Of a stretch of 50,110 bases of DNA, positions 1 through 50,110 are shown piece by piece. A program made the position numbers and the translations under genes. How positions within the stretch are numbered: the stretch's first letter is position 1; each line of letters begins with the position of its first letter. Under the pieces are notes generated by a model. The model did not search any database. It had not been told where the DNA came from and worked only from the letters and a program-made list of their open reading frames with translations. Source of the stretch: Candidatus Pacearchaeota archaeon CG1_02_39_14 (lineage in GTDB: Archaea; Nanobdellota; Nanobdellia; Pacearchaeales; GW2011-AR1); assembly GCA_001872315.1 (NCBI GenBank), contig MNVZ01000007.1, positions 1 through 50,110 of the forward strand, in the 5' to 3' direction.

Positions 1-233
1 CTTAGGTGTGTCTTTATCCTCTTCCCTCTGCCTGTCTTTTTTTCACAGGAGGATATGAATTTTTCTATCACATCAAAATTTCTAAGAACGCTTCTTCTGC
101 TTCTTGAAGGCAAAATTTTTGCAGACTCTCTTATGTCAAGTTTCTTGAGATCATCAATGCTCTTTCCTCTATATATCTTCTCCTTGCCTTCCGTTCTGGC
201 TTCAACCTGCTGTCTTCTTTTTTTCTTTGTCAT
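1..233 (-). CDS. rps19: 30S ribosomal protein uS19 (3' end runs off the window)
   Basis: Translated by hand, not in the ORF track: MTKKKRRQQVEARTEGKEKIYRGKSIDDLKKLDIRESAKILPSRSRRSVLR...IKTHL. Has archaeal S19 YRGK and IKTH motifs and follows rpl2. Confidence 0.93.
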   Translation of the reverse strand, partial: MTKKKRRQQVEARTEGKEKIYRGKSIDDLKKLDIRESAKILPSRSRRSVLRNFDVIEKFISSCEKKTGRGKRIKTHL

Positions 234-234
234 T

Positions 235-933
235 TTATCTTCTTCTTCCTGTTCTTCTTGGCCTTATATGTCCTACTTTTCTTCCAGGAGGGGCATTTCT
301 CTTTGCAATCTTACTCTTTACTCTCTTCCCTCTACCTGAACCAAATGGATGATCAATTGCGTTAGTGCTGAGTGCAGAAACTCTTGGGTAAAGTTTTCCT
401 CTTGCCTTCATTTTGAAGAACTTTCTTCCAGCCTTTATGAAAGGTTTTTGCTTCACTCCGTCTCCTGCTATCACTCCAATACTTACTCTGCATTTGCCAT
501 CAAGAATAACTTCTTTTTTATTTGGCATCATTACACCGACCTTATTATAATCATATTTCTTGTTGACCACTGCGCTTGAGCCTGCAGCCCTTATCATTTT
601 TCCTCCATCCCCTGGGTTTCTTTCAATGTTAAAAATTCTTGTTCCAACGGGAGCATTTTGAAGAGTGACCACATTTCCTTCCTTTATCTCATCGCCGCCA
701 ATAACAAAGTTCTGGCCTTCAAGTGCCCCGTTAAATGCAAGTCCATAAAATACTTCCGTGCCTATTCTTGCCTTTGAAAGAGGGGCAGAGTGGGCGGCGG
801 AATGGAATATTTTTTCTATTTTTGCCTCACCCTCATGCATAGGATATCCTACTCTGAACATGAATGCTTTCTTTCTCACTCTGTAAGTGAAGCTTCCCTT
901 TCCTCTTGCCTGTTGTATTATTCTCTTTCCCAT
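235..933 (-). CDS. rpl2: 50S ribosomal protein uL2
   Basis: MGKRIIQQARGKG start, DHPFG, APPGRKVGHI..RRTGR; S10-cluster position. Confidence 0.97.
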   Translation of the reverse strand: MGKRIIQQARGKGSFTYRVRKKAFMFRVGYPMHEGEAKIEKIFHSAAHSAPLSKARIGTEVFYGLAFNGALEGQNFVIGGDEIKEGNVVTLQNAPVGTRIFNIERNPGDGGKMIRAAGSSAVVNKKYDYNKVGVMMPNKKEVILDGKCRVSIGVIAGDGVKQKPFIKAGRKFFKMKARGKLYPRVSALSTNAIDHPFGSGRGKRVKSKIAKRNAPPGRKVGHIRPRRTGRRR

Positions 934-1175
934 TAGATCATTCCAAGTTTAGTTGCAATATCAATCGCCGGATTTCTCTTGTCCAGCTTTGCATAAACAA
1001 TTTTCTTGTTATCCTTGATTGAGGTCCTTATTTTGATAACTTTCACTTCAAATACCTTTTCAATCTCTTTTCTCACTTTTTCTTTATTGTATTTTTTCTC
1101 AACTTCGAAAACAAGCGTATTTTCAAGGTCTATCATTCTTACAATTTTTTCAGTGGTAACAGGCCTCAATATCAT
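933..1175 (-). CDS. rpl23: 50S ribosomal protein uL23
   Basis: PVTTEK, NTLVFEV, AIDIATKLGMI; lies between rpl4 and rpl2. Confidence 0.96.
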   Translation of the reverse strand: MILRPVTTEKIVRMIDLENTLVFEVEKKYNKEKVRKEIEKVFEVKVIKIRTSIKDNKKIVYAKLDKRNPAIDIATKLGMI

Positions 1176-1951
1176 TTTTCCTCCTTCCCAAGCTCAGCAA
1201 GGGCCTTTTCTGTATAAACTGTGAGTCTGCCCAACGGATAGAGGTCAGATATTTTAACATCAAAAGTGTCTTTTATTTCAATCCCCTTCATCTTTATTTT
1301 CTCGTCACTTCCCTTTACCAAAAGAAGCCCTGCAGTGCTCTTGTATTTTCTTCCTCTTCTGCTTCCCTTTCCAGACCTTAATTCTTTTTTCTTCAGGACA
1401 AGTCCGAAAGCTTCCCCGAAGATCGATTTCAGAAGGACAATCATATCCTTTGTTTTCATCCCGTCTATTTTGCTTTCAATGACAACAGGGACCTTTGAAT
1501 CCATTTTTTTCAGGGTTTCATATCTTTTCATAATCCATTTACTGTCACAGGTTGCCGCAAATCCTGATCCAAATGCTATTTTAGTCTCTTTCTTGTTAAG
1601 TCTTTTTTCCTTTCCAATTCCTTTCGGAGGGTGGGCCCTTCTTCCACCCCTGACGCTTGCGACCTCTGCTCCAATCCAAAAGAACTGTGTTCCTCTTTTC
1701 CACATAGTCTTTCTCGGAATCCTGGAAATCCCTTTTCCATAGTGTCCTCCCCATCTGTGTCTTTGGTGGCTTATTGTTCCGGAGGCTGAATGTCTCTTCC
1801 CGGATTCAGGCCCAGGGGAATAAGGCTGGATAAACTTCTCCATCTCAAAATATTTTGCGACAATATCCTCTCTTACTTTCTGGTCGAAAATCTTAGGCAT
1901 CTCAATTTCACTTTTCTTCTTTCCCTTTGTGTCATACAATGTTGCTTTCAT
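1172..1951 (-). CDS. rpl4: 50S ribosomal protein uL4
   Basis: GKGISRIPR, GGRRAHPPK, RSGKG.RRGRKY, GRLTVYTE. Confidence 0.96.
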   Translation of the reverse strand: MKATLYDTKGKKKSEIEMPKIFDQKVREDIVAKYFEMEKFIQPYSPGPESGKRHSASGTISHQRHRWGGHYGKGISRIPRKTMWKRGTQFFWIGAEVASVRGGRRAHPPKGIGKEKRLNKKETKIAFGSGFAATCDSKWIMKRYETLKKMDSKVPVVIESKIDGMKTKDMIVLLKSIFGEAFGLVLKKKELRSGKGSRRGRKYKSTAGLLLVKGSDEKIKMKGIEIKDTFDVKISDLYPLGRLTVYTEKALAELGKEEK

Positions 1952-2907
1952 TATGCTTTGACCTCCAAAAGTTCATAATCTCTCTTCGTCTGCCTCTTAT
2001 TTGGTCTTATGGGGGGGGTTATTAAAATCTGCCTCTTTGCCGGCCCCTGCACGCTTCCTGCGAGAATCAAATAGTTACCCTTCAGGTTGCCATAATTCTT
2101 GAACCCTTCTTTCCTGTTGATGTCTTTTTCCTTTATGTCCGCCACCTCAAGAACCTTCAGGTTGTAATGGACTCTCGTGAACATCCCAAGCTGTCCCGGC
2201 ATCGGAACTCTGAAGGTAACTCTTGCAGGATGCCATGGCCCTATGCTTCCAACTTTTCTTATACCCTTTTCAGATTTATGATGCCTTAGTTTTACTCCAA
2301 ATCTCTTTACTGCTCCCTGAAATCCCTTTCCTTTCGTAAGCCCTCTGGCGTCAACCAAATCCCACTTTAGAAGGTCCTTGGCAGAAATTTCCTTTCCTAT
2401 AAGGCTTTTGACAAATTCAAGCTTTTTGTCAGACTTTATACCTATTTCCATAAAATCAGGGCCTTTTTTGAACATGTCTTTCATTACAGAATATGCTATA
2501 ACTCTTATATCATCCCAGTCTTTCACCTTGTCAATTTCATCAGCATTCTTAACATTTTTCCCAACTTTCATTTTTTTCTTTAGAACCTTCTCATTACTAA
2601 GGACAATATCTTTAATCACCTTTCCATTTTTGTAAAATCTTACAGAAAATATTTGCATATTTGGGACCTCTAATATTGTGGCAGGGATGACTATTCTCTT
2701 GCCTTTTGTCAAAGAATGGGGAGTATTATCTTTTATTACCACGGAAGTCATTCCGACTTTATATCCTATACAACCGAGAACACCTTCTTCTTTCACAGAA
2801 GGAGATTTGAAAATTGGCTTCCAGTTAACACTAGGAATAAATCTGCTTGCCCTTTTACGAGGCCAGAACTGCAAGCTTCCGTGCCTTGGTCTTGTTGATT
2901 TTGACAT
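1951..2907 (-). CDS. rpl3: 50S ribosomal protein uL3
   Basis: RPRHGSLQFWPRKRA, GYKVGMT, TKGKGFQGAVKRFG, GPWHPARV. Confidence 0.97.
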   Translation of the reverse strand: MSKSTRPRHGSLQFWPRKRASRFIPSVNWKPIFKSPSVKEEGVLGCIGYKVGMTSVVIKDNTPHSLTKGKRIVIPATILEVPNMQIFSVRFYKNGKVIKDIVLSNEKVLKKKMKVGKNVKNADEIDKVKDWDDIRVIAYSVMKDMFKKGPDFMEIGIKSDKKLEFVKSLIGKEISAKDLLKWDLVDARGLTKGKGFQGAVKRFGVKLRHHKSEKGIRKVGSIGPWHPARVTFRVPMPGQLGMFTRVHYNLKVLEVADIKEKDINRKEGFKNYGNLKGNYLILAGSVQGPAKRQILITPPIRPNKRQTKRDYELLEVKA

Positions 2908-3028
2908 TTGTGTATATCATTTTTTTATGGCGCAACTCTACCAAGTTTTACTTTCCTAAGCAAGTCCCAGTTATCAGCTGGTTCTTGTCCACCGTATGAT
3001 TTAATGCAGAAATTTGGGTATATAAATA
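2908..3028 (-). promoter_or_regulatory. rpl3 operon promoter and ~90-nt leader
   Basis: TTTATATA on the minus strand at ~3019-3026. The leader contains CAAG-AA-CCAG-loop-CTGG-GA-CTTG. Confidence 0.45.
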
Positions 3029-3053
3029 TTGCCCTTCATCATCAATAGGATAT

Positions 3054-3755
3054 TCAGGCAGAAAACTCTTTCTCTTCTTTGACGGCCAGGCCGTCAACAT
3101 TCGTTTCCCTTACTATTTTTCCCTTTCTTTGGGCCATTTCCCTCATTTTTCTTGGGTCAGGTTCACCTTTCGGGACTATTATTTCATTTATAATAAATGT
3201 GTGCTTTACTTGAACTGCCTTAAATTCCTTAACATCAAATAGAATCTTCCTAACAAGATCAGAATCGTCAGTTTTTAATTTGCAGAAATCCACTTTTGGT
3301 TTCTCATCCGATTTAGTCGACGGCTTTCCCGACTTTGGCATCTTCGCCTTTATCTTTAAATCATTGTTTCCCGACTTAAATGATAAGCCCAGGAACGCTC
3401 TAGGAAATTTGTCGCAGAGCCCGATTATCTCCGGTCCGCTCATCTCATCATTAATGATGTATTTCTTAACTCCCATAAATTGCTTTTTGTCTTTGAATTT
3501 AAGCTCTCCAGTCAGGTCCCTTGTAGAAACCACTATTCCTGTAACCTCTGTCTTCTGCCCGCCAAGTTTCTCTGCAACCATTCTTACAAGTTCAGATGCA
3601 AATTCAGGGGATGTTGATATTGTATAAATTCCTTTTGTCTTTTTAGCCAGAATCATTGCCTTATCCCTATATTCCCCTCTCCCGTATTTCTCAAATTGCA
3701 AATGGACAAATTCATCAATTTTATCATCAAATATTTTCTTAACAAAGCTTTCCAT
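3054..3755 (-). CDS. Hypothetical protein (Lys-rich, cytoplasmic)
   Basis: Long ORF. Start moved to ATG 3755 (MESFVKK), which has a TTTATAAA box ~22 nt upstream. Confidence 0.8.
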   Translation of the reverse strand: MESFVKKIFDDKIDEFVHLQFEKYGRGEYRDKAMILAKKTKGIYTISTSPEFASELVRMVAEKLGGQKTEVTGIVVSTRDLTGELKFKDKKQFMGVKKYIINDEMSGPEIIGLCDKFPRAFLGLSFKSGNNDLKIKAKMPKSGKPSTKSDEKPKVDFCKLKTDDSDLVRKILFDVKEFKAVQVKHTFIINEIIVPKGEPDPRKMREMAQRKGKIVRETNVDGLAVKEEKEFSA

Positions 3756-3828
3756 ACAATCCTTCAGTTTCCTTGGTTTATAAAAATTATCACCCAACCT
3801 TTAAATAGCAAAACCGCTTATTTATACA

Positions 3829-4857
3829 ATGCCTCTGGATGCAAAGTCAATAAACAGAATATCGGCCATTGTGCTTATACTTATTCTCATAGCCCTGACT
3901 TTTATTCTTATCAAGCCAATTATTATTTCCATAATTGCCGGGTTAATCCTTGCGTTTATAGTAAATCCTGTATATCTGAAAGTGAACTCTTTCGTGAAAA
4001 GGCCCACTTTGTCGGCCTTGATTGTCTCCGTCATGGTAGTAGTTATAATATTCATACCTCTTTGGTTCCTGGTTCCTCTGATGATAAGGCAGGTTTTTGA
4101 GATGTTTGCTTTCCTTAGAGGCGCTGATGTAAGATCCTTTGTCGAAATTCTGTTCCCAACCTTCTCAGATGAATTCACAAGGCAGATAACAGGAGTGGTC
4201 TCAAACTTCCTCAACGAAATTTCTGTCTCTATACTGAACTGGTTGTCTGATTTTCTTCTGAATCTTCCTGACCTTCTTCTTCAGGGTGCAGTTCTTATCT
4301 TCGTTTTCTTTTTTGCACTTAGAGATCAGGAAAAGCTTAAGTCTTATGTTTCAGACCTCTCTCCTCTAAATAAGGAACAGGAAAAAATCTTAATAAGAGA
4401 ATTCAAGGGAATTACTTCATCTATAGTTTATGGTTATTTCATCATTGGCGTTGTGCAGGGCATAGCCACAGGAATAGGGCTTTTTGCTTTCGGAGTTCCG
4501 CGTGCCCTTCTTCTGACAATCATAGCAATATTTGCCTCCATGTTCCCTCTATTTGGTCCGTGGGTTGTCTGGCTCCCTGCAGTAGTTTATCTATTCGCGC
4601 AGGGCAACACCTTCGCAGCAGTAGCTTTCATGATATATGGGGTCCTTGTAGTTTCTTCTCTCGATAACATATTAAGACCTTACATAGTTTCAAGAAAGTC
4701 AAGTATCTCTCCGGTAATCGCATTAATAGGGATGATTGGAGGGCTTTTTGTATTTGGACTTCTAGGCCTTATTCTTGGTCCTTTAATCCTAGCGTATCTG
4801 ATAATTTTCTTGACTGCCTACAAAAACAAGCAGCTTTCAAGCATGTTCTCGAAATAA
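3829..4857 (+). CDS. AI-2E family (PerM/YdiK) transporter
   Basis: Multiple TM segments; FFFALRD, LDNILRPY, GG..FG..GLILGP motifs. Confidence 0.9.
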   Translation: MPLDAKSINRISAIVLILILIALTFILIKPIIISIIAGLILAFIVNPVYLKVNSFVKRPTLSALIVSVMVVVIIFIPLWFLVPLMIRQVFEMFAFLRGADVRSFVEILFPTFSDEFTRQITGVVSNFLNEISVSILNWLSDFLLNLPDLLLQGAVLIFVFFFALRDQEKLKSYVSDLSPLNKEQEKILIREFKGITSSIVYGYFIIGVVQGIATGIGLFAFGVPRALLLTIIAIFASMFPLFGPWVVWLPAVVYLFAQGNTFAAVAFMIYGVLVVSSLDNILRPYIVSRKSSISPVIALIGMIGGLFVFGLLGLILGPLILAYLIIFLTAYKNKQLSSMFSK

Positions 4858-4893
4858 GCATCACATTTAAAATCAAGAACCCGTTAAATAATC

Positions 4894-6363
4894 ATGAAAT
4901 TCAAGATAAGGTCTTTCAAGATAGGCGCAGGGAAGCCAATAGTTTTTATCCATAAGTCTGATGCAAAAAATCTTAGCATTCATGTAGGAAACAGAGTAGA
5001 GCTATCAAAAAACAGGAAAAAAATTATTGCAGTAGTGGATTTGGTTGGAAGCTATTTTGAGCCAGGAGAGGTAGGGGTTTCAAGGGAAATAATAAAGAAG
5101 TTAAACCTAAAGTCAGGAGATGAAATAGAGATTTCTCTAACTCCATCCCCCCAGAGCACCGGGCTTATTCAGAAAAAATTATCCTGCACACCATATACAA
5201 AAAAGGAACTTAATACTATAATAAAAGACATAGTGAATAATGCCTTGACAGAAGCAGAAATTGCTTATTTTATTTCAGGCGTCTATCATTGTGGAATGTC
5301 CGATAATGAGATAATAAATCTGACAGAAGCAATATATAATAATGGCGAAAAGATTAAGTGGAGTCACAAAAATGTTGCAGACAAACATTCTATAGGAGGA
5401 ATTCCTGGAAACAGAACAACTCCTATAATTGTTTCCATATGCGCGGCTGCAGGAGTAATAATCCCAAAAACTTCTTCAAGGGCAATCACTTCAGCAGCAG
5501 GTACTGCAGATTCGGTGGAATCGATTGCAAGGGTTGATTTGTCAATCTCCGAAATGAAAAGAGTGGTAAGGAAAACAAATGCCTGCCTTGCATGGGGTGG
5601 CTCTCTGGGCCTGGCTCCTGCCGATGACAAACTTATTCAGGTTGAAAGGCTTATAAATCTGGATCCGGAACCCCAGTTGATAGCTTCAATTCTTGCGAAG
5701 AAGCTCGCCGCAGGAAGCAAATTTGTTCTTCTGGACATTCCCTACGGGAAAAACGCAAAAGTATCCAGGAAGAAAGCAGAACACCTTAAGAATAAATTCA
5801 AGAAGCTTGCAAAGCATTTTAATCTCAAGATTGAGGTGATTCTCACAAAGGGGGATGAGCCTATAGGAAATGGAATTGGTCCCTCTCTCGAAATAATAGA
5901 CGTGATAAAGGTTCTCAAAAGAGAGAATCCTCCTAAGGATCTTGAAAGAAAATCGCTGAAAATGGCCTCAATAATTCTTGAGATGGTTGGGAAGGCGAAA
6001 AAAGGGGAAGGCATGAAAAAAGCCCAGGAGATTTTGAATTCAGGAAAGGCTTACAAAAAGTTCGAAGAGATAATCCTGGCGCAAAGCGGAGAGATTGGAT
6101 ACATAAGGAAAGCAAAATACTCACATAATGTCACTTCTCTAAGGTCTGGAAAAATAACAGCGATCGATAACAAGTTAGTTTCACATGCAGCCAGACTTTC
6201 GGGCTGTCCGACAGATAAGGCCTCCGGAGTCTACATTTACAAACACATCGGAGAGAGAATAGGCAAGAGCGAGGTTATAGCCACAATATATTCTGAATCA
6301 AAACAGAAATTGAGGGAAGCAGTTGAGTTTTTTATAGAGTTCAAACCCATAAAAATAGGGTAA
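4894..6363 (+). CDS. deoA: AMP phosphorylase (archaeal thymidine phosphorylase family)
   Basis: N-terminal barrel-type extension; DKHSIGGIPGNRTT, PKTSSRAITSAAGTAD, WGG..LAPADD, ASILAKK, PIGNGIGP. Confidence 0.92.
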   Translation: MKFKIRSFKIGAGKPIVFIHKSDAKNLSIHVGNRVELSKNRKKIIAVVDLVGSYFEPGEVGVSREIIKKLNLKSGDEIEISLTPSPQSTGLIQKKLSCTPYTKKELNTIIKDIVNNALTEAEIAYFISGVYHCGMSDNEIINLTEAIYNNGEKIKWSHKNVADKHSIGGIPGNRTTPIIVSICAAAGVIIPKTSSRAITSAAGTADSVESIARVDLSISEMKRVVRKTNACLAWGGSLGLAPADDKLIQVERLINLDPEPQLIASILAKKLAAGSKFVLLDIPYGKNAKVSRKKAEHLKNKFKKLAKHFNLKIEVILTKGDEPIGNGIGPSLEIIDVIKVLKRENPPKDLERKSLKMASIILEMVGKAKKGEGMKKAQEILNSGKAYKKFEEIILAQSGEIGYIRKAKYSHNVTSLRSGKITAIDNKLVSHAARLSGCPTDKASGVYIYKHIGERIGKSEVIATIYSESKQKLREAVEFFIEFKPIKIG

Positions 6364-6398
6364 ATATAATTTTATATACTCTTTTTATTTCATTTTTA

Positions 6399-6665
6399 AT
6401 GGTCATCAGAGAGCATCACTTGTATGAAATTGTCTCCTACTTTAAGAAGAATCTTAAAAAGGGCTACCCGCAAGGGACTCTTGTGCAGGCTCTGGTGAAT
6501 CAAGGTTATGCAAAAATTCCTATAGAAAAAGGTCTCGCAATAGCCCGGGATGAATTGGCAAATGAGGCACCTAAGTTGAATACAAAGCCCGTAATAAAGA
6601 GAGAAATTGTAGGGCCAAGGATTGAATTTGACAAGAAACCTTTCTGGAAAAAATTCTTCGGGTAA
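6399..6665 (+). CDS. Small hypothetical protein
   Basis: 88-aa ORF with TTTATATA ~22 nt upstream; Y.KKNLKKGY...L..QGY helical motif. Confidence 0.7.
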   Translation: MVIREHHLYEIVSYFKKNLKKGYPQGTLVQALVNQGYAKIPIEKGLAIARDELANEAPKLNTKPVIKREIVGPRIEFDKKPFWKKFFG

Positions 6666-6679
6666 TAATTAAGCATAAA

Positions 6680-6761
6680 CGCCGCTGCCCGGAATCGAAC
6701 CGGGATATCCGTGAGGAAATCAGTTCTCAAGACTGACGCAGTACCATTGTGCCACAGCGGC
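6680..6761 (-). tRNA. tRNA-Ser(TGA)
   Basis: GCCGCTG/CAGCGGC acceptor stem, anticodon arm TCAGT-CTTGAGA-ACTGA, long variable arm, GGTTCGATTCC T-arm, G discriminator. CCA not encoded. Confidence 0.93.
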
Positions 6762-7001
6762 TCAATTTAATAGGACAAAATCAGCTTTTAAAGGTTTACA
6801 ATTCACACAATCTTCTCATTCACACTTCTAAAAACATAGGCCCAAGTCATTAAGATATATCGTCTTTCCGATGATTCTCCCGCTATAAAAGCTCTTCAGA
6901 TTAAAATAAAATAAATCAATTACCTCTTTGGATAAATTTATATATTTCAAGAGTCTAATTTAATCATCGAAAATCAAAAATATTCAACAAGAATATTAGG
7001 A

Positions 7002-8084
7002 ATGGGCCCTAAATTAGGAATTTATTTGAAAAACTATCCAAGAGAAATATCTAAAGGGGATTTAGTAGAAGTGACTTTTTATAAAGACGATAAAAACTAT
7101 CTTTATTTAACGAAATTTAATACTCTCTTAAATCTAAGGACAGAGGTTATTGATTATCTCAGTTTTAGAAAAGGGGAAAAGATTTCTTTATCGATTAAAA
7201 AATTAAAATCCCTCGCAAGGACACAAAAATTATTTAGAGAAGGAAAAATAGACCTACTTCACTTAGTTCCTCAAGAATCTTCAAACGGATATCCGATAGT
7301 GGTTAAATCAATTAGACAAGATGACGAGGAAAAAATAGTTTTATGGTGTTTCCATAATAGGGGCTCGTGTATGCAAATAGAACTGAGAAGGTTTATTGAT
7401 ATCGATTCCTTTGGAAGATTTTTAGGATTGATGCAATCAGAAGGAAATAAGAACAATTTCAAAAATGTTGAGTTTGCAAATGCCTCCCTCAAAGAACATA
7501 AAGATTTTGTAAGATACCTTCATCTTCTAGGCATAAATAGCGAACTTATTAATGTCGATTGCATCCATACATCGCAGAGGGAAAAAGCTAAAGATGCTAT
7601 ATCTTCATACGAAAAAAAGGTAGGAATAGCCGTAAAAAATGTTTATAGTAGCGATAATAACAAATACGGATTAGGTTTCAAATTAAAAATTAGAAATGTA
7701 ATTTTCGCTAATATAGTTATGTTTTCCATGGATAAAATTAGAAAATTAATTACAGAAAGAAAATGGAACCGAAACCTTACTCTTTTGGCTGAAGCTTATT
7801 TTGCCAAATTACTGAGTGGAGACGGAAATGTAGATTTAGCTTTTAAAAACCGGAGATTACCACAAGGCAGGATAAAAATAACCGATGGAAATTTAGATTA
7901 TCTTCAAGACTATCAAATATTGATGAAAAGATTCGGATTCAACCCAAGACTGCTAGAGAAACATATTATTGTCAGGTCTTACTTTAAATTGGATCAGGCT
8001 AAATGGTTATTAAAAATAAAAGCTTTCGAAAACAATCCTAATTCAAAAAAGCTTCAAACTTTTATCAATGCTAGAACTAAATAA
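7002..8084 (+). CDS. Free-standing two-motif LAGLIDADG endonuclease-like protein with N-terminal extension
   Basis: FGRFLGLMQSEG and AYFAKLLSGDGNV; ITDGNLDYL..Y..LMKRFGFNP. Visibly AT-richer than its flanks; no intein C/HN termini. Confidence 0.75.
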   Translation: MGPKLGIYLKNYPREISKGDLVEVTFYKDDKNYLYLTKFNTLLNLRTEVIDYLSFRKGEKISLSIKKLKSLARTQKLFREGKIDLLHLVPQESSNGYPIVVKSIRQDDEEKIVLWCFHNRGSCMQIELRRFIDIDSFGRFLGLMQSEGNKNNFKNVEFANASLKEHKDFVRYLHLLGINSELINVDCIHTSQREKAKDAISSYEKKVGIAVKNVYSSDNNKYGLGFKLKIRNVIFANIVMFSMDKIRKLITERKWNRNLTLLAEAYFAKLLSGDGNVDLAFKNRRLPQGRIKITDGNLDYLQDYQILMKRFGFNPRLLEKHIIVRSYFKLDQAKWLLKIKAFENNPNSKKLQTFINARTK

Positions 8085-8117
8085 ATTAGTTGTTTGGTTT
8101 AAAAATTTAAAATAAAC

Positions 8118-8408
8118 TCAACCAAACAAACTTGCTAATCCTGCAGCTGCTTCTTCAACGGGCTTTTTCTCTTCCTTCTTTTCTTCCTTCTTGGCTTCAG
8201 CAGGCGTTCCAGCAGCAGGTGCCGCAACAGCAACGCTTGCATTCTCCAATTCACTGGCTATATCAACGCCTTGAAGTGCTGCAATCAGTGTCTTCACTTT
8301 AGCTTCATCAACTTGTGCTCCAGCAGCAGAGATAACCTTTTTCAGACTTTCCTCATTAACCGGCTGTCCAAGTTTGTGCAAAAGCAAAGCTCCGTATATG
8401 TACTCCAT
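8118..8408 (-). CDS. rpl12: 50S stalk protein P1 (aL12)
   Basis: MEYIYGALLLH, Ala-rich hinge, C-terminal EEAAAGLASLFG. Confidence 0.97.
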   Translation of the reverse strand: MEYIYGALLLHKLGQPVNEESLKKVISAAGAQVDEAKVKTLIAALQGVDIASELENASVAVAAPAAGTPAEAKKEEKKEEKKPVEEAAAGLASLFG

Positions 8409-8665
8409 TACTTTCTACCCTCCCTTGTACTTTTATAATAAGCGAGCATTCTTCCTTTAGCAGCCAAATCTTGCAGTCCGTCTCTTACCTGTAAAATCTC
8501 TGCACCTATCTGTGCGAGAGTCAAATCAAATTCTTCTTGAGGCATTCTTCCTCTTGCTGCCTGAACAAAAGAGTTCCTAATCTCAATAATCTGTCCATGT
8601 CCCTGATATCCCGCTGTATACATCTGATGATTCCTATCTAGCTGCTCCTTAAATAGATTACCCAT
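8408..8665 (-). CDS. Orphan 85-aa protein between rpl10 and rpl12
   Basis: ATG 8665 (MGNLFKEQ) is preceded by GGAGG and overlaps the rpl10 stop; its TAA overlaps the rpl12 ATG. Confidence 0.65.
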   Translation of the reverse strand: MGNLFKEQLDRNHQMYTAGYQGHGQIIEIRNSFVQAARGRMPQEEFDLTLAQIGAEILQVRDGLQDLAAKGRMLAYYKSTREGRK

Positions 8666-9554
8666 CTTTATTTTCCTCCGGCGCAGGTTGATTATCAGCT
8701 TTTTCTTCAGCATTGGTTTCTTTCTCCGTTTCTTCTTCAACAGGCTTCTTTTCTTCAGGGCTTCCTGCTTTGCTTTCAATAACCTTTTCCAAAGCTATCT
8801 CTTCCCTCCCTGCCTTTGTTATAAAGTAAGAAATTGTCTTGTCAGAAGGATACTCCATATTAATTGCAAATCCAAGGGCTTTCTTTACAAGAGTTCTTAG
8901 CTCTTCAAGTGTTCCTACCTTGTCAATTCTTATTCCGACATAAACCTTGTCATCTTTCGCATCATAAGCGGCAACAGGGGTGAAACCGACTTTCATTGGC
9001 TCTATTCCCAATTTTGCAAGAACTGAAGCAACTTTATCAGTTATTTCCTGCCCTTCTTTGGCAACAACTGCTCCTTTTATTATCTCAAGCTTTCCCTCTT
9101 TGACTGCAACCTTCAGTCCAACCCCTGACAGTTCAGAGATTGCAGGCCCCGGAAGCAGGTCAGTAGGCCCAGGCTCAATTTCAATATCATAAGGGGCCTT
9201 GTCTCCTGTCTTTGCCTTCGCTGGAGTCTGATTATCAGAAAGCATCCCAGAAAGTGTGAAAGCATCTAAATCAGAAAAGAAAAGGACGAAATCTGCATTT
9301 ACCTGCTTCTTTAATTCCTGCAGGGCTCCTTTTCCAGTTTCGTCAATAGCCCTATAAATCAAATTTTTCTTTGCAACTTTCAAATCAGCTTTGCCTCTGA
9401 ATTTCTTCTTCAAGGCGCCAAACTGTCCTCCCGGAAGACCTTTTATTGATGCAATTAGAATTGTTTTCGAATCTTTCATTCTGGAAACAAGGTCTTCAAC
9501 CGATCTTTTCTTGCCTTCAGGGATAGGCTTGATTCTTGCATATTCAGATTTCAT
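8658..9554 (-). CDS. rpl10: 50S ribosomal protein uL10 (P0)
   Basis: IPEGKK, AKAKTGDKAPYDI, GPTDLLPGPAISEL, LAKLGIEP. Confidence 0.95.
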   Translation of the reverse strand: MKSEYARIKPIPEGKKRSVEDLVSRMKDSKTILIASIKGLPGGQFGALKKKFRGKADLKVAKKNLIYRAIDETGKGALQELKKQVNADFVLFFSDLDAFTLSGMLSDNQTPAKAKTGDKAPYDIEIEPGPTDLLPGPAISELSGVGLKVAVKEGKLEIIKGAVVAKEGQEITDKVASVLAKLGIEPMKVGFTPVAAYDAKDDKVYVGIRIDKVGTLEELRTLVKKALGFAINMEYPSDKTISYFITKAGREEIALEKVIESKAGSPEEKKPVEEETEKETNAEEKADNQPAPEENKDG

Positions 9555-10168
9555 ATTTCCACTCCCAAAGGTTTGCTCATAGTAAATTTAAGCAGGACTT
9601 TCCTTACATTTTCTTTCTTTGTTGGAAGCGCATTTACAAGTGCGGCATAAACGGAATTGATGTTTTCAAGAATGTCCTTATCCTCCATGCTGGTCTTTCC
9701 AACAGGAATCTTTATGCTTGGTTCTTTTGCTCTTATTTTTACGGACCTTGAAATTCTTTCCAGAAGCGGCTTTATTACCTCCGGTGTTTCTTGGGTTATA
9801 ATTCCCATCTGGGGCGAGGGCATCTTGCCCGCAGGCCCAAGAGCTTTACCAAAATTTGTTGCGACCGCCGGCATTAATGATGCATGCGCAATGAAGAAGT
9901 CATAATCTTTGATAAGCTTTCTCAAAGCCGCCTTGTCTTTTCCATATCTCTGAAAATCAGGCTTTGTTATGGTCTTGACAAGATCGTTCTTTGCAGTCAG
10001 GAATCCGCATACTTTTTTGTCCTTGACCTTATTAGGAGTAACAGCAATAAAATTAACATTATCCTTCCTGATGTCAATCCCTTTAAGATTTACAATCAAG
10101 TCTACTGTCTGGTCAAATTTTCTTTCTTTCTGCTTCCTTAATTCATCTAATGCTTCTTGCAGCTTCAT
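9551..10168 (-). CDS. rpl1: 50S ribosomal protein uL1
   Basis: RKFDQTVDLIVNLKGID, YDFFIA, LGPAGKMP, KFTMSKP. Confidence 0.96.
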   Translation of the reverse strand: MKLQEALDELRKQKERKFDQTVDLIVNLKGIDIRKDNVNFIAVTPNKVKDKKVCGFLTAKNDLVKTITKPDFQRYGKDKAALRKLIKDYDFFIAHASLMPAVATNFGKALGPAGKMPSPQMGIITQETPEVIKPLLERISRSVKIRAKEPSIKIPVGKTSMEDKDILENINSVYAALVNALPTKKENVRKVLLKFTMSKPLGVEI

Positions 10169-10280
10169 TTTCGTGTTTTTTCTCCATAACCTCCTACATT
10201 CTGCCGGACAATCCCAGAATATCAGGACGCCCGGATGTAGTTTATTGGTTAATAGTCAAGAAGAAATTGGGTATTTAAAC
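10169..10280 (-). promoter_or_regulatory. rpl1 promoter and structured 5' leader
   Basis: TTTAAA at 10274-10279; hairpin 10194-10240 (CTACAT/ATGTAG, CCGGGC/GTCCGG) abutting GGAGGT. Confidence 0.5.
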
Positions 10281-10284
10281 TTTT

Positions 10285-10587
10285 TTAGTGAGTCTGCAAG
10301 CCAGGTACACCCAAAACAACTCTCCCATCCTCTATTAAATCAGTTATCCTTTCTTCAGGTCTTGCTTCCTGAAGATATCTTCTGCAAGTTAGGCCATATA
10401 CCTCTCCGCAAAGATAAAATAAGTCTCCACTTCTTATGTGCATAAATGGCTCAGGAATTTTAGCTGAGTCAATCATAACATCCCGTCTTGATTCAGAAAG
10501 ATTTCTCAATAATTCTCTAACAGTAGTCTCGAACCTTACGTTATGGACTCCATAATATGGTTCAAATCCTGGAATTATTTCACTCAT
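10285..10587 (-). CDS. Orphan ~100-aa protein downstream of vapC
   Basis: ATG 10587 (MSEIIPG). Linked to vapC through a 13-aa mini-ORF at 10584-10625. Confidence 0.55.
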   Translation of the reverse strand: MSEIIPGFEPYYGVHNVRFETTVRELLRNLSESRRDVMIDSAKIPEPFMHIRSGDLFYLCGEVYGLTCRRYLQEARPEERITDLIEDGRVVLGVPGLQTH

Positions 10588-10621
10588 TTTCTTAAAGCTT
10601 CCCCAAAAAGCTCTTTTATCC

Positions 10622-10996
10622 TCATTTCTTCCTGAACTCCACATTTTTAAAATTCTCAAATTCTTTATCTCCGGTAACAAAGGGATATCCGTTATTCATG
10701 GAAAAAACATACCCTACAGCATCAAAGAAGGAGATATTCTGTTTTTTATGCTCATGCTTGAATTTCATCGCCGCCTTAAGGACATATTTGTCAGCAGGAA
10801 CAGAATATCCTTCTAATTTCTTAAACCAGTAATCTGCGACTTTTTCTCCTTGCTCTCTCAATAAAACAATAAAGAATTCTGCCAAAGTGGTATCAGTTAT
10901 AACAAATTCAACATTTAGGTACTGGATAAAATTCTTATTCTCATTGGCTATTTCAATTAACGCGTATGTGTCCAGACATTTCTTTATCTCTCCCAT
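10622..10996 (-). CDS. vapC: PIN-domain toxin (VapC family)
   Basis: LDTYALI, TLAEF, ISFFDA, VTGDKEF: the PIN acidic tetrad. Confidence 0.9.
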   Translation of the reverse strand: MGEIKKCLDTYALIEIANENKNFIQYLNVEFVITDTTLAEFFIVLLREQGEKVADYWFKKLEGYSVPADKYVLKAAMKFKHEHKKQNISFFDAVGYVFSMNNGYPFVTGDKEFENFKNVEFRKK

Positions 10997-11211
10997 CTGC
11001 TTTCAAGCTCTTTTCTAACCTCTTTCAATAGTTGTTTGGTTGGTTTCTTGAATTTCACCGCCCCAAAAAGCTCTTTTAGCACATTGCCCTTTTTCTCAAT
11101 TTCTATGGTTATCTCTTCTTCAGGTTTGATATTCAATCTTTCGACAGCCTCGCTAGGTATAATAATTCCTATTGAGTTTCCCCATTTCTTTGTCCTAACT
11201 TCAACTGCCAT
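10984..11211 (-). CDS. vapB: AbrB/MazE-type antitoxin
   Basis: KKWGNSIGIIIP...LNIKPEEEI; directly upstream of and overlapping the PIN gene. Confidence 0.9.
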   Translation of the reverse strand: MAVEVRTKKWGNSIGIIIPSEAVERLNIKPEEEITIEIEKKGNVLKELFGAVKFKKPTKQLLKEVRKELESRWER

Positions 11212-11293
11212 TGTATAACTTTAATGTATAACTATTATTTAAAGGTTTCTGTGGGCTACTTTGTAAAAAGGAATTATCTTTTCCATTATCCAG

Positions 11294-11668
11294 CTATGGA
11301 TGGAAGTTAACTTGGTATTCAGGTATTCCTAACGAAAGCCCATATTCCTTAGCTTTATCATATTGTTCTTTACTTGTTCTGTCTATCTTGAAGATTTTAT
11401 TTTTGAATATTATAAAGTGAGTCTTATCATTCTTAAAATCAGCATACCACTCGTGCTCAGAATCAAGTGCCTTGCTTAAATCTTCGGCAATTTTATCTGC
11501 TTGAGATTCTATTATTTCAACAGCGTGTAATGTCCACTGCTTTACCCATGGAGTTTTGTGTCTTTCAGTAATTTCTTCAACTTCTGTCTTCACAATTTTT
11601 ATCTTTTTCAGAACACTTTTATTTTCTAGACTTTCTTCTATTATTACTCCAATGAAATTATCTTCCAT
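11294..11668 (-). CDS. Hypothetical protein
   Basis: 124-aa ORF (GVIIEESL, WTLH.VE, WYADFKN, G..LGIPEYQ); starts 2 nt after the previous stop. Confidence 0.8.
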   Translation of the reverse strand: MEDNFIGVIIEESLENKSVLKKIKIVKTEVEEITERHKTPWVKQWTLHAVEIIESQADKIAEDLSKALDSEHEWYADFKNDKTHFIIFKNKIFKIDRTSKEQYDKAKEYGLSLGIPEYQVNFHP

Positions 11669-11670
11669 CT

Positions 11671-12111
11671 CTACAGCTTCCCCAAATACTCTTTTATCCT
11701 GTCAATCGTCTGTGGAATGAGAAAGCCCTCAATCTTCTTCTCAAAGATTTCTGAAAGAGGCTCGAACTCTGACAGGCGATAATTATTATTTTTCTTGTCA
11801 ACAATCATTAAATCTCTCAATCTTTTAAGCTGCCTGCGCACATTGCTTTCAGCAAGCCCCTTCTCATCCAGGGAATGCTCTTTTCTCAATTCCTTTACTT
11901 TATCAATTATCTCAAAGCTTGTCAGCTCCTTTTTGTTTACCCTTCCGGCCTCAAGAGCCATTAAAATATCAACAACAACATCTCTGGAATCTCCGGGCTG
12001 CAATAATCCAAGAGAAAGACAGACCTTCTTTATCAGTTCCCTTTTCCCGGAATCATATGGCCTTTCATATTTCCTTAAGGTAATTTCATGCAAAGGCAAA
12101 TCTTTAACCAT
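11671..12111 (-). CDS. Winged-HTH-like protein
   Basis: LAESNVRRQLKRLRDLMIVDK..NNYRL fits a recognition helix plus wing. Confidence 0.7.
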   Translation of the reverse strand: MVKDLPLHEITLRKYERPYDSGKRELIKKVCLSLGLLQPGDSRDVVVDILMALEAGRVNKKELTSFEIIDKVKELRKEHSLDEKGLAESNVRRQLKRLRDLMIVDKKNNNYRLSEFEPLSEIFEKKIEGFLIPQTIDRIKEYLGKL

Positions 12112-12248
12112 AATTATCTATAACCCCGGTCGTTATAAAATTATCTTTTACTACTATCTCTTATCCGGAAAATGAAGAAAGTGTGAAAAGGAATATTGCG
12201 ATAATAACCTACAATAATAATTATAAACCTCTCTTTTTCATAGTTATC

Positions 12249-12602
12249 ATGGAATTAGTAGCATTTCTCGGCCAGGATAAAGAAACATGGGGGCAGGTTA
12301 CTGGCCTGATAAACAAAGGGGACTGGGAAAAAATTATACTTGTAAAATCAAAGGATTCAGAGACATTTCCCGTGCCTGAAAATGGAAAAGAAATAATGAT
12401 AGATTCATCAAAGCCCCTTTTAGATATAAAGTCAGATTTGTTAAAAAAATTAAAGCCACATCTTTCAGGCCTTGAATGCTCCCTGTCAATAGCTTCTGGA
12501 AATGGAAAAGAGCATATGGCTTTGATTTCAGCCCTTTTATCCCTGCCAGTAGGAATAAGGCTGGCAGTCTTCACAAAACAGGGCGTTGAATTCATCAACT
12601 AA
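12249..12602 (+). CDS. Hypothetical protein, possible stand-alone CARF-like Rossmann domain
   Basis: Start moved to ATG 12249 (MELVAFLG); WEKIILV and LSIASGNGKEHMAL motifs. Confidence 0.7.
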   Translation: MELVAFLGQDKETWGQVTGLINKGDWEKIILVKSKDSETFPVPENGKEIMIDSSKPLLDIKSDLLKKLKPHLSGLECSLSIASGNGKEHMALISALLSLPVGIRLAVFTKQGVEFIN

Positions 12603-12603
12603 G

Positions 12604-13212
12604 ATGCCGAAGCAATTTCTTTTTCTCTATCCTATAAGCGATTATTTCCAGACTTTGATCGGGTGGGAGATTTCGGGATTTAAGGAATACACTTTAAGAA
12701 GGGTATCTGACATAGTTGACAAGAGATATCGGCAGGAAAGATTTGATGTTAACTGGGTATTTTTTGCGGGAAAAAAGGCGAATGTTCCTGATATTTCAAT
12801 AGGGCAAAAAGGAATAAACATAAGGCATTCTGACAGAAAACTTTCCAGCGGGGTGAGATATAATGTGCATGCGGGGAATACTGTCCATCCAAACCCTTCT
12901 TATATTCTTGACCAGCTTCCACCACATACAACTCTGGTTGTCGCAGGATTTCACCAATGGAATTGTGTTGACAAAGTAGCTTCTGCTTCTTATAAGAGGG
13001 GGATAAATGTCTATGTCGACGAAGATATAACAGACACAGGAATAAACAGGATACTGATGATGAGGGATGTTCCTGTTATTAGAAGAAACCAGACTCTTGA
13101 ATCTGTCTTTTCCCCAGTGATGGGAGGGCCCTTAAGAGAATCTTTTCTTTCAGCAAGAGAAGGCAAGCCCTGGCTTCTGCAGCCCTCTTCCGGCCAGCCA
13201 GGTTATTCATAA
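12604..13212 (+). CDS. Divergent cysteine hydrolase (isochorismatase-like) protein
   Basis: LVVAGFHQWNCVDKVA...RGINVYVDED resembles the C-terminal motif of the family. ATG 12604 is 1 nt after the upstream stop. Confidence 0.55.
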   Translation: MPKQFLFLYPISDYFQTLIGWEISGFKEYTLRRVSDIVDKRYRQERFDVNWVFFAGKKANVPDISIGQKGINIRHSDRKLSSGVRYNVHAGNTVHPNPSYILDQLPPHTTLVVAGFHQWNCVDKVASASYKRGINVYVDEDITDTGINRILMMRDVPVIRRNQTLESVFSPVMGGPLRESFLSAREGKPWLLQPSSGQPGYS

Positions 13213-13845
13213 GTTTTCAATCTTCTTCTCAATCCATCTGCAGGCATCAACAAAATCTTTTGCAATGTAGATTCTTTCCGAATATTTTTTCTTTAATGCC
13301 TTTACTTTAAGCTTATGCTCTTTTCTTGTTATTTTTGAAGGCACATATACAGAATGCCCTCCAGCATTTATTCCTGTAAGCATATCTTCATCTTTATCCC
13401 CTATAAAAAATACTTTTCCATTTTCAACTAACCTGGTCCAATCAAGCCCGTTTTCCTTCGCTCCAAGTTTCAGCATTCCGGTGCCAGGCTTTCTCATGCC
13501 GTCATTTTTTATCCATTTCCTATCCTTAATTCCTGCATGTTCCGCGTATGTTGCGTCAACAAAAACGCTAAAATACCATCCATCGAGAATAATCTTGTCT
13601 TTTTTCAGCATTCTGGTAATTTCATTGCAGACGTCTTCAGCTCTCTTTGCAGTATAGAGTTCCCGTGCAATGCCGGATTGATTGGAAGCAACTATTATCT
13701 TTGCGTCAAGACCCTTCAGAATTTTAAGGCCCTCAATAACCCCTGGAAGAATCTTGACATGTTCTTTCCAGTTATCTTCACTTCCAAGATATCCTTTATC
13801 TTCAACAAGAGTATTATCTCTGTCAACACCAATAAGGTAAGTCAT
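13207..13845 (-). CDS. HAD-IIIA phosphatase, GmhB/histidinol-phosphatase-like
   Basis: DRDNTL, SNQSGIAR, RKPGTGM, FIGDK..D...G..AG. Confidence 0.88.
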   Translation of the reverse strand: MTYLIGVDRDNTLVEDKGYLGSEDNWKEHVKILPGVIEGLKILKGLDAKIIVASNQSGIARELYTAKRAEDVCNEITRMLKKDKIILDGWYFSVFVDATYAEHAGIKDRKWIKNDGMRKPGTGMLKLGAKENGLDWTRLVENGKVFFIGDKDEDMLTGINAGGHSVYVPSKITRKEHKLKVKALKKKYSERIYIAKDFVDACRWIEKKIENL

Positions 13846-13875
13846 CTTATTTGATTATTTTAAGGTTATAAATAT

Positions 13876-15291
13876 TTAAGCAAAATTAAATGCCCATCTG
13901 ACAACCATCAGGACGAGCATGAACAGGATTATCCATGTAGCATACTGATAAGCCTTTCTTCCCCAAGTCTCTCTTCCTGTTATTCCCCAAACCGTAAGGT
14001 AGAAGAATCTTCCTCCGTCAAGTATGGAAACAGGAAGCATATTGAAAAGAGCAACTAAAATATTTATCATCACAATCCACCATAACAAATCATATATGAA
14101 CTGCACAAATTCTCCATCCCATGAGGGCTCATAATAGACAAGAGGGTCCCTTATGCTTTGTATTACAGAGAATATGGCTCCACTCAACCCACTATCACTT
14201 CCCCTTATGAATCCGATTCCAAGATAAGCCCTCCCATCTTTTTCAGAAAGTTCAATTTCCTTTGTTATTTCCATGCCCGTCTCATCAAAAGTCCTTATCT
14301 TTATCATGTCCCCGGGAGAATATTCAGATAATTTCGCTGCAAGACTTTCTGGACTTGTCATTATTTCTCCATCTATAGCAAGTATGGGCCCATTGAGCTT
14401 TTCTCTGATTGCAGGGGCGTCATCGAAAACAATTATCTCCTTAGCTTCTGTTTCTAAGGCAACTTCAAGGCTCTTACTAGGCACAAGGAATATTTTCTCA
14501 TCGATTGAAATTTCATTAAGGCCCTCATCTGCAAAAAATTCCCTTCCCTCTTCAAGACTGTCTATTAGGTTTCCATTTATTCCTGTGATGCTCTCAACAT
14601 TGATTGCCGCCTGGGGATATGCATTAAACTTGACTCCTGCCGCCTGGAAGCTTGCAGAAAAGAACAAGGCCAGAACAATCAGGAAAAGCAGAGTCATTAC
14701 GACATTCGCAAAAGTCCCAGCAGCGAGGACAGATAACTGTTGGAACTTTCCTTTTTTAGCCATTTGTTTTTCATCCGGCTCAACAAACGCCCCGAAAAAT
14801 GGCCCGAAGAATGCCAGTCCCGTGGTCTTGACCTTTATTCCGTTTAATCTTGCAAAGATTCCATGGGCAAATTCGTGTGAAACAGCAACAATGGCAAGGG
14901 CTATCAAGAAGTATGTGAAATACAGAGGAGGGAAAAATGACTCAAGTCCAAAAAGTTTTGGAAAATATGGGATTAAAGGAGCCACAGGGGGAACATTCTT
15001 TAGCTGTTCAGGGATGTCCGTTGTTATATATCTCCAGACTGAAAGGCCCATAAGCCACACAATTCCGGCCATCAGGATGTACCCTGATGCAACAACTACA
15101 TATTGTAAAGGCTTGAGGATTTTTTCAAAGGTTTTTGATGTCCACTCTATGAACTTTAAGCCAAACTGGCTGTGATAAAGAAAAATCCACCCGTGCCTTT
15201 TCAGATTTTTTTTATTTTTATGGAGCAGAAGAAAAGCAACAACTGCGAATATCACCATAAAAACTAAGTCGTATGCTATGAAACTAACCAT
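13876..15291 (-). CDS. Site-2 protease (M50) with PDZ-like insert
   Basis: HEFAHG, GAFVEPD, AAGTFAN, NMLPVSILDGG; multiple TM segments. Confidence 0.93.
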   Translation of the reverse strand: MVSFIAYDLVFMVIFAVVAFLLLHKNKKNLKRHGWIFLYHSQFGLKFIEWTSKTFEKILKPLQYVVVASGYILMAGIVWLMGLSVWRYITTDIPEQLKNVPPVAPLIPYFPKLFGLESFFPPLYFTYFLIALAIVAVSHEFAHGIFARLNGIKVKTTGLAFFGPFFGAFVEPDEKQMAKKGKFQQLSVLAAGTFANVVMTLLFLIVLALFFSASFQAAGVKFNAYPQAAINVESITGINGNLIDSLEEGREFFADEGLNEISIDEKIFLVPSKSLEVALETEAKEIIVFDDAPAIREKLNGPILAIDGEIMTSPESLAAKLSEYSPGDMIKIRTFDETGMEITKEIELSEKDGRAYLGIGFIRGSDSGLSGAIFSVIQSIRDPLVYYEPSWDGEFVQFIYDLLWWIVMINILVALFNMLPVSILDGGRFFYLTVWGITGRETWGRKAYQYATWIILFMLVLMVVRWAFNFA

Positions 15292-15299
15292 CTCTTTAT

Positions 15300-15470
15300 T
15301 TACTTCTTCTTGGCTTTTTTGGGCCTAAAAGCATTCTTTCCACATCTTCTGCATCTCACTTTACCTGCTATTACTCTGACAGAATCTGTCTTCATTTTTT
15401 GCCCGCAGTCCTTGCAAACAAAAACATTTTTGAACATTCTTGTTTGGGCTGCAGGAATTTTAGTACCCAT
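15300..15470 (-). CDS. rpl40e: 50S ribosomal protein eL40
   Basis: Translated by hand: MGTKIPAAQTRMFKNVFVCKDCGQKMKTDSVRVIAGKVRCRRCGKNAFRPKKAKKK. Confidence 0.85.
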   Translation of the reverse strand: MGTKIPAAQTRMFKNVFVCKDCGQKMKTDSVRVIAGKVRCRRCGKNAFRPKKAKKK

Positions 15471-15506
15471 ATCAATCCTTGTAAAAAAGTGTTTTTAAAT
15501 CTATCC

Positions 15507-15893
15507 TTAAAGAACTCTCTTAACTATCTTCGTCCCTTCTATATCCCAGTATTCAACCTGCTTCTCAATCTCAAGTTGATCCTTGACCTCTTCGTCAAAA
15601 GCAACGTCCAGAGTCTCAAAACTCTCCATATCCATCAGACTTACTGTGCTTTCAGAGATACTTAGTACCTGGCCCTTCCTCTTCTCAATCAATGGAACCT
15701 CAAATCTTTCATGTCCGGGAACCGCAATGACTTTTTTCTTTCCGCCTATTATTGCTATTGCTTCAATTCTACACTTGCTGGCGCCATGCTTCCCTGTTTT
15801 GCTTATGTCATTGCTTCTTACTGTATAAGCATCACCTTCAACAATTATTGTGGTTCCTGTTCTTGCTTCTGTAGCATTAATTAGCTTCAACAT
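15507..15893 (-). CDS. eif5a: Translation factor aIF5A
   Basis: SKTGKHG hypusination motif, LMDMESFET; start moved to ATG 15893. Confidence 0.95.
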   Translation of the reverse strand: MLKLINATEARTGTTIIVEGDAYTVRSNDISKTGKHGASKCRIEAIAIIGGKKKVIAVPGHERFEVPLIEKRKGQVLSISESTVSLMDMESFETLDVAFDEEVKDQLEIEKQVEYWDIEGTKIVKRVL

Positions 15894-15914
15894 AATTTTC
15901 TTAAATTGAAAATG

Positions 15915-15922
15915 TTTATAAA
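15915..15922. promoter_or_regulatory. Palindromic TATA box centred between divergent aIF5A and FKBP genes
   Basis: TTTATAAA lies 21 nt from each start codon (15893 and 15944). Confidence 0.55.
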
Positions 15923-15943
15923 ACTTCCTAATCAAAGTCAGCT

Positions 15944-16636
15944 ATGAATAATGAGACAAAAGTAAAGAAAGGAGATTTTGTTGAAATCCATTATACTGGA
16001 AAAGCAAACGGAAATGTCTTTGATTCAAACATCTCTGAAGATTTAAAATCTCTTGATTCAAAAGCAGAACCAAAGAAAACCATAGTAGTCATAGGCGAAA
16101 ATATGCTTGTTCCAGGCCTTGACAGGGAAATTGAAGGAAAAGAGCCGGGAAAAGAATACTCATGTGTCATAAGCGCAAAAGAAGGGTTTGGTCCAAGAAG
16201 AAGGGAACTTGTGAAAACAATTCCTCTTTCAGTTTTCACTAAGCAAAAAATAAATCCAAGGCCTGGGGCTTCCCTGCTTATGGACAATCATCTTGTGAGA
16301 ATAATAACTGTTTCAGGAGCAAGAGTAATAGCCGATTTTAACAATCCCTTGTCGGGAAAGGATTTGGAATACAAGTTCATCATTGACAGGATTGTTGACT
16401 CTGATTCTGAAAAGGCAGAGACTCTCTTTGATTTCTTTTTCAGGACGATTCCGGAATTTTCTATAAAGGAAAAAGAGATTTTAGTCAAACTTCCAAAAGA
16501 AGCAGAGCCTTTAATCAGCCTGTTCTCTGAAAAATTTGAAAAACTGATGGGAAAAAGCCTGAAATTGGAGATTCCACAGGATTCATCGAAACCCGAAAAT
16601 GGGAACAAAACTGAAGATAAGAGCAATCCCCTATAA
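15944..16636 (+). CDS. FKBP-type peptidyl-prolyl isomerase (long archaeal SlyD-like)
   Basis: KKGDFVEIHYTG, VFDSN, GFGPR, DFNNPLSGKDL. Confidence 0.92.
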   Translation: MNNETKVKKGDFVEIHYTGKANGNVFDSNISEDLKSLDSKAEPKKTIVVIGENMLVPGLDREIEGKEPGKEYSCVISAKEGFGPRRRELVKTIPLSVFTKQKINPRPGASLLMDNHLVRIITVSGARVIADFNNPLSGKDLEYKFIIDRIVDSDSEKAETLFDFFFRTIPEFSIKEKEILVKLPKEAEPLISLFSEKFEKLMGKSLKLEIPQDSSKPENGNKTEDKSNPL

Positions 16637-16670
16637 TAATCCTTATAAATCTCCCTCCATTCGTTAAAAT

Positions 16671-17756
16671 ATGCCGGATATCTCATTTGAAAAAGAGCAG
16701 CACTCAAGCATCGATCAGGAATTAGAATCCCTTCTTCAGAAGCAGTCAGCAAGAATAAAAGTTGTAGGATGTGGAGGAGGAGGAGGAAATTCTGTTTCCA
16801 GAATGAAAGAGGTGGGCGTGAAAGGATGTGAGGTCATAGCCCTAAATACTGATGCGCAGGATCTTCTTTATACAACTGTAGACCATAAAATTCTGATAGG
16901 CAGGGAATTAACGCATGGCCTCGGGGCAGGAAGCAATCCAAAAGTAGGGGAAGAGGCGGCAAGAGAATCCGAGACCGAGATAAAAAAGAGGATTTCAAAT
17001 TCAGATATGGTTTTCATAACCTGCGGACTTGGAGGAGGAACAGGAACAGGAGCAGCTCCGGTTGTCGCAGAGCTCGCAAAAAAGCAGGGAGCTCTTGTAA
17101 TAGCGATTGTTACCCTTCCATTTACCGTCGAGGGTCAGAAGAGAATAGAAAACGCACAATATGGGCTGGAAAGGCTGGAGTCAATAGTTGATACACTTAT
17201 AGTAGTTCCAAATGACAAGCTCTTGGAATTAGCCCCCGAACTGCCTCTTCATACTGCGTTCAAGGTTGCGGATGAGATTCTCACAAATTCAGTCAAGGGA
17301 ATTGCTGAACTGATTACCACATCCGGATTGGTTAATCTGGACTTTGCAGATGTAAAGGCCGTGATGTCCAATGGAGGAGTTTCTCTGATAGGAATAGGGG
17401 AGTCAGACTCATCTCAAAATCGTGCAATTGAGGCCGTTGAAAGGGCTATTAACAATCCTCTTCTTGACGTGGATATAAAGAATGCACAGGGGGCGCTGGT
17501 TAATGTCATAGGAGGAAACGATATGTCTCTGGACGAATATAAGGTGATAATGGAGGCTCTCGGAAACAAGATTGCCCAGGATGCTAAAATAATCTCCGGT
17601 GCTCAAATTTCGGCAGATATGGAAAAATCGATAAAAGTTCTCCTTATAGTCACAGGAGTGAGGAGTTCCCAAATTCTCGGCTCCGGGTCCAAATCGTCTT
17701 CAACAGCCCATGACCAGCTGGAAGAGGAATTAGGCATAGATTTTCTGGAGGATTAA
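16671..17756 (+). CDS. ftsZ: Cell division protein FtsZ
   Basis: GCGGGGGN, NTDAQDL, GGGTGTG, NLDFADV. Confidence 0.98.
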   Translation: MPDISFEKEQHSSIDQELESLLQKQSARIKVVGCGGGGGNSVSRMKEVGVKGCEVIALNTDAQDLLYTTVDHKILIGRELTHGLGAGSNPKVGEEAARESETEIKKRISNSDMVFITCGLGGGTGTGAAPVVAELAKKQGALVIAIVTLPFTVEGQKRIENAQYGLERLESIVDTLIVVPNDKLLELAPELPLHTAFKVADEILTNSVKGIAELITTSGLVNLDFADVKAVMSNGGVSLIGIGESDSSQNRAIEAVERAINNPLLDVDIKNAQGALVNVIGGNDMSLDEYKVIMEALGNKIAQDAKIISGAQISADMEKSIKVLLIVTGVRSSQILGSGSKSSSTAHDQLEEELGIDFLED

Positions 17757-17786
17757 TTTTTTAAACCCGGTTCTGCTTAACTTTTG

Positions 17787-17951
17787 ATGCAAAGGCTAAA
17801 ATCATTCATGCTTCAGTCAAGAAGGGTATGGAAACTCCTTAGAAAGCCTTCATCCGAGGAGTTCAAGACAATCACTAAAGTTTCAGCTCTCGGGATACTG
17901 GTTTTGGGTGCCGCAGGATTTGTAATAGCCACATTGATGGAAATCTTCTGA
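17787..17951 (+). CDS. secE: Protein translocase SecE/Sec61-gamma
   Basis: Translated by hand: MQRLKSFMLQSRRVWKLLRKPSSEEFKTITKVSALGILVLGAAGFVIATLMEIF; ftsZ-secE-spt5 order. Confidence 0.93.
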   Translation: MQRLKSFMLQSRRVWKLLRKPSSEEFKTITKVSALGILVLGAAGFVIATLMEIF

Positions 17952-18026
17952 AACAATAAATTTATAAATCATTCAAAACCTTTTTGAATACTACTTCTTT
18001 GGTATTAGGAGTAGTGGAGCATCAAA

Positions 18027-18491
18027 ATGGCAATATATATTGTTAAAGTCACGACAAACAAAGAAGCAAAGGCATTGGAAATGATTGCTGACAAGGCCAG
18101 AAAGAAAAACCTTGAAATCTATTCTATAGTCAACCCTCATGGATTAAGGGGATACATTATAGTCGAAGCTCTCGATAAGGATTCAGTTGAAGAAGCAGCT
18201 TACAATCTTCCTTACGTTAAGGGAATTCTTCCTAAAGTCATAACCTATGATGAAATTAAGAACATGCTTCAGCCTGAAATTGAAGACTTCAATATAGAAG
18301 TTGGAGATATCGTCGAGATGATTGCAGACACTTTCAAGAATGAGAAAGGAAAAGTCATGAGGATAGACAAGAAGAAGGGAGAAGTTGTTGTTTCTCTTCT
18401 TGGAGCGGCAGTTCCTATTCCAGTAACAGTAAAAATGGACAACGTAAGAGTTATAAGGCGTGAAAAAGACCAGGAGGATGAAGAACAATGA
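18027..18491 (+). CDS. spt5: Transcription elongation factor Spt5/NusG
   Basis: LRGYIIVEA, KOW motif GDIVE....FK.EKGKV, PIPVTV. Confidence 0.95.
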   Translation: MAIYIVKVTTNKEAKALEMIADKARKKNLEIYSIVNPHGLRGYIIVEALDKDSVEEAAYNLPYVKGILPKVITYDEIKNMLQPEIEDFNIEVGDIVEMIADTFKNEKGKVMRIDKKKGEVVVSLLGAAVPIPVTVKMDNVRVIRREKDQEDEEQ

Positions 18492-18718
18492 TAGGAACAA
18501 TAGCAAGAATTTATTACGGCATGAAGTTAGGGGAAAAGCTCGAGGAATTCAGGGAGATAAGGGCGTTAAATTCATTTCCAGGGGCTTTGGAATACACGGG
18601 GAATATAGGGAGCCAAACATCTGAATTCGCCAGAACTTCAGGCCTTGAATTGGAATATGCGATTAGAGATGAAGTGGAGCATTTGATATCAAAGTTTAAA
18701 TCATGGAGGAGAAGATGA
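18488..18718 (+). CDS. Orphan 76-aa protein between spt5 and rpl11
   Basis: ATGA overlap with the spt5 stop and ATGA overlap with the rpl11 start. Confidence 0.6.
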   Translation: MIGTIARIYYGMKLGEKLEEFREIRALNSFPGALEYTGNIGSQTSEFARTSGLELEYAIRDEVEHLISKFKSWRRR

Positions 18719-19431
18719 AAATTAAGTTAATTGTAGATGGTGGAAGCATGAAGCCTGGCCCGGCAGTAGCTCAGCAGCTTGGTCCTATGGGGATTAACAT
18801 GGGGAAGGTTATACAGGAAGTGAACGAAGCAACTGCAGGATTCAAGGGAATGAAGGTTCCCGTCGAGCTTGATGTTAACAAGACCACTAAAGAATTCACA
18901 GTTTCAGTATCATCTCCTCCGGTTTCAGAACTGATAAAGAAAGAGCTTAATCTTGAGAAAGGTTCAGGGGAGGCGGGAAATGTAAAAGTCGGGAATATTT
19001 CTGTTGAGCAGCTTATAGGGATTGCAAAGACAAAAATGCTCGGCATGCTTGCCAGAGATTTAAAGGCAGCATTAAAACTTGTTATAGGCTCATGCAAATC
19101 CCTCGGAATTCTTGTTGACAGCAAAGATCCTGTTGAAATAATTGCGGAAGTGAATGAAGGAAAGTATGATTCAGAGATTAAACAGGAAAAGACCGAGCTT
19201 TCAGATGAGAAAAGAAGAACTCTTGAAAATAAGTTTGCTGAAGTGAAAGCAAAACAGGATAAAGATAAGAAAGCCCTAGAAGAAGCAAAGGCCAAGGAAG
19301 AGGCAGAGAAAGCAGAAGCTGCAGCTGCAGCCACTACAGCAGCTCCGGGAGCAAAGCCTGCAGCAGCGGCGGTAGTGGCCCCTGCCGCAAAAGCTCCGGA
19401 AGCAAAGAAAGAAGAGAAGAAAAAGAAGTAA
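18715..19431 (+). CDS. rpl11: 50S ribosomal protein uL11 with long C-terminal extension
   Basis: GG..KPGP....LGPMGIN, GMKVPV, GSCKSLGI; GGAGG before ATG 18715. Confidence 0.95.
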   Translation: MKIKLIVDGGSMKPGPAVAQQLGPMGINMGKVIQEVNEATAGFKGMKVPVELDVNKTTKEFTVSVSSPPVSELIKKELNLEKGSGEAGNVKVGNISVEQLIGIAKTKMLGMLARDLKAALKLVIGSCKSLGILVDSKDPVEIIAEVNEGKYDSEIKQEKTELSDEKRRTLENKFAEVKAKQDKDKKALEEAKAKEEAEKAEAAAAATTAAPGAKPAAAAVVAPAAKAPEAKKEEKKKK

Positions 19432-19491
19432 TTCTGTCGTCGCTATATAATTAAAATAAATTGATTTAAACTAAATCTCCTCTCTTATGGG

Positions 19492-20298
19492 GTGGTGCAA
19501 AAAAATCGGAGATTTTCCACTGAAGAAATTCTGCTTATTAAGAGATTGACTGATGAAGGGAAAAGTCTTAATTACCTTTCAAGATTGTTTTCGGTCGGGA
19601 AATCAACTCTCTATTATCAAATCAGAAAATTCAAGCCAAGAATAAAGAAAGAATTTCTAGTCAGGTTGAGTGATTTTCATATTGGGGAGCTGATTGGAGC
19701 TTTCGCCGGGGACGGCAATTATTCTCACCAAAGATACGATAGAAGATTTCCATCAAGACCAACACATCACAGAATCAGGTATTTTCTCACTTTTTCAAAA
19801 GAAAGAGAATATGCTGAATATCTAAAAAATCTTTTAGCCAAGTTAAATCTGAATCCTTATATCATGAATAGAAATGAAAGTGTCTTGATTCTTACCGTGA
19901 ATTCTAAAGAGTACATAGATTTTATAAAAACCTATTTAACTTGGGATAAAGATAAAACTTTCTCTATAAGGCTGAAAAAGAATATTTCTGAATATTCAGA
20001 TAATTTTCTAAGAGGGTTTGCAAGAGGACTTATGGATACTGACGGATTCTTGAATCCAGGCAATGCTGTTTGTGCTTGTATTTCTAAGGAACTTATTAAT
20101 AATCTCTCTGAAATATTTACAAGTTTTGATTTAAATATAAAAAGAAGAGTTCTTATCCGCAAGGGAAATTCCAGGCCCCTTTATTTTGTTCGGGTAAGAA
20201 GAAAAAGCCTGGAAAGATATGGTGATGTGATAGGTTTCTCAAACAAGGCCAAAGCACAAAGCCTTGACAATATCATAAATGGAGATAGGAAACCTTAA
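19492..20298 (+). CDS. Free-standing two-motif LAGLIDADG protein with N-terminal HTH
   Basis: GKSLNYLSRLFSVGKSTLYY (HTH); IGELIGAFAGDG; FLRGFARGLMDTDG; IGFSN near the C terminus. Confidence 0.88.
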   Translation: MVQKNRRFSTEEILLIKRLTDEGKSLNYLSRLFSVGKSTLYYQIRKFKPRIKKEFLVRLSDFHIGELIGAFAGDGNYSHQRYDRRFPSRPTHHRIRYFLTFSKEREYAEYLKNLLAKLNLNPYIMNRNESVLILTVNSKEYIDFIKTYLTWDKDKTFSIRLKKNISEYSDNFLRGFARGLMDTDGFLNPGNAVCACISKELINNLSEIFTSFDLNIKRRVLIRKGNSRPLYFVRVRRKSLERYGDVIGFSNKAKAQSLDNIINGDRKP

Positions 20299-20325
20299 AA
20301 AAGCTAATTAGATGGTTATCATAAT

Positions 20326-20399
20326 GGGGATGTAGTATAGCCTGGTTAGTACTCGAGGTTTGGGACTTCGAAACCCCAGTTCAAATCTGGGCATCCCCA
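20326..20399 (+). tRNA. tRNA-Pro(TGG)
   Basis: GGGGATG/CATCCCC acceptor stem, anticodon arm CGAGG-TTTGGGA-CTTCG, AGTTCAAATCT T-arm; no intron. Confidence 0.95.
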
Positions 20400-20507
20400 T
20401 TTATCTGCTTTTCATCGGAAGAACGGATATTGATAAGTGGAGGCCTGAACAGGTAATTTAAGGTAACAGAATAATTTAAAAACCATTCATTCACTAATAC
20501 TTCAAAC

Positions 20508-20735
20508 ATGACAACAAAAACAAAGAAAATAAGGCATGCAGGAAGATTCGGCGCAGGTTACGGAACAAGAATCAGGAAAAAGCTTAACATAATTGAATCT
20601 ATTCAGAGAAAGAAACAGGTCTGCCCTCATTGCGCAAAGCCTGGCGTGAAGAGAGTTGCATCAGGAATCTGGCATTGCAGGAAGTGCGATAAGAGGTTTG
20701 CAGGGCATGCGTATTATCTTGAGAAACAGGCTTAA
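20508..20735 (+). CDS. rpl37ae: 50S ribosomal protein eL43 (L37ae)
   Basis: AGRFGAGYG, CPHC, GIWHCRKC, FAG.AY. Confidence 0.95.
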   Translation: MTTKTKKIRHAGRFGAGYGTRIRKKLNIIESIQRKKQVCPHCAKPGVKRVASGIWHCRKCDKRFAGHAYYLEKQA

Positions 20736-20776
20736 GCCTGCAATTATTTAAAAAGAAGAAATCTTTATCTAATTTA

Positions 20777-21043
20777 ATGGTTAGCAATTACATAAAGAAG
20801 AGGCTAATAAGCCATAAGAGATTAGCACAAGAGAGAACAATTCTGGCAAATGAAAGGAACTCTCTTGCTTATGTAAGGACAGGCTTTGGCTCTTTTGCTC
20901 TCGGGCTAGCACTGATTAAGCTTTTTGAAGAGCACATTAAATACGTTTATGCTGGTTATGGTGCGGCCGCTCTCGGGCTCATTTTGGTTTTACTGGGGTT
21001 GATTTATTATCCTATCAGAAAAAGAAAGATTCTCTCTTATTAA
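20777..21043 (+). CDS. DUF202/YidH-like membrane protein
   Basis: RT.LANERN.LAYVRTG motif plus two TM segments. Confidence 0.85.
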   Translation: MVSNYIKKRLISHKRLAQERTILANERNSLAYVRTGFGSFALGLALIKLFEEHIKYVYAGYGAAALGLILVLLGLIYYPIRKRKILSY

Positions 21044-21084
21044 CTCAACTAAAACTTTAAAAACTCATAATTTCACCCATATTC

Positions 21085-21222
21085 ATGGCACAATACAAAT
21101 GTTTTCATTGCAGTAAAGTAATATCGAGTAAGGCTCTTGATAAAAGATTTGCCTGCCCACACTGTGGCTCAAAGATTTTTTACAAGCCAAGAAAACATAT
21201 AGCTAAAGTAAAGGCGATTTAA
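21085..21222 (+). CDS. rpoP: RNA polymerase subunit Rpo12 (P)
   Basis: Translated by hand: MAQYKCFHCSKVISSKALDKRFACPHCGSKIFYKPRKHIAKVKAI; rpl37ae-rpoP-pfdB context. Confidence 0.9.
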   Translation: MAQYKCFHCSKVISSKALDKRFACPHCGSKIFYKPRKHIAKVKAI

Positions 21223-21555
21223 ATGACTCAGTCTAAAATTCAGGAATTACAGAACCTTGAAAGAAATTTACAGATGCTTATGGGCCAAAAGCAGGCAATT
21301 CAGATGGAAATTGCAGAGACAGAGAATGCACTTGAAGAGATAAAAAATAGTTCTTCTGACATCTACAAGCTTTCCGGTACCATAATGCTTAAGGCGGACA
21401 AGGAAAAGACAATAAAAGAGCTGGAAGAAAAGAACAAGCTTATGGAACTTCGTCTCTCTTCAATAGAAAAGCAGGAGTCAATCCTTGAATCCAGGGCCGA
21501 GGGGCTGAAAAAAGAAACCCAGAAGTTGGCTGAGGACAAAAACGTCGGGAAATAA
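21223..21555 (+). CDS. pfdB: Prefoldin beta subunit
   Basis: Coiled coils around ALEEI...IYKLSGTIML. Confidence 0.9.
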   Translation: MTQSKIQELQNLERNLQMLMGQKQAIQMEIAETENALEEIKNSSSDIYKLSGTIMLKADKEKTIKELEEKNKLMELRLSSIEKQESILESRAEGLKKETQKLAEDKNVGK

Positions 21556-21613
21556 GCAGACTGCTATAAATCAATACGATAATATTTATATACTATTCTC
21601 TCCAAAACTAGAT

Positions 21614-21994
21614 ATGGCTTTCGATTTTAAGAAACTTTTAGGAAAAGAGGAAGAATCTGATGATTATCTGGAAATAGACCTCGACCAGCATGCTCCAAAC
21701 AAAAATAAGATTATTGTACGCCCATTCACCCTGAAAAAGTTTGATGACGTTAACGAAATCTTGAACTCCTTGAGGGAGGGATACACGATTGCAGTTATAG
21801 ACATAAGGCCTATGAAGACAAAGGATGTTATAGAGCTCAAAAGGGCTGTTTCAAAAATCAAGAAGACAGTTGATGCTCTGGAAGGCTCAATAGCAGGTTT
21901 TGGAGAGCATACAATTCTTGCAACCCCTAATTTTGCAGAGATTCACAGGGCTCCTGAAAAGACAGAGAAGAAAGACAATCTTTCATTCTATTGA
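21614..21994 (+). CDS. sepF: Cell division protein SepF
   Basis: N-terminal amphipathic helix, DDYLEID, LREGYTIAVIDI, LKRAV.K.K, G.IAG....ILATP. Confidence 0.88.
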   Translation: MAFDFKKLLGKEEESDDYLEIDLDQHAPNKNKIIVRPFTLKKFDDVNEILNSLREGYTIAVIDIRPMKTKDVIELKRAVSKIKKTVDALEGSIAGFGEHTILATPNFAEIHRAPEKTEKKDNLSFY

Positions 21995-22069
21995 GAACAC
22001 TTTCAATCCTTTCCAAGCAATATAATCAGCTAACCATAATTATAAATAATTCTTCTCCTTGTTTCTTTT

Positions 22070-22498
22070 ATGCCAAAGAAGACGATAGTAGCGGTTTCAG
22101 GAGGATTTGACCCTCTCCATGCAGGCCACATAGAATATCTTGAAAAGGCAAAAGATCTTGGAGACAAGCTAGTAGTCATAATAAATAATGACGATTTTTT
22201 GATAAATAAAAAAGGATATGTATTCATGCCATTCAATGAAAGAGTGAGAATAATCTCTTCACTAAGGTTTGTGGATGAGGTGATGGTAAGCATAGATCAG
22301 GATTCCACAGTCTGTAAATCTCTTGAGATGCTGAAGCCGGACATTTTTGCGAAAGGTCCTGATTGGAAGGAGGAGACAATACCTGAAAAAGAGCTGTGTA
22401 AAAAACTCGGCATAAAAGTCATAGAAGGGGTAGGGGAAAAGATTTATTCCCAGAATAGGTTTATGCAGAGGGGCTTACCTCTTGGCGATGGAAAATAG
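22070..22498 (+). CDS. Cytidylyltransferase-family nucleotidyltransferase (RibL/TagD/HldC-like)
   Basis: SGGFDPLHAGH, ER..II.SLRFVDEV, KPDIFAKG.D. Confidence 0.88.
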   Translation: MPKKTIVAVSGGFDPLHAGHIEYLEKAKDLGDKLVVIINNDDFLINKKGYVFMPFNERVRIISSLRFVDEVMVSIDQDSTVCKSLEMLKPDIFAKGPDWKEETIPEKELCKKLGIKVIEGVGEKIYSQNRFMQRGLPLGDGK

Positions 22499-22882
22499 GC
22501 TCTTCACTGCGACAACAATCGTAGCAGGAATTAAAAGCATAAGCAGTGCAACTAAGGTTCCTGTAATATAGGCCCCAATTTCAAGACCAACCAGCTCAAC
22601 GTCAGTTATTCCCCTAAGCCCGGCAAAGGTGATAAGGTTCTGAAGGCTGCTTATCCCGGCAAAGCTTACAATGACTATTGAAACGGACGCGAGAAGAAAA
22701 CTATGTGCATCTCTGTCTTCAACATTAATAAAAAATCCAACTATCAGTCCAAGAACGAGGATAATCCCGAAGATAAATGGATTCAGCTTTCCAAAACTTA
22801 ATATCCCGACTCCTAATGCAAGAATTACTCCGATAAGAAAAGCCCACGCACTTACAAGATTTTCACGCGCTCTTATCACCAT
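22475..22882 (-). CDS. Hypothetical membrane protein (4 TM)
   Basis: Hydrophobic 135-aa ORF with TTTATATAAA ~20 nt upstream. Confidence 0.8.
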   Translation of the reverse strand: MVIRARENLVSAWAFLIGVILALGVGILSFGKLNPFIFGIILVLGLIVGFFINVEDRDAHSFLLASVSIVIVSFAGISSLQNLITFAGLRGITDVELVGLEIGAYITGTLVALLMLLIPATIVVAVKSLFSIAKR

Positions 22883-22987
22883 TCAATTTTAACATGTCCT
22901 ATTTATATAAAGATATCTACCCCTGATTTCATATATCTCTTGCAAAATAGAAAACTTTATAAACTAATGTAATTCCAGAGTAACATC

Positions 22988-24937
22988 ATGATGAAAAATA
23001 AAAAGTTCGCGTTAACCTTCTTCGCACTTTTTGCATTCGCTATCCTAGCAGGAATTGCAAGCGCAGAAGTCAACTTCACAAATATTGATGGTGCGACGCA
23101 GGAAACTTCTCATAACAGTGAAGTTACAATCTCCTTCAAAGTTCTAAGTGACTCAAATGAAACCAATGTCAGCCTTATATTGCCTGAATTATTTGATAAT
23201 GGCTGGTCGGGAAACCCAGGATTATTTAATCTGGTTGAAGGGGAAGAATCTGATTTAATCACTTTAACTCTTGAAGTCCCTGAATTTCAGGCTCCGGGAA
23301 CATATTCTGGTGTTATTTCATTGAGCGGGGCAAATGGGGTCAATGGCTTGCCTATTGATATAACAGTTACTACAACAAAGGATTTGGTAGTAGACACATT
23401 CACAGCACCTACAGAAACAAGCTCTGGAGCCCTAAAGCTAAAGAACACAGGAAATGTTGCGCTAAATAACATAATCTTTTCTACAAGAGGAAACATAAAT
23501 GTTACCTTCACCCCAAACAAGATAAATCTTGGAGCGGGACTTTCACAACAGATAAGCTTGGTAATCTCAAACCTTGCAGCCCTTAAGTTCGGATTGAACC
23601 CTACCACAATAACTGCCACAGAAAATAATGGAAACGGCACAGAAGTTACAACATCTACATTCACAATAAAGAAGACATTCTGTTCAGAAGGGACAGTCGG
23701 TGGAAATCTAAATATAAAAACACTTAATATTGATAATCTTGGAAACGGAAACGGAAATGAATGGGAACTTCTTGACGATATAGAAGTTGAAGTTGAAATA
23801 GAAAATACAGGTATAGAAGATATTGATGATGTTGAGCTTGTATTTGGATTCTTTGATGATAATGGAAACGATGTTTCTGATGAATTTGATTGGTCTTCAG
23901 CTGATGAAGAAAGTGTTGACCTTGGAAAGATAAGAGATGACTCTGAAAAGACACATACATTCAAGTTCAAAGTTCCTGCTGACTTCGCGGATATAGGTGA
24001 GGGAGAGTACAAGCTTGCGATAAAGGCCTATAGCAGAGACCTTGGTGAAGATGTAGAGTGCATTGACTCCGGAACAAAGCTGGATAAAGATTTTTATGAA
24101 TCAGTGGATATCGTCCTGGAAGATGATGACGAGAAATTTGTGATAATTGATAATATAAGATTCGACAATGAGCAGCTTATCTGTGGGGAAACTGCTTCAG
24201 GAGAATTCACAGTTTACAACGTTGGAGATGACAGCCAGGAAAGAATAAGAGTAACTATGAGAAATGAGGACCTTAGCCTGAATCAAATATTTGAGATTAC
24301 AAGCGACACGGATGTCGGAGAAAGTGAAACCATTGAATTTTCATTCCTTGTTCCTAAGGGAATTGATTCAGGCAAGTATTTCATCGAATACATATCCGAC
24401 TACGACTATGATAATGGAGTTTATGACACAAGATCAAAGGACAGATTCACAGGAGTCCTTGACATAATCTCATGTGCAGGTTCTTCAGGCACAGGCGGAA
24501 AGGCATCAATAATCGCAAGTCTTGTATCAGATGCAGTTCCTGGAGAGGAAATAATTGTTGAAGCAACAATAACAAACATAGGAACCCAGGAATCTGAATT
24601 TAGGGTAAGTGCTCTTGGCTTCCAGTCATGGGCAGACCTGGAATCAATCTCTTCTGAAGTGTTCACTCTGGATTCTGGAGAATCAAAAGACATAACGATT
24701 ACACTTAATGTTGATGAAGATGCTTCAGGAACACAAACATTCACAATCCAGACAATATCTGGAGGAACAGTTGACTCGAGAGATTTGGAAGTAAACTTCC
24801 CTGAAAAAGGAAAAGGATTCACAGGATTTTCAATTGAAGGATTGACAGGTTCAGGATATGTCTGGCTTCTTGTCTTAGTGAATGTAATCTTGATAGTCCT
24901 TATAGTCTTGGTTGCAGTAAGGCTTTCAAGAAGATAA
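22988..24937 (+). CDS. Putative S-layer/cell-surface glycoprotein, probable archaeosortase substrate
   Basis: Signal peptide, acidic Ig/CARDB-like repeats (NTGN, NVG, NIG), N-x-S/T sequons, C-terminal TM followed by RLSRR. Confidence 0.85.
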   Translation: MMKNKKFALTFFALFAFAILAGIASAEVNFTNIDGATQETSHNSEVTISFKVLSDSNETNVSLILPELFDNGWSGNPGLFNLVEGEESDLITLTLEVPEFQAPGTYSGVISLSGANGVNGLPIDITVTTTKDLVVDTFTAPTETSSGALKLKNTGNVALNNIIFSTRGNINVTFTPNKINLGAGLSQQISLVISNLAALKFGLNPTTITATENNGNGTEVTTSTFTIKKTFCSEGTVGGNLNIKTLNIDNLGNGNGNEWELLDDIEVEVEIENTGIEDIDDVELVFGFFDDNGNDVSDEFDWSSADEESVDLGKIRDDSEKTHTFKFKVPADFADIGEGEYKLAIKAYSRDLGEDVECIDSGTKLDKDFYESVDIVLEDDDEKFVIIDNIRFDNEQLICGETASGEFTVYNVGDDSQERIRVTMRNEDLSLNQIFEITSDTDVGESETIEFSFLVPKGIDSGKYFIEYISDYDYDNGVYDTRSKDRFTGVLDIISCAGSSGTGGKASIIASLVSDAVPGEEIIVEATITNIGTQESEFRVSALGFQSWADLESISSEVFTLDSGESKDITITLNVDEDASGTQTFTIQTISGGTVDSRDLEVNFPEKGKGFTGFSIEGLTGSGYVWLLVLVNVILIVLIVLVAVRLSRR

Positions 24938-24973
24938 TCCGGAAAGAATTTTAAACCTCTTATTCCTCAATGA

Positions 24974-25525
24974 TTGATGAATGGAAAAGAGCTATCCACA
25001 TTACTCATTAGATATACCGTTTTGATTGTTCTGGGACTGTTCAATCTTGTTGCATTCTATTATATTTTTACTCCTCTGACGATTTATCCTGCCTTCTTTT
25101 TTATCTCAAAAATATTTGAGGACGCAGTCCTCGTTTCTGTAAGCCCGACTCCCGCAGTACTCTTTAACGGCTATATAGCGAGAATCATCCCTGCTTGTAT
25201 TGCCGGCTCGGCATATTACCTTCTCCTAATCTTGAATCTCACAACTCCTATGAACGCAGGAAAGAGAGCAGGAAGCATATTTTTCCTGTTTGCTTCGTTC
25301 CTTGTGCTGAATATAGCAAGAATAACTCTGTTTGCAGCCCTTGTTCCCGTAGGGTTTGAATATTTTGATGCTACCCACGAGTTCACCTGGTATTTCGGAA
25401 GCACAATAATGGTTGTTGTGATATGGTTTGCAAATGTGCTTATCTTTAAGATAAGGGAAATTCCGGTTTATTCCGACTTAAAATCTTTCTACATAGATAT
25501 CAGAGGGAAAAAAGATGGTAACTGA
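24974..25525 (+). CDS. Archaeosortase/exosortase family protein (pacearchaeosortase-like)
   Basis: Multi-TM protein with IIPACIAG (Cys), LNIARI (Arg) and FDATH (His). Confidence 0.82.
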
Positions 25526-26150
25526 CTTCCTCATTGCACTTACAGATTTTATCCTATCCGCTGTTGGCTCCTTGGACTACTTTGGGATTTTTGTGCTGAT
25601 GGCTGTGGAAAGCTCATTTATTCCGTTTCCTAGTGAGATAGTTATGATTCCGGCAGGAGTGCTTATCCAGCAGGGAAAAATGTCATTTTTTCCAGTCTTT
25701 CTGGCAGGGCTTTTCGGGAGTCTAACAGGCGCCTTGGTAAATTACTATCTGGCCCTCTATCTTGGAAGAGGAGCAGTCAATAAACTTATAGACAGATACG
25801 GAAAGATATTCCTTCTTGATAAATCAAAGCTCGACAGGACAGATTCCTATTTTCGCAGGCACGGGGATATAACAACATTCACAGGAAGGTTGATTCCGGT
25901 GATAAGGCAGCTTATTTCCCTTTCGGCAGGATTTGCAAGAATGAATATGCCAAGGTTTATTCTTTTCACATCTTTAGGGGCAGGAATTTGGGTATTAGTT
26001 CTTATTTTTGTCGGATACTTGTTTGGAGATTATCAGGAATTGATTATCAGTACTCTAAAAGAAATAAGCAGTCTAATCCAGATTTTGCTCCTGATATTTG
26101 TAATCATTATTATAGTCTACGCAGGGATTAGGCATTTCAGAAAAAATTAG
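25515..26150 (+). CDS. dedA: DedA family membrane protein
   Basis: [26 protein letters not shown]. Confidence 0.93.
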
Positions 26151-26794
26151 TCCTGCCTCGAATGAACTATAGATTCAACCATAAACTTCTCAACGGCCTC
26201 AACTATATTGCATTCCGGACCTATTGTTATTGTATAACAATTTCCCGAAGAATTTATACTGGTTTCCTGGCCTTTCACAAATGATATGACTGGATTGTAT
26301 GAATATTTCTGGCAAGTTATGTAATTAAAGTCAGGAAACAGCCCAGTTTCAACAAAATCATTTGTGCCTGAAATTACATCGAGCTGATTGTCTCTTAAAA
26401 AAGCAGTCATTGTTGCTATTCCTATAGTGCCTTCATCACATTTTCTTATTTCAGATGTGTCTATCCCTATGTAAACTGTCTTCTCTTTTGGGAAGATTAT
26501 TTCATCACCTTCAAAAGGCACTTTATTCTCCCTCGGATCAACCTTCAAATAAAGATTATATCTTATAAGCTGCTTGGTTTCAGGTGCCTTGAAAAAGTAA
26601 TAATGATGATATACCTCAAGCTGGTCGAATCTTTCCTTTGTAAAAGATAATCCTCTGTACTCAAATTCATTCAACCCCTGAAAGATTGAGCTTGCTACAA
26701 AGTAAATTACCAAAAGAAAACCTACAAAAATAATTATTCCAAGTAAATCCTTCTCTATTCTTCTTTCTGTGGCCGTTTTCCTTTTTTTCTTCAT
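26147..26794 (-). CDS. Hypothetical membrane-anchored protein
   Basis: Basic N terminus, one TM, extracellular domain with four Cys. Confidence 0.8.
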
Positions 26795-26842
26795 TTTATA
26801 ACAAGTAAAAAATCGGTTTTAAATATTTCTGCTGCCCATACC

Positions 26843-27400
26843 CTATATAAAACCGAGTATTTTATAGAGAAAAGCGTCAACTGCAACCATATCTCCGTCG
26901 ATAAAAATGCATCCTTCCTGCTGATAAACCCTGTTTTCCGAGCTGTTTCTATAAACAATAAGGTTGCTGTCGCATCCCTTTTCTGGAAGGTCGCTTTCGC
27001 ATGAATCATAACAGGCCTCCTGAAATCTTGAGCTGTATCTCCCAAGATTAAGCCTTATCTCTTCCAAAACTTCAGGGTTTCCTTGGGAATCAACATACAA
27101 AGGATTCTTGTAATATGTATTCAGGTCGCTCTCTATTGTAAGAGGCACCCTTTCGGCAAGGCCTATGAAATTAAGGAATCCAAACTGCTGCTCCTCTATC
27201 TGGTAAATCCATCTTCCATTTACAAACTGCCCATTCAGGTCTTCAGGCTCAACTTCTTCAGCATCAGATGAGCCGCTCGAGCTGAAAAACGCATATCCTA
27301 ATGTGCTTGCCAGCATAAGGAATATCAGCAGGATTCCAATAATCATCCGGTTAATTCTGTTTTTCCTGTCTGTCTCTTCCTGGGATCTTATCTTCTTCAT
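26843..27400 (-). CDS. Hypothetical membrane-anchored protein
   Basis: Basic N terminus, TM (LM.ASTLGYA), Cys-containing C-terminal domain ending DAFLYKILG. Confidence 0.8.
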   Translation of the reverse strand: MKKIRSQEETDRKNRINRMIIGILLIFLMLASTLGYAFFSSSGSSDAEEVEPEDLNGQFVNGRWIYQIEEQQFGFLNFIGLAERVPLTIESDLNTYYKNPLYVDSQGNPEVLEEIRLNLGRYSSRFQEACYDSCESDLPEKGCDSNLIVYRNSSENRVYQQEGCIFIDGDMVAVDAFLYKILGFI

Positions 27401-27436
27401 TGAAAATTAACAATTTAATCCTTTAAAAAATTATGG

Positions 27437-27490
27437 CTCCCGCCGGGGGAGATAAAAAGAAAAAATAAAAAAAGAAAAAAAAGAAGATTT
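27437..27490 (-). terminator. T-tract terminator of the S-layer gene with adjacent GC hairpin
   Basis: ~30-nt T-rich tract right after the stop, then CTCCC-ccggc-GGGAG. Confidence 0.6.
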
Positions 27491-27494
27491 GGCT

Positions 27495-29930
27495 TTATTC
27501 TGTTACCAAGCTTGCTTCTGTCGCACTGGTTCCTACATACTTCTTGCCGATGTCGGTCATAACCTCTTCGGTAGTCAAGAATGTAGCGGCATTTGTTGTG
27601 TCTCCAGCTTCATAACCTGCAACAAGAGTTGCAATCTTTCCTGTTGACCATGGGTTACTGAAGGTCTGAATAAGGAAGCTTCCTGCTCCTACACCAGTAG
27701 TACTTTCCCAGGAAGGTCCACACATGGCGGAATCTCCTCCTAACAAAGTAGATGCTACAGTGTTAACACAACTACCCCCAACAACAATAAGGTTCTTGCT
27801 TGACACGGAAGTAACTTGCGCGTCAGTTACAAGAATCTGGCCTAAATCTGCGCCTCCACTTCCAACACTTGCGTCTTCGGCTACGAAGTAGACCAAAGCT
27901 TCCAAGAAATTGTCAGGGAAAGTTGCAGTTATCTTTGAAGGAGCGCTTGATGTATCAAGGTCCTCTACAATAGCACCGTATTTGGTTCTTGTAGTAGATA
28001 GGTCAGTATTGTCGTTATCAGTTACAAATGTTCCAGAGCTTCTTCTGCTACTTGATGATATCTCGTTGTCACTGTTATTTTGCAGGTCCATCGAGAATAT
28101 CAGCTGTGCTGTGGTAAGTGGGTTCTCATCGTCGTCTCTGTCTGTATCATCAGCCATAAGACTTACCTGCCACTTATCACCTAATCCATCTCCCGGTAGT
28201 TCAGATGTGTTTATATCTGTAATGTTCAGCAATCCGTTATACTGAGTTCTCATAAGAACTGTAACGGTTTCATGAGCACTTCCAGAGTAAACAACACCAT
28301 TTGCAGCACCGCTTAAAGCGAGGTCGAAGTCGTTAGATGTATCATCAGACTTATTCACAAAAGTGAATGTAGTTCCTCCCAGTTTAAGGGTGAACTGTTC
28401 TGCTGTAGCATCATAACTTCTTGCAATAGTGCCTTCTGAATCTCCAAGGACATCTAGGTTTACCTTAGGATCACTGTCTGATGATTTATCAGCTCCCTTA
28501 TACTGAACAACAAATGTTCTTGCGTCGTTTGCCGCAGCTGAAGAATCAGCAGTATTAAGGATGAAGTAGTCATCATCTGTGATTGTTCCGTTTGGTTCCA
28601 ATACAAGTCTGTCAGAAGCCTTGTCTCCGCTATAAATACCGGTGGCATTCGCGAATACTAAAGGCATGTCAATGTCATGTCCATCAACATTCATGAATTT
28701 CAGCTTGTACTTTGTGTCTCCACTGCTTGGCTCAAGAACGATTTCCTCAGTCATATGTTCCGCAAATCCATGGAACTCAACATCCCATCCCTGCGTGAAC
28801 AATACTTCTGGTTCGTCGAGGTTGTAAGCATCGCTTAGCTTACCTCCAACAGGAACAAACAAATCATCCTCCGCGGTCATGTTTATCTGGATATCATCTA
28901 TCAAGATGTCACCTCCGCTTGTAGTGTTTGTAATGGTTACAATAGCATCACTGATTGTTTCAGTGTTTACTTTCATTGTAGTGCCATCTTCAAGCTCAAG
29001 CTTGTCAGCTCCCAAGAAGACAGTTGCATACTGAACACCTCCCTGGTAATCTTGGTAAGTGATATCGCTAACACCTACATTGATTCCAGCAATGATTGTG
29101 GTATCTCCATCATTCAATGTGTTAGAGGTTTCTCCGTTAACAGTAAGCTTAGTCTGGGTAGTACCTGTTGTAACACCTTCCACAGTGTACTGCGTTCCGT
29201 CAATTGTTACAGTATAAACTTCTCCATTGTACACATCAAGCCTCTCAACTCCGCTCATCATTGTAAGCTTAACACCATTCGAAGTGCTTTCAGCCTTCGT
29301 TATAGTATATGTCTTACCAAGCATTGTCAAGTCCTTGTCTTCAACATCTTCCAATCTTCCTGTAGAATCAAGATCAGAATCAAGAGTTGTTGTAAAGTCA
29401 AGTTCGTAGACTCCAATGTGAACTCCACTTGAGAACTTAAGGAAATCTCCAATTACGTCTTCATCATCTTCATCATAGACAACAGATGCGTTAACACCTG
29501 CAGTTGTTGATTTATCATCAAAGAAGTTGAAGAATTCTTCGTAGTTAGCAGTCCCCTTCTCGTTTGTTACAGAACCTCCACCCAAAAGGGCCCAATCATC
29601 ATCATCGATGAAAGTTTCAATTCTGAACAAAGGCTCTCCAATTTCAAGCTCGTCAGTTCCTGTGCTTACTTGCCATACATCACCACTAACTATCACATTC
29701 CCGCTTCCGCTGGACTGTGCAGCAAGTGCGTCTGACAAGTCAGACTGGATGTTTGCAGCAGCAACCAAATCGCTATTTAAGGCAGAACTACCCCAAACTA
29801 TTCCTACATCAGCAGCACCGTTCTGTACAAATGGTGCAGGATAATTTGCAGCAGCAGCCAAGGCTATTGTCGAACCTATAAGTGCGGTCGAAGCAGCAGC
29901 CGAAGCAATTTTTCTGAAGTTAAATTTCAT
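27495..29930 (-). CDS. Major S-layer protein (Methanococcales/Thermococcales-type N- and C-terminal domains)
   Basis: MKFNFRKIAS signal, YPAPFV, D..AA..I, C-terminal NLIVVGGSCVN and LVAG....T..AA; Asp/Thr-rich; strong GGAGGT SD. Confidence 0.9.
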   Translation of the reverse strand: MKFNFRKIASAAASTALIGSTIALAAAANYPAPFVQNGAADVGIVWGSSALNSDLVAAANIQSDLSDALAAQSSGSGNVIVSGDVWQVSTGTDELEIGEPLFRIETFIDDDDWALLGGGSVTNEKGTANYEEFFNFFDDKSTTAGVNASVVYDEDDEDVIGDFLKFSSGVHIGVYELDFTTTLDSDLDSTGRLEDVEDKDLTMLGKTYTITKAESTSNGVKLTMMSGVERLDVYNGEVYTVTIDGTQYTVEGVTTGTTQTKLTVNGETSNTLNDGDTTIIAGINVGVSDITYQDYQGGVQYATVFLGADKLELEDGTTMKVNTETISDAIVTITNTTSGGDILIDDIQINMTAEDDLFVPVGGKLSDAYNLDEPEVLFTQGWDVEFHGFAEHMTEEIVLEPSSGDTKYKLKFMNVDGHDIDMPLVFANATGIYSGDKASDRLVLEPNGTITDDDYFILNTADSSAAANDARTFVVQYKGADKSSDSDPKVNLDVLGDSEGTIARSYDATAEQFTLKLGGTTFTFVNKSDDTSNDFDLALSGAANGVVYSGSAHETVTVLMRTQYNGLLNITDINTSELPGDGLGDKWQVSLMADDTDRDDDENPLTTAQLIFSMDLQNNSDNEISSSSRRSSGTFVTDNDNTDLSTTRTKYGAIVEDLDTSSAPSKITATFPDNFLEALVYFVAEDASVGSGGADLGQILVTDAQVTSVSSKNLIVVGGSCVNTVASTLLGGDSAMCGPSWESTTGVGAGSFLIQTFSNPWSTGKIATLVAGYEAGDTTNAATFLTTEEVMTDIGKKYVGTSATEASLVTE

Positions 29931-30105
29931 ACTTTTTTACTAACCTCCTTTCATCTCTCTTGTATCGGTAGCTCTTTCGAGCTCCTCTTAGAGGAAGCTG
30001 TTTTTTAAGACAGCCCACCGGCCCTCTCGACAGTCATCAATTAAGTTATCATAAGGGCTTACACTCTCGTCGGAGTTATTTTACTAATCCAATTTTGCTT
30101 TAAAA
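29931..30105 (-). promoter_or_regulatory. Long structured 5' leader and promoter of the S-layer gene
   Basis: Three adjacent hairpins closed by CGGTG/TACCG (29966-30020); TTTAAA near 30100. Confidence 0.6.
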
Positions 30106-30244
30106 AGCTTTTCATAGAGTCAATTCTTGATTGCTCTAATCTATTCATTAGATATTACTACCTTTATAAACCTTATGTTACTACCTATTAATACTTCAGG
30201 AATATTCTGATGTCCAGATTCGTCTTGTTTTATCATACCAGTTA

Positions 30245-30335
30245 AATAGGGGTTCTACTCTAACATATAAGTTAAATAAAAACATATATATAGGTTAGAT
30301 ATTTTACTATTATGTGTTCAGATAAAACCCCTATT
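30245..30335. repeat. Nested inverted repeats upstream of the HTH gene
   Basis: AATAGGGGTT 30245-54 / AACCCCTATT 30326-35 (perfect); TCTAACATATA 30259-69 / TATAGGTTAGA 30289-99 (10 of 11). Confidence 0.6.
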
Positions 30336-30340
30336 GTAAA

Positions 30341-30700
30341 ATGGCGCAAAAAACAAAGACAAGGCAGATAACTATCGTCGATAAAGGGGGAACTTTCAAT
30401 ACACTCCTTAGAAGGTTCTCAGGCTCAAAGGAAGATTATGATTTTGAGGGCATTTCGGCACTAAGAAGGTTGCTTTCAAATGAAAAGGCAAGAATTCTCC
30501 ACACAATAAAAACAAATCAGCCAAATTCTGTTTATGATCTTGCTAAAATCCTGAAAAGAGATTTCAAGGCAGTGAGGGGAGACCTTGAATTGTTGTCAAG
30601 ATTTGGGTTTGTTGATTTAATTTCAGAGAAAAAAGGAAAGAGGGAAAGACTAAAACCAGTCCTCGCAGTTGATTCAATAAATATAGAGATTCAAGTCTAA
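30341..30700 (+). CDS. Winged-HTH transcriptional regulator
   Basis: LLS.EK.RIL..I....P.SVYDLAK.L.RDFK.V..DL..L...GFV. Confidence 0.85.
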   Translation: MAQKTKTRQITIVDKGGTFNTLLRRFSGSKEDYDFEGISALRRLLSNEKARILHTIKTNQPNSVYDLAKILKRDFKAVRGDLELLSRFGFVDLISEKKGKRERLKPVLAVDSINIEIQV

Positions 30701-31197
30701 TAGCAGAGTCTTAAGGTGTTTATTATCTTTCCCGGAAATGATGGGATTAGGTAACTTGCTCCTGAAATCCTGTTTCCACATTCCCCTTTCTTTATGACTA
30801 AAATCTCTTCCCTTTCAGCATCTTCTGAATCTCTGGAATATAGTGATTCAAACACATATCCCTTTATGCTTGAATTCTCCCCTGTCTTCCATGCGGTTTC
30901 CAAAACATCGTTCATCTGTTTTTCCAGCACTTCACAGCTATCCATGTCATTTATGCATATCTCTCCAGAATAACACCTCTCAAAGAGGCTTCCTAAGTCT
31001 GAATATTCATCGCTTCTTATCTGGCACTCCGTTGTAATCTCTCCTGCGCTTTCAAGAAACTGATAGACATCCTTGCTTTCCCGGTTGCTTTCATCAGGAT
31101 TCCTTATCATTATTCCAAGGAAGACCATCAGAATCACAACCACAATCACCATTATAAGAGCAAATCCTACTATCTCTTCCTGGCCTCTCTTCATCAT
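30697..31197 (-). CDS. Pilin-like protein with class III signal peptide
   Basis: MMKRG|QEEIVGFALIMVIVVVILMVFLG; Cys pairs. Confidence 0.75.
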   Translation of the reverse strand: MMKRGQEEIVGFALIMVIVVVILMVFLGIMIRNPDESNRESKDVYQFLESAGEITTECQIRSDEYSDLGSLFERCYSGEICINDMDSCEVLEKQMNDVLETAWKTGENSSIKGYVFESLYSRDSEDAEREEILVIKKGECGNRISGASYLIPSFPGKIINTLRLCY

Positions 31198-31694
31198 TCT
31201 GCGCTCCTAAACCCAAGGTGGATTTTACCAAGCTCACATTTAATCCCTTCATCATACCTGCATAGAGCAACAAAAGAGGTCCGGGCAATGAATCCTTCTT
31301 CCTTTATCAGAGTTATTGTGCTGCAGTCAGGGTAGTTCTGCCTTGTACACTCTCCTTTTTCAGGCACAGGATAAATTCTTTCTATCTGAAGGAAAGGAAC
31401 ATCCCAGAAATCTTCATAATTCTCACTTTCTTTAAGGATAAGTGTCTTGTCCATGTCAACACAGGCAGAGCAATCCTTCCAGCTTAATTCAGGCCATGAG
31501 CTTGCCATCCTCACAAGTTCCTTTGCTTCTTCATCTCTGATTGTTTCCACATCCTGCCTTAAGCTCCCAGACCTTATTGTAATATAAAATAAAGCCACTA
31601 TGGCAAAAAATATCATTATTGCTACTAACACAAAGGCCATCTGCTGTATCTTTACCTGTCCCTTTTTAAAATAGTTCGCACGAAAGTCTTTCAT
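31194..31694 (-). CDS. Pilin-like protein with class III signal peptide
   Basis: FKKG|QVKIQQMAFVLVAIMIFFAIVALFY; start uncertain. Confidence 0.75.
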   Translation of the reverse strand: MKDFRANYFKKGQVKIQQMAFVLVAIMIFFAIVALFYITIRSGSLRQDVETIRDEEAKELVRMASSWPELSWKDCSACVDMDKTLILKESENYEDFWDVPFLQIERIYPVPEKGECTRQNYPDCSTITLIKEEGFIARTSFVALCRYDEGIKCELGKIHLGFRSAE

Positions 31695-32580
31695 TTTTGT
31701 CCTCAATTTCCTCTGAATTTGATTTTACAACCCTCAAGTCTCCGGAATTTTCAAATTCTCCTAAAAGAGAGGAATATCTTCCCAAATCCCCCGCAAGATT
31801 GCTTGAACATCCTTTTCCGGCAAGGAATTCTGATTTCTTTGCATAAATCTCTGCTAATTCGGAAGTTCTTTTTATAAGTCTCCTGACCTGACATTCATAG
31901 ACTTCAGCATCACTAAATATTGCTGCATAAACAAGCCCCTCTTCATAGTAAAGCCCGTCAACATCAGTCTGGCTTACTTTTTTGTCACAATCTCTGTCAA
32001 ATGAAGAGAAACAGACTTTAATGCTTTCAGGCTTGCATTTTTCCAGGCTTTCGCTGATATTGATGCCAGGGAGCCTCAAATCCATGACTTCTTCTTCAAT
32101 CTCATCTCCCGGATTAATGAAACAGTACTCTCCAGAGTAAATTGTGATGATATCAGCTACATCATAGGGCATTTCAAAAGACTTAACAAAAACGTAAGCC
32201 TCTTCCCCCTGCAGAACACTCTTTGAAAAAACATACTTGTCCTTGCTTTCTATCTCCCCTCCCGGAGGCAACCACTCCTTTCCTATCCCGCTTCTTACTG
32301 AAGTGCTTATTAACTGGCTGCCAAATATTCCGATGCTTGAGCATCTATTATAAATTCTTGTTTCATCCGGAAATCCTATTCTGACAAATTTAGAATCCTC
32401 GAGATTAGTTCCAACAGGGCTTAATATTGACTCAAGCTGGGCCGCAATTTTAGTGTCCGTTTCATACCTGCCGCTCCCAATCAGGCTTGTTGTAGCATAA
32501 ATTGCCAGAAAAATTACAACAGCACCAACAAGTATGGCAAAAAGCCAGGCAAAACTAAATTCAAATCCTTTTCTGTTCAT
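31666..32580 (-). CDS. Pilin-like protein with class III signal peptide
   Basis: MNRKG|FEFSFAWLFAILVGAVVIFLAIY. Confidence 0.75.
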   Translation of the reverse strand: MNRKGFEFSFAWLFAILVGAVVIFLAIYATTSLIGSGRYETDTKIAAQLESILSPVGTNLEDSKFVRIGFPDETRIYNRCSSIGIFGSQLISTSVRSGIGKEWLPPGGEIESKDKYVFSKSVLQGEEAYVFVKSFEMPYDVADIITIYSGEYCFINPGDEIEEEVMDLRLPGINISESLEKCKPESIKVCFSSFDRDCDKKVSQTDVDGLYYEEGLVYAAIFSDAEVYECQVRRLIKRTSELAEIYAKKSEFLAGKGCSSNLAGDLGRYSSLLGEFENSGDLRVVKSNSEEIEDKNERLSCELF

Positions 32581-33086
32581 CTTCTAGCTTCCGTGCTTGG
32601 AATCTTTATTTTAACAAGAGAATCAAGGCTGTTTTTTTCCAATCCTATCCTGACTTCTCCGTTTTCTGCCTGGAAGCATACAAATCCTGATGAAGTATCT
32701 ATATGTTCAATATTTACATACGGTTGGTCGCATGCCTCTTCAGCAGGATAAAAAAGCATATTTCCCCTGGCAATATATCTTTTCAGCTCTCTGAATTCAT
32801 CCGCATATTCAGCTGATGTTGCTGTAGGGCTTGAGAAGCATACAGACTCAATTCCATTAGGGACTCTTCCTGTATAAACATCACTCACGATTTCAGAAGT
32901 CCAGGCCCTGTCAACGCTGTCCTGAAAACTATCCTTAAAAAGGCCGATATCTGCACATTTTCCTATTCCCATAAAAGCTACTATCACATAAATGCTGGCT
33001 CCGATTATAGCGATGACAATAATTATAGAAAAAATAACTCCCACACTTAGAAACTCTGTCTGTCCTCTTCTCCCCTCTCTAATCAT
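32577..33086 (-). CDS. Pilin-like protein with class III signal peptide
   Basis: GRRG|QTEFLSVGVIFSIIIVIAII; ATG 33086. Confidence 0.75.
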   Translation of the reverse strand: MIREGRRGQTEFLSVGVIFSIIIVIAIIGASIYVIVAFMGIGKCADIGLFKDSFQDSVDRAWTSEIVSDVYTGRVPNGIESVCFSSPTATSAEYADEFRELKRYIARGNMLFYPAEEACDQPYVNIEHIDTSSGFVCFQAENGEVRIGLEKNSLDSLVKIKIPSTEARR

Positions 33087-33120
33087 CAATGAAACTGGGA
33101 AATTTTATAATTAAATGTTT

Positions 33121-34617
33121 CTATTTGTTCTTTTGATTCTTTCCATTAATCTTGTAAGTATATCCTTCCTTATATCCCTCAAAACCTGCCCAGTTGACTC
33201 CTGGTCCGCAGTCTCCGAGAGCGCTGCATATCTCTCCCTGCCTCTCAATCCACGCATCAGTCAGGCATTCACAATTTTCTGTGCATTCCTCTCCTCCAAA
33301 CAATCCTTTTTCAATACTTACTACACACTGAACATTCGCCTGGCTGCATATTGCCTGAGCTTCTTCAGAATTCCAAAAACTTAATCCTGGGGAGGTTTCA
33401 GGAAGGCAAACTCCTTTCTTCCCGTTCCCAAGAACGCCATTTGGCTCCCAGAAGCAAGTTCTTCTGTCAGTATTGAGGCAATCTTCTTCAGTTTTCTGTG
33501 CGGTGCAATCCTGCCATCTGTTGACTCTGCATGCCGCTTGTGAGAAAGGACCATTTGCAGTTTCTATTGAATCTTCAATGCAAACCTCAGCTCTAAAATC
33601 CTCGCATGCTTCAGGAACAACCTCTCCGTTGATGCAGACATATCTAAAGTCCCTGCTCCCTACCCTGTCTTCTCCAGGCCCTTCCTTTTCGTCACCGATA
33701 CACCAACTTTCCCCATGCAGTCTTTCCTGTCCTTCAAACTCGCAGTTCAAATCAGCACAAATATAATCCCCATAAGTCGGGCTTGCTCCAGCATCATTTT
33801 CATGCCTTGCAAAACTTCCAAGAAGATAGTCACAATTCCCACAAGTCCTTGATTCTGCATTGCTTCGCCCATAACCGCAGCTTTCATCTTTTCTCTTTAA
33901 GTTTGTCCAGTATTCCTGATCCTCCACTTTTGAGGCATCATAAATATTAGCAGAATTTCCACAGCTGTCCTTCCAGTAAACCTCATCTTTCCCGGGGATA
34001 GTCATAGTGTCCCTTGTGGGACCGCATATTGTCCCTAATTCCTCCGCAGAGCACAGCTTACCTATATAGAACTCGCTTCCATCAACACTTTCGCAGTCAG
34101 ATTTTGTCGTAAACTTGCATGTTCTTTCAAACTCGCTCTTAAATACGCACGCTCCCTTGTCCTGATTCTGGACAGAAGCAATGCATGCGACTTCTGATTT
34201 TATGCTTTGGTCATAATTTGTCTGCAGTCCAAGAAAAGAAGAAAGCTTCTTGCATCTCACTAATGTAACAAAAGCTGCCTGGTCTCCAAGGGTGCAGCAT
34301 CCAAGTCCGCACTGTGGAGGGCTCTCCTCACTCCATATTCCCCCATTCTGGTTGCAAACTAATTGAGGAGTGTTATCAGAACAGGTTCCTTCAGTAGAAT
34401 CATAACAAGTCCCTTCTCTGCAGAAGCTTGTGGCTTCACAGCTTGTTGGAACCTGCCGGCTTCCTTCTGCGCATTCTTCAGAAGGCACATTTTGGCAGTA
34501 CGCCCCGGCATTTGTCTGCTCACAGCAGACTGTATTGCTCTGTGCAGATGTATAATTAGCAAGGGAAAGAACTGCAAGGGAGGCTAACACAATGATAAAA
34601 ATAAGTCTTTTGCTCAT
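33121..34617 (-). CDS. Secreted Cys-rich protein, paralog of the N-terminal half of 35691-39311
   Basis: Signal peptide; dense Cys; GTCYD, GCC, DSCGN, CGNCDYLLGS, GESWC, LGDCG. Confidence 0.88.
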   Translation of the reverse strand: MSKRLIFIIVLASLAVLSLANYTSAQSNTVCCEQTNAGAYCQNVPSEECAEGSRQVPTSCEATSFCREGTCYDSTEGTCSDNTPQLVCNQNGGIWSEESPPQCGLGCCTLGDQAAFVTLVRCKKLSSFLGLQTNYDQSIKSEVACIASVQNQDKGACVFKSEFERTCKFTTKSDCESVDGSEFYIGKLCSAEELGTICGPTRDTMTIPGKDEVYWKDSCGNSANIYDASKVEDQEYWTNLKRKDESCGYGRSNAESRTCGNCDYLLGSFARHENDAGASPTYGDYICADLNCEFEGQERLHGESWCIGDEKEGPGEDRVGSRDFRYVCINGEVVPEACEDFRAEVCIEDSIETANGPFSQAACRVNRWQDCTAQKTEEDCLNTDRRTCFWEPNGVLGNGKKGVCLPETSPGLSFWNSEEAQAICSQANVQCVVSIEKGLFGGEECTENCECLTDAWIERQGEICSALGDCGPGVNWAGFEGYKEGYTYKINGKNQKNK

Positions 34618-34895
34618 CTTTCAGCTCCTGAATAACTTTCATTTTTGGTGTAAGCTTCCCTTAATTCATTTAATCCATTTTCCAATTCTTTAACATCATC
34701 TGGAGCCATAAGTCCGGTAGCTCTAAGCCTTCTGAAATCGGAGATTGCTGCTCCAATACTAACTGCTAAATGGTCAAGATAGTCCTGAGGTGCTCCCATT
34801 CTTCTATTTCTTTTGCTAAATGCGTTTGTATGCCCATAGATTCTTCTCTTCAAATTCTCAACCTCTTCACTAAATCCTTTTACATGCGCTATCAT
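34614..34895 (-). CDS. Orphan 93-aa helical protein inside the pilin/Cys-rich cluster
   Basis: ATGA overlaps at both ends; no signal peptide and no Cys. Confidence 0.6.
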   Translation of the reverse strand: MIAHVKGFSEEVENLKRRIYGHTNAFSKRNRRMGAPQDYLDHLAVSIGAAISDFRRLRATGLMAPDDVKELENGLNELREAYTKNESYSGAER

Positions 34896-35653
34896 ATTTC
34901 TTCTACTCCATAACCCTGCGGCCAGACAAGGCTTCTTGTCGCAAACTGGAACTCATCCTTTGAAACCACATTGCTTAATGTATACAATGTATTTCCATCC
35001 CTTTTTATCTTTTCTATTTTTAAATCTGGATAATACTGTATATATATTAGCGTTTCTGTATCGCCAAGAGTTGACTCAAAATCAACTATGCTTGAAGCTG
35101 TCAGAAGAAGGTCATACATTTCTGTATCAATTGAGCTTGAAAACTTCCTGAAAGTCTGGACGTTCTCCTTGCTGATAGTCATTGGTGAAAGGAATTCAAG
35201 ATTAAGTTTCCCCGGAATAAATGTGACATTCAAATTCCCTACATCTGCCTGAACATCATATCCTTTTGTCTCATAAAGCTTCTTCAGGTCATTCACGCAT
35301 TGTCTTGCTCTTGGCTCTATCTGCTTCTTCAATTCCATCTCAAAATTTCTCTTTATCAGGGGCTGTTGGACAACGCAAGGCTCATAAAATTCAGAAGTAT
35401 AGCAAAAATATGTAAATTTTTCTCCTTGGTAACTAACATAACTTTCAGGCTCGAGATATCCTCCGTTCATTGCCAACTGCTCCATTGTCTCCCTTGCATC
35501 ATCTTCTATGCAGTTTGCTAGGTATGAGTTCGGCTCAACATCCGTGATATAAACCTGCAGTCTTGGAGCAAGAAAGATAACCGCAACAACTCCAACTATT
35601 ATGACAGCAACAATGACAAAAAGCGTAACCTGTCCCCTTTTTCCGGTATCCAT
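34892..35653 (-). CDS. Pilin-like protein with class III signal peptide (paralog of 39311-40069)
   Basis: KRG|QVTLFVIVAVIIVG; GGYLEP, FYEPC..Q.P. Confidence 0.8.
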   Translation of the reverse strand: MDTGKRGQVTLFVIVAVIIVGVVAVIFLAPRLQVYITDVEPNSYLANCIEDDARETMEQLAMNGGYLEPESYVSYQGEKFTYFCYTSEFYEPCVVQQPLIKRNFEMELKKQIEPRARQCVNDLKKLYETKGYDVQADVGNLNVTFIPGKLNLEFLSPMTISKENVQTFRKFSSSIDTEMYDLLLTASSIVDFESTLGDTETLIYIQYYPDLKIEKIKRDGNTLYTLSNVVSKDEFQFATRSLVWPQGYGVEEI

Positions 35654-35690
35654 GCATTATCAAGCCCGATTTTCTTTATAATCCTTGCGA

Positions 35691-38600
35691 TTAATATCCA
35701 GACCTTGCCGTAGTGCAGCTTCCTGTATTGCCCCAGCCATCCTGACACTTTATGTAATAGTTTATCTGCGAATTGAAATCAGTAGTGTGCACTAAATCTG
35801 ACCCAGACATCTCAAATACATTCTCTCCTTCTATCTGGAAGCCGCAGCTATTGTGGCTGTAATAGCACATAGATTCTTCATTAGTTATCACTGTCAGCCT
35901 GCTTCCCTGTGAATAAACTCTTGTAATCATAGGCCCGATATCATCAACGTCTATCTCAAACTGCACGCCCGATTCAGCTACATTACCTGTGTCGTCCTCA
36001 CATCTTATCCCTATATCATAACTTCCCTCGAACAAGCTGGTGAAAACCTGCCTGTGCATGTCTGTCCCCGATTCAAAGAATCTTGCCAAATCATTATCCC
36101 CTCCAAATCCATAAGTGCAATACCGGTTCACAGGCGCCCCGCCAGAAGTTTCAACCTCTAGAGTAACTGTAACAGGTTGAGCTCCAGTGCTTATAACTCC
36201 CTCTTCCGCTTCAGGGTTCAATCTTATTTCTTCAATTATCAATAGTTCGCTTGTCTTTATGATCTTATACTCTACACCCTCATTATTTGTGTTCCTTTCT
36301 TCCTGTCCTGGCCTGTCTTTGCATCTGAAATAATAATTGGTTTCATTTTCGGAAACAGGAAGATTTGCACTGCACTCAAATCCAAACAGAGTATAATCTT
36401 CAAAATCATTATTGCAGGAAATTTCATTTTCCATCTGCTCATAATCTTTGTCTGTCAAACTGTATCTGCATTCAGCAGGCTCATTTGTATAGAAAGACAT
36501 GTTCATATTTTCTGCTTCCAGGGAGGCATAAGCAGGGCTTTCAGGCTCAAAGTTCTGCAATATCGGAGGGGTGATATCATTCTCTGGCGAGATACAGAAT
36601 CTTATTGCAAATTCATTCTCATTCTTGTTTCCAGAACCGTCTTGGCATCTTACAAATAAGTCAAAGTCAGCTCTTCTGTCAGGATCAAATCCGAACTCTC
36701 CCAGACTTTCCAGGCTTGGAAGGGATAATGCTGTAACATGATTTTTCTTGAAAAGGCTGCTCTCTCCAAAGAAGAATTCCATTTCATCATATTCTGCTGT
36801 ATGTTCAGTATCATACTTACACTGCCCGTGCTCATCCAGACTCACCCCAAAAGTAACCTGCGTATAAGCGGGGATGCATTCATTTTCCTTATGTTCCACT
36901 TTAAAGCTTCCGCTTGTAACCTCGGTATATTCAAAATCTTCTGAAATCACTTCATAATTAGGGCTTATTTTTGGGGCAAGAGTGTCATCTGGGGCAATGT
37001 CAATACATGCCTCCTCGCCTGTTCCTTCATTCACAAATTCACATGTCTGCCCAAGACTCTGGCATTTGTATTTAGAACAAGGCAAGTCTCCTTCAGTACA
37101 TGCCTCACAGCTATCTCCCCCAAGAGGCGGCTGCCACGGCATGCATGTAAATGCAACTTTCTTGGTTCTTGTATCTCCAATTCCAAGGAATTTGAATATT
37201 AGTATGATTATGATTATAACAATAATCGTCCACAATAACCAGCCATAACTAAACAATGCAACTCCATTGAATAGGCCGGGGATTCCAGTTGAGACAAACA
37301 ATCCTGTTGCAGCCCCTAATATTGTTACAGCAAGCAAAGCATCTCCCTCTAATCCAAATAATTTGCCAAGCAAGAATCCAATTGCAGCTCCAGCCGCAGC
37401 TCCAGCCGCAGCATTCAAGAAGGAGCTAGTAAAAGTAAACCCTTGATGCCCTAAGGCACCAAAGACTTCTGTAAATGTAAGCCCAACATTAACAAAGACG
37501 TAAGTATAATAGGCTAATACTACTCCCGTAGCTCCTGCTCCAAGACCTCCAATAATATTTGCAAGCTTGCTTTCAAACTCCGGATCATTTGGATCAAGAC
37601 CGAATAATGCGGCCGTCTCTTCTTCTGTTAATGGATCAACCTTCTGTCCTTGCACTGGCTCGGTATAAGATTGTAGTTCAGAAATATAATTTTGCCTTAA
37701 TTTCGGAGATCTTTTCACACTATACCCCGAGTCTGTAAATTCTCCTGCAATATTCACATTCCCTCCGCAATCTCCCAGGCTAATGCATAAATTATTCATT
37801 GTTTCTGCAAATCCAGGTTTAAGACAATCGCAATTGACTTCGCAATCCCATCCCCCAAAGCCTTTGACCTCAACAACAGTACATGTCTGTGTAGCAGCAG
37901 AACAAATAGATTCCCCTACTTCTCCCCCGAATTCTTCTTTTAAATCAAATCCAGGAGAATGCTTCGGAGCGCACACATCAAATTTGAAATTGCTTATTCT
38001 CACAGACTTTAAAAAACAGGCACTATTTTCTTCACATCTATCCAGTTTAGTTTTATCCTGGTTTGCAGCAATACATGACTGCCAGTTATTTATCCTGCAG
38101 GCAGCGCTGGAAAACCCAATCTCTTCATCCCTGGATTCCTGACATACTTCATTTCTGAAATCCTGGCACGGATCTGTCCTTACCTCTCCATCAACACAAA
38201 CCTGTCTGTAATGTCTGCTTCCTGGCAAATCAACGCTCCTTTCCTTATTCTTTGTGTCCCCCTGCACGCCTATTGCAGAATCAAAAGCGCACCAGCTCTC
38301 TCCGTTCTTTCTCTCCGCCCCCCATTCATCTATACATGACAGGTCTCTGCAGACATATTCTCCTTCTAAGGGCTTTTCATCATCTTCCCCAGGAGTTCCG
38401 CACAAACTTCCAAGAAGATAGTCGCAATTCCCACATCCTTCCTGATTGCTTCCATCAAGAGAGCAGCTTTCGTTCTTGCTGTAAATTCTGCTCCAGTAAT
38501 CATCATTGGCCTTCTTGTTGGTATCATAAACATTAGCTCTGTTTCCGCATGAGTCAAGGAAATAAACCTCGTCCTTGCTTTCAAAACAGCTCGTCTCTTT

Positions 38601-39311
38601 TGTTCTAGTGCAGATAGTATTTAACCCAGGATTCGTGCACAGCAATCCGGAATTAAACTCTCCTCCCATAGAAATGCAGTTTGCTTCAGTAGTAAATTCA
38701 CAATCGTACAAGCCGGGTTCCACTTCCTCCAAAACGCACGCCCCATCCTGCTGCTGCTCTCCTAATAGAAGGCATTCCAGTTCATTTTCAACTTCCTGCC
38801 ACTCCCCGGAAATTCCCAGTCTGTTCTCAAGAACGCTGCATGCCTGTTCAGTAATATAATTTGCATTTCCTCCAATAAGACAGCAACCTGGATTGCATTG
38901 TGCAGGCTCCTGCTCAAACCATTGCCCTCCTGAATTTTCACAAGCAAGTTTTGGAGACTGTGCAGAACAGGTTCCTTCCAGGTTGTCATAGCATGTCCCC
39001 AGCTGACATTCACGTGTTTCGCTTCTTTTAGAAGGAATGCAATCTTCTAAGCATAAGTCGTTGCATATTTCCGACGGATACTCCTGACATATGGTTCCAT
39101 TCAGGCCCTCAAGGCACGTCCATAACCCTTCCTGCGCGCTCACTAGCCCATTAGATAAATACCCAAGTATCTTTTCTCTAAGCCAGGTAACAGTTTCATC
39201 CTCAACTGATTTTCCCGGAACAAGTGCAGAACTTTCATGAATAAAATATGAAACAGCAAAACCTGCAGCAATCATAATAAATATTTCAAACAAAGCAATA
39301 TTTTTTCTCAT
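35691..39311 (-). CDS. Giant (~1,206 aa) Cys-rich surface protein with internal Gly/Ala-rich hydrophobic domain and C-terminal Ig-like repeats
   Basis: ATG 39311 overlaps the upstream TGA. C-terminal repeats T(N/D)E...C.Y and RC.D..GN. Confidence 0.88.
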   Translation of the reverse strand: MRKNIALFEIFIMIAAGFAVSYFIHESSALVPGKSVEDETVTWLREKILGYLSNGLVSAQEGLWTCLEGLNGTICQEYPSEICNDLCLEDCIPSKRSETRECQLGTCYDNLEGTCSAQSPKLACENSGGQWFEQEPAQCNPGCCLIGGNANYITEQACSVLENRLGISGEWQEVENELECLLLGEQQQDGACVLEEVEPGLYDCEFTTEANCISMGGEFNSGLLCTNPGLNTICTRTKETSCFESKDEVYFLDSCGNRANVYDTNKKANDDYWSRIYSKNESCSLDGSNQEGCGNCDYLLGSLCGTPGEDDEKPLEGEYVCRDLSCIDEWGAERKNGESWCAFDSAIGVQGDTKNKERSVDLPGSRHYRQVCVDGEVRTDPCQDFRNEVCQESRDEEIGFSSAACRINNWQSCIAANQDKTKLDRCEENSACFLKSVRISNFKFDVCAPKHSPGFDLKEEFGGEVGESICSAATQTCTVVEVKGFGGWDCEVNCDCLKPGFAETMNNLCISLGDCGGNVNIAGEFTDSGYSVKRSPKLRQNYISELQSYTEPVQGQKVDPLTEEETAALFGLDPNDPEFESKLANIIGGLGAGATGVVLAYYTYVFVNVGLTFTEVFGALGHQGFTFTSSFLNAAAGAAAGAAIGFLLGKLFGLEGDALLAVTILGAATGLFVSTGIPGLFNGVALFSYGWLLWTIIVIIIIILIFKFLGIGDTRTKKVAFTCMPWQPPLGGDSCEACTEGDLPCSKYKCQSLGQTCEFVNEGTGEEACIDIAPDDTLAPKISPNYEVISEDFEYTEVTSGSFKVEHKENECIPAYTQVTFGVSLDEHGQCKYDTEHTAEYDEMEFFFGESSLFKKNHVTALSLPSLESLGEFGFDPDRRADFDLFVRCQDGSGNKNENEFAIRFCISPENDITPPILQNFEPESPAYASLEAENMNMSFYTNEPAECRYSLTDKDYEQMENEISCNNDFEDYTLFGFECSANLPVSENETNYYFRCKDRPGQEERNTNNEGVEYKIIKTSELLIIEEIRLNPEAEEGVISTGAQPVTVTLEVETSGGAPVNRYCTYGFGGDNDLARFFESGTDMHRQVFTSLFEGSYDIGIRCEDDTGNVAESGVQFEIDVDDIGPMITRVYSQGSRLTVITNEESMCYYSHNSCGFQIEGENVFEMSGSDLVHTTDFNSQINYYIKCQDGWGNTGSCTTARSGY

Positions 39312-40069
39312 CAGAATCCAGGCGGAATAGCACACCCCCTTATAGCTACGTTCATTTTGTCTCCGGAATCCTTGTAAATTATGGTATATATCTTTGTCGA
39401 GTCTGAAAGAGTATATTTCCTTATATCAAATTCAGGATATAAGAGCATGAATCCAAGATATTCAAAATAGCAATATTTGGCTTCCTGCCTGGCGATTTCA
39501 TTTGCCGTATAGCCTAAATCATATAGATTGCTTTTTATTGTTGAAGTGAAATATTCAAAGTTTCTGCTTTCTTCCTCTCTGGAAATCTGCATGTCCCTAT
39601 AAACAACAATCTCAACACTGCCCGGTTTTAGAGTGGCCTTAATTTCAATTTCATCTCCACCAACCTGATAATTTCTTCTTTCCAGCTCATCTTCTAATTC
39701 AAGGAAGCAGGATTCAACATCTTCCCTTATTCCGGATTCAAGCTCTTGTTTTAAAGTTGTAAGATAAACAGGATACTGGGCAATGCACGGCTCATAATAA
39801 TTCACATTTTTGCAAAGGTATGCAACATTTGAATCATCATACTTAACATAATCGCTTGGGCTCAAAAATCCTCCCTGCGGGAGCATCACATCTATTTTTT
39901 TCCTTGTGCTCTCTCTGATGCACCTGTCCATAAAAGATTCAGGATTGAATTCCTGTTCCAGGCCTATATCTATTCCCCTCTGCTGGAACACAGCGAAGAA
40001 GACTATCACCGCTCCGACCAAAAGAATTCCAACAATGACAAAAAGAGTTATCTGCCCCTTATTGTTCAT
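39311..40069 (-). CDS. Pilin-like protein with class III signal peptide
   Basis: MNNKG|QITLFVIVGILLVG; GGFLSP, YYEPC..Q.P. Confidence 0.8.
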   Translation of the reverse strand: MNNKGQITLFVIVGILLVGAVIVFFAVFQQRGIDIGLEQEFNPESFMDRCIRESTRKKIDVMLPQGGFLSPSDYVKYDDSNVAYLCKNVNYYEPCIAQYPVYLTTLKQELESGIREDVESCFLELEDELERRNYQVGGDEIEIKATLKPGSVEIVVYRDMQISREEESRNFEYFTSTIKSNLYDLGYTANEIARQEAKYCYFEYLGFMLLYPEFDIRKYTLSDSTKIYTIIYKDSGDKMNVAIRGCAIPPGF

Positions 40070-40208
40070 TTTTCTTCTCCCTCTCAATGAGTATTTTTAG
40101 AGCTTCTTCAACGAGATGAGCTTTATTTCGGTATTTGCCCTTTTTCATGATTTCATCTATGGCTTTTCTCGTCTTAGGCTCAATAGTTGCTGATACCCTC
40201 TCTTTCAT
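40059..40208 (-). CDS. Ribbon-helix-helix (CopG/MetJ-like) regulator
   Basis: Translated by hand, not in the track: MKERVSATIEPKTRKAIDEIMKKGKYRNKAHLVEEALKILIEREKKNEQ; overlaps the first pilin-like gene. Confidence 0.82.
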   Translation of the reverse strand: MKERVSATIEPKTRKAIDEIMKKGKYRNKAHLVEEALKILIEREKKNEQ

Positions 40209-40262
40209 AGTAATATAAAATATACTAAGTTTATCAAGTATTTCCTATATACTTAGTAATAT
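40208..40262. promoter_or_regulatory. Candidate operator upstream of the RHH gene
   Basis: Inverted repeat TACTAAGT 40223-30 / ACTTAGTA 40251-58; direct repeat TAGTAATAT 40208-16 and 40254-62. Confidence 0.45.
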
Positions 40263-40305
40263 CGTTTCGTATTTAAATTCTCCCAATAATCTTTCTAGAA
40301 AAAGC

Positions 40306-41037
40306 TTAATCGTCCTGCTCGACTCTTGGCGCAAGGACAAAAGAAAGCATTATATTTCCCGTTGGAAAGTTAATTCTCATAGGATGGTTGTCAGAGAAAT
40401 TTAATACTGCCTTGTCAGATATTTTGGCTCCCTTTATGAATTTTGCAAGATACTCAAGTGAAAATCTGGCAATGCTGTTTCCTGAATGGATTTCAACTTC
40501 ATCACTACTGAACTCGGCTCTGGCTGAATTAAGGCCTTTTGCTTCAATTATAAATCTATTCGGTTCAGCGATAAATGTGCAGGCATCGCTCACGACTCTG
40601 CAATCTTCAATAACATCTGTCAGTGCATCAGAATCTATTTTTATCACGCTGTCAAACTCCCATTGGGGCATTTCCTTCTCCTCGCCTTCAACATCTATTA
40701 ATGCAAGAGTAAAATCTCTCTTGACTTTGTCCTGAATCCCAAGCTTCAATATATTTTCATCTTCCTTTTCAATTGTAAGAGAGCTTCCCATCCCGCATCT
40801 CTTGAGCACGTTCTTAAGATTATCAAGATTGACTCCCAAAACTTCCTCCTTGTCTACCTCAAAGACGGAAAATCTGTCAGGAGGGAGGTTAAAATAGACC
40901 ATTGCAACACTTGCAGGGTCCACAGCCACTAGGTTAACTCCTTCTTTATTGATTTTCAGTCTGACTTCAGTAACAAGTTCAGAGATGATTCCTATGATAT
41001 TGCCCAGGAGTCTTGGGTCCTCTAATTTTAACTTCAT
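40306..41037 (-). CDS. pcn: DNA sliding clamp PCNA
   Basis: AVDPASVAMV, LGVNL, FSLEYL, F.LAPRV. Confidence 0.96.
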   Translation of the reverse strand: MKLKLEDPRLLGNIIGIISELVTEVRLKINKEGVNLVAVDPASVAMVYFNLPPDRFSVFEVDKEEVLGVNLDNLKNVLKRCGMGSSLTIEKEDENILKLGIQDKVKRDFTLALIDVEGEEKEMPQWEFDSVIKIDSDALTDVIEDCRVVSDACTFIAEPNRFIIEAKGLNSARAEFSSDEVEIHSGNSIARFSLEYLAKFIKGAKISDKAVLNFSDNHPMRINFPTGNIMLSFVLAPRVEQDD

Positions 41038-41125
41038 GTTTTACACTAAAATCGGTTATTTTTAAGGATTGTTATGCTGCATTTACAACAGCAAACCATA
41101 AATATCCATCATTTTATCAAATATT

Positions 41126-42703
41126 ATGTCAGAAAAGGAGGAAAGAATCCGTTCTATAGTCAGCATATATTACTCAAATCCTGCGGTGCAAAAAGCCCTT
41201 TTTGAATTTGCACAAAACAGGGAAGTTGTTCCCCGTTATTTTGAGGGTTTTGGAAAGAGGCCTGACACCTTCCAGTATCCAGGGGATGTGATGGCTGCTG
41301 TAAAAAAAGGGGCAACCTCATTTCATGCTTCAGAAGAAATATGGAGAGACCCTCTTCAGCTAAGTTCAGACTTTTCCCCCTCAGAACTTTCTGAACTAAG
41401 GAAAGCATGGGACATGCTTATTGATGTAGATTCTCCTTTTTTGGATTATTCGAAGATAGCCACAACACTTCTTGCAAACGCTCTTGAATCACATGGAGTC
41501 AAGAGTTACGCAATAAAATTTTCAGGAAGCAAGGGATTTCATCTGATTGTACCTTCAGAAGCATTTCCCAAAGAGTTCAGAGAGCAGGAAACAAAAGACA
41601 TGTTCCCAGAGTGGCCAAGGGCAATCTGCGAGTATCTAATGGAATTTATCAAGCCCGAATACAATAGGGCAATTTCAGATTTGGGAGTCAATTATAAGGC
41701 AATAAAAGAAAGGACAAACCTCTCAAAAGAAGATATAACAAAAATAATCTGTCCTGAATGCGGAAGCAAGGCTGAAAAGACCAATCTTGTGACTCTAAAA
41801 TGTAACCGTTGTCAAAACGTACAGCATAGGCCCTCCTTCAAGGTCACAAAAAGAAGACTAAGGTGTATAGAACTTTCCTGCCCGGGGGAATACGAATTAG
41901 AGTCCGAAGCTGAACTTTACAGGTGCAAGGCTTGCAGTTATTCATCATTTGACAAGACCTCTTTCAGCACAAGGAACATAGCAACTCATACTTCAGAAGC
42001 AAAGAAATCAAAATACTCGCAGGAATTTAAAGAAGAAGTTTCAGGAGAGGCGCTAGGTTCTCTGGATTTGGTCCTTGTCGCCCCAAGACATTTGTTTAGA
42101 ATGCCCTACTCCCTTCATGAGAAAACGGCTCTTGCAAGTGTAGTCCTGTCAAAAGAAGAGATAGCCGGATTCACCCCAAAAGATGCTAATCCTCTTAACG
42201 TAAAAATAAAATCATTTTATCCAGTCGTAAAGACGCCGGAAGCAAGAAATCTTTTATCATCAGCCTTGAACTGGAAAAAAGGCAGAGAGGAGACGCAGGA
42301 AAAGGAGATTAAGAAAAAATATGAGTCTATGGAGTTTGAGGCCATGGACCTTTCCCATATCGAAGAAAAAGATTTTCCTCTCCCTATAAAAAATCTGATG
42401 AAAGGGCTGAAAGATGGAAGAAAAAGAGGGTTGTTTGTTCTTCTGACTTTCCTAAGAAGCATAGGATATCCCCCAGATAAGATTAATGAAACTTGCAGGA
42501 CATGGAATAAAAAAAACGAGCAGCCATTAAAAGAAGGATATCTAAAAAGCCAGATAGATTGGCATCTGAAGCAAAAGCGCAGAATACTTCCTCCTAACTA
42601 TTCCAATCAGGCTTTCTATAAAGATTTACAGCTTTTTGAAACTCCACCAAAGGAAAAAAATCCTTTGTCAGAGATAATGAAAAAGGTAAAAAACCGCAGA
42701 TAA
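41126..42703 (+). CDS. priSL: Fused archaeal primase PriS-PriL(CTD) with Zn-ribbon insertion
   Basis: AEP motifs WDMLIDVD, KFSGSKGFH, HLFRMPYSLHEK; C-terminal DGRKR.LFVL..FL...WN...LPPN domain; next to PCNA. Confidence 0.85.
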   Translation: MSEKEERIRSIVSIYYSNPAVQKALFEFAQNREVVPRYFEGFGKRPDTFQYPGDVMAAVKKGATSFHASEEIWRDPLQLSSDFSPSELSELRKAWDMLIDVDSPFLDYSKIATTLLANALESHGVKSYAIKFSGSKGFHLIVPSEAFPKEFREQETKDMFPEWPRAICEYLMEFIKPEYNRAISDLGVNYKAIKERTNLSKEDITKIICPECGSKAEKTNLVTLKCNRCQNVQHRPSFKVTKRRLRCIELSCPGEYELESEAELYRCKACSYSSFDKTSFSTRNIATHTSEAKKSKYSQEFKEEVSGEALGSLDLVLVAPRHLFRMPYSLHEKTALASVVLSKEEIAGFTPKDANPLNVKIKSFYPVVKTPEARNLLSSALNWKKGREETQEKEIKKKYESMEFEAMDLSHIEEKDFPLPIKNLMKGLKDGRKRGLFVLLTFLRSIGYPPDKINETCRTWNKKNEQPLKEGYLKSQIDWHLKQKRRILPPNYSNQAFYKDLQLFETPPKEKNPLSEIMKKVKNRR

Positions 42704-42733
42704 TCTTTTAAATATACCAATCCTAATTAAAAC

Positions 42734-44527
42734 ATGAAAAAATCAGGGGTGCTTGCATTTTTGTTTATTCTGCTGTTATTGTATCCGGTAATTGCCCAGG
42801 AAGAGGAGGGAATTGACAAGGCATATCTCTGTCTTGAGAATCAGATAGCAAACAAGACTTCAGGATCCCTGTCCTTGCAGGAAGCTGTTTTCTCAACTCT
42901 CGCTCTAGGCTCTGAATCAAAGCTTACTGATAAAATTGAAGATGAAAGATCAAACCAGAATTGCTGGCCAAAAGAATCCTGCACAATAAAGGACACAGCA
43001 CAGGTGCTCATAGCATACGACAGGATAAACAAGAACACAGAATCAATACAATCATATTTACTGTCAAGAAACGGCTCTGCAACCGACCTCACATGGTATT
43101 TGCAGGTAGATATTTCAAATCATATACCCTCCGCATGTACTTTTACCTACGATGAGAGGGATTATCAGGTAAGCATCGGCGAAGACATGAAAATTTCAGG
43201 CAGTGCAGGATCCTGTCTTCAATTAAGCTCTTCAGGGTATTGGTTGCAGATATCAAGAAATTGTTTCGAAAAAACTTTCCAGGTCTCTTGCGACGAAGAT
43301 TTCATAACCTCTCTTCTTTATCAAAAATCAGGTTCGGAAACAATATATGTTTCTTCTGAAACCCATTCGGCGCCTTCTTCCGGAACGACAGAGGAGCGCG
43401 TGGACTCCCAGTGCTTCAAGTCAGGAAGTTCATGTGATTATGAGGGGACTTTATGGGCTGCATTGGCATTGCAAAAAGCAGGCGAGGAAATATCTTCGTT
43501 CCTGCCATATCTTCTTGCTCTATCAGAAGATCATAATAACTTATTTCCGAGTTCCTTTCTGTATCTTCTTACCTCCGGAGATGACCAATACTCCCAGATA
43601 ACGCAGGCACAGAAAACGGCAGGATTCTGGGAAGCTCCAAATACGAAGTACAACAAATTCTATGACACCTCACTCGGCCTTCTAGCCCTGCAGGATTCTT
43701 CCGCAGCGGAATCTGACACCGCGAAGGCATATCTGCTATCAGTTCAGACCCCAAAAGGGTGCTGGAACAATAATAATATCAGAGACACAGCATTTCTTCT
43801 CTATTCAGGATGGCCAAGAGGAGTTTCTTCAGGTGGTGGGGAAGGAGAAGGTGGAGAATTAACTTGCGCAGGGGCGGGATACTATTGTGGTTCCCAATTT
43901 GACTGCGCAGAATCTGAAGGACAGATTTTGAACGAGTTCAGCTGCCAGGGTTTCCAGTCCTGTTGTTCGGTTCCAATAATTGAGCAGACTTGCTCTGAAA
44001 AATCAGGAGTTTTATGCTCATTTAGTGAGCAATGTTCAGGAACGGAAGTTTCTTCTGTTGAAGGCACATGCTGTCTTGGTTCCTGCCGGCCTATAACTCT
44101 GGAAACTTCGGAGTGCGAGGACAATGGAGGATTCTGTTCTTCCTTCTGTGAAGATAATGAAGAACAGGCTTCATATTCCTGCGGAAATTCCGGAGGAGTG
44201 TGCTGCATACCAAGTGAAAGTTCCGGAGGGATTTCCTTAATTTGGATTGTTCTCCTTGCAATCCTTATATTGCTGGTCGTTCTGGGAATAATCTTCAGAG
44301 ACAAAATAAAGCTCTGGTGGTTCAAGATGAGAAACAGGAAGAATTCTGATAAGAGTCCTTCAGAAATGTCTGGTCCAAGGCCACCTCCAAGATTCCCTCC
44401 AGTTCAAAGAGGGCCTCCGATTCAGAGACAGCCGTTGATGAGAAGGCCGCAGCCGAGAAGGGCATCATCGAGGGCCGATAGCGATATGGAAGAGACTCTT
44501 AGAAAGCTTAAAGAAATGAGTAAATAA
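42734..44527 (+). CDS. Surface protein with alpha/alpha-toroid-like repeats, Cys-rich modules, TM and Pro/Arg-rich tail
   Basis: Signal peptide; Q...G.W repeats (QKTAGFW, YLLSVQTPKGCW); C...GG.C...CC modules. Confidence 0.8.
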   Translation: MKKSGVLAFLFILLLLYPVIAQEEEGIDKAYLCLENQIANKTSGSLSLQEAVFSTLALGSESKLTDKIEDERSNQNCWPKESCTIKDTAQVLIAYDRINKNTESIQSYLLSRNGSATDLTWYLQVDISNHIPSACTFTYDERDYQVSIGEDMKISGSAGSCLQLSSSGYWLQISRNCFEKTFQVSCDEDFITSLLYQKSGSETIYVSSETHSAPSSGTTEERVDSQCFKSGSSCDYEGTLWAALALQKAGEEISSFLPYLLALSEDHNNLFPSSFLYLLTSGDDQYSQITQAQKTAGFWEAPNTKYNKFYDTSLGLLALQDSSAAESDTAKAYLLSVQTPKGCWNNNNIRDTAFLLYSGWPRGVSSGGGEGEGGELTCAGAGYYCGSQFDCAESEGQILNEFSCQGFQSCCSVPIIEQTCSEKSGVLCSFSEQCSGTEVSSVEGTCCLGSCRPITLETSECEDNGGFCSSFCEDNEEQASYSCGNSGGVCCIPSESSGGISLIWIVLLAILILLVVLGIIFRDKIKLWWFKMRNRKNSDKSPSEMSGPRPPPRFPPVQRGPPIQRQPLMRRPQPRRASSRADSDMEETLRKLKEMSK

Positions 44528-45006
44528 TGGACTCTGGACTGGAATCTTACCTGAAAGAAAATTCAATCGGCTATAAATTATACAGGCATCCCGCAGTCCA
44601 TAAAGTACAGGAATCAAAAAGATTGAAGTCAAAGATTCCCGGATTACACTGTAAAGCACTTTTTCTTAAAGACGAGAACGGCACTTTTTATCTTGTGGGC
44701 ATGAAGGCAGATAAAAAACTTGATACAAAAATAATAAGAAGTCATTTTAAAATAAAAAAATTGCATTTTGCCAGCGAGCAGGAGCTAGAAACCGAGCTAA
44801 AAACGACTCCAGGAACTGTAAGCATTTACAATCTTGTGAATGCTAAAAACCCGGGAATAATTCTCATAATTGACAAGGAAATCCTGCGGTCAGAATCTTC
44901 AGGATTTCACCCGAACACGAATACAGAAACGATAACGCTTGACTCTAATAATATGGAAAGGTATCTCAACTCTCTAGAAATTAAGAAGGTAATTCTTGAA
45001 CTATGA
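44527..45006 (+). CDS. YbaK/ProXp-ala (PrdX)-like aminoacyl-tRNA editing domain
   Basis: HPAV, CKALFLKD, LHFAS, PGTVS, FHPNTNT.T. Confidence 0.88.
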   Translation: MDSGLESYLKENSIGYKLYRHPAVHKVQESKRLKSKIPGLHCKALFLKDENGTFYLVGMKADKKLDTKIIRSHFKIKKLHFASEQELETELKTTPGTVSIYNLVNAKNPGIILIIDKEILRSESSGFHPNTNTETITLDSNNMERYLNSLEIKKVILEL

Positions 45007-45288
45007 TTTCTTTTTCTTTCCTTTACTCTCAAGAGTCTCAACAATCTTATCCATCTTTTTATCTATGCCTGCTAGGTGATTCTTTATTGTCTTTATGTCC
45101 TTCATGGCTCTTGCCCTCATAAAAGCCCTTACTATAAGGAAGGCAAGGTAGATTATGACAAGTATTCCCGCTATTTTTGCGAGATTAATAAGAAAGTCAA
45201 TCCCCCCAAAAATAGAATTTGGAAGGGCCTGAACCAGCTCCCCAACAAACTCACTGGAATTTTCAATAACTATAGTTTCGTTTGCCAT
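45001..45288 (-). CDS. Small single-TM hypothetical protein
   Basis: TM segment followed by a basic coiled tail. Confidence 0.7.
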   Translation of the reverse strand: MANETIVIENSSEFVGELVQALPNSIFGGIDFLINLAKIAGILVIIYLAFLIVRAFMRARAMKDIKTIKNHLAGIDKKMDKIVETLESKGKKKKS

Positions 45289-45334
45289 TATAAAGAAAAC
45301 AAAACAGCTTTTAATACCTTTCTCCTTAGATAAA

Positions 45335-46075
45335 ATGGAAAAGAAGCAGGCATTATTGCTCTCTGTTCTTCTGACTGTTCTTGTTTTTTCAAACGTTTAT
45401 CTCATATCGCTTGTTTCAGATAGCGTTGAGCTGGAATCAGTAATGATAAAAAAGGCAGTGGATGGGGACACTCTCGACTTACAGGACGGAAGAAGGATAA
45501 GGCTCCTGAACATAAACTCCCCTGAATCAAACATGCCTCTCTCGGAGCTTTCCTTTGTCTATCTCAAAAATCTTGAGAACTCAACTGTTCAGATAGAGAT
45601 TACAGGGAAGGAGATTTACGGAAGAGACCTTGCAAGAGTCTATAATAAAGGTTATATTAACATCGATATGGTTTCAAAAGGGCTTTCTCATACAGCGCAT
45701 GTAGAAGATTCTGAAATGAATGAGTTTATGAAAAAACAGGATGAAGCATTCATTAAAGGAATAGGGATATGGAAGAGATCTCCGAATTATGGATGTCTTA
45801 AGGCCGAAATCCATAAAAAAGAGGAATTCTTAACCATAGAGAACATTTGTTCAATAGATTTTGACAAAGTCGCGCTGAAGGATGAGAGCACAAGAACATT
45901 TAGGATTACAATCCCAGGGAAATCGAAAATGCTGTTCTTTTCAGAAAAGGGGGAGAATTCAGGTAATAAAATTTATCTCGGAAGCTCAAGAAACATATGG
46001 AATGATGACAAGGATTCGATATTTATCCGTGAAGAGGATGGCCTTCTTCTTTTTTATGAGCATTATGGCTATTAG
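45335..46075 (+). CDS. Membrane-anchored thermonuclease (SNase) with lamin-tail-like C-terminal domain
   Basis: VDGDTL, IRLLNINSPE, YGRDLARVY, GIW; C-terminal IWNDDKDSIFIR. Confidence 0.85.
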   Translation: MEKKQALLLSVLLTVLVFSNVYLISLVSDSVELESVMIKKAVDGDTLDLQDGRRIRLLNINSPESNMPLSELSFVYLKNLENSTVQIEITGKEIYGRDLARVYNKGYINIDMVSKGLSHTAHVEDSEMNEFMKKQDEAFIKGIGIWKRSPNYGCLKAEIHKKEEFLTIENICSIDFDKVALKDESTRTFRITIPGKSKMLFFSEKGENSGNKIYLGSSRNIWNDDKDSIFIREEDGLLLFYEHYGY

Positions 46076-46634
46076 CTTTTTTGCGCAGGCATCAGCCATT
46101 GAGTTTGAATTTATCTCCCCGCAGGAAGTGAATGCAGAATCAGAGTTTCAGGTTGAGATAACCGCCGAAACGGCAGAAGATTATGATGTTAAAATCTATG
46201 TGCACGGGGACACAAGGCAGTATTCAGAAATATTTGACGGAGAAAAATGGAGAAGCCCATTCAATTATATCTCCTCTTCATTTCCATCAGTCAGTACTTA
46301 TAGAATTATCCCTCATTACATCGGAGAGACGGAGATTTGCATAAAGCTTAGAAAAGCATCTGATAATGTAGATGTCTCTTCTGCCTGCAATCAGATATCG
46401 GTCCTTGGAGAAAGCAGCCAGTCAGCTATTTCAGAGAATAATGGGGAAGAAGAAAAATTTGAGAGTGATTCTGAAGATTTTAATAATGAAAGAATAATCC
46501 TGAACTCCCCCAATTTAGAGAAAAATTCATATCAAACAGTTACCTCCGATCAAAGATTAAGGATTTGGATTCTCTATTCCTTCAGCTTCTTTTGCCTTGT
46601 TATAATCATCCTTCTAGCTTTGAAAACCCTATAA
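46038..46634 (+). CDS. Hypothetical surface protein (signal peptide and C-terminal TM)
   Basis: MAFFFFMSIMAISFFAQASA signal-like segment; start uncertain (GTG 46029, ATG 46038 or 46056). Confidence 0.72.
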   Translation: MAFFFFMSIMAISFFAQASAIEFEFISPQEVNAESEFQVEITAETAEDYDVKIYVHGDTRQYSEIFDGEKWRSPFNYISSSFPSVSTYRIIPHYIGETEICIKLRKASDNVDVSSACNQISVLGESSQSAISENNGEEEKFESDSEDFNNERIILNSPNLEKNSYQTVTSDQRLRIWILYSFSFFCLVIIILLALKTL

Positions 46635-46670
46635 CCAAAACTTTAAAACAACAGTTTTCCACAATCTCAC

Positions 46671-47210
46671 ATGTCAAAGATAGAGGCAAGGATAATAATG
46701 GAGCTGATGGGACGCCCTGCGGCCCATGTCAAAGAAACCCTCCAGACTCTTTTAACTCGTCTTGGTTCGGAGAAAGGGGTAACAATTCTTAATAAAAAGA
46801 ACTATGACCCAAAGAAAATAAATGACTCAAATGAACTATACAGCTGTTTCGCCGAAGTTGAGCTTCAATTAGAATCTATAGAATCTATGCTATACGTAAT
46901 TTTTGCATATTCACCTTCAAATCTTGAAATCATCTCGCCTGAAAATCTGAAGATTTCAAACGCAGACTTAAATGTCTTTTTCAACAGCCTTTTGGACAGA
47001 ATACACACTCACGGGGCAATTCTAAAAAGAGCCGTCGGGGAAAGGGATATTCTTTTGAGACAAATGGAATATTTAAGCCAGAACCTTGGAAGCAAAGTGA
47101 CTGATCTTCTTAAAAAGAAAGAGTCGGTTTCACCTAAACTTTCTCCAGCCAATATTCAGAAAGGCAATGCAAAAAAGCCTAAGTCAGGCAAGAAAAAATC
47201 TAAAAAATAG
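46671..47210 (+). CDS. Hypothetical protein
   Basis: 179-aa ORF with its own TTTAAAA box; E.MGRP..HV, FAEVE, PS..EII.P. Confidence 0.8.
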   Translation: MSKIEARIIMELMGRPAAHVKETLQTLLTRLGSEKGVTILNKKNYDPKKINDSNELYSCFAEVELQLESIESMLYVIFAYSPSNLEIISPENLKISNADLNVFFNSLLDRIHTHGAILKRAVGERDILLRQMEYLSQNLGSKVTDLLKKKESVSPKLSPANIQKGNAKKPKSGKKKSKK

Positions 47211-48438
47211 GGACTATTTTTCTGTCAACCCTTCCCATTCTCTCCTTGAAAGGGTCATTCTGTCTTTTTGTCTTCATATATTTAAACCCGATGAAAGCGA
47301 GTATAATCAAAAGCACTGCTCCGAGCACATAGCCAACCCATGCGAGGCCCCCACTCTCTTCGGAAGCAACACAGGCTCCAAGGCAGCATTCTTTGACATC
47401 TCTCGAGATTACTAAATCCCCTGCGCATACTTCAGATGCCGAACATTTTACTCCCTGAAGCTCCGAACAGTAATAATTGACCTCAAGGCTCCCATTATTT
47501 CCTTCCGGAATTATTATCTCCTCCCCCTCTTCAACATATTCAACTATAATCGGGAATTCAAAGCTTTCGTTTCCATACTCAATCAATATAATTTCCTCAA
47601 CTCTTTCCTCAAATCCGGAAAGAACAACATTAAAAGTGTAATGCTGGCCGGGCTCAAGCTCATCTGGGAATGAAGGGTCAAGGCTTATTATTTCTTCATT
47701 ATAAGAGACTGAAAATTCCTCTATAATTTCCTCTCCTGTGTTTATAAGGGTAAACTCATATTTAGCTTCGGAGCCAAAAATAATTCTGCTGTCTATTTCG
47801 ACTGGATTAAACTTTATCCGCTTTTCCGGCTCTTCTATCTCTTTTGTTATCAGTGTGGGAACAACGTAGCTCCCAACATTAACGCTGTAAAATCCTCCGC
47901 TCACTTCTTCAGTGCTAAACATAATAATATTTTCTCCAGGATTAAGAAGAATGCTTCTCTCAAATGGAAAGTTAACTTCTATCTGCTGGTTGGTATCAAT
48001 GTTTGAAGTGACCTTTATGCTGAAATCGTCAGAGCTGACCACAATTCCGGGACTTATAGTATAATCTATTATCTCTCCCGTAACATTGAAGTTTTGCTCA
48101 AAATCAATCTGCTCTTGCCTTCCATTTACTGTTGTTTCGACATCCTCAATTCTTAGGGTGTACTCTGAACTCTCATTACCCTCAAGCTCAAGGAAAGGCA
48201 TAACCGCATAAAGATAGTAAGTTCCTTCAATTCTTTTTATATCATAATCAAATGGGACATCAATGTGCCCGTCTCTTAAAAATCTGACATCCTCATAAGC
48301 TATTGAGTCAAGTATGTTCCCCATTATCTGGATAATCATTGTTTCTCCCGGTCGGTAACTTCCTTGCATGTCAGTTGAGATTGCAATGGCTCCAGGAAGA
48401 AGGACGATGAGTATCAGGACAAATAACACTTTTTTCAT
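47200..48438 (-). CDS. Acidic surface protein with Ig-like domains, Cys module and C-terminal TM
   Basis: Signal peptide, NTG Ig-like motif, YCSELQG..C.....C...CCLGAC, TM. Confidence 0.8.
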   Translation of the reverse strand: MKKVLFVLILIVLLPGAIAISTDMQGSYRPGETMIIQIMGNILDSIAYEDVRFLRDGHIDVPFDYDIKRIEGTYYLYAVMPFLELEGNESSEYTLRIEDVETTVNGRQEQIDFEQNFNVTGEIIDYTISPGIVVSSDDFSIKVTSNIDTNQQIEVNFPFERSILLNPGENIIMFSTEEVSGGFYSVNVGSYVVPTLITKEIEEPEKRIKFNPVEIDSRIIFGSEAKYEFTLINTGEEIIEEFSVSYNEEIISLDPSFPDELEPGQHYTFNVVLSGFEERVEEIILIEYGNESFEFPIIVEYVEEGEEIIIPEGNNGSLEVNYYCSELQGVKCSASEVCAGDLVISRDVKECCLGACVASEESGGLAWVGYVLGAVLLIILAFIGFKYMKTKRQNDPFKERMGRVDRKIVPIF

Positions 48439-48542
48439 ATCTTCCCTAATAAAAAGAGTTATATAAATTTAATCAAGTTAATCGGAAATGCCTGCATAAT
48501 CTTTAAATAAGACTGAATTTAGATATTAAATGCACGGGTAAA

Positions 48543-49502
48543 ATGGCAAAAGAATACAAATTCATAATCTTGGGGGCTGGAGGAACAGGTCTTGCAGCAG
48601 GAATGTACGCTGCCCGTCTTGGCTTGAAAACTCTTATCCTCGGATATTCTCATGGCTCTGAACTTCCTGTAGGAGGGGTTATAACAACTACGAATATAGT
48701 TGAAAACTATCCGGGCTTCAAGAAGCTCACAGGAACAGAAATTGCCAAAAAAATAGAAGATCATGCCAGAGAGTATGAATTAGTTGACATAGTGGAAGAG
48801 AAGGCAATGAGCGTCAAAAAAGAGGGAAAATTTTTCATTGTGAACACAGAAGAGTCTGAATATAAGGCGAATGCAGTCCTTTTTGCGACAGGTACAAAGT
48901 GGAGAAAGCTTCCTGAAGAAATAAAGGGAGGCAGGGAATTTGAGAACCGCGGGGTAAATTACTGCGCTCTTTGTGACGGTCCGCTTTTCAAAAACAAGAC
49001 TGTTGCGGTTATAGGAGGCAGCGATTCTGCGGCAAAAGATGCCCTTGTCCTTGCAGAACATGCAAAAAAGGTCTATATTATATACAGAGGGAACGAAATT
49101 CACCCGGAGCCAATAAATCTTCAGAGAGTGAATGCAAATAAAAAGATAGAATTAATCACCAACACAAACCTGACTGAAGTTAAGGGAAAGGACTTTGTCG
49201 AATCAGTTATGCTTGATAAAAAATACAACGGAAGCAGCGAACTTAAGCTTGATGGAATCTTTGTTGCTATAGGCCATCTTGTCCTATCTGATTTAGCCAA
49301 GCCTCTTGGGGTTGAGCTGAACAAGAAAAATGAAATCATAATAGACCACAAGGATTCTTCAACAAACGTTCCTGGCATCTTTGCAGCAGGAGATGTGGCT
49401 GATAAGCCATTCAAGCAGCTCATTACAGGGGTTGCAGAAGGGTGCACCGCAGCGCATTCCGCCTACGAGTACATAACAAAATCATTTGTTGAGACTTCTT
49501 AA
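48543..49502 (+). CDS. trxB: Thioredoxin reductase
   Basis: GAGGTG, VENYPG, YCALCDG, IGGSDSA, GIFAAGDV, Q.IT...EG. Confidence 0.95.
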   Translation: MAKEYKFIILGAGGTGLAAGMYAARLGLKTLILGYSHGSELPVGGVITTTNIVENYPGFKKLTGTEIAKKIEDHAREYELVDIVEEKAMSVKKEGKFFIVNTEESEYKANAVLFATGTKWRKLPEEIKGGREFENRGVNYCALCDGPLFKNKTVAVIGGSDSAAKDALVLAEHAKKVYIIYRGNEIHPEPINLQRVNANKKIELITNTNLTEVKGKDFVESVMLDKKYNGSSELKLDGIFVAIGHLVLSDLAKPLGVELNKKNEIIIDHKDSSTNVPGIFAAGDVADKPFKQLITGVAEGCTAAHSAYEYITKSFVETS

Positions 49503-50110
49503 CTTTAGATATTCATAAATCGGGCCTATTGCTGCTCCAAAAAGAGGATAATAAATTAAATCATCTAAAGGCATTTTTAAAATCACAATTTCAGGTACAT
49601 TCTCGAAATACCAAAAACCCAGCCATCCGGGAGTGAGAATTTCAACAAGATTATAAATTATAATGGACGCTGCAAGGAACAATGCTCCCGTGATTAAAGA
49701 GCTTTTTATGGTTTCAGGTCTTTTATAATAAATTCTCATCAGTCCAAGGACGAGGATGGCTGTAGTCGTGATAAATGTGTTCAAGCCAAAAAAGAAGTGA
49801 AGGACAAGAAATAATCCTAAGACTATTCCTATAATGGCTCCATATTTATTATAGTCTATCTCTGCCTTTTTTGTCTTCCCTGAAATCCAGCAAAACAATC
49901 CCATAGCAAAACCTCCCTTTGCGAAGGCATAAAGAAAGTCTTCAATTGCAGGAATATTGCCTGATAGGGTCAGAGGCATCCACCAGTCGCGTATATAAAT
50001 TACATTCAGAAAGATGCCCATGACTCCCAGGCCAACCGAGATAAGAGTCAATTCTTTTCTTATTTCTTTCAATTTTAAAAAGAAAAAAAGCCATCCTGCC
50101 AGAAAAAACA
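49482..50110 (-). CDS. Lycopene-cyclase-domain (CrtYc/d-like) membrane protein, 5' partial
   Basis: Duplicated P.ED.LY motif (PAIEDFLYAF, MPLDDLIYY); the frame stays open to the window edge. Confidence 0.6.
   Translation of the reverse strand, partial: FFLAGWLFFFLKLKEIRKELTLISVGLGVMGIFLNVIYIRDWWMPLTLSGNIPAIEDFLYAFAKGGFAMGLFCWISGKTKKAEIDYNKYGAIIGIVLGLFLVLHFFFGLNTFITTTAILVLGLMRIYYKRPETIKSSLITGALFLAASIIIYNLVEILTPGWLGFWYFENVPEIVILKMPLDDLIYYPLFGAAIGPIYEYLKLRSLNK

Follow-up and report, generated by a model that had tools for sequence, protein, structure and literature searches.

Ten co-oriented genes, mostly for pilin-like and Cys-rich proteins, form a confirmed cluster whose product is probably a cell-surface structure; part of this operon is conserved throughout the phylum. 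In the best explanation, a 'pilin-only' envelope locus is spread across the phylum of the Nanoarchaeota/Pacearchaeota, and the cluster is the form that it takes in this lineage. We favour, with a probability of roughly 0.5, a cell-proximal surface complex derived from a type IV filament, in which two adaptor pilins and membrane-anchored Cys-rich proteins join a pseudopilin core of four subunits. Less likely is a long pilus bearing an adhesin at its tip, and that the complex serves contact with a host, or adheres to surfaces or host cells, is conjecture.

Layout of the operon

The ten genes, which the original prediction described as co-oriented and mostly joined by stop/start overlaps, do all lie on the minus strand of the window (the whole 50,110-nucleotide stretch analysed here), from 40208 to 30697, and overlap or nearly abut (Table 1). 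Five of the junctions are overlaps of 1–4 nt and two are gaps of about 30–40 nt; the remaining two are longer overlaps, of 11 nt between the RHH gene and pilA and of 41 nt between pilD and pilE (29 nt if counted from an in-frame ATG). The content is one RHH gene, six proteins of five families with a motif and helix at the N terminus, two paralogous Cys-rich proteins, and orf93. The organism is a tiny groundwater archaeon, and its assembly is 86% complete.

Table 1. Coordinates of the cluster genes and of the two genes that follow them.
Feature	Position	Strand	Description
RHH (CopG-type)	40059..40208	-	49 aa small DNA-binding protein; first operon gene
pilA	39311..40069	-	252 aa from ATG at 40069 (MNNKG/Q...); class-III-signal-like; pilB paralogue
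Cys1214	35691..39335	-	giant Cys-rich envelope protein; likely ATG at 39311, giving 1206 aa; record P0241
pilB	34892..35653	-	253 aa (MDTGKRG/Q...); class-III-signal-like; paired with Cys498
orf93	34614..34895	-	small charged ORF, no signal peptide; 4-nt overlap with each neighbour
Cys498	33121..34617	-	secreted, Cys-rich, 41 Cys; N-terminal half of a Cys1214-type gene that is split
pilC	32577..33089	-	170 aa; first cassette gene; motif in 11/11 orthologues
pilD	31666..32580	-	304 aa; second cassette gene; +1 is F/L/I, not Q
pilE	31194..31706	-	170 aa; third cassette gene; KGQ-x-K-I-Q-Q-M-A-F
pilF	30697..31197	-	166 aa; fourth cassette gene; RGQEE-IVGF
HTH gene (HVO_A0114 family)	30341..30700	+	convergent; Pfam PF25212, E 7e-16
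S-layer gene	27495..29930	-	S_layer_C 24.1 bits, above cut-off

The call of an RHH regulator at the head of the cluster holds. RHH_1 covers positions 1–39 of 39 in the window copy at 19.3 bits, against a cut-off of 20.5, and matches all six orthologues at E ≤ 0.01, four of them above cut-off; there is also a weak ParD/NikR match in NCBIfam. By BLAST, an RHH gene lies upstream of pilA in five of the 18 loci of relatives. At the other end, the last 4 nt of the HTH gene overlap the stop of pilF. This conserved neighbour occupies the same position in six of the 18 loci and adjoins the cassette in L044, and is possibly a second regulator.

None of the nine non-RHH proteins, orf93 included, belongs to a Pfam or NCBIfam family (E ≤ 0.1). 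Their Cys content ranges from 0 to 8.2%, with eight of the nine at 1.6% or more and orf93 having none. Other ORFs of the window contain mostly 0–1.5% Cys and at most 2.2%, except for a Cys-rich ORF at 42734–44527 (4.7%). Comparison of orthologues shows that the Cys residues are conserved in the pilin-like ectodomains. Outside the window, orf93 has a match in one congener only (L030, 33% identity), and it is missing from those loci of relatives in which the Cys gene adjoins pilB.

N termini and filament machinery

In six proteins the N terminus has (K/R)G, then Q or F, and next a hydrophobic helix; class III signal substrates are marked by a short positive leader that ends in G, A or S and precedes about 20 residues of hydrophobic helix. 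These N termini, as predicted, are class III signal-like and are kept in orthologues of all five families: the [K/R]-[G/A/S] motif and the helix, and with them G, A or S at −1, are retained in 53 of 54 pilA/B, 11 of 11 pilC, nine of 11 pilD, nine of nine pilE and eight of eight pilF sequences. Q stands at +1 in 53/54 pilA/B, 9/11 pilC, 9/9 pilE and 8/8 pilF sequences and in 0/11 for pilD. Such a Q is typical of Epd-type pilins. Residues Q17 and K19 of pilE (9/9 orthologues) and Q6, E8, G11 and F12 of pilF (8/8) are invariant. Starts of this kind occur in 39 of 766 non-overlapping genomic ORFs of at least 80 aa, as against six of the nine non-RHH cluster genes; the binomial P of ∼1e-6 for this enrichment comes from a crude genome-wide count and is only rough because pilin genes cluster. 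Alignment with hhalign finds the five families alike in the N-terminal segment only, over 36 columns, a pattern as in pilins.

The view of the six as minor pilins stands as regards their conserved class III-like N termini and finds no counterpart in the family databases. No pilin model of Pfam or NCBIfam matches any of the six at E ≤ 0.1. Two models, PF07790 (Pilin_N) and PF04021 (Class_IIIsignal), match none of the 54 pilA/B and none of the 11 pilD members even at E ≤ 5, and in the whole genome they match solely ORFs on contigs C23 and C19. Of the six, pilA and pilB alone conform to the FlaFind pattern at positions +2 to +4, and pilC–F have charged residues at these positions. An AlphaFold model of pilB, a protein with 7695 representative relatives, has a pLDDT of 92.6 and a pTM of 0.81 and consists of an N-terminal helix (residues 6–34), a break and an alpha/beta ectodomain. 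Foldseek matched this model to no solved structure at E ≤ 1e-3, and the best VIA scores (Z of 6.7 and 5.2) were gp25-like, at background level, with no pilin among them.

The missing family and fold matches would suit a set of plain signal-anchors, type II membrane proteins unrelated to type IV filaments in which K/R-G arose by chance; the operon would then encode a membrane complex of disulfide-rich proteins. F, L or I in place of Q at +1 of pilD, the two pilD orthologues that lack the motif, and the lack of linkage to ATPase or platform genes point the same way. Nevertheless, otherwise dissimilar families have retained a small residue at −1 and Q at +1, so a simple anchor is not a sufficient explanation, and A24 peptidase genes are kept in 292 of 301 genomes of the phylum, very small as these are. 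We consider this account distinctly unlikely.

That any machinery would have to act in trans was also foreseen, and its components indeed lie outside the cluster. The genome has one Peptidase_A24 gene (C35), four T2SSE ATPases (C19, C34, C35 and C23) and four T2SSF genes in two loci, two each on C19 and C34, with an ATPase beside both platform genes on C19. Peptidase, assembly ATPase and platform protein, the components that mark a pilin system at genome level, are all present. Neither the window nor any of the 18 loci of relatives has ATPase or platform genes at the locus, and a conserved 758-aa ATPase lies 70–400 kb from the cassette in five of five distant genomes, being adjacent to it in L144 only. 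According to PMC13705601, adjacent ATPase and platform genes with pilins scattered elsewhere are the norm in DPANN archaea, and system 1 of the archaeal type IV filaments has two platform genes.

Cys-rich proteins and the pilC-D-E-F cassette

Of the two proteins first taken for secreted Cys-rich giants, only Cys1214 is a giant, and it is not simply secreted; that the pair is paralogous is borne out by 40% identity over 495 aa, the matching part being the N-domain of Cys1214. Cys makes up 5.4% of Cys1214 (65 Cys) and 8.2% of Cys498, in which about 30 Cys columns are invariant or nearly so. The N-terminal half of Cys1214 has a Sec-type N terminus and then the Cys-rich N-domain (about residues 60–550); there follow a Gly/Ala-rich hydrophobic membrane region (∼590–724, with hydrophobic segments at ∼639–724) and a C-terminal half of four Ig-like repeats. 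Big_13 matches weakly in the C-terminal part of nine of 36 homologues, one of them above cut-off. All 366 relatives of Cys1214 are unnamed or hypothetical but for one labelled Yip1. On its own Cys498 is soluble, yet it represents one half of a gene that is split: its relatives either are fused forms of 1385–1404 aa or have the C-terminal half encoded in a following gene, and the half missing here is found on another contig of the same genome (C15:35971–38115). Its AlphaFold model, of moderate quality (pLDDT 77.6), matches no solved fold. Both the internal membrane region of Cys1214 and the status of Cys498 as half of a split gene are new observations.

A single internal hydrophobic segment is predicted in most full-length relatives of Cys1214, and also in the giant proteins of seven of nine distant loci. 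Because of these membrane regions the tip adhesin of the original prediction fits poorly, and neither Cys protein matches the Pfam PilY1/PilC family.

Of 41 relatives, 30 have the Cys domain, as do 23 of the 24 genomes that belong to the same family. Each Cys gene has its own pilin-like partner, pilA with Cys1214 and pilB with Cys498 (pilA and pilB are 31% identical), and in relatives all 33 pilA/B-type genes lie immediately 5′ of a Cys-domain gene. This strict one-to-one pairing is also a new observation. Strong pilA/B matches occur in only two of the nine distant loci, and these are the two that also have the Cys N-domain. It is from the gene pairing (33/33) that a putative contact between the pilins and the Cys proteins is argued.

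The remaining four pilin-like genes form a cassette in fixed order, pilC-D-E-F, behind giant envelope proteins, an arrangement that is likewise new. Gene order, proposed as a check on the cluster, is kept: in 10 of 18 close loci pilC(-F) lie downstream of the Cys genes, and in the nine distant loci all four families are present in eight and contiguous as C-D-E-F in seven, with the cassette immediately behind a giant envelope ORF in all nine. Family-specific HMMs detect pilC in 9/9, pilE in 8/9 and pilF in 9/9 of the distant loci. In three of the 18 close loci the 5 kb or more that follow the Cys genes downstream have no pilC–F BLAST match. The pilD profile matches 251 of 301 genomes of the phylum, and where pilD and a Cys gene could both be placed they lie within 10 kb of each other in 26 of 36 genomes (compared by hand). 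There is no Pfam, PDB or Atlas family for pilD, and its Atlas model has no named look-alike. A PilY1-type set is marked by about four distinct minor-pilin genes that keep their order next to the gene for a large non-pilin protein, and the cassette shows this arrangement.

Four minor pilins also occur in Gram-positive ComG systems, and the near-universal presence of four such genes in fixed order in a phylum of reduced genomes would fit a competence-type pseudopilus for DNA uptake. The cassette would then be the counterpart of the four ComG minor pilins, the giants would be surface receptors, and DNA or nucleotides would be scavenged by cells capable of little biosynthesis. This we hold to be very improbable, since no cluster protein has a DNA-binding or ComEA/ComEC-like domain in Pfam or NCBIfam searches and the partners are Cys-rich, Ig-like envelope proteins.

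The cluster was also said to sit beside S-layer genes, and it does, albeit with the convergent HTH gene between pilF and the S-layer gene. An S-layer gene follows the cluster in six of the 18 close loci, and in L141, which belongs to another family, a homologue is the next gene downstream of pilF. This conserved neighbour speaks for a bindosome-like, S-layer-associated set: the six proteins would be processed by the A24 peptidase and form no filament, their helices tethering the ectodomains near the membrane, and the whole set could be structural, for example in S-layer anchoring or patterning. Such tethering has been proposed for the sugar-binding proteins of Sulfolobales that carry class III signals. 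The giant partners have membrane anchors, the locus has no linked ATPase, and a housekeeping envelope role suits a near-universal cassette better than a lineage-specific adhesin does. Binding proteins with class III signals also rely on base machinery, according to PMC13705601. On the other hand, the fixed order of four distinct small families is more reminiscent of minor-pilin sets than of independently tethered proteins, in six of the nine distant loci additional pilin-like genes follow, among them short major-pilin-type ones of 86–125 aa, and in seven of the nine no S-layer gene is adjacent. We regard a set of tethered ectodomains as possible but rather unlikely. Counting against the filament reading, no short major-pilin gene like those of the distant loci was found in the present, 86% complete genome.

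Proposed assembly and relation to known systems

For the filament-derived complex that we prefer, the gene order and protein features suggest the following course. Transcription of the operon would start ahead of the RHH gene, whose product is probably autoregulatory. The proteins pilA–F would insert in the membrane through their N-terminal helices, and because the motif and the enzyme are both present, their positively charged leaders are expected to be cut after G, A or S by the single A24 peptidase of the genome. One machine of an ATPase and two platform proteins (that of C19 or C34, with an Epd-like 'system 1' layout) may then build a short type IV filament, or a pseudopilus, from the helices. 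In bacteria, type IV pili and the pseudopili of type II secretion are primed and capped by four minor pilins or pseudopilins, a parallel to the cassette. Given their fixed order and near-universal presence, pilC-D-E-F would be the conserved four-subunit core of the filament, whereas pilA and pilB, because of their strict pairing with the Cys genes, are likely adaptor pilins that each couple one disulfide-rich Cys protein to the core. The assembly would be an S-layer-spanning, cell-proximal stalk or contact complex, likelier than a long pilus because of the membrane region in Cys1214 and the split-gene origin of Cys498.

Among familiar systems, the GspH-I-J-K tip of type II secretion and the ComG competence pseudopilus with its four minor pilins share with this reading four minor subunits that yield a short, cell-proximal pseudopilus and not a long fibre. 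They differ in that the cluster locus has no secretin or GspD/E/F genes, and there is no homology. As for secretion or DNA uptake, no feature of the cluster shows either.

The Epd locus comprises 11 genes and has its own peptidase and machinery. As in system 1, the Epd pilus of Methanococcus maripaludis, an ATPase gene is accompanied in the genome here by two platform genes, and the separation of the cluster's pilin-like genes from the machinery follows the DPANN pattern that PMC13705601 reports; the six cluster proteins match no Pfam pilin model. The passages of that paper covered by the analysis mention neither the cassette nor its Cys-rich partners, and its supplementary tables S4 and S5, with the DPANN components, may be relevant to this. 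The Sulfolobus bindosome, as described there, resembles the cluster in placing large ectodomains on a class III signal and helix with the base machinery elsewhere. In contrast to the bindosome, the cluster has no substrate-binding-protein domain and no ABC transporter at the locus, and adds four small conserved subunits.

Another close system is the priming and tip complex of bacterial type IVa pili, four minor pilins plus PilY1, as in Myxococcus xanthus and Pseudomonas (PMC7541494). The cluster differs from it in having no detected sequence or fold similarity and no Pfam PilY1/PilC family, in its archaeal lineage, in large partners that are Cys-rich and membrane-embedded, and in two extra adaptor pilins paired one-to-one with them. 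What the two have in common are several distinct small pilin-like proteins encoded in fixed order beside a large non-pilin surface protein, with assembly ATPase, platform and peptidase encoded elsewhere.

Layout of the Cluster and its Neighbourhood

The cluster consists of ten minus-strand genes that run from 40208 to 30697, among them six pilin-like genes (pilA to pilF, with pilA and pilB being paralogues) and two paralogous Cys-rich proteins, Cys1214 and Cys498. Adjacent genes overlap by 1–4 nt at five junctions and by more at two, and gaps of ∼30–40 nt are found at the other two. The first gene had been assigned to the RHH regulators, and this assignment stands. The cluster is preceded by PCNA and primase genes and followed by a convergent HTH gene (PF25212) and an S-layer gene. 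The small orf93 overlaps both pilB and Cys498 by 4 nt, lacks a signal peptide and a family, and occurs in just the window and a single congener; it could have been inserted recently, or may not be a genuine gene.

Genes and loci of the cluster, of its surroundings, and of related regions
Feature	Position	Strand	Length
RHH	first gene	minus	49 aa
pilA	second gene	minus	252 aa, counted from ATG
Cys1214	third gene	minus	
pilB	fourth gene	minus	253 aa
orf93	fifth gene, 34614-34895	minus	
Cys498	sixth gene	minus	
pilC	seventh gene	minus	170 aa
pilD	eighth gene	minus	304 aa
pilE	ninth gene	minus	170 aa
pilF	tenth gene	minus	166 aa
CARDB/Ig-like protein	window 22988-24937	plus	649 aa
Primase-like ORF	window 41126-42703	plus	525 aa
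Secreted Cys-containing protein	window 42734-44527	plus	597 aa
Second pilin-rich locus	C35:1-16500 (L135)		
Eight pilin-like genes of L135	2965-8331		
T2SSE-type ATPase of L135	11456-13732		758 aa
pilA/B-like long protein	C10:82010-83929 (L049:4011-5930)	minus	639 aa
Cys1214 C-terminal paralogue	C15:35971-38115 (L048:5972-8116)	plus	714 aa
Insertion between pilB and Cys1214	L030:9802-12592 (G001)		∼2.8 kb
Short post-cassette genes	L139:8637-9204		
Short post-cassette genes	L142:4997-5338		
Short post-cassette genes	L145:4266-4643		

Contig C18 of a 688 kb genome (35 contigs, estimated to be 86% complete) constitutes the window, whose DNA is present in metagenome DNA runs from groundwater, aquifer and sediment; no RNA runs are listed for this stretch. 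Relatives of the cluster proteins carry the labels Pacearchaeota, Woesearchaeota or Nanoarchaeota. Three other genes of the window were noted. The models for the small (PF01896) and large (PF04104) primase subunits both match a single ORF, which therefore looks like a fused PriS-PriL primase. The secreted 597-aa protein, 4.7% of whose residues are Cys, has a membrane segment in its C-terminal part and a tail rich in Pro and Arg; it belongs to no Pfam family, and BLAST shows no kinship to the Cys1214 family. Another surface-protein group, 3 kb from the S-layer gene, contains the secreted CARDB/Ig-like protein, after which come a multi-pass membrane ORF of 183 aa that belongs to no family and then a VTT-domain protein.

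N Termini and Assembly Genes

Each of the six pilin-like proteins has at its start a short basic leader whose last residues are (K/R)G; Q comes next, or F in the case of pilD, and then a strongly hydrophobic stretch. The combination of K/R, G/A/S at position -1 and the helix is kept in 53/54 pilA/B, 11/11 pilC, 9/11 pilD, 9/9 pilE and 8/8 pilF sequences, and Q at +1 in 53/54, 9/11, 0/11, 9/9 and 8/8, respectively. This N-terminal feature is under selection. It is also the only segment that the families have in common in profile comparison. By a crude count, such starts occur in 39 of 766 ORFs genome-wide, compared with six of the nine non-RHH genes of the cluster.

None of these nine proteins reaches any Pfam or NCBIfam cut-off, and pilin models match none of the 54 pilA/B and none of the 11 pilD alignment members; in the whole genome, Pilin_N and Class_IIIsignal match only ORFs on C23 and C19. 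The structural model of pilB is confident (pLDDT 92.6, pTM 0.81), with a helix at 6-34, a break, and an alpha/beta ectodomain. A Foldseek search of the PDB with this model gave nothing at E ≤ 1e-3. Its best matches in VIA were 2ia7 (gp25-like; Z 6.7, rmsd 3.8, 93 aligned) in the wide search and T4 gp25 (Z 5.2) in a second search, with no pilin among the matches listed. As all of these scores are at the tool's stated background level, the possible gp25-like resemblance of the modelled ectodomain is only a lead. The ESM Atlas returned only unnamed Nanobdellota clusters for pilB and pilD, and PDB sequence searches with profiles of the Cys N-domain and pilD and with the Cys1214 C-terminal half gave nothing meaningful. 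The lack of a family or fold match would suit plain signal-anchored membrane proteins; the class-III-like N termini, which the original prediction had recognised and which most orthologues retain as motif plus helix, speak against this reading, and we consider it unlikely.

The machinery that had been predicted to act in trans is present elsewhere in the genome. There is one prepilin peptidase gene (Peptidase_A24) on C35, and there are four matches to the assembly ATPase T2SSE (C19, C34, C35 and C23) and four to the platform gene T2SSF. An ATPase and two platform genes on C19 adjoin a VWA protein and pilin-like genes, and C34 also carries two platform genes. In the accessible text of PMC13705601, two platform genes are a feature of the archaeal 'system 1', and DPANN genomes are described as having ATPase and platform genes side by side and pilins scattered; as a general idea, machinery in trans that serves scattered DPANN pilins has been published before. 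A DNA-uptake pseudopilus strikes us as a highly improbable reading.

We note that the peptidase gene on C35 lies beside eight co-oriented pilin-like genes and near a conserved T2SSE-type ATPase, forming a second pilin-rich locus without Cys-rich partners. In five of five distant genomes this conserved 758-aa ATPase is 70–400 kb from the pilC-D-E-F cassette. A long protein on C10 has the same KRGQ-helix start and resembles pilA/B over its first ∼190 residues; it has no Pfam family, and homologues of 600–690 aa were found in 32 of 41 relatives among the matches listed.

Cys-Rich Partners and Conservation of Gene Order

Cys498 (41 Cys) shares 40% identity with the N-terminal part of Cys1214, a protein with 65 Cys in total, and the family has ∼30 Cys columns with little or no variation. 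In Cys1214 the Cys-rich part is followed by a Gly/Ala-rich hydrophobic region, with segments at 639-724, and by a C-terminal half of four repeats with a weak Ig-like (Big_13) signal, which is seen in nine of 36 homologues, one of them above the cut-off. A fusion-protein reading of the Gly/Ala-rich stretch was dropped: one homologue carries the label Yip1, and the stretch has the character of a multi-pass membrane segment. The Cys498 model is of moderate quality (pLDDT 77.6, pTM 0.52). Its best PDB match in Foldseek has an E of 0.076, BFVD gave nothing, and the wide VIA search found nothing beyond small disulfide modules (best Z 4.5), such as FnI/vWC/chitin-binding-like ones and domain IV of archaeal Fsx1 (Z 3.9).

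Judged by its homologues, Cys498 is a split gene, since in relatives these are either 1385–1404 aa long or followed by a gene of 750–990 aa resembling the Cys1214 C-terminal half. Its detached second half is probably the 714-aa gene on C15, a paralogue of the Cys1214 membrane region and Ig-like half (35% identity to the C-terminal half, E 3e-92; Big_13 match, E 7.6e-6) situated between RNA polymerase/NusA-like genes and rps12-rps7-EF2. Just upstream of it are two ORFs, one lipoprotein-like (269 aa) and one with a thioredoxin fold (178 aa; Thioredoxin, 23.9 bits).

The Cys domain is found in 30 of 41 relatives, in 23 of 24 genomes of the same family, in 82 of 301 phylum genomes, and in at least 567 stretches (contigs, one genome per species). 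Gene order was compared in 18 loci of relatives, in support of the conserved order that the original prediction required: a Cys-domain gene directly follows in 33 of 33 cases of pilA/B-type genes, and pilC(-F) lies downstream of the Cys genes in 10 loci. Five loci stop short of the expected pilC-F position, and three show no pilC-F match in at least 5 kb of further sequence. PCNA is upstream in 11 of the 18, and HTH and S-layer genes continue the cluster in six. One congener resembles the window in that orf93 separates pilB from its Cys gene. Two congeners have an insertion between pilB and Cys1214 that the window lacks; the one in L030, which has a similar gap as its counterpart in L032, codes for a 685-aa protein whose start is class-III-like and holds a 141-aa ORF that, judged from its sequence, resembles PIN proteins.

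Among the 301 sampled phylum genomes, which include two flagged as unpublished (G282 and G283), the prepilin peptidase is present in 292 and the pilD profile matches 251, a much wider reach than that of the Cys domain. Nine distant loci were scanned with HMMs built from our alignments; pilC, pilD and pilF were each found in all nine and pilE in eight, with the contiguous order C-D-E-F in seven. In 9/9 a giant ORF of 884–2091 aa immediately precedes the cassette, and in seven of these ORFs an internal hydrophobic segment is located close to the C terminus. Strong pilA/B matches were confined to the two loci in which the Cys N-domain is present as well. L141, one of this pair and from another family, reproduces the complete arrangement as PCNA-[pilA-Cys]x2-pilCDEF-S-layer.

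More pilin-like ORFs follow the cassette in six of the nine distant loci. Some, including those of L139, L142 and L145, are short (86–125 aa), share a conserved start K-G/A-Q-G/S-[LI]-S-[LI]-N, and are candidates for a major subunit; nothing convincing of this kind was found in the window's genome, at 86% completeness.

A Candidate Envelope Assembly

Three features argue for an assembly derived from type IV filaments: a motif that is conserved, a peptidase that is retained, and a four-gene cassette of fixed order beside a large envelope protein. Its core would be pilC-F, in analogy to the four minor pilins known from bacteria, with pilA and pilB as putative adaptors for the Cys-rich proteins. 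The structure would presumably be short and cell-proximal, because the large partners are membrane-anchored, the ATPase is unlinked and the S-layer genes are nearby; a long pilus carrying the tip or adhesin proteins of the original prediction fits less well with these features. To this reading as a whole we give a probability of about 0.5. A role that forms no filament, and is instead bindosome-like or associated with the S-layer, is a possible but less probable alternative.

We found no description of the cassette or the Cys-rich family in the literature, including the accessible text of PMC13705601 (supplementary tables aside) and of PMC11329633. The cluster may bear on how DPANN archaea contact and exploit their hosts, and the analysis opens to testing a pilin-like cassette of four genes that about five in six of the sampled phylum genomes contain, a strictly paired adaptor-pilin/Cys-rich module in hundreds of species, and the likely processing and assembly genes. 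To our knowledge, no envelope component with a known role has been reported from Pacearchaeota and Woesearchaeota, which are large, uncultured groups. Should the cassette prove to build a contact structure, concrete targets become available to cryo-ET, metaproteomics and heterologous expression; should it instead be housekeeping scaffolding of the S-layer, a set of core envelope families that currently lack annotation will still have been named.

More speculatively, and in our view rather doubtfully, the cassette and its giant membrane-anchored partners could be a phylum-wide DPANN envelope machine, a type-IV-filament-derived stalk or docking complex that crosses the S-layer and touches host cells, with the Cys-rich domains and adaptor pilins as an exchangeable, lineage-specific host-recognition module. 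Such a complex would be comparable to the unassigned barrel-like docking structure that PMC11329633 reports from cryo-ET of another DPANN lineage.

Follow-up and report, generated by a model that had tools for sequence, protein, structure and literature searches.

A conserved, nearly uncharged Gly/Ala-rich block in an uncharacterised pilin-coupled surface protein family of Candidatus Pacearchaeota

Gene content of the locus

The DNA stretch analysed (the window; 50,110 nucleotides) is contig C18 of the 688-kb genome of Candidatus Pacearchaeota archaeon CG1_02_39_14. It carries a gene run made up of PCNA (40306-41037), a 258-aa pilin-like gene, the gene of a 1206-aa secreted modular protein (P0001), a 253-aa pilin-like paralog, a 498-aa paralog and four small pilin-like genes (Table 1). 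P0001 is composed of a Cys-rich lobe (A), a hydrophobic block (H) and a second Cys-rich lobe (B). The whole protein had no family matches in Pfam (E ≤ 0.01) or NCBIfam; Big_13 was matched in lobe B by 19 of 25 members at E ≤ 0.1.

Table 1. Positions in the window of the genes, protein regions and DNA repeat at the P0001 locus
Feature	Position	Strand	Basis or remark
Four small genes with pilin-like N-termini	30697..33089	minus	trail the cluster in many relatives
A-only paralog, 498 aa	33121..34617	minus	sequence match to lobe A
Second pilin-like paralog, 253 aa	34892..35653	minus	upstream of A-only gene; 31% identical to the first
P0001 gene, 1206 aa, A-H-B	35691..39311	minus	ORF call
Lobe B, 7-Cys knot then Ig-like domains, 21 Cys	35694..37175	minus	Big_13 matches
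Strand, residues 713-723, predicted antiparallel to strand 474-483	37143..37175	minus	covariation; bears the Lys/Arg after helix 4
Helix 4, residues 692-706, sole strongly hydrophobic segment	37194..37238	minus	hydrophobicity
Loop 3-4, residues 675-691, variable, apolar	37239..37289	minus	homolog counts
Helix 3, residues 660-674, GxxxG, predicted antiparallel to helix 2	37290..37334	minus	couplings, model
Acidic turn LFGLEGDAL between helices 2 and 3	37335..37361	minus	composition
Helix 2, glycine zipper GAAAGAAIG	37362..37418	minus	conservation, model
Tandem, 12-bp period, 2.4 copies	37384-37412		TRF score 44
Loop 1-2, residues 604-631, hypervariable, apolar, never N-x-S/T	37419..37502	minus	homolog counts
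Helix 1, residues 584-603, marginally hydrophobic	37503..37562	minus	hydrophobicity, model
Lobe A beta-hairpin 474-497, hydrophobic tip near helix 4 end	37821..37892	minus	covariation
Lobe A, Cys-rich ectodomain, residues 60-563, 43 Cys, sequon-poor	37623..39134	minus	sequence counts
P0001 N-terminal signal	39135..39311	minus	basic start, hydrophobic helix, amphipathic stretch, VSA cleavage-like motif
Pilin-like partner, 258 aa, KGQITLF class III-type signal	39311..40087	minus	overlaps P0001 start codon

The likely start codon of P0001 is the ATG at 39311, which overlaps the stop codon of the upstream gene. A Glu or Gln at about +5 of the signal helix was found in 202 of 223 long homologs and a VSA-like motif, after which the signal is probably cleaved, in 187 of them. 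The N-terminus (39135-39311) is bipartite, with the pilin-like Glu/Gln five residues past the basic start and, despite this pilin-like start, the VSA cleavage-like motif about 35 residues past the hydrophobic helix. An archaeal class III pilin signal was rejected for P0001, which reads MRKN-IALFE and lacks [KR][GA] before the hydrophobic helix, the class III cleavage pattern. The upstream pilin-like partner family has a conserved K.GQVTIFII.

Where the gene immediately upstream was readable, it was pilin-like for 101 of 117 fused members and 42 of 46 A-only genes (36 others are cut). Secretion (pilus) ATPases, two TadC pairs, a prepilin peptidase and AglB/STT3 are encoded elsewhere in the genome, the ATPase and TadC genes on other contigs. 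The locus shares with the archaeal type IV pilus loci described in the available text of PMC4858521 the class III-type signals of its neighbours, large secreted proteins and a nearby S-layer-like gene, but its cluster contains neither ATPase nor TadC. The terms "DPANN" and "Woesearchaeota" do not occur in that text, and a mid-chain membrane arm was not found in it. Downstream of the pilin-like cluster, an 811-aa gene (27495-29930, minus strand) showed an S_layer_C match just above the cut-off. A 93-aa helical-looking ORF (34614-34895, minus strand) separates the A-only gene from the second pilin-like gene; L051 has a 94-aa ORF at the same spot, and other genomes have unrelated inserts at cluster junctions.

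Distribution and forms of the family

Nearly every genome of the order sample (56 of 61) matches the family, as do 218 of 301 genomes of the phylum sample, many weakly; the latter tally includes one unpublished genome, which enters no other result. A profile of the block and its flanks gathered 1522 clusters at 50% identity, and the named homologs are labelled Ca. Pacearchaeota or Nanoarchaeota. The P0001-bearing archaea are tiny and likely host-dependent, and their genomes, of 0.5-1 Mb, retain the family, mostly in the form of two paralogs. Two pattern scans of viral contigs found no relatives. The PHROGs search gave no named family and four unnamed ones, each matched by 1 of 26 blocks (E 0.02-0.09). 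In the ESM Atlas, unnamed Nanobdellota clusters were retrieved (0.91, 0.86), along with a tape-measure cluster (0.75, below lead level). No paper describing the family was listed by the literature searches; the supplements of 10.1101/2023.02.24.529834 or PMC4858521 could list such genes.

Three forms occur: fused A-H-B, A alone, and signal-spacer-H-B. Genes of the latter two forms are often adjacent; here the H-B gene is located on contig C15 (L031:9972-12116, 714 aa) and encodes a signal peptide, a spacer, a weaker three-helix block and a C-terminal lobe B. It is likely the block-plus-B half of the 498-aa A-only paralog, and lies alone inside an RNA-polymerase/S12/S7/EF-2 gene run, distant from the A-only half. 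The 498-aa paralog aligns to P0001 residues 57-541 (65-549 in GTG-start numbering) with 40% identity. The earlier note had it ending just before the block; it does end upstream, but about 45 residues short. In most clusters inspected, the two paralogs are of unequal hydrophobicity.

The spacer of the block-plus-B paralog L049:10371-12752 opens with a LysM-like motif, recognised by eye, and Cys modules. In L164:538-4275, the distal loop of the arm contains an extra 10-Cys module, placed between the first and last hydrophobic helices. The fused second copies L036:8336-11953 and L044:8181-12335 have a signal-peptide-like VSG stretch at the A/spacer junction, as if the fusion arose from the split form.

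Composition and conservation of the block

The block (IIGGLG...ILIF) spans residues 586-706 of P0001 (121 aa; 37194-37556, minus strand, within ORF 35691-39311). The nearly uncharged block of about 125 residues between Cys-rich domains that the earlier note had described was confirmed: it contains four charged residues (E615, K650, E655 and D657) plus H622, with 43 Cys before it and 21 after it. Its 21 Gly and 17 Ala (31%) exceed the Gly+Ala content of all 81 four-helix spans from the genome's 33 polytopic proteins (maximum, 27.1%). Among all 121-residue windows in the genome's 610 ORFs it ranked second in charge poverty, behind one in a 295-aa polytopic protein on contig C16, so this trait alone is not unique to the block. 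With this rank and a Gly+Ala content above that of the controls, the block is more than chance composition.

The short DNA tandem reported in the same note was also recovered, with a score below the default TRF cut-off of 50. It encodes the AAAG-AAAG zipper turns, and same-genus relatives differ in sequence at this site; therefore, it is a codon echo of the zipper motif and no separate element. Four DNA runs differed at two single bases, both lying outside the block, and had a single gap of 1 base, in a depth-4.9 contig; there was thus no sign of population-level variation. No RNA run was listed as a holder of the sequence.

Among 119 homologs, the helix 2 zipper residues G637, A638 and G641 are conserved in 77, 87 and 95%, respectively. 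The six glycines G637, G641, G649, G653, G666 and G670 (77-95% conserved), with G641 and G666 coupled, constitute a glycine zipper. The acidic turn contains 12 Asp/Glu versus 2.3 Lys/Arg per 100 residues. Mean identity was 42% for the core (residues 633-672) and 43% for lobe B, compared with 18% for residues 586-632 and 10% for residues 673-690. Hypervariability, which had been raised for the block as a whole, holds for loop 1-2, where identity is 11-25% in 6 relatives as against 67-74% in their N-lobe, but the core is as conserved as lobe B. The block is real and conserved, within an uncharacterised pilin-coupled surface protein family.

On a crude insertion scale, 110 of 117 members had exactly one strong segment, and in every one of the 117 the strongest segment was the final one; 3 of an initial 120 had been dropped, one for having no hydrophobic stretch. 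Four segments at KD ≥ 1.3 were found in 149 of 253 members, which suits an ordinary co-translational four-pass anchor, as four helices suit two outer lobes. Some members have zero or one hydrophobic segment, or an amphipathic last helix with Gln, Asp or Arg. Such members would fit a block that lies outside lipid, its helices packing against the hydrophobic N-terminal helices of pilin-like subunits as part of a filament tip or envelope complex. This packing is improbable: the pilin-like gene tracks lobe A and not the block, preceding nearly all A-only genes, and helix 4 has ten Ile/Val/Leu in a row, typical of lipid-facing helices.

Covariation of the flanks

In a mean-field covariation analysis of 262 sequences, cross-block pairs ranked 2 and 4, and an antiparallel register ran through 474-722, 476-720, 481-715 and 483-712. 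The top cross-block values, 12.4 and 11.6, dropped to no more than 3.8 when the sequences were re-paired at random (three times) and to 2.1 when they were re-paired with nearest neighbours. The pair 524/734 showed a charge swap, and 488/714 were both Cys in 16 of 262 sequences. The two flanks of the block are therefore predicted to pair in one beta-sheet, hairpin 474-497 being the predicted partner of the strand following the block, which would place both Cys-rich lobes on the same, outer side. Since Cys counts are odd in both lobes in 260 of 290 fused members, and mostly likewise when the lobes are separate chains, one A-B disulfide is probable.

Lys/Arg follows helix 4 in 118 of 119 homologs, which suggested a single-pass topology with lobe B inside. 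This topology was ruled out by the flank covariation, which puts these residues on the outer strand and not on a cytoplasmic tail. A type I single-pass protein, with flanks on opposite sides, likewise failed, since the flanks form one predicted sheet with a charge swap and paired Cys.

Weaker couplings, including G641-G666 and G649-L659, suggested that helices 2 and 3 form a hairpin and that helix 4 lies beside it; covariation computed on the block by itself was weaker than with the 262-sequence set and left helix 1 with no clear partner. A partial, low-confidence AlphaFold2 model (278 residues, 28 sequences, mean pLDDT 62.9, pTM 0.39) had helices at about 594-609, 613-622, 629-651, 656-674 and 690-709, with a pLDDT of about 75-81 for helices 2-4 and about 50 ahead of them. 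It lacks strand 474-483 and so is silent on the flank sheet. From the couplings and this model, helices 2-3-4 are predicted to bundle together, and the acidic turn to lie next to the outer domain. In shallow sets, couplings of the pilin-like partner with the N-terminus or the block (138 and 96 pairs) were within shuffle level, as were those of the signal helices with the block (top 4.6 versus 4.5 shuffled). The sole standout in the signal-helix run was T65-L546 (7.8), outside the block.

Charge and sequon distribution

With both lobes outside, a four-pass anchor requires loops 1-2 and 3-4 to be inside. The Lys/Arg-rich cytoplasmic loops of an ordinary polytopic anchor were not found: loops 1-2 and 3-4 contain 1.7 and 0.5 Lys/Arg per 100 residues, respectively, in 119 homologs. 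The median for the whole block was 0.8 versus 5.1 in the genome's own four-helix spans, some of which are equally poor (control minimum, 0), a point in favour of the ordinary anchor. Against it, 93 of 117 blocks fell below the 5th percentile of the controls for Lys/Arg, and all 117 exceeded their Gly+Ala maximum.

A stronger sign than charge is the loss of sequons. Between the first hydrophobic segment and the last helix, 8 N-x-S/T sequons were present in 226 non-redundant members versus 64 ± 8 expected; seven control motifs over the same region matched or exceeded expectation, by no more than about two standard deviations. Loop 1-2 had 0 versus 18.9 ± 3.8 expected and, with each alignment column counted once, 0.1 versus 18-28 at neighbouring offsets. 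Loop 3-4 had 3 versus 5.6 expected, no clear departure. The polar loops of 20 second-copy members had 0 versus 11.1 expected, and the exported spacer likewise avoids sequons. No loss was seen in the organism's own cytoplasmic proteins (518 versus 548), own polytopic proteins (40 versus 36), PCNA (44 versus 43) or TadC (22.7 versus 23-28). Speaking against the argument, SecY cytoplasmic loops gave 4 versus 19.3 raw, over 24 columns and unremarkable once weighted; SecY is too conserved for a control. The pilin-like partner avoids sequons (95 versus 204), which also fits a block packed against that partner. Lobe B was at expectation (1205 versus 1165), so sequons give it no placement.

Because sequons are purged from loop 1-2, unlike from PCNA and TadC, this loop appears to be exported. 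Helix 1-loop-helix 2 would then meet AglB on the outer face, where a glycan is presumably selected against. A never-exported loop has no reason to lose sequons; this, together with the absence of positive-inside loops, makes an ordinary four-pass anchor with cytoplasmic loops very improbable. Avoidance of sequons may mark topology more generally in these archaea. Among the genome's 50 secreted-like proteins, sequon use looked two-sided: several were enriched (26 versus 16, 28 versus 15 and 24 versus 11), and several had none versus 3-4 expected.

Comparison with known zipper proteins

Colicin, translocator and fusogen folds, with which the earlier note had suggested a comparison, did not appear among the listed fold-search matches of the low-confidence 278-residue model. 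The nearest named zipper hairpins were TraT (F-plasmid surface exclusion) and SlyB, both in the producer's own envelope, with matches of about 50 residues that were not significant. TraT and SlyB are lipoproteins, whereas P0001 has no lipoprotein Cys, its first Cys being residue 66, after the VSA-type motif. Moreover, there is no outer membrane here, and P0001 has two more helices, 1206 aa and two disulfide-rich lobes. By analogy, the block may work like a TraT/SlyB-type zipper hairpin, and it is a member of neither family. The likeness to membrane hairpins of the Tim17/Tim22/Tim23 type is one of common arrangement; these belong to mitochondrial inner-membrane translocases and lack large ectodomains.

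The T3SS translocator AopB, the N-terminal zippers of T6SS Rhs/Tde1 proteins and colicin hairpins, all target-inserting hydrophobic modules, likewise have uncharged helices rich in Gly/Ala, of which one segment is strong and several are marginal. AopB was the sole PDB sequence match of the full-length profile, on the block, and was not significant (E = 2.7); nor was Tre23 (E = 0.84), a zinc antiporter scoring better (E = 0.14). Translocator-type proteins of the T3SS and T6SS exit by these systems with chaperones; P0001 differs from AopB and Rhs/Tde1 in its Sec-type signal and disulfide lobes. Profiles of T3SS translocators, colicin pores and viral or HAP2 fusogens gave no Pfam matches to P0001 (E ≤ 0.01) or to 26 blocks (E ≤ 0.1). 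The Pfam glycine-zipper families PF13488, PF05433 and PF13441 scored below their curated cut-offs (PF13488, 17.2 bits versus 25), any one model being matched by at most 2 of 26 members at E ≤ 0.1. A likeness to TraN mating-pair stabilisation proteins was rejected (hhalign probability against R27 TrhN, 0.2%; no plasmid matches at E ≤ 10).

Possible modes of membrane insertion

The most likely reading, held at somewhat less than even confidence, is an arm of four helices that is exported and then inserted in the archaeon's own membrane. The Gly/Ala-rich, nearly uncharged insert would form an arm that emerges as a loop from a single disulfide-bonded outer domain. This arm is probably anchored by helices 3-4, and helix 1, loop 1-2 and helix 2 are probably exported before they insert next to that pair. 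Export of P0001 would be by Sec, and glycosylation of loop 1-2 would be purged because a glycan or charge would block late passage into the bilayer. For AQP1, the available part of PMC8657811 documents a translocated helix that inserts late. The zippers could mediate an oligomer, a TraT/SlyB-like ring holding adhesin lobes, which may or may not conduct. Even so read, an export-then-insert arm mid-way in a disulfide-clamped domain is unusual.

The earlier note had preferred a pore, bridge or fusion module in the host membrane to an anchor in the cell's own; the missing positive-inside loops and the hypervariable, sequon-free loop 1-2 agree with it, but helix 4 is strongly stop-transfer-like. 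As a translocator, pore or bridge, lobes A and B would bind the host, and the arm or its helix 1-2 hairpin would enter the host membrane. P0001 would be displayed with a pilin-like partner at the contact site, a hypervariable glycan-free loop or spacer would be carried to the far side, and the two paralogs would resemble a two-component pore with one strong and one weak subunit. Consistent with this are the exclusion of sequons from loop 1-2, from second-copy polar loops and from the exported spacer, the uncharged hairpin tips, the fastest divergence in the protein, the paralogs of unequal hydrophobicity, and the upstream pilin-like gene in a genome that also encodes pilus ATPases, TadC pairs and a prepilin peptidase. 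In addition, the available text of PMC10240207 describes Tde1 glycine zippers that permeabilise target membranes. However, the producer's Sec should retain helix 4, so that extraction would need a route or chaperone. Helix 2 is tethered to helix 3 by few residues, a short reach if helices 3-4 stay home, and, of the zipper analogs in the fold search, the best known belong to the producer's own envelope. Members with polar loops are for the most part second copies, i.e., paralogs, and an argument that orthologs lack anchors was dropped for this reason. On balance, host insertion is less likely than the own-membrane reading but a serious rival to it.

Cytoplasmic bridges between DPANN archaea and their hosts have been seen, and their proteins are stated to be unknown in the parts available of 10.1101/2023.02.24.529834 and PMC11329633. 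A pilin-coupled, two-paralog Pacearchaeales translocon, in which the lobes dock on the host and the zipper arms enter its membrane and carry hypervariable, glycan-free loops or spacers into the host cytoplasm, opening a symbiont-host bridge, is unlikely. If true, the host reading would provide the first candidate for a DPANN translocon for such a bridge. The new elements here are the one-sided flanks from covariation, the sequon purge of loop 1-2 and the absent positive-inside loops; the sequon and covariation results make a vague question, anchor or pore, testable at the bench.

Other genes in the window

A 525-aa ORF (41126-42703, plus strand), divergent from PCNA, showed weak matches to both the small and large primase subunits. 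It is followed by a gene for a 597-aa secreted protein (42734-44527, plus strand) that has C-terminal Cys-rich repeats, one strong membrane helix, a Pro/Arg-rich basic tail and no Pfam matches. An ORF at 49482-50072 (minus strand) matched Lycopene_cyc (PF18916) above the cut-off, which is unexpected in so reduced a genome.
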